A DNA stretch of 14,718 nt. Origin: an uncultured bacterium. Lineage in GTDB: Bacteria; Schekmanbacteria; GWA2-38-11; J061. The notes under the pieces were generated by a model, which ran no database searches, was not told where the DNA came from, and saw only the letters and a list, made by a program, of their open reading frames with translations. Each line of letters starts with the position of its first letter. Within the stretch, counting starts at the first letter, position 1. Below, one piece after another: positions 1-14,718 of the stretch. The translations under genes and the position numbers were made by a program. The stretch lies in assembly GCA_964549305.1 (NCBI GenBank), contig CAZJVM010000061.1, positions 1 through 14,718 of the forward strand, given 5' to 3'.

Positions 1-54
1 CTCCGGCCCCCTGCTCCCAAGGCAGGTGCGCTAACCAGACTGCGCTACGCCCCG
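1..54 (-). tRNA. tRNA-Pro, anticodon UGG (5' 54 nt; T arm and 3' acceptor strand run off the left window edge)
   Basis: Reverse complement reads CGGGGCG TA GCGC AGTCTGGTTA GCGC A CCTGC CT-TGG-GA GCAGG GGGCC GGAG: 5' acceptor strand starting with C as in bacterial tRNA-Pro, D stem GCGC/GCGC with GG in the loop, perfect 5-bp anticodon stem CCTGC/GCAGG, 7-nt loop with TGG (window 17-19). Confidence 0.96.
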
Positions 55-128
55 AATTAAATAATGTTCCCTTTAACCTGATTTTACGAAAAATTTCAAG
101 AAGAAAACAGTTGCGCAAAGATTGTATT

Positions 129-1268
129 CTAAATAGATTCTGACGATTCGCGAATAACGTTGGATACATAATCTATCATTTCATTGGTCATCTCGGGATA
201 AATGGGAAGGCTTAAAATTTCATCTGCGGCTTTTTCCGCAAAGGGGAAATCGCCTCTTTTGTATCCCAAATAACTGTATGCAGGCTGAAGGTGGAGGGGA
301 ATCGGATAGTGAATGCCCGTGTTTACTCCCGCGGCATGAAGTTTTTCCGAAAGGGCGTTTCGTTTCTTGCTTCTTATTACAAATAGATGATAAACGGGTG
401 TGGTGCCTTCAGGCACAAGGGGAAGAGTTATTTCTTCTATATCGCGCAGTAGTGAAACATATCTTTCCGCGTTACGTCGCCTCTTTTCGCTCCATTCATC
501 GAGATGACGCAATTTAACCCTCAGAATTGCCGCCTGCAGGGCGTCGAGTCTCGAATTTATTCCTTCAAATTCGTGTTCGTGTTTTTTTTGCCTTCCGTGA
601 TTTCGCGCCATACGGACATAAGCGGCAATATTTTTGTCATTCGTTACGACTGCGCCTGCATCTCCGTAAGCGCCGAGATTTTTGCCCGGGAAAAAACTGA
701 ACCCCGCGGCATTTCCTAAGCTTCCCGTTTTTTTGCCCCTGTAATACGCGCCGTGTGCCTGCGCGGAATCTTCTATTACGCGGATTTCATACTTTTGTGC
801 GATTGTGAGGATTGCTTCCATATCGGCAGGTTGTCCGTAGAGATGCACGGGAATTACCGCCTTTGGCAGGGGATTTTTGGAAGAATATTTCTGCTCCGCT
901 TTTTTTAAGAAATCATCGAGCTTTTGAGGGTCCATGTTGCAGGTTTTTTCGTCTATATCTACAAACTCTGCCTTTCCGCCCGCAAGAGTGATTGCTTCCG
1001 TTGTGGCAATGAATGTGTTTGGCGCGGTAATGATTTTGTCACCTTTTTCTATTCTGCATCCTTTCAGCGCAAGCCAGAGCGCGTCTGTGCCGTTTCCAAC
1101 GCCGATGCAGTATTTCACGCCGCAAAAATCCGCAAATTCCTTTTCAAAGCTTTCAACTTCGCTTCCCATTATAAAGGAAGTATTTTCGATAACGCGCGCG
1201 ATTGCCCCGTCAATTTCCGTGCGGATTGATTCGTACTGCGCTTTCAGGTCAACGAATGGAATTTTCAT
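129..1268 (-). CDS. DegT/DnrJ/EryC1/StrS-family PLP-dependent nucleotide-sugar aminotransferase, WbpE/WlbC/FdtB-like (probable C3 aminotransferase)
   Basis: 379 aa; N-terminal [36 protein letters not shown]-lysine motif [38 protein letters not shown]-like AAGGA upstream. Confidence 0.93.
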
Positions 1269-1296
1269 ATCTTTTATTTTATTCCTTAAAACAACT

Positions 1297-1349
1297 ATTT
1301 GCCTCTGTACTTAATTTTCTATAACATAAAATTATAATTTCCGGCAAAT
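1297..1349. promoter_or_regulatory. Candidate overlapping divergent sigma70-type promoters
   Basis: 97-bp gap between divergent starts. + strand TTGCCT(1299-1304)-N17-TAACAT(1322-1327); - strand TTGCCG(1347-1342)-N18-TATAGA(1323-1318) with an extended TGn; palindrome AAATTATAATTT (1329-1340). Motif match only, in AT-rich DNA. Confidence 0.35.
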
Positions 1350-1365
1350 TCTAAGGAGAGTTTAT

Positions 1366-2397
1366 ATGATAAATGTTTCCGTAATCGGTTGCGGATACTG
1401 GGGACCGAATCTCGTAAGGAATTTCTACGAAAATTCATCGTGCACGTTAAAGCATTGCTGTGATTTGGATTCTTCAAAAACGGGGAAGATTTTAAAGAAA
1501 TATCCCTCCATAGAAGGCGTCGCGGATTGCGATGAAGTCATATCTTCACCTGAAACCGATGCCGTGGCGATTGCGACTCCGGCAAATACCCATTTTGAGC
1601 TTGCGAAAAAAGCCCTTGAGGCGGGAAAGCACGTACTCGTCGAAAAACCTTTATCACTCTCTTCACGGGAAGCGGAAGACATAATAAATATCTCAACAAA
1701 GAAAAATCTCGTTCTTATGGTAGGGCATACATTCGAATACAATCCCGCCGTGAGAAAATTAAAGGAAATAATCAATTCCGGCGATGTGGGCAATCCGATG
1801 TATCTGTATGCCGCGCGCCTCAATCTCGGAGTCTTGAGAAAAGACGTCAACTCAATGTGGAATCTTGCGCCTCACGACATTTCCATTTTTCTTTACCTTC
1901 TCGATGAGTTTCCTGTTTCCGTTTCTGCAATAGGAAAGTCATTTATCCGCGAGGATTTGGAAGATGTGGTTTTTCTCTATCTCGAGTTTAAGTCGGGAAT
2001 CGTTGCACATCTTCATATAAGTTGTCTTGACCCTTCAAAGGTGAGAAAGACCACGATTGTATGCGAAAAGAAGATGATTATTTACGATGATATGGACAAT
2101 GACGGCAGGGTAAAGATTTACGACAAAGGATTTGAAACTACACTTGCAACTGACGGAGGGATACAGGACTATATCATAAGACCGCGCGCGGGCGATATTC
2201 TTATACCCAAAATAGACAATACGGAACCTCTTCACTTAGAAACATCTCATTTTCTCCAATGTATCGAAAAAGGGGAAAAACCTCTTACAGACGGACTTAA
2301 CGGATTGAGAGTGGTCAATGTCCTTGAAACGGCGCAAAAATCTCTCAGGCAGGAGGGGGCAATGAAGAAGACGAATTGGGAGAAACTCAGTTTTTAA
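1366..2397 (+). CDS. Gfo/Idh/MocA-family NAD-dependent oxidoreductase, probable nucleotide-sugar 3-dehydrogenase (WbpB/WlbA/GnnA-like role)
   Basis: 343 aa; Rossmann VIGCGYWG, IATP...H, GKHVLVEKP, LMVGH, catalytic-His region NLAPHD; SD AAGGAG 7 nt before ATG; flanked by an aminotransferase and an acetyltransferase. Confidence 0.9.
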   Translation: MINVSVIGCGYWGPNLVRNFYENSSCTLKHCCDLDSSKTGKILKKYPSIEGVADCDEVISSPETDAVAIATPANTHFELAKKALEAGKHVLVEKPLSLSSREAEDIINISTKKNLVLMVGHTFEYNPAVRKLKEIINSGDVGNPMYLYAARLNLGVLRKDVNSMWNLAPHDISIFLYLLDEFPVSVSAIGKSFIREDLEDVVFLYLEFKSGIVAHLHISCLDPSKVRKTTIVCEKKMIIYDDMDNDGRVKIYDKGFETTLATDGGIQDYIIRPRAGDILIPKIDNTEPLHLETSHFLQCIEKGEKPLTDGLNGLRVVNVLETAQKSLRQEGAMKKTNWEKLSF

Positions 2398-2421
2398 CCA
2401 CTTGGAGACAGGCGAAAAAAA

Positions 2422-3069
2422 GTGATAAGCAAAAGCGCGATTATTCATAAAGGCGTCAAACTGGGGAAAAACTGCATTGTGGAAGAGTATGCGGTAATCG
2501 GCGCTTTACCGCGGGGCGCGAAAGAAGGGGAATTGGAAACGGTTATAGGAGACAATGCGGTAATTCGCTCCCACACGATAATCTATGGAGATAACATAAT
2601 AGGAAACAATTTTCAGACGGGAAATAAAGCCAATATCAGGGAATCCAACGAAATAGGAAATGATGTGAGAATCGGGACGTTGTCCGTCATAGAGCATCAT
2701 GTCACGATAGGCAGTAATGTGAGAATTCACACGCAGGCATTCATTCCCGAATACACGGTTCTTGAAGAGGGCGCGTGGATAGGACCCAATGTGGTATTTA
2801 CCAATGCTCTTCATCCGCAATGTCCCAAAGTGATGGAATGCCTTAAGGGTGCAACAGTCAAAAAGTGCGTCATAGTGGGTGCCAATTCCACTATTTTACC
2901 TGACATAACTTTGGGAGAAAACTGCTTCGTTGCCGCAGGCGCCGTGGTTACAGACGATATTCCCGCGGGAAAAGTTGCCGCGGGCAACCCTGCGAAGGTT
3001 ATAAAAGATGTTTCGGATTTTAAATGCCCTTACAACCTCATCGATACCCCCTATAAGATTAGGAGTTGA
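2422..3069 (+). CDS. Left-handed beta-helix (hexapeptide repeat) N-acetyltransferase, WbpD/WlbB-like
   Basis: 215 aa, GTG start; many [LIV]G-x-x-x-x repeats (LGKNCI, IGDNAV, IGNNFQ, IGNDVR, IGSNVR), WIGPNVVFTN, VGANSTILP, AAGAVVTDDIP, C-terminal GNPAKVIK. Confidence 0.9.
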   Translation: MISKSAIIHKGVKLGKNCIVEEYAVIGALPRGAKEGELETVIGDNAVIRSHTIIYGDNIIGNNFQTGNKANIRESNEIGNDVRIGTLSVIEHHVTIGSNVRIHTQAFIPEYTVLEEGAWIGPNVVFTNALHPQCPKVMECLKGATVKKCVIVGANSTILPDITLGENCFVAAGAVVTDDIPAGKVAAGNPAKVIKDVSDFKCPYNLIDTPYKIRS

Positions 3070-3079
3070 TCTTCCATAG

Positions 3080-4291
3080 ATGATTTCAACTGACATACTG
3101 ATTACGGGCGCGGGAATAACCGGGCTTTCCGTTGCGCGTGAAATAAAGGCGCGCCATCCCTCTGCGAAAATTGTAATTTTGGAGAAGGAAAACGAGCTTG
3201 CCTTTCACGCAAGCGGAAGAAACAGCGGAGTAATACATGCGGGATTTTACTATACTCCCGATTCGCTCAAGGCAAAGCTAACCGTTGAGGGCAACCGCCT
3301 TCTTACGCAATACTGCATTGAAAACCGGCTCAATATTTTACGGTGCGGAAAGGTTGTTGTGGCAAAGAATGAAAAAGAGCTTGAAACGCTTTTTGAACTT
3401 AAAAGGAGAGGAGACAATAACGGCGCCACGCTCGATGTAATTGATGAGAATGAATTAAATCATATCGAGCCAAATGCAAAAACATTCGGGAAAGCGTTGT
3501 ATTCTCCATCGACTTCCACAATAGAGCCTAAAGAAGTCGTGAAAGATATGGCGAAGCGGTTAAGTTTAAGTAAAGATGTCGAAATCCTTTTGGGGACGAA
3601 GTTTTTAACACGGGAAGGAAACAATGCTGTCAACTCCACAGGCGGGGTTATTTCATACAAATACCTTATAAACTGTGCCGGGCTTTATGCTGACAGAGTC
3701 GCGCGCCAATTCGGCGCAGGAAAAAAATATACATTCATTCCCTTTAAGGGATTGTACCTCAAATACCTCGATGACACCTTAATAGAAAAGCATATATATC
3801 CGGTGCCTGATATTGACAATCCCTTTCTCGGAGTGCATTTCACTAAGTCTGTAGAGGGAAGCGTGAAAATTGGCCCTACTGCAATCCCCGCGTTCTGGAG
3901 GGAAAATTACAGAGGAATTTCAAGGTTTAAGGCACGCGAGTTTTTGGAAACGCTTTCTCTTGAAGCAAAACTCTTTGTAATGAATTCTTTTGGTTTCAGA
4001 CAGATAGCGCTCAGGGAGATGAGGAAGTATTCCATAAAAACATTTGCTTCACAGGCGGCTCTGCTTGTTAAAAAGATAGATTGTGAAAGATTCGGAAGCT
4101 ATTTAACTCCCGGAATAAGAGCACAGCTTGTTGACCTGGAAAAAATGAAACTCGAGATGGATTTTGTTATTGAAAAAAGTGATAACTCGGTGCATATACT
4201 AAATGCTGTATCGCCAGCTTTTACCTGCGCTTTTTCTTTCGGAAGGTATGTAGTCGATATGATAGACGATGAGTTAAAAAATCTTAAATGA
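3080..4291 (+). CDS. lhgO: L-2-hydroxyglutarate oxidase family FAD-dependent oxidoreductase
   Basis: 403 aa; FAD-binding GAGITG...LEKE, HASGRNSGVIHAGFYY, CGKVVVA, NCAGLYAD, IYPVPD...PFLGVHFT, GIRAQ, HILNAVSPAFT, all typical of the LhgO/L2HGDH family. Substrate not proven. Confidence 0.85.
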   Translation: MISTDILITGAGITGLSVAREIKARHPSAKIVILEKENELAFHASGRNSGVIHAGFYYTPDSLKAKLTVEGNRLLTQYCIENRLNILRCGKVVVAKNEKELETLFELKRRGDNNGATLDVIDENELNHIEPNAKTFGKALYSPSTSTIEPKEVVKDMAKRLSLSKDVEILLGTKFLTREGNNAVNSTGGVISYKYLINCAGLYADRVARQFGAGKKYTFIPFKGLYLKYLDDTLIEKHIYPVPDIDNPFLGVHFTKSVEGSVKIGPTAIPAFWRENYRGISRFKAREFLETLSLEAKLFVMNSFGFRQIALREMRKYSIKTFASQAALLVKKIDCERFGSYLTPGIRAQLVDLEKMKLEMDFVIEKSDNSVHILNAVSPAFTCAFSFGRYVVDMIDDELKNLK

Positions 4292-4330
4292 GACAATAAT
4301 GTTCGCTTATAAAAACAGGAGAATAAATTA

Positions 4331-5371
4331 ATGGGAAAAAAAGCTCTCATAACGGGAATCACGGGACAGGACGGAGCGTATCTTTCAAAGCTTCTTCTTG
4401 AAAATGGATATGAAGTCTATGGTGCCTTCCGAAGGACTTCGGACCTTCATCTCGAGCGCCTGAAGTTTCTGGGGATAGATGCGGATATTCGATATACGCC
4501 TCTTGAACTTCTAGAATTTACAAATATATACAGGACACTGGAAAAGATTCAGCCCGATGAAGTTTATAATCTCGGTGCTCAGAGTTTTGTGGCACTTTCC
4601 TTCGAAGAACCGATTTTTACTACCGATGTTACCGCTATCGGAGTCCTTCGCATACTGGAAGCAATAAGGGCGATCAATCCCAAAATAAAATTTTATCAGG
4701 CATCTTCAAGCGAAATGTTCGGAAAAGTACAGGCGATTCCTCAAAATGAAAACACCCCCTTCTATCCGAGAAGTCCCTATGCCGTGGCAAAAATGTTTGG
4801 ACATAACATAACGGTGAATTACCGCGAATCCTACGATCTCTTTGCCTGCTCGGGAATCCTTTTCAATCACGAATCTCCTTTGCGAGGTTATGAGTTTGTA
4901 ACGAGAAAGCTTACCTATGGAATCGCAAGGATTAAATGCGGGCTTCAGGATAAAATTCAGCTCGGGAATATGGAGGCAAAGAGAGACTGGGGATATGCGC
5001 CTGAGTATGTAGAGGCGATGTGGAAAATGCTTCAGCACGACAGCGCAGATGATTATGTCGTTGCCACGGGCGAAACACATTCCGTGAGGGAGTTTGTTGA
5101 AAGCGCTTTCAACCATATCGGAATCGATATTGATTGGCAGGGTGAGGGAGTTGACGAAAAGGGGATTGATAAAAAAACAGGCAAAACAGTACTTGAAGTT
5201 TCTCCTGAATTTTTCAGGCCTGCCGAAGTTCAGCTTCTCATCGGTGATGCTTCAAAGGCAAAAAAAGTATTGGGATGGCAGCCGAAAACCAAGTTTACCG
5301 ACCTCGTGAAGATAATGGTCGAAAGCGATGTAAAAAGAGTTATGGATAAAAAGCAGAATAAACATCTTTAA
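4331..5371 (+). CDS. gmd: GDP-mannose 4,6-dehydratase
   Basis: 346 aa; ALITGITGQDGAYL, PDEVYNLGAQSFV, FYQASSSEMFG, PFYPRSPYAVAK (YxxxK), GILFNHESPLRG, FVTRK, KRDWGYA, FRPAEV; SD AGGAG 9 nt upstream. Confidence 0.98.
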   Translation: MGKKALITGITGQDGAYLSKLLLENGYEVYGAFRRTSDLHLERLKFLGIDADIRYTPLELLEFTNIYRTLEKIQPDEVYNLGAQSFVALSFEEPIFTTDVTAIGVLRILEAIRAINPKIKFYQASSSEMFGKVQAIPQNENTPFYPRSPYAVAKMFGHNITVNYRESYDLFACSGILFNHESPLRGYEFVTRKLTYGIARIKCGLQDKIQLGNMEAKRDWGYAPEYVEAMWKMLQHDSADDYVVATGETHSVREFVESAFNHIGIDIDWQGEGVDEKGIDKKTGKTVLEVSPEFFRPAEVQLLIGDASKAKKVLGWQPKTKFTDLVKIMVESDVKRVMDKKQNKHL

Positions 5372-7104
5372 CCGGTGTCTTCGGCGGGAAGTGAAATCGT
5401 AAAAACCGTTCCCTGCCCGGGAGTACTCTTCACATCAAGAGACCCGTTATGAAGAAGTGTTATATGTTTAACGATGGAAAGGCCTAATCCGGTGCCGCCA
5501 AGTTTGCGTGAACGGGATTTGTCACAGACATAAAACCTTTCGAATATTCGTGAAATATCATTTTCGGGTATACCTATTCCAGTGTCTTCAATTTTAATGA
5601 GAAGTTTTTTGCCTGAAAATTCTGTTGTTATTGTTATTCTTCCCTTTTCAGTGTATTTTAACGCGTTGTCAACGAGGTTGATAAGCATCTGCTCAATTTT
5701 AAAGGTGTCACCGTTGATGACAGGAATTTTTTCCGGGAAAACAGTCTCAAGTTCCAATCCCTTAGAACGCGCTTTATCTTCAAAAAGTTTTAAAACTTTA
5801 TTTATCACGGCGTCTATTCTGATTGTTTCATATGCCAATTCTCCGTTCCTGTTTTCAAGTTCTCCGAGAACAAGCAGGTCATTTACAATATTTATGAGAC
5901 GGTCTGTATGGTTTAGTATGATATCTATGTATTCCTTTGCCTCGCCCTGTATATCCTCTTCAAGTGTTTCTGCGAATCCCTTTATTGCCGTAAGAGGAGT
6001 TCGAAGTTCGTGCGAAACATTGGTTACGAAGTCTTTCTTGATTTGTTCAAGATTTTTAATCTCGCTTATGTCATAAAACAGGAGAGCAATGTTTTTAACC
6101 AAAGCAACGGGCGACGCGCTTATGAAGAAATTTTTATTACGAATTTCTATTTCGCAACTGTAGTTTTCTTTTCCCGCTCTCACATTGTCGACAATTTCCT
6201 TAAAAAGGGGATTTCTTACTATTTCCCAGTAATTTCTTCCTTTAGTAATTTGTACAGCAAAAATCTTTTCGAGGCTTTTATTAAACAGAACAATTTTGTC
6301 ATTTTTATCTATTACGAGAAGTCCTTCTCTCAATGATGAGATAATTGCGTCGAGTTCGCGTTTTTTAGTGTCAAGTTCGGTAAACAGTTTTTTGACCTGT
6401 TCCGCCATAATGTTGAAATTGTTCGATAGGGTGCTCAGTTCATTATTGCTTTTTATAATCACTCTTGCGTCAAAATCTCCTTCTGAAAGGCGGTTTGAAG
6501 CAGATATTAATTCTTCCACGGGTTTTGAAAAACCGCGGGAAATAATAAGCGAGGCAACAAAGCAAATAATAAGAATAATTAGTGCAATGCCAATAATTCT
6601 CGCCTTAATCGTGTCAAGTAAGGAATTAATCTTTTTCAGATAAAGACTGACTCTTAGTACGCCTTCGATTTTATTATTTTCAATAATAGGGACTGCGACA
6701 TACAACATTTCTTCCTTTACCGTATTGCTAAAACGAAGCGAGGAACCCATTTTCCCCTCAAGCGCTTTGATGATTTCATCTCTTGTCCGATGATTTTCCA
6801 TTAATTCCGGATTTTTTTCCGAATCGGCAAGTACCTTTCCGTCCGGTGTGATGACCGTTATCCTTGTCTGTATTTTGGCGCCCATTCTTTTTGCTAAATA
6901 GTCCATTCCTGAAAAATCTTTATTTTTGTAGAAAGGTTTGACAGATACTTTCAAAGTTTCAGCGAGATTAAAAAGGTTTTCCTTCAGAGAATCTATATAG
7001 AATGATTTGATAACGCTGAAAGAGGTAAGAAGTATGAGCAATGTGAGGAGGAAAGTTATTAATATGTAACCTGTAAAGATTCCGCTGAAAAAAGATTTTT
7101 TCAT
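5368..7104 (-). CDS. phoR: Sensor histidine kinase, PhoR-like (TM - extracytoplasmic domain - TM - HAMP - PAS - HisKA - HATPase)
   Basis: 578 aa; two hydrophobic helices, ENHRTRDEI in the sensor loop, HAMP (P...NELSTLSNNFNIMA), PAS-like REGLLVID, H-box DFVTNVSHELRTPLTAIKGF, N-box NLVDNALKY, DTGIGIP, FERFY, DKSRSRKLGGTGLGLSIVKH. Kinase call is firm; PhoR specificity is less so. Confidence 0.8.
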   Translation of the reverse strand: MKKSFFSGIFTGYILITFLLTLLILLTSFSVIKSFYIDSLKENLFNLAETLKVSVKPFYKNKDFSGMDYLAKRMGAKIQTRITVITPDGKVLADSEKNPELMENHRTRDEIIKALEGKMGSSLRFSNTVKEEMLYVAVPIIENNKIEGVLRVSLYLKKINSLLDTIKARIIGIALIILIICFVASLIISRGFSKPVEELISASNRLSEGDFDARVIIKSNNELSTLSNNFNIMAEQVKKLFTELDTKKRELDAIISSLREGLLVIDKNDKIVLFNKSLEKIFAVQITKGRNYWEIVRNPLFKEIVDNVRAGKENYSCEIEIRNKNFFISASPVALVKNIALLFYDISEIKNLEQIKKDFVTNVSHELRTPLTAIKGFAETLEEDIQGEAKEYIDIILNHTDRLINIVNDLLVLGELENRNGELAYETIRIDAVINKVLKLFEDKARSKGLELETVFPEKIPVINGDTFKIEQMLINLVDNALKYTEKGRITITTEFSGKKLLIKIEDTGIGIPENDISRIFERFYVCDKSRSRKLGGTGLGLSIVKHITLLHNGSLDVKSTPGQGTVFTISLPAEDTG

Positions 7105-7781
7105 TCGTCTAATTTATACCCTATGCCTCGTATATTTTTAATAATTTTTGAGGCATCCCCGAGTTTTTCTCTGAGATGTCGGATATGCACATCTACTGTG
7201 CGGTCAATGACAATTTTGTCATTACCCCAAATCTTGTCGAGAATGCTTGTTCTCGAAAAAACTTTACCGGGATTTTCGGCAAATAGACGGAGGATTTTAA
7301 ATTCGGTGCTTGTCAGCTCGATTTCTGCGCCTTTTATCGTTACTACAAATTTTTCTGTATCAATTTTAATATCCCTGCCCAGGGAAATTCTTCCAATTGC
7401 TTTTTCTCCGCTTTCACGCCGAAGCACCGCTTTCACTCTTGCTGTGAGTTCTTTCGGCGAGAAGGGTTTTGTTACATAATCATCTGCACCGAGCTCCAGG
7501 CCGAGGATTTTGTCGATTTCATCCCCCTTTGCCGAGACTATGATAATTTTGCAGGAATTAAGCCCCCGCTCATTTCTTATGTGTTTGCAGATTTCAATTC
7601 CGTCGGTATCGGGAAGCATAAGGTCAAGGACTACGAGTTGAGGGATATTTTTATTCAGCGATTTTAAAAAACTTTTTCCATCAAGGAAAAGTTTTGTTTC
7701 GAATCCGGCTTTATCCAAATGAACAGATATCAGTTTTGCAATATCCGGTTCATCTTCAACTATGGCAATATAGGTCTTCAT
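7101..7781 (-). CDS. phoB: OmpR/PhoB-family response regulator (PhoB/PhoP-like)
   Basis: 226 aa; receiver IVEDE, phospho-acceptor LDLMLP, GADDYVTKPFS; winged helix LTSTEF, RTVDVHIRHLREKL, IRGIGY. ATGA overlap with the kinase (7101-7104). Confidence 0.8.
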   Translation of the reverse strand: MKTYIAIVEDEPDIAKLISVHLDKAGFETKLFLDGKSFLKSLNKNIPQLVVLDLMLPDTDGIEICKHIRNERGLNSCKIIIVSAKGDEIDKILGLELGADDYVTKPFSPKELTARVKAVLRRESGEKAIGRISLGRDIKIDTEKFVVTIKGAEIELTSTEFKILRLFAENPGKVFSRTSILDKIWGNDKIVIDRTVDVHIRHLREKLGDASKIIKNIRGIGYKLDE

Positions 7782-7844
7782 ATCTGATTAGATTAATATT
7801 CTCATATTAAACATATTAAGAGGAGTTTGAAAATTCTTTTCTTG

Positions 7845-7868
7845 AAAAAACCGGAGTTTCAGCCGGTT
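7845..7868 (-). terminator. Possible weak intrinsic terminator at the end of arnD
   Basis: - strand AACCGG-CTGAAACT-CCGG-TTTTTT: short GC stem, 8-nt loop containing the arnD TGA stop, 6-U tract. Confidence 0.4.
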
Positions 7869-8797
7869 ATTTGAAGTGCGACTTTGCTGCTTCTCCCGCG
7901 AATAAATTTCTCTTCTATCCCGCAATGGGGAATATCCGTTATTCTTTTTTTTATAATATCTGCCGCATCCCCTAAGGAAATAATATTTATATTGTTTTCC
8001 TTAAGTTTCGTAAGAATCTCAGTAAAAATACGCTTCCCCGGTTCGACTCCTTCGAGTTCGGGATGAACGGTCATCACACTGAAAGGAGTTTTTTTGATTT
8101 TATTTAAATAGAATGATGGCAATTCCTTATCCTTCATGCCGTCAAAACCATAGATTTCGTCAAGTGTAGGAAGAGTGGTGGGGATTTCCAGCGTTTTAAT
8201 CAGGTTATCTCCGAATTTCGGGAAAAAAGGAGTATTCCCCCGCGTATCACTATGGTAGTTAAGGTTCAGTTCATCTTCTGTCTGAAGACTTGTCTTTGTT
8301 GCGCGCCAACCCGGAGATGCGCACGATGACGGACTTTTGCCGATAAGGTCCTCAAAAATATTTTTTGCCTTTATCAGTTCACTTCTTATTTCATCTTCGC
8401 TCATCTCTGATAATTCTTCGTGCCACTTCACGTGGTCATATCCGTGAATGCCGCATTCGTGTCCTTCTGCCCTTATCATCTTCAGGACTTCCTTGTTAGA
8501 AGAGGCGATTAAAGGTGCTTTGACGATGAATCCGCAGGCAAGAGTTTTTATGGGGAATTTTTTTATCCGACGCGTGCGCAGGGTCATTTTGAAAAACTCC
8601 TTCCTGAAGATTCTTTTTAGCGCCTTGCCGGAGTTATCGGGACCCATTGCCACGAAGAAACTTGCCCTGATGTTAAATTTTGAAAAAACCCTCATTATGG
8701 AAGGGACATTTTCCTTAAGCCCTATGTTGGTATCTACATCAACTTTAACTGCAAGCGTAGGTGATGAAAAAAAATCAGGTATTTTTTTCATTTTCAA
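7859..8797 (-). CDS. arnD: Undecaprenyl-phosphate-Ara4FN deformylase (polysaccharide deacetylase fold)
   Basis: 312 aa (start could be the second ATG at 8791); KVDVDT, MGPDNSG, HGYDHVKW, PGWR, TLPTLDE, VMTVHPELEG parallel ArnD motifs (IDVDT, GPDN, HxWDH, TLPTxDE, TIHAEVEG); last gene of the arn run. Confidence 0.88.
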   Translation of the reverse strand: MKMKKIPDFFSSPTLAVKVDVDTNIGLKENVPSIMRVFSKFNIRASFFVAMGPDNSGKALKRIFRKEFFKMTLRTRRIKKFPIKTLACGFIVKAPLIASSNKEVLKMIRAEGHECGIHGYDHVKWHEELSEMSEDEIRSELIKAKNIFEDLIGKSPSSCASPGWRATKTSLQTEDELNLNYHSDTRGNTPFFPKFGDNLIKTLEIPTTLPTLDEIYGFDGMKDKELPSFYLNKIKKTPFSVMTVHPELEGVEPGKRIFTEILTKLKENNINIISLGDAADIIKKRITDIPHCGIEEKFIRGRSSKVALQITG

Positions 8798-9740
8798 TGA
8801 ACCATTCGACTGTTTTTCTCATCCCATCCTCAAGAGATATTTCGGGAGTGACATTAAGTACTGTTTTCATTTTAGTAATATCGGGGACCCTTCTTCTTAT
8901 ATCTTCATAGCTTTTACCGTAAATTGATTCCTGATTGACATATTCTATTTTGGATTTTGATTCAGAAACCTTGATCATTATTTCCGCAAGCTCGTTAATC
9001 GTTGTTTCTCTGTCTGTGCCGATATTGAATACTTCGCCGTTTGCCTTTTCGCTCATTCCCGCTTCAATGGTCGCCCTTATTGCATCTTCTACATAGGTGA
9101 AACAGCGAGTCTGCTTTCCGTCACCGATTACCGTAAGATTTTTTTTCTTTAGAATCTGTCCCATAAATATGGTGATAATCCTTCCAACATCAACCCTGTC
9201 CAGACGCGGTCCGTAAACATTAAAATAACGCACTATTGTAACGGGAAGTCCCATTGAATGATAGGCAAAGCAGAAATGCTCGCCTGCCGCTTTTGATGTG
9301 GAGTAGCACCAGCGGTCTATCTTTGTGGAACCGAGCACCCTGTCGTCGTTTTCGCTGAAGGGGATTTTGGGGTTTCTGCCGTATATTTCCGATGTTGAAG
9401 TGAAAATCACTTTTTTTCCGTACTTGTATGCCATCCTTAAAACATTCTGAACGCCGTTAATATTGACATTTAAAACATTATAAGGGTCGTCCACATAGTG
9501 CTCTACTCCCACCACTGCCGCCATATGATACACGAGGTCGCATTTCAGAATGAGCGCGTCAAGAAGGTCTTCATTGAAAATAGAATCCTTTATATAGTGA
9601 AAATTCTTGTTCCCGATATTGTGAGCCACCTTGAAATCTTTTGCAAGGTCAAGGGCAAAGACTTCGTGTCCTTCCTTAAGAAAATGGTCTCCGAGATGTG
9701 AACCTAAAAAACCGCCTCCTCCTGTAATCAATATCTTCAA
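8775..9740 (-). CDS. Extended SDR NAD-dependent epimerase/dehydratase, probable UDP-glucuronate C4 dehydrogenase/decarboxylase (stand-alone equivalent of the ArnA C-terminal domain)
   Basis: 321 aa, TTG start with SD AAGGAG; GGGGFLG, TSTSEIYG, RWCYSTSK (YxxxK), FNVYGPRLD, QTRCFTYV, YGKSYEDIRRRVP; lies between the formyltransferase and arnD. Confidence 0.78.
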   Translation of the reverse strand: MKILITGGGGFLGSHLGDHFLKEGHEVFALDLAKDFKVAHNIGNKNFHYIKDSIFNEDLLDALILKCDLVYHMAAVVGVEHYVDDPYNVLNVNINGVQNVLRMAYKYGKKVIFTSTSEIYGRNPKIPFSENDDRVLGSTKIDRWCYSTSKAAGEHFCFAYHSMGLPVTIVRYFNVYGPRLDRVDVGRIITIFMGQILKKKNLTVIGDGKQTRCFTYVEDAIRATIEAGMSEKANGEVFNIGTDRETTINELAEIMIKVSESKSKIEYVNQESIYGKSYEDIRRRVPDITKMKTVLNVTPEISLEDGMRKTVEWFIENEKNT

Positions 9741-9762
9741 TCTGTTTTCTCCTTGTTTTAGA

Positions 9763-10704
9763 TTATTTAAATAAAATTCCTTCTAATCCTTTAAATTTTC
9801 TGAATAAGTCTTTTCCCTTAATTTCTTTTTCACCTTCAAGCTGAACTGATTTTACAAGCAATAATCCTTTCCCTGTTTTTATTAGCATTCCCGTTGACGG
9901 AAAAACCCTGATAATTATCCCCTGTTTGATGTTCTTTAAAGTATTCCGACTTTTTGACAATACTGCATTCCAGACAAAAAGTTTTTTCCCCTCAATGAAA
10001 GTGTATGCACCGGGATAAGGATGAGCAACAGCGCGAATGAGATTATAAATTGATTCCGCGCTGTTTTCCCAATGAATCAATCCGTCTTCGGGATTCCTGC
10101 CTCCGAAATACGATGCTTTTTTAAAATTTTGTCTATGGGGTTTAATCTTCATCTTTTCTATAAGAGGATAAGTTTTTCGAATTAAAATTCCCGATGCTTT
10201 TTCCATTTTTGTAAATAATGTGAATGCCGTGTCCCGAAAGGATATGGGCACGCGTTTTTGTGCAACAATGTCTCCCGAATCCGGAGATTTTTCCATATAA
10301 TGCAGAGTCACGCCCGTAGATTTTTCACCTTTTATAATTGCCCAGTTTACGGGACATCTTCCCCTGTATGCGGGCAGGTATGAGCCGTGAAGATTGAATG
10401 CGCCGAGTCGGGGTATCTCAAGTATGGATTCAGGCAGAAGATAGCGATAATAAAATGAAAAAATAATGTCGGGGTTAATCTTTTTTATTTTTCGGAAAAA
10501 ATTTTCGCTCCTTATCTCTTTGTTTGTCGGCGTTGACACGGGAATTTTATTTTTACGGGCGAGGTCTTCAACTGATTTAAACCAGATATTTTCACCTTTT
10601 GAATCTTTGTGGGTTATGACGGCGGAAATCTCAGCACCCAGAGAGAGCAATTCTTTAACGCAGGTATAACCGATATTATGGTAAGCAAAAATCAGAACCT
10701 TCAC
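9763..10704 (-). CDS. arnA: UDP-Ara4N formyltransferase (stand-alone ArnA N-terminal domain)
   Basis: 313 aa, GTG start overlapping the arnC stop (GTGA); FAYHNIG, IIFSFYYR, NLHGSYLPAYRGRCPVNW, DSGDI, NLIRAVAHPYPGA match the ArnA formyltransferase domain rather than Met-tRNA Fmt. Confidence 0.9.
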   Translation of the reverse strand: MKVLIFAYHNIGYTCVKELLSLGAEISAVITHKDSKGENIWFKSVEDLARKNKIPVSTPTNKEIRSENFFRKIKKINPDIIFSFYYRYLLPESILEIPRLGAFNLHGSYLPAYRGRCPVNWAIIKGEKSTGVTLHYMEKSPDSGDIVAQKRVPISFRDTAFTLFTKMEKASGILIRKTYPLIEKMKIKPHRQNFKKASYFGGRNPEDGLIHWENSAESIYNLIRAVAHPYPGAYTFIEGKKLFVWNAVLSKSRNTLKNIKQGIIIRVFPSTGMLIKTGKGLLLVKSVQLEGEKEIKGKDLFRKFKGLEGILFK

Positions 10705-11678
10705 TTTATATCTTCTTCTTTACCGGAATTGCCGGTGTGATTGTATTGTGAAATGAGGTAATGCGGTTTGCCCCTTACTTCGTAATATATTCTGCCCACA
10801 TACTCTCCCACAAATCCTATCAGCAGCGCTTCTATACCGAGGAATGTAAATAAGATTGAAATCATTATGTGTATAATTGTTATTGACCTATAAAAAAACG
10901 AAGAGATAAATAGCGTTCCTGTCAGGATAAATCCAAGCCCTGTTGCAATGATTCCCAAAAGCGTAATTGCCTGAAGAGGTAAAAGCGATGAATTGGTGAG
11001 AATATCGAAATTCAGCTTTAACAAGTTCAGCGCGTTGTATTTCGATACGCCTCTTTCTCTTTCTCTATGCTCGACTTCAATTTCTGTCGGATTTTTGGAA
11101 TATCTGAATGTGAGAGCGGGAATGAAAAAACTCGAAAACTCATTCAGCTCTGTAATTCTTTTAACTACATCTTTTCTGTATGCCCTTAACATACAACCAT
11201 AGTCATTGAGCTTTATTCCCGTAAGTTTGTTGAGAACAACATTTCCTGCTTTTGACACTATTTTCCTGAAAAAAGGGTCGTGCCGGTTTTTCCTCCAACC
11301 TCCTACTGAATCGTGACCCTCTTCAATCTTTTTTATAAAACGGGGAATTTCTTCCGGTGGATTTTGCAGGTCAGCATCAATGGTCAGTATTATTTCGCCC
11401 CGGGCAAGCTCAAATCCCGCAAAGATAGCCGTATGTTGTCCGTAGTTTCTTGCAAACCTGTATATTTTGATATTTGAATTCTCTCTTCTTATTTTTTTTA
11501 AAATTTCCCACGAGGAATCAGTGCTTCCGTCATTTATAAAAATGATTTCGTGGCTCTTTTTTAATGAGGAGAGGACTCCTGATAACTCTTTAGTGAAAAT
11601 CTCGATATTTTCCTCTTCATTATATACAGGGACGACAACTGAAAGGTATATTTCGTTTTCCCGTTTATCGTTTGTCAT
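10701..11678 (-). CDS. arnC: Undecaprenyl-phosphate Ara4FN transferase (GT2)
   Basis: 325 aa; SVVVPVYNEE, NDGSTD, RNYGQHTAIFAG, DADLQNPPEEIP, DYGCMLRAY, two C-terminal TM helices then GEYVGRIY. Confidence 0.92.
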   Translation of the reverse strand: MTNDKRENEIYLSVVVPVYNEEENIEIFTKELSGVLSSLKKSHEIIFINDGSTDSSWEILKKIRRENSNIKIYRFARNYGQHTAIFAGFELARGEIILTIDADLQNPPEEIPRFIKKIEEGHDSVGGWRKNRHDPFFRKIVSKAGNVVLNKLTGIKLNDYGCMLRAYRKDVVKRITELNEFSSFFIPALTFRYSKNPTEIEVEHRERERGVSKYNALNLLKLNFDILTNSSLLPLQAITLLGIIATGLGFILTGTLFISSFFYRSITIIHIMISILFTFLGIEALLIGFVGEYVGRIYYEVRGKPHYLISQYNHTGNSGKEEDIK

Positions 11679-11692
11679 TCTGCGACAATCCT

Positions 11693-12880
11693 CTATTTTT
11701 TAAATTTTCTCGAAATATATTTAATTGCATCACAGACATACAGGACATCACTTTTTTTCATTAACGGGAAAAGGGGAAGAGAAACTATTCTTTCTCCCGT
11801 CTTTGCCGCTTCCGGAAAATCATTCTTTCGAAAACCATATTTTTTTCTGTAATAGGGCTGTGTGTGAATTGCCTGAAAATGAATTCCCGTACCTACATTC
11901 ATTTTTTTTAATTCTTCAATGAATTGTGACCTTGATATTTTAATCGCCTTCAGGTTGAGTTTTATTATGTAGAGATGCCACGCGTGTCGGCAATCGTATT
12001 TAACCGTTTCCGGACGCATTACCGCTTCACAATCTTCCAATCCCTTGTTGTAGATTTTTGCAAATTTCGTTCGCTTTGAAATAAATTCGTCAAGCTTGTC
12101 AATTTGATGGATACCGAGCGCCGCCTGAATATCGAGCATATTATATTTAAATCCCGGCAGGTGAAGTCCGTATTCGGCTTTGCCGCCTTTTGCGTATCGC
12201 GCCCACGCGCCTGATGTGATGCCGTGAAATCTCAGCAGACTTATCTTTTCACCGATTGACTTTTTTGAGAAGGCGACAATTCCGCCTTCCCCCGTTGTTA
12301 TATTTTTTAACGGATGAAAACTGAATATCGTTGCATCGCTTCCAAGCGCGCCTATTCTTCTGCCCTTGTATTCTGTTCCGATTGCGTGCGCGGCATCCTC
12401 GATAACGGCGATTCTTTTCTTTTTCGCAATCTTTAAAATAATATCCATATCGCAGGGCTGCCCCGCAAAATGTACGGGCATTATGGCTTTTGTGTGCTTC
12501 GTTATTTTTGATTCAATCTCATTTTCCCGGATATTCATTGTTCCCGGGTTTATGTCAACAAACACCGGTTTCGCCCCGACGTGTTCAATGACATTTACCG
12601 TTGCCGCAAAGGTCATCGGCGTTGTTATCACTTCATCGCCTTCTTTTATGCCGAGTGCAAGCAGTGAAGTATGAAGCCCCGCGGTGCCTGAGTTGAGCGC
12701 AAGGCACTCTTTTGCGCATGTATACTTCTTTATCTTTTTTTCAAACGCTATTACCTTCGGGCCGGTAGTAATCCAGCCTGATTTCAGTGAATCAGTGACT
12801 TCCTTAATCTCTTCAGTGCTGATTGAGGGTCTTGAAAGAGGAAGAAAATCTTTTCTTTTTTTAAAAGAAGATGTTTTCAA
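11693..12880 (-). CDS. arnB: UDP-4-amino-4-deoxy-L-arabinose aminotransferase
   Basis: 395 aa, TTG start; FLPLSRP, SGWITTGPK, EDAAHA, SFHPLKNITTGEGG (PLP Lys), PGFKYN, HAWHLYI, GTGIHF; directly upstream of arnC. Confidence 0.92.
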   Translation of the reverse strand: MKTSSFKKRKDFLPLSRPSISTEEIKEVTDSLKSGWITTGPKVIAFEKKIKKYTCAKECLALNSGTAGLHTSLLALGIKEGDEVITTPMTFAATVNVIEHVGAKPVFVDINPGTMNIRENEIESKITKHTKAIMPVHFAGQPCDMDIILKIAKKKRIAVIEDAAHAIGTEYKGRRIGALGSDATIFSFHPLKNITTGEGGIVAFSKKSIGEKISLLRFHGITSGAWARYAKGGKAEYGLHLPGFKYNMLDIQAALGIHQIDKLDEFISKRTKFAKIYNKGLEDCEAVMRPETVKYDCRHAWHLYIIKLNLKAIKISRSQFIEELKKMNVGTGIHFQAIHTQPYYRKKYGFRKNDFPEAAKTGERIVSLPLFPLMKKSDVLYVCDAIKYISRKFKK

Positions 12881-12901
12881 TTTAACCTTAATACTCCTCT
12901 A

Positions 12902-14518
12902 TCAGTGGTTTGAAATTAAAAAATAACTGCTTCTGTCAACATTTCCTAATGAGGTGATATGTACACCATGGGGCAGAATTGAAAATATATCTTCGAGCGT
13001 ATCATCATTTACAAGATACAAAACATCTTCTTTGTTTCTTAAATTACTTGTTACAGTATTCCACGATTTATCCTCAATAAATGTTTTTCCAAGATAAAAT
13101 GGAATACTCATATCATTTTCAGAGAGATCATACCCCCGAAGTGTTGAATCATCTTTGACATTACTTTTAATACTACGGGCAACGTTATAATAAGTCTTCT
13201 TCACCCAGGATGTTTCATATTTCAGATTAAAATATGAAGCTAACAATACTGCAGAAATGAGAAAAAGTGAAATGAAAAGATTTTTGTAATCGCTGCTCAG
13301 TGAAAAGAAAAGGGCTGAAATAATGGAAATTATCAAAATAAAGGAAATTAATGAAACCTTTGTCTGAAATCCGGAAATCCATATCCACCTGATTGTCATT
13401 ACCGACGCAATAATTACAAAGGCAGTGGTAAATATTTTTTCAAAGAGATTTAGAAATTTACCCGGTTTGAGGAGCAAATAATTTCCCATCATCCATTCTG
13501 CCGTCAGTAGAGAAAAAGCAGGCACGACGGGCAGAAGATAAAGTGACCTTTTTGTTGACGGAATGCTCAGGATAAAAAAAGGAATAAAGGCGAATATTGA
13601 AATTAAAAACAGGGACTGTCTGTGTTCGTAATTTTTATCATTTAAAGATTTAACGGTATTAAATATGACAAATGGAAGACATATTGACCAGGGGAAAAGA
13701 ATCTCGAATATTTTTGGAAAGTAGTAAAAAAAACTTTGTTTATGACCCAGCGATGCGCTGAAAAAGCGATTCCAATGGTTTTCTACAAAATAGAAATAAA
13801 AATATGAACTTCCCCCCTTCTGCCAGAGAAGGTAAAACCACGGCGTTGCTATTAGAAAAAATAAGAGAGCGCCTACTGCGATTTTCATCTCTTTTAGCTC
13901 GTGAAGATTTTTCTCCGAGAAAAGGAACATGAGAATAACAGGACATATAATTACAAGACTGATTGGTCCTTTGCTTAAAAATGCGAGCGCCCACATTGCA
14001 TACATCAAAAGGTAATTAAAAGTCTTTCCGCCTCTGTTTAGATAACCGCGCATAAAAAAATAAAATGATGCAATGATGAAGAAGGAGACAGATGTGTCGA
14101 TGAGACATTTATATTCCGCGGCAAGAAATTGGTGAGTAGTGAGCGCAATCATTGCGGAAGCAATTCCGGTTTTTCTGTCAAAGAGCAGTATCCCCAAAGC
14201 ATATGTGAATAATATAATTCCCGTTCCGAACAAAAATGACGGTATTCTTGAAAGTGCGGCATTTGCCCTGCCAGCGATACTGAAGACTGATGCAACTGAC
14301 CAGTAATAGAGAGGAGGTTTTTCAAGAAATGGCTTTTCGTTAAGACGGGGGACAACATAGTCACCGCTTTGCCACATCTCACGGGCAATCTCTGCTACGC
14401 GCGGTTCATCGGGCAGAGAGAGTTCTTCCTGAATAGGTCCTGCGATAAAAAGTAGGAATACTGCAATAAAAAGCACTATATATACTAATTTATTCAACCC
14501 ACTATATTCAATTTGCAT
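12902..14518 (-). CDS. arnT: ArnT-family GT-C membrane glycosyltransferase (probable lipid A Ara4N transferase)
   Basis: 538 aa polytopic membrane protein; DEPRVAEIAREM, PRLNEKPFLEKPPLYYW, RIPS, KGP, PWF, PWS, TKRSLYLLP, soluble C-terminal domain; sits directly upstream of arnB. Confidence 0.9.
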   Translation of the reverse strand: MQIEYSGLNKLVYIVLFIAVFLLFIAGPIQEELSLPDEPRVAEIAREMWQSGDYVVPRLNEKPFLEKPPLYYWSVASVFSIAGRANAALSRIPSFLFGTGIILFTYALGILLFDRKTGIASAMIALTTHQFLAAEYKCLIDTSVSFFIIASFYFFMRGYLNRGGKTFNYLLMYAMWALAFLSKGPISLVIICPVILMFLFSEKNLHELKEMKIAVGALLFFLIATPWFYLLWQKGGSSYFYFYFVENHWNRFFSASLGHKQSFFYYFPKIFEILFPWSICLPFVIFNTVKSLNDKNYEHRQSLFLISIFAFIPFFILSIPSTKRSLYLLPVVPAFSLLTAEWMMGNYLLLKPGKFLNLFEKIFTTAFVIIASVMTIRWIWISGFQTKVSLISFILIISIISALFFSLSSDYKNLFISLFLISAVLLASYFNLKYETSWVKKTYYNVARSIKSNVKDDSTLRGYDLSENDMSIPFYLGKTFIEDKSWNTVTSNLRNKEDVLYLVNDDTLEDIFSILPHGVHITSLGNVDRSSYFLISNH

Positions 14519-14564
14519 TTCTTTTAAAGTTCAGTCTCCTGAGAAAGTTTAAAATATATCTCTT

Positions 14565-14718
14565 TTAAAACAGGATTTGGTTTTTTAGGATATTAGTTTT
14601 CTTTTTAAGAATGCCAAGAGTTGTAAAAATTAAAAATGACATTATCAAAAGGATCTGCCAAACAGTATCAAATTCAAAAATATTTTCAACAAACGCATCT
14701 TCTAAAATGCCAGTTCCC
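14565..14718 (-). CDS. 3' end of an upstream gene, probable membrane protein (partial; not in the ORF track)
   Basis: Frame from 14717 is open for 50 codons: GTGILEDAFVENIFEFDTVWQILLIMSFLIFTTLGILKKKTNILKNQILF*, stop TAA at 14567-14565; hydrophobic helix followed by KKK; ends 46 bp before arnT on the same strand. Confidence 0.65.
   Translation of the reverse strand, partial: GTGILEDAFVENIFEFDTVWQILLIMSFLIFTTLGILKKKTNILKNQILF

Follow-up and report, generated by a model that had tools for sequence, protein, structure and literature searches.

Three chemistries are common to the WlbA/WlbB/WlbC, GnnA/GnnB, and archaeal UDP-GlcNAc 3-dehydrogenase pathways and to the QdtB/QdtC route to dTDP-Qui3NAc, namely C3 oxidation or the supply of a 3-keto sugar, PLP-dependent transamination, and N-acetylation. 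A separate reaction, the FAD-dependent conversion of L-2-hydroxyglutarate (L-2-HG) to 2-oxoglutarate, is carried out by LhgD/LhgO (YgaF) from Escherichia coli and by Drosophila and human L2HGDH; D2HGDH belongs to the FAD-linked oxidase family, unlike DAO-type LhgO. The E. coli lhgD gene is found in the glaH-lhgD-gabDTP cluster, which serves glutarate/lysine catabolism. In the part of the Pseudomonas aeruginosa study on which we draw, tightly bound NADH in WbpB is described as reducing 2-oxoglutarate, with D-2-HG as the product; mutants without the 2-HG dehydrogenase have less O-antigen, and WbpB is inhibited by 2-HG (Xiao 2021, PMC8651671). The WlbA class from B. pertussis and C. violaceum follows a sequential mechanism, unlike the ping-pong mechanism of WbpB with 2-oxoglutarate (PMC10622841). 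Cj1427 from Campylobacter jejuni, a member of the SDR family, is a GDP-D-glycero-D-manno-heptose C4-dehydrogenase that works by a ping-pong mechanism; according to the portion of the source used here, its bound NADH is reoxidized by 2-oxoglutarate to yield L-2-HG, the enantiomer used by LhgO (PMC10680097); that portion mentions no enzyme that would recycle the product.

We analyzed a 14,718-nucleotide stretch of DNA from an uncultured Schekmanbacteria genome (the window), in which a gene of the LhgO family lies among sugar-nucleotide genes, unlike E. coli lhgD, in a genome without glaH. The locus comprises the following features.

129..1268, minus strand: DegT/DnrJ/EryC1-family PLP aminotransferase, sugar 3-aminotransferase type (PF01041, 379 bits), divergent from the operon.
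1269..1365, no strand: divergent intergenic region of 97 bp, AT-rich, as read from the sequence.
1366..2397, plus strand: Gfo/Idh/MocA NAD-dependent oxidoreductase, putative nucleotide-sugar C3-dehydrogenase (PF01408/PF22725/PF02894).
2422..3069, plus strand: hexapeptide (left-handed β-helix) N-acetyltransferase, QdtC-like (PF00132).
3080..4291, plus strand: FAD-dependent L-2-hydroxyglutarate dehydrogenase/oxidase of the LhgO/LhgD/L2HGDH family (NF008726, 329.6 bits).
4331..5371, plus strand: GDP-mannose 4,6-dehydratase, a true Gmd, closing the operon (TIGR01472, 475.6 bits).

The spacing at each junction was taken from the sequence itself. The acetyltransferase gene follows the Gfo gene after 24 bp, and the spacing given in the earlier note was borne out: the LhgO gene (ATG at 3080) begins 10 bp after the acetyltransferase TGA stop (3067-3069), and its own stop (4289-4291) lies 39 bp before the gmd ATG (4331). 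Judging by the ORF ends, the gmd stop overlaps a convergent histidine kinase gene by 4 bp; arn genes and a two-component system are the neighbors of the module. A search of the plus strand between 1366 and 5371 revealed no terminator-like site, which is consistent with possible cotranscription of the Gfo, acetyltransferase, LhgO, and gmd genes. The region 1269..1365, within which no consensus sigma-70 match was reported, is presumed to hold the promoters of both transcription units. As the same note had also observed, csiD/glaH and gabDT are absent from the window; a tblastn search of the whole genome with E. coli GlaH gave no match at E ≤ 1e-5, and GabD/GabT-like genes are present on other contigs. 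LhgO is encoded by a single copy in the genome. Three FAD-oxidase_C (GlcD/D2HGDH-like) proteins are also encoded there, and these could handle D-2-HG.

The NF008726 score of the LhgO protein clears the cutoff of 299 for this "L-2-hydroxyglutarate oxidase" equivalog model, as do those of its homologs L058, L073, and L003 (321.7, 340, and 337.2 bits, respectively). The protein has a DAO fold (PF01266, 162.8 bits over residues 5-394) with an FAD-binding GxGxxG Rossmann motif (GAGITG, residues 10-15), and its best PDB match is Drosophila L2HGDH (8w75, 199.8 bits). In the alignment to 8w75, S49, H53, Y240, H253, and R347 of LhgO correspond to S88, H92, Y289, H302, and R393 of the Drosophila enzyme (dmL2HGDH; residue numbering taken from PMC10726252). 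These five substrate residues, shared with human L2HGDH, are invariant in 95/95 aligned family members, including the characterized E. coli LhgD, and all of the residues that bind the C1 carboxyl, C2 hydroxyl, and C5 carboxyl of 2-oxoglutarate in dmL2HGDH are kept. Because the equivalog cutoff is passed and the five substrate residues are retained, the product of 3080-4291 most likely oxidizes free L-2-HG rather than a sugar. It is very improbable that the flavoenzyme acts on another substrate, be it some other 2-hydroxy acid, the sugar, or an acyl group carried by it; such a role would fit its setting among sugar-modifying enzymes, the functional diversity of the DAO superfamily (type 2 glycerol-3-phosphate oxidase, with 132.9 bits, ranks second among the NCBIfam matches), and an identity to E. 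coli LhgD of a mere 32%, but the equivalog match and the conserved 2-oxoglutarate-binding residues, including the Arg in contact with the distal carboxylate, argue against it. The same active-site residues speak against the direct oxidation of a sugar or acyl substituent that had been put forward as the alternative.

The best NCBIfam match of the Gfo protein was NF040723, UDP-GlcNAc 3-dehydrogenase, at 174.8 bits, which does not reach the cutoff of 450, and its best PDB match was 7bvj (94.4 bits), which we take to be GnnA. Three motifs were identified, GCGYWG at 8-13 (Rossmann GxGxxG), EKP at 93-95, and HD at 170-171, the last two being the EKP with the catalytic Lys and the downstream His/Asp of the Gfo/Idh/MocA family. 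GnnA and the archaeal UDP-GlcNAc 3-dehydrogenase, its nearest characterized kin, use free NAD+. A WbpB/WlbA-type assignment was ruled out, since neither of the corresponding entries, 3oa2 and 3o9z, is found among its 52 PDB matches at E ≤ 1e-10. By sequence, the protein is thus a putative nucleotide-sugar C3-dehydrogenase resembling GnnA and the archaeal enzyme, and is not WbpB-like. In a search of the genome, a Gfo paralog on contig C12 scored higher than the window Gfo (228.3 bits versus 149.1 bits).

The closest solved relatives of the aminotransferase are QdtB (3frk, 384.5 bits) and WbpE (3nu7/3nyu, 287 bits), with the perosamine (C4) synthetases at ∼187 bits; the acetyltransferase best matches QdtC (3fs8, 156.7 bits), with the WlbB-type 3mqg at 57.5 bits. 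The solved relatives nearest to this pair are thus C3-specific enzymes. Although the two enzymes are closest to QdtB and QdtC, the module has no QdtA-type ketoisomerase, and it differs from the Wlb, Gnn, archaeal, and Qdt pathways in its added gmd and LhgO genes and in a Gfo protein that falls short of the equivalog cutoff. Gmd exceeds the TIGR01472 cutoff of 415 and matches Aquifex Gmd (2z1m) at 550.6 bits; its reaction is internally redox-neutral. The sugar may be of the 3-acetamido-3-deoxy type, either a UDP-GlcNAc3NAc-type sugar or a GDP-3-acetamido-3,6-dideoxyhexose.

The view of LhgO as part of a multigene amino-sugar module was upheld by G001 and G002, the remaining genomes in the family, which keep all five genes. 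In G002 a divergent DegT gene is followed by Gfo-AcT-LhgO-Gmd (AcT, acetyltransferase), with LhgO 64% and Gfo 67% identical to the window proteins; in G001, from the same genus, the same order is split over two contig ends, again with DegT divergent. Since both genomes have the same order, the arrangement is not due to chance. The place of LhgO inside the module is constant in the three genomes, at 64-70% identity, whereas the flanks differ: in G002, wecB/wecC/hldE lie upstream of the module and an NTP_transf_5 gene follows it, and in G001 it is followed by a GalT-like gene and transketolase. G003, a 99% complete genome from the same order, contains neither LhgO nor a Gfo ortholog, its best Gfo match being 34% identical.

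We tentatively propose, at somewhat less than an even chance, that a genuine L-2-HG dehydrogenase has been recruited into a nucleotide-sugar module, where it recycles the by-product of sugar oxidation by Gfo to 2-oxoglutarate. Gfo would oxidize a nucleotide sugar at its C3 hydroxyl and regain NAD+ by reducing 2-oxoglutarate to 2-HG, for which we infer the L configuration; the aminotransferase would convert the 3-keto sugar and glutamate to a 3-amino sugar, releasing 2-oxoglutarate, and the acetyltransferase would cap the amine. LhgO would return L-2-HG to 2-oxoglutarate, with a quinone, probably menaquinone, receiving the electrons; one futalosine-pathway match in the genome (PF02621, 157.8 bits) makes such an acceptor plausible. 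The loop would thereby clear an inhibitory by-product and draw an unfavorable oxidation forward.

The earlier note knew of no demonstration of such coupling; one has been published for P. aeruginosa WbpB and the 2-HG dehydrogenase, involving D-2-HG and D2HGDH, and it shares with the proposed loop a Gfo C3-dehydrogenase with a DegT enzyme and an acetyltransferase, 2-oxoglutarate as the oxidant, and a flavoprotein recycler (PMC8651671). In the part of that report used here, D2HGDH (PA0317) is unlinked and the connection was made by deletion mutants, not by gene adjacency, whereas the window encodes an L-specific, DAO-family recycler within the operon and a Gfo that is not of the WbpB type. The stereochemistry weighs against the loop: WbpB, the only Gfo enzyme with a typed 2-HG product, makes D-2-HG, on which Drosophila L2HGDH is inactive (PMC10726252).

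Neighbors of lhgO that include Gfo, DegT, and acetyltransferase genes, as the earlier note anticipated, were found in two separate lineages of Flavobacteriaceae. One is Salinimicrobium (L058), with the order manC-gmd-LhgO-fcl-X-Gfo-AcT-DegT; the other is represented by G104 (rmlBACD-Gfo-AcT-DegT-LhgO-wzx) and G151 (Gfo-DegT-LhgO), whose LhgO proteins are just 36% identical to that of the window and belong to another subclade. The Gfo proteins of G104 and G151 are 81% identical to each other and of a class other than the window Gfo, closest to the B. pertussis/C. violaceum WlbA class (3q2i, 240 bits); the G104 protein does match 3oa2 and 3o9z, at 65.9 and 49.6 bits. The sequential mechanism of that WlbA class speaks against the loop, as does the use of free NAD+ by the nearest kin of the window Gfo. 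No residue signature was found that sets LhgO-linked Gfo proteins apart from other Gfo proteins.

Co-occurrence was enriched in Flavobacteriaceae, where LhgO is present in 14/201 genomes: six of the seven genomes with either Gfo type have it, as against 8/194 of the others (Fisher P = 2.4e-7, kinship ignored). The signal was weak in a diverse sample of 401 genomes, with the Gfo type counted at E ≤ 1e-60 and LhgO at E ≤ 1e-40 (odds ratio of 1.8, P = 0.034; P = 0.083 without the window's family). The window Gfo type occurs in 146 of the 401, of which 115 have no LhgO, and the stored flanks of 12 metagenomic Gfo relatives contained no LhgO (0/12). The recycling loop is thus partly supported: the identity of LhgO speaks for it, as does a module that is conserved and recurs elsewhere, but a Gfo that is not WbpB-type and the many Gfo genomes without LhgO speak against it.

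Those 115 genomes, which manage without LhgO, also favor a different reading, in which LhgO performs ordinary metabolite repair, clearing L-2-HG formed in side reactions of malate or lactate dehydrogenases, and is mechanistically unconnected to Gfo, merely residing in the glycan operon or being coregulated with it. Most LhgO homologs are in nonglycan contexts, and the LhgO phylogeny follows taxonomy; of the 80 closest loci, 55 lack glycan neighbors and 20 have a glycan context, and 46 of 61 loci in a diverse sample have no glycan-family match within ±4 genes. In Brocadiaceae, the closest LhgO clade, the neighbors are CbiJ/DUF362, and in the class Bacteroidia, where LhgO occurs in 202/331 genomes (a tally that takes in G780, flagged unpublished), none of the 40 closest loci has a glycan context. 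We nevertheless regard metabolite repair alone as rather unlikely: the position of LhgO within the module persists in three genomes despite changing flanks, the 10-bp gap to the acetyltransferase gene would suit shared expression, three separate lineages join LhgO from different subclades to Gfo-AcT-DegT, and LhgO in Flavobacteriaceae, although rare, tracks such Gfo genes.

Glycan-embedded LhgO proteins do not form one clade, and in both censuses the commoner glycan neighbor was an SDR/RmlC-like pair rather than Gfo. In glycan loci from various phyla, the genes next to LhgO are more often SDR/RmlC-like, the Cj1427 type: 12 of the 20 glycan loci among the 80 closest are RmlC-like plus SDR and 1 is Gfo+AcT+DegT, and in the 61 diverse loci an SDR gene is adjacent in 6, with Gfo+DegT in the same stretch but not adjacent in 2. 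In G274 (L179), LhgO is flanked by an SDR gene and an RmlC-like gene, with Gfo-AcT-DegT 12 kb away. The L-2-HG producer could then be a Cj1427-type SDR, encoded elsewhere or on a GDP-sugar branch started by Gmd, with LhgO as its recycler and Gfo uninvolved. Cj1427 is the sole sugar dehydrogenase shown to make L-2-HG, as far as the portion of the source used here goes (PMC10680097), and LhgO directly adjoins gmd in Salinimicrobium as well as in the window's family. We consider this improbable for the window, however. Cj1427 belongs to the SDRs and not to the Gfo family, and the operon has no such SDR, its only one being the true Gmd; when the complete genome was searched by tblastn for an RmlC-like or Cj1427-like pair, RmlC gave no match and the LhgO-adjacent SDRs gave weak ones at most (≤29% identity). 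In G104 and G151, moreover, LhgO comes right after DegT, with Gfo one or two genes upstream.

If the recycling loop is real, an enzyme usually assigned to metabolite repair and the catabolism of lysine and glutarate would have a second, dedicated role in cell surface sugar synthesis. Cofactor recycling driven by 2-oxoglutarate, studied in two enzymes, WbpB and Cj1427, would extend to other Gfo classes, and the pull on an unfavorable C3 oxidation where the NAD pool is reduced would be explained. The loop would also provide an annotation rule for lhgO genes that look misplaced in glycan loci, and it implies that the type of recycler gene next to a sugar dehydrogenase reveals which 2-HG enantiomer the dehydrogenase makes. 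Should the loop be wrong, the locus would still be a clean example of how a mobile glycan module captures a housekeeping gene. A wider proposal, which we regard as possible but doubtful, is that glycan operons in several phyla own an L-2-HG/2-oxoglutarate shuttle, in which a Gfo C3-dehydrogenase takes 2-oxoglutarate released by the following enzyme as its oxidant and makes L-2-HG, opposite to WbpB, and a cis-encoded LhgO feeds the quinone pool. Such a shuttle would cover the GnnA-like and "sequential" WlbA-like classes, which are thought to use free NAD+. Amino-sugar synthesis would then be independent of the cellular NAD+/NADH ratio, which would be useful in an anaerobe.

The genes around LhgO, the L-2-hydroxyglutarate (L-2-HG) oxidase-family gene of the window, were located with six-frame open reading frames, family scans, and direct reading of the sequence, and are arranged as follows.

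129-1268, minus strand: DegT/DnrJ/EryC1 aminotransferase (DegT)
Between the DegT and Gfo genes: AT-rich spacer of 97 bp, separating divergent transcription units
1366-2397, plus strand: Gfo/Idh/MocA oxidoreductase (Gfo)
2422-3069, plus strand: hexapeptide acetyltransferase (AcT), GTG start
3080-4291, plus strand: DAO-family flavoprotein (LhgO); NCBIfam equivalog "L-2-hydroxyglutarate oxidase," 329.6 bits, cut-off 299
4331-5371, plus strand: GDP-mannose 4,6-dehydratase (Gmd); TIGR01472, 475.6 bits, cut-off 415

The plus-strand genes are separated by gaps of 24, 10, and 39 bp, and a pattern scan found no plus-strand terminator-like site inside the operon; the observation in the earlier note is borne out in every detail. 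The minus strand downstream (5368-14518) carries a PhoR/WalK-like kinase gene, whose stop is convergent with that of gmd with a 4-bp overlap, a PhoB-like regulator, and then a complete arn (L-Ara4N lipid A) set, comprising ArnT-like, ArnB, ArnC, ArnD, and ArnA, the last divided between a formyltransferase gene and a dehydrogenase gene; every member scored below the enterobacterial equivalog cut-offs in the family scan. At the other end, the minus strand of positions 1-55 resembles a 5' tRNA-gene fragment that includes CTTGGGA, similar to an anticodon loop, and is apparently cut off by the contig end; ARAGORN called no tRNA at the window start.

The closest solved relative of LhgO is Drosophila L2HGDH (8w75; 199.8 bits). 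This enzyme contacts 2-oxoglutarate through Ser88, His92, Tyr289, His302, and Arg393, mutation of each of which abolishes or impairs activity, and is inactive on D-2-HG, L-malate, and L-lactate (PMC10726252). The equivalents in the window protein, from the 8w75 alignment (chain numbering offset 40), are S49, H53, Y240, H253, and R347, and the five columns are invariant across 95 family members aligned with MAFFT, LhgD of Escherichia coli K-12 among them. The flavoprotein is predicted to be an L-2-HG dehydrogenase. Direct oxidation of a sugar or acyl group, offered earlier as the alternative, is counted against by this intact five-residue site, which also makes action on any other substrate very improbable.

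GlaH, the usual catabolic source of L-2-HG, gave no tblastn match to the E. coli protein in the window's 100%-complete genome, in which LhgO is single-copy and GabD/GabT-like genes are unlinked to it. Menaquinone is a plausible electron acceptor, to which a futalosine-pathway match in the genome lends slight support; MenA was not found there. A 2026 preprint links eukaryotic L2HGDH to the reduction of a quinone (CoQ intermediate). The genome also has FAD-oxidase_C matches, which are not assignable to D2HGDH.

Among solved structures, DegT is closest to QdtB (384.5 bits), with WbpE at 287 bits and the C4-specific perosamine synthetases at about 187, and for AcT the best match is QdtC (156.7 bits), the WlbB-type 3mqg reaching 57.5. 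Gmd is a true dehydratase, because it matches Aquifex Gmd at 550.6 bits; on this match and its above-cut-off TIGR01472 score, a role as a Cj1427-type dehydrogenase was rejected. The Gfo protein carries the motifs of its family. Its best model match is the archaeal UDP-GlcNAc 3-dehydrogenase, whose cut-off of 450 bits it misses by a wide margin (174.8), and its best PDB match is 7bvj (94.4 bits), which we take to be GnnA, an enzyme that uses free NAD+. It is probably a nucleotide-sugar 3-dehydrogenase. The WbpB and WlbA structures are absent from its 52 PDB matches (E ≤ 1e-10), which indicates that it is not a WbpB orthologue. The subfamily is very large, with generic names only and at least 7,994 relatives at E ≤ 1e-30 (8,000 candidates scored); among the matches listed, one at 76% identity is labelled Candidatus Schekmanbacteria. 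The putative product is a 3-acetamido-3-deoxy sugar, either UDP-GlcNAc3NAc-like or a GDP-3-acetamido-3,6-dideoxyhexose, the latter suggested by gmd and the likeness to QdtB and QdtC. A second Gfo paralogue in the genome (contig C12, 37097-38035; L097) scored 228.3 bits against the UDP-GlcNAc 3-dehydrogenase model, versus 149.1 for the operon Gfo in the same genome search, and may be a GnnA-type enzyme for lipid A; a third lies on contig C9.

The module recurs in the lineage, for which few genomes are available: one shares the genus, one the family, and two the order. The same-family genome, G002, has the identical order, minus-strand DegT followed by Gfo-AcT-LhgO-Gmd, with LhgO at 64% and Gfo at 67% identity, and the same-genus genome, G001, keeps the order split across two contig ends. 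The flanks differ. In G002, DegT2, an unnamed gene, hldE, wecB, and wecC lie upstream and an NTP_transf_5 gene downstream; a GalT-like gene and a transketolase follow in G001; and the genome of the window has the DegT2-hldE-wecB block elsewhere, on contig C47, with the arn genes next to the module. With order constant and flanks differing, the module acts as a single five-gene unit, and its conservation across three genomes counts as one evolutionary event. G003, of the same order and 99% complete, is without LhgO at E ≤ 1e-30 and without a Gfo orthologue (best match, 34% identity).

Neighborhoods of LhgO in other species were examined in two censuses. The first covered ±3 genes around the best 80 of 507 confirmed relatives, with Pfam annotation of cluster representatives and singletons at ±2 and ±3 left out, so that its counts are lower bounds: at least two glycan genes lie near LhgO in at least 20 of the 80 loci, and one in 5 more. 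Bacillota loci of a single recurrent type make up 12 of the 20 (L030, L033, L040, L044, L048, L051, L061, L062, L065, L073, L076, and L081), with a nucleotidyltransferase, a DRL-like (PF21135) NAD oxidoreductase, LhgO, an RmlC-like epimerase (RmlC-model match), an SDR other than a 4,6-dehydratase, and an RmlD-like reductase. This cluster looks like a Cj1427/Cj1430/Cj1428-type pathway with a built-in L-2-HG recycler; Cj1427, an SDR, is described in PMC10680097 as holding non-exchangeable NADH and converting 2-oxoglutarate to L-2-HG. The second census, drawn from a broad sample of 401 genomes, took ±4 genes at 61 LhgO loci from 60 of the 61 LhgO-positive genomes outside the window's family (all but G328). 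At least two glycan-family matches were found at 7 loci and at least one at 15; an SDR directly adjoins LhgO at 6; and Gfo and DegT share the stretch at 2, about 7 kb away at L138 and about 12 kb away at L179, where LhgO is flanked by an SDR and an RmlC-like gene. At L139 (G377) and L141 (G530), LhgO is two genes from a window-like hexapeptide AcT (107 to 110 bits) and adjoins a WecB-like gene, which may be another small glycan context.

In both censuses, then, SDR and RmlC-like genes are commoner beside glycan-embedded LhgO than the Gfo and DegT pair on which the earlier note had proposed to count. This favors a reading in which LhgO serves an SDR partner. In the window's genome, however, no Cj1427-like SDR or RmlC-like gene was found, and, Gmd being a true dehydratase, Gfo appears to be the only candidate 2-oxoglutarate-using dehydrogenase in the operon and genome; we regard an SDR partner as improbable here.

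Among the best 80 of 507, Gfo, AcT, and DegT accompany LhgO only at L058, the Salinimicrobium sp. TH3 locus, whose Gfo and DegT match those of the window at 316 and 318 bits. At 4772-8407 of this locus, its LhgO lies between gmd and fcl, a GDP-L-fucose synthase gene (NF047922 in two stretches, 417 bits); a NusG/UpxY-like gene, a UDP-sugar dehydrogenase gene, and manC are located upstream. The next best match among 200 other Flavobacteriaceae is at 52%, and this want of a close relative suggests that the gene was acquired along with its island. Comparison of the LhgO-linked Gfos (window, G001, G002, L058, and L179) with 116 database homologues, in which LhgO carriers and non-carriers were not distinguished, gave two weak positions only, K44 and N114; both vary even within the linked set, and no usable residue signature was found.

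The LhgO tree (82 sequences; quick maximum-likelihood search, SH-aLRT support only) mostly tracks taxonomy. Glycan-embedded copies are dispersed in it, the three Gfo-linked entries needing two origins and the other glycan entries seven, and the idea that they form one clade was rejected. In the closest clade to the window's LhgO, Brocadiaceae, the neighbors are CbiJ/DUF362 (best 80 of 507). Housekeeping copies have conserved non-glycan neighbors: S16/RecO/PorZ in Bacteroidales (L031, L038, L041, and others) and NadA/alpha-beta hydrolase/MetW in Omnitrophota and Planctomycetota (L032, L034, L046, and L078).

LhgO-family genes occur in 14 of 201 genomes of the Flavobacteriaceae, the family of L058. 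Two carry further cassettes, rmlBACD-Gfo-AcT-DegT-LhgO-wzx in G104 and Gfo-DegT-LhgO in G151, with Gfos 81% identical to each other and LhgOs of another subclade (36% identity to the window's, 42% to E. coli LhgD). The G104 Gfo belongs with the Chromobacterium violaceum and Bordetella pertussis WlbA enzymes (3q2i and 3q2k, 240 and 230 bits; WbpB 3oa2, 66 bits). Either Gfo type is carried by 7 of the 201 genomes; in two of these (G090, L131; G196, L132) it is not beside a DegT, and in the five with an adjacent DegT, LhgO is in the locus in three, elsewhere in G237, and missing from G055. At the G237 and G055 loci (L133 and L134) a formyltransferase-like gene replaces AcT beside the WlbA-like Gfo and DegT, which suggests a 3-formamido sugar cassette. 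Across class Bacteroidia, G104-type LhgO is present in 202 of 331 genomes (a tally including G780, flagged unpublished), and none of its 40 closest Bacteroidia loci has Gfo and DegT, or any two glycan matches; with the gene so common and non-glycan there, the cassette copies appear to be captures of a housekeeping gene.

The co-occurrence enrichment that the earlier note proposed to look for was seen in the Flavobacteriaceae, where LhgO is found in 6 of 7 Gfo carriers versus 8 of 194 others (Fisher p = 2.4e-7, with relatives non-independent and groups set after a first look), but was slight more widely. In the sample of 401 genomes, which spans many families (window-type Gfo at E ≤ 1e-60, LhgO at E ≤ 1e-40), 146 have the Gfo, 64 LhgO, and 31 both (odds ratio 1.8; p = 0.034, or 0.083 excluding the window's family), and LhgO is absent from 115 of the 146. 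Among metagenomic relatives of Gfo (13 loci retrieved, 12 true relatives, several on short contigs), 0 of 12 had LhgO alongside. That LhgO is a housekeeping or hitch-hiking copy, as these figures and the taxonomic pattern of the tree might allow, seems rather unlikely to us given the constant unit in the lineage. We conclude that selection maintains its place in the module.

The simplest interpretation is that LhgO recycles the by-product of a 2-oxoglutarate-using sugar dehydrogenase. Such coupling has been demonstrated in principle: purified Pseudomonas aeruginosa WbpB has tightly bound NADH, is re-oxidized by 2-oxoglutarate with formation of D-2-HG, and is inhibited by D-2-HG, and deletion of D2HGDH (PA0317) leaves the bacterium with less O-antigen (Xiao et al. 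2021, PMC8651671). The idea is the same as that proposed for the window, namely that Gfo is re-oxidized by 2-oxoglutarate and LhgO returns the 2-HG to 2-oxoglutarate, but the WbpB system differs in its product, D-2-HG, and in its recycler, a different 2-HG dehydrogenase. Pairing with Gfo is favored by two other, non-orthologous cassettes of the Gfo-AcT-DegT kind that also have LhgO beside them. Counted against it are the D enantiomer of WbpB, the non-WbpB character of the window Gfo, the many Gfo-type genomes without LhgO, and the class of the G104-type Gfo, reported as 2-oxoglutarate independent in PMC10622841, which restates that P. aeruginosa WbpB follows a 2-oxoglutarate ping-pong mechanism and the B. 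pertussis and C. violaceum enzymes a sequential one. On balance, we hold a Gfo-coupled L-2-HG loop as a tentative reading, somewhat short of an even chance.

A full-text search of a limited collection found no published description of lhgO inside glycan loci or of L-2-HG recycling for sugar dehydrogenases. That a 2-HG dehydrogenase can sustain a 2-oxoglutarate-dependent dehydrogenase is already known, from SerA (PMC8651671, Fig. 6 legend) as well as from WbpB with D-2-HG. What would be new, if the loop is real, is an L-specific recycler encoded in cis within glycan operons, one that might serve Gfo classes for which 2-oxoglutarate use is not on record.
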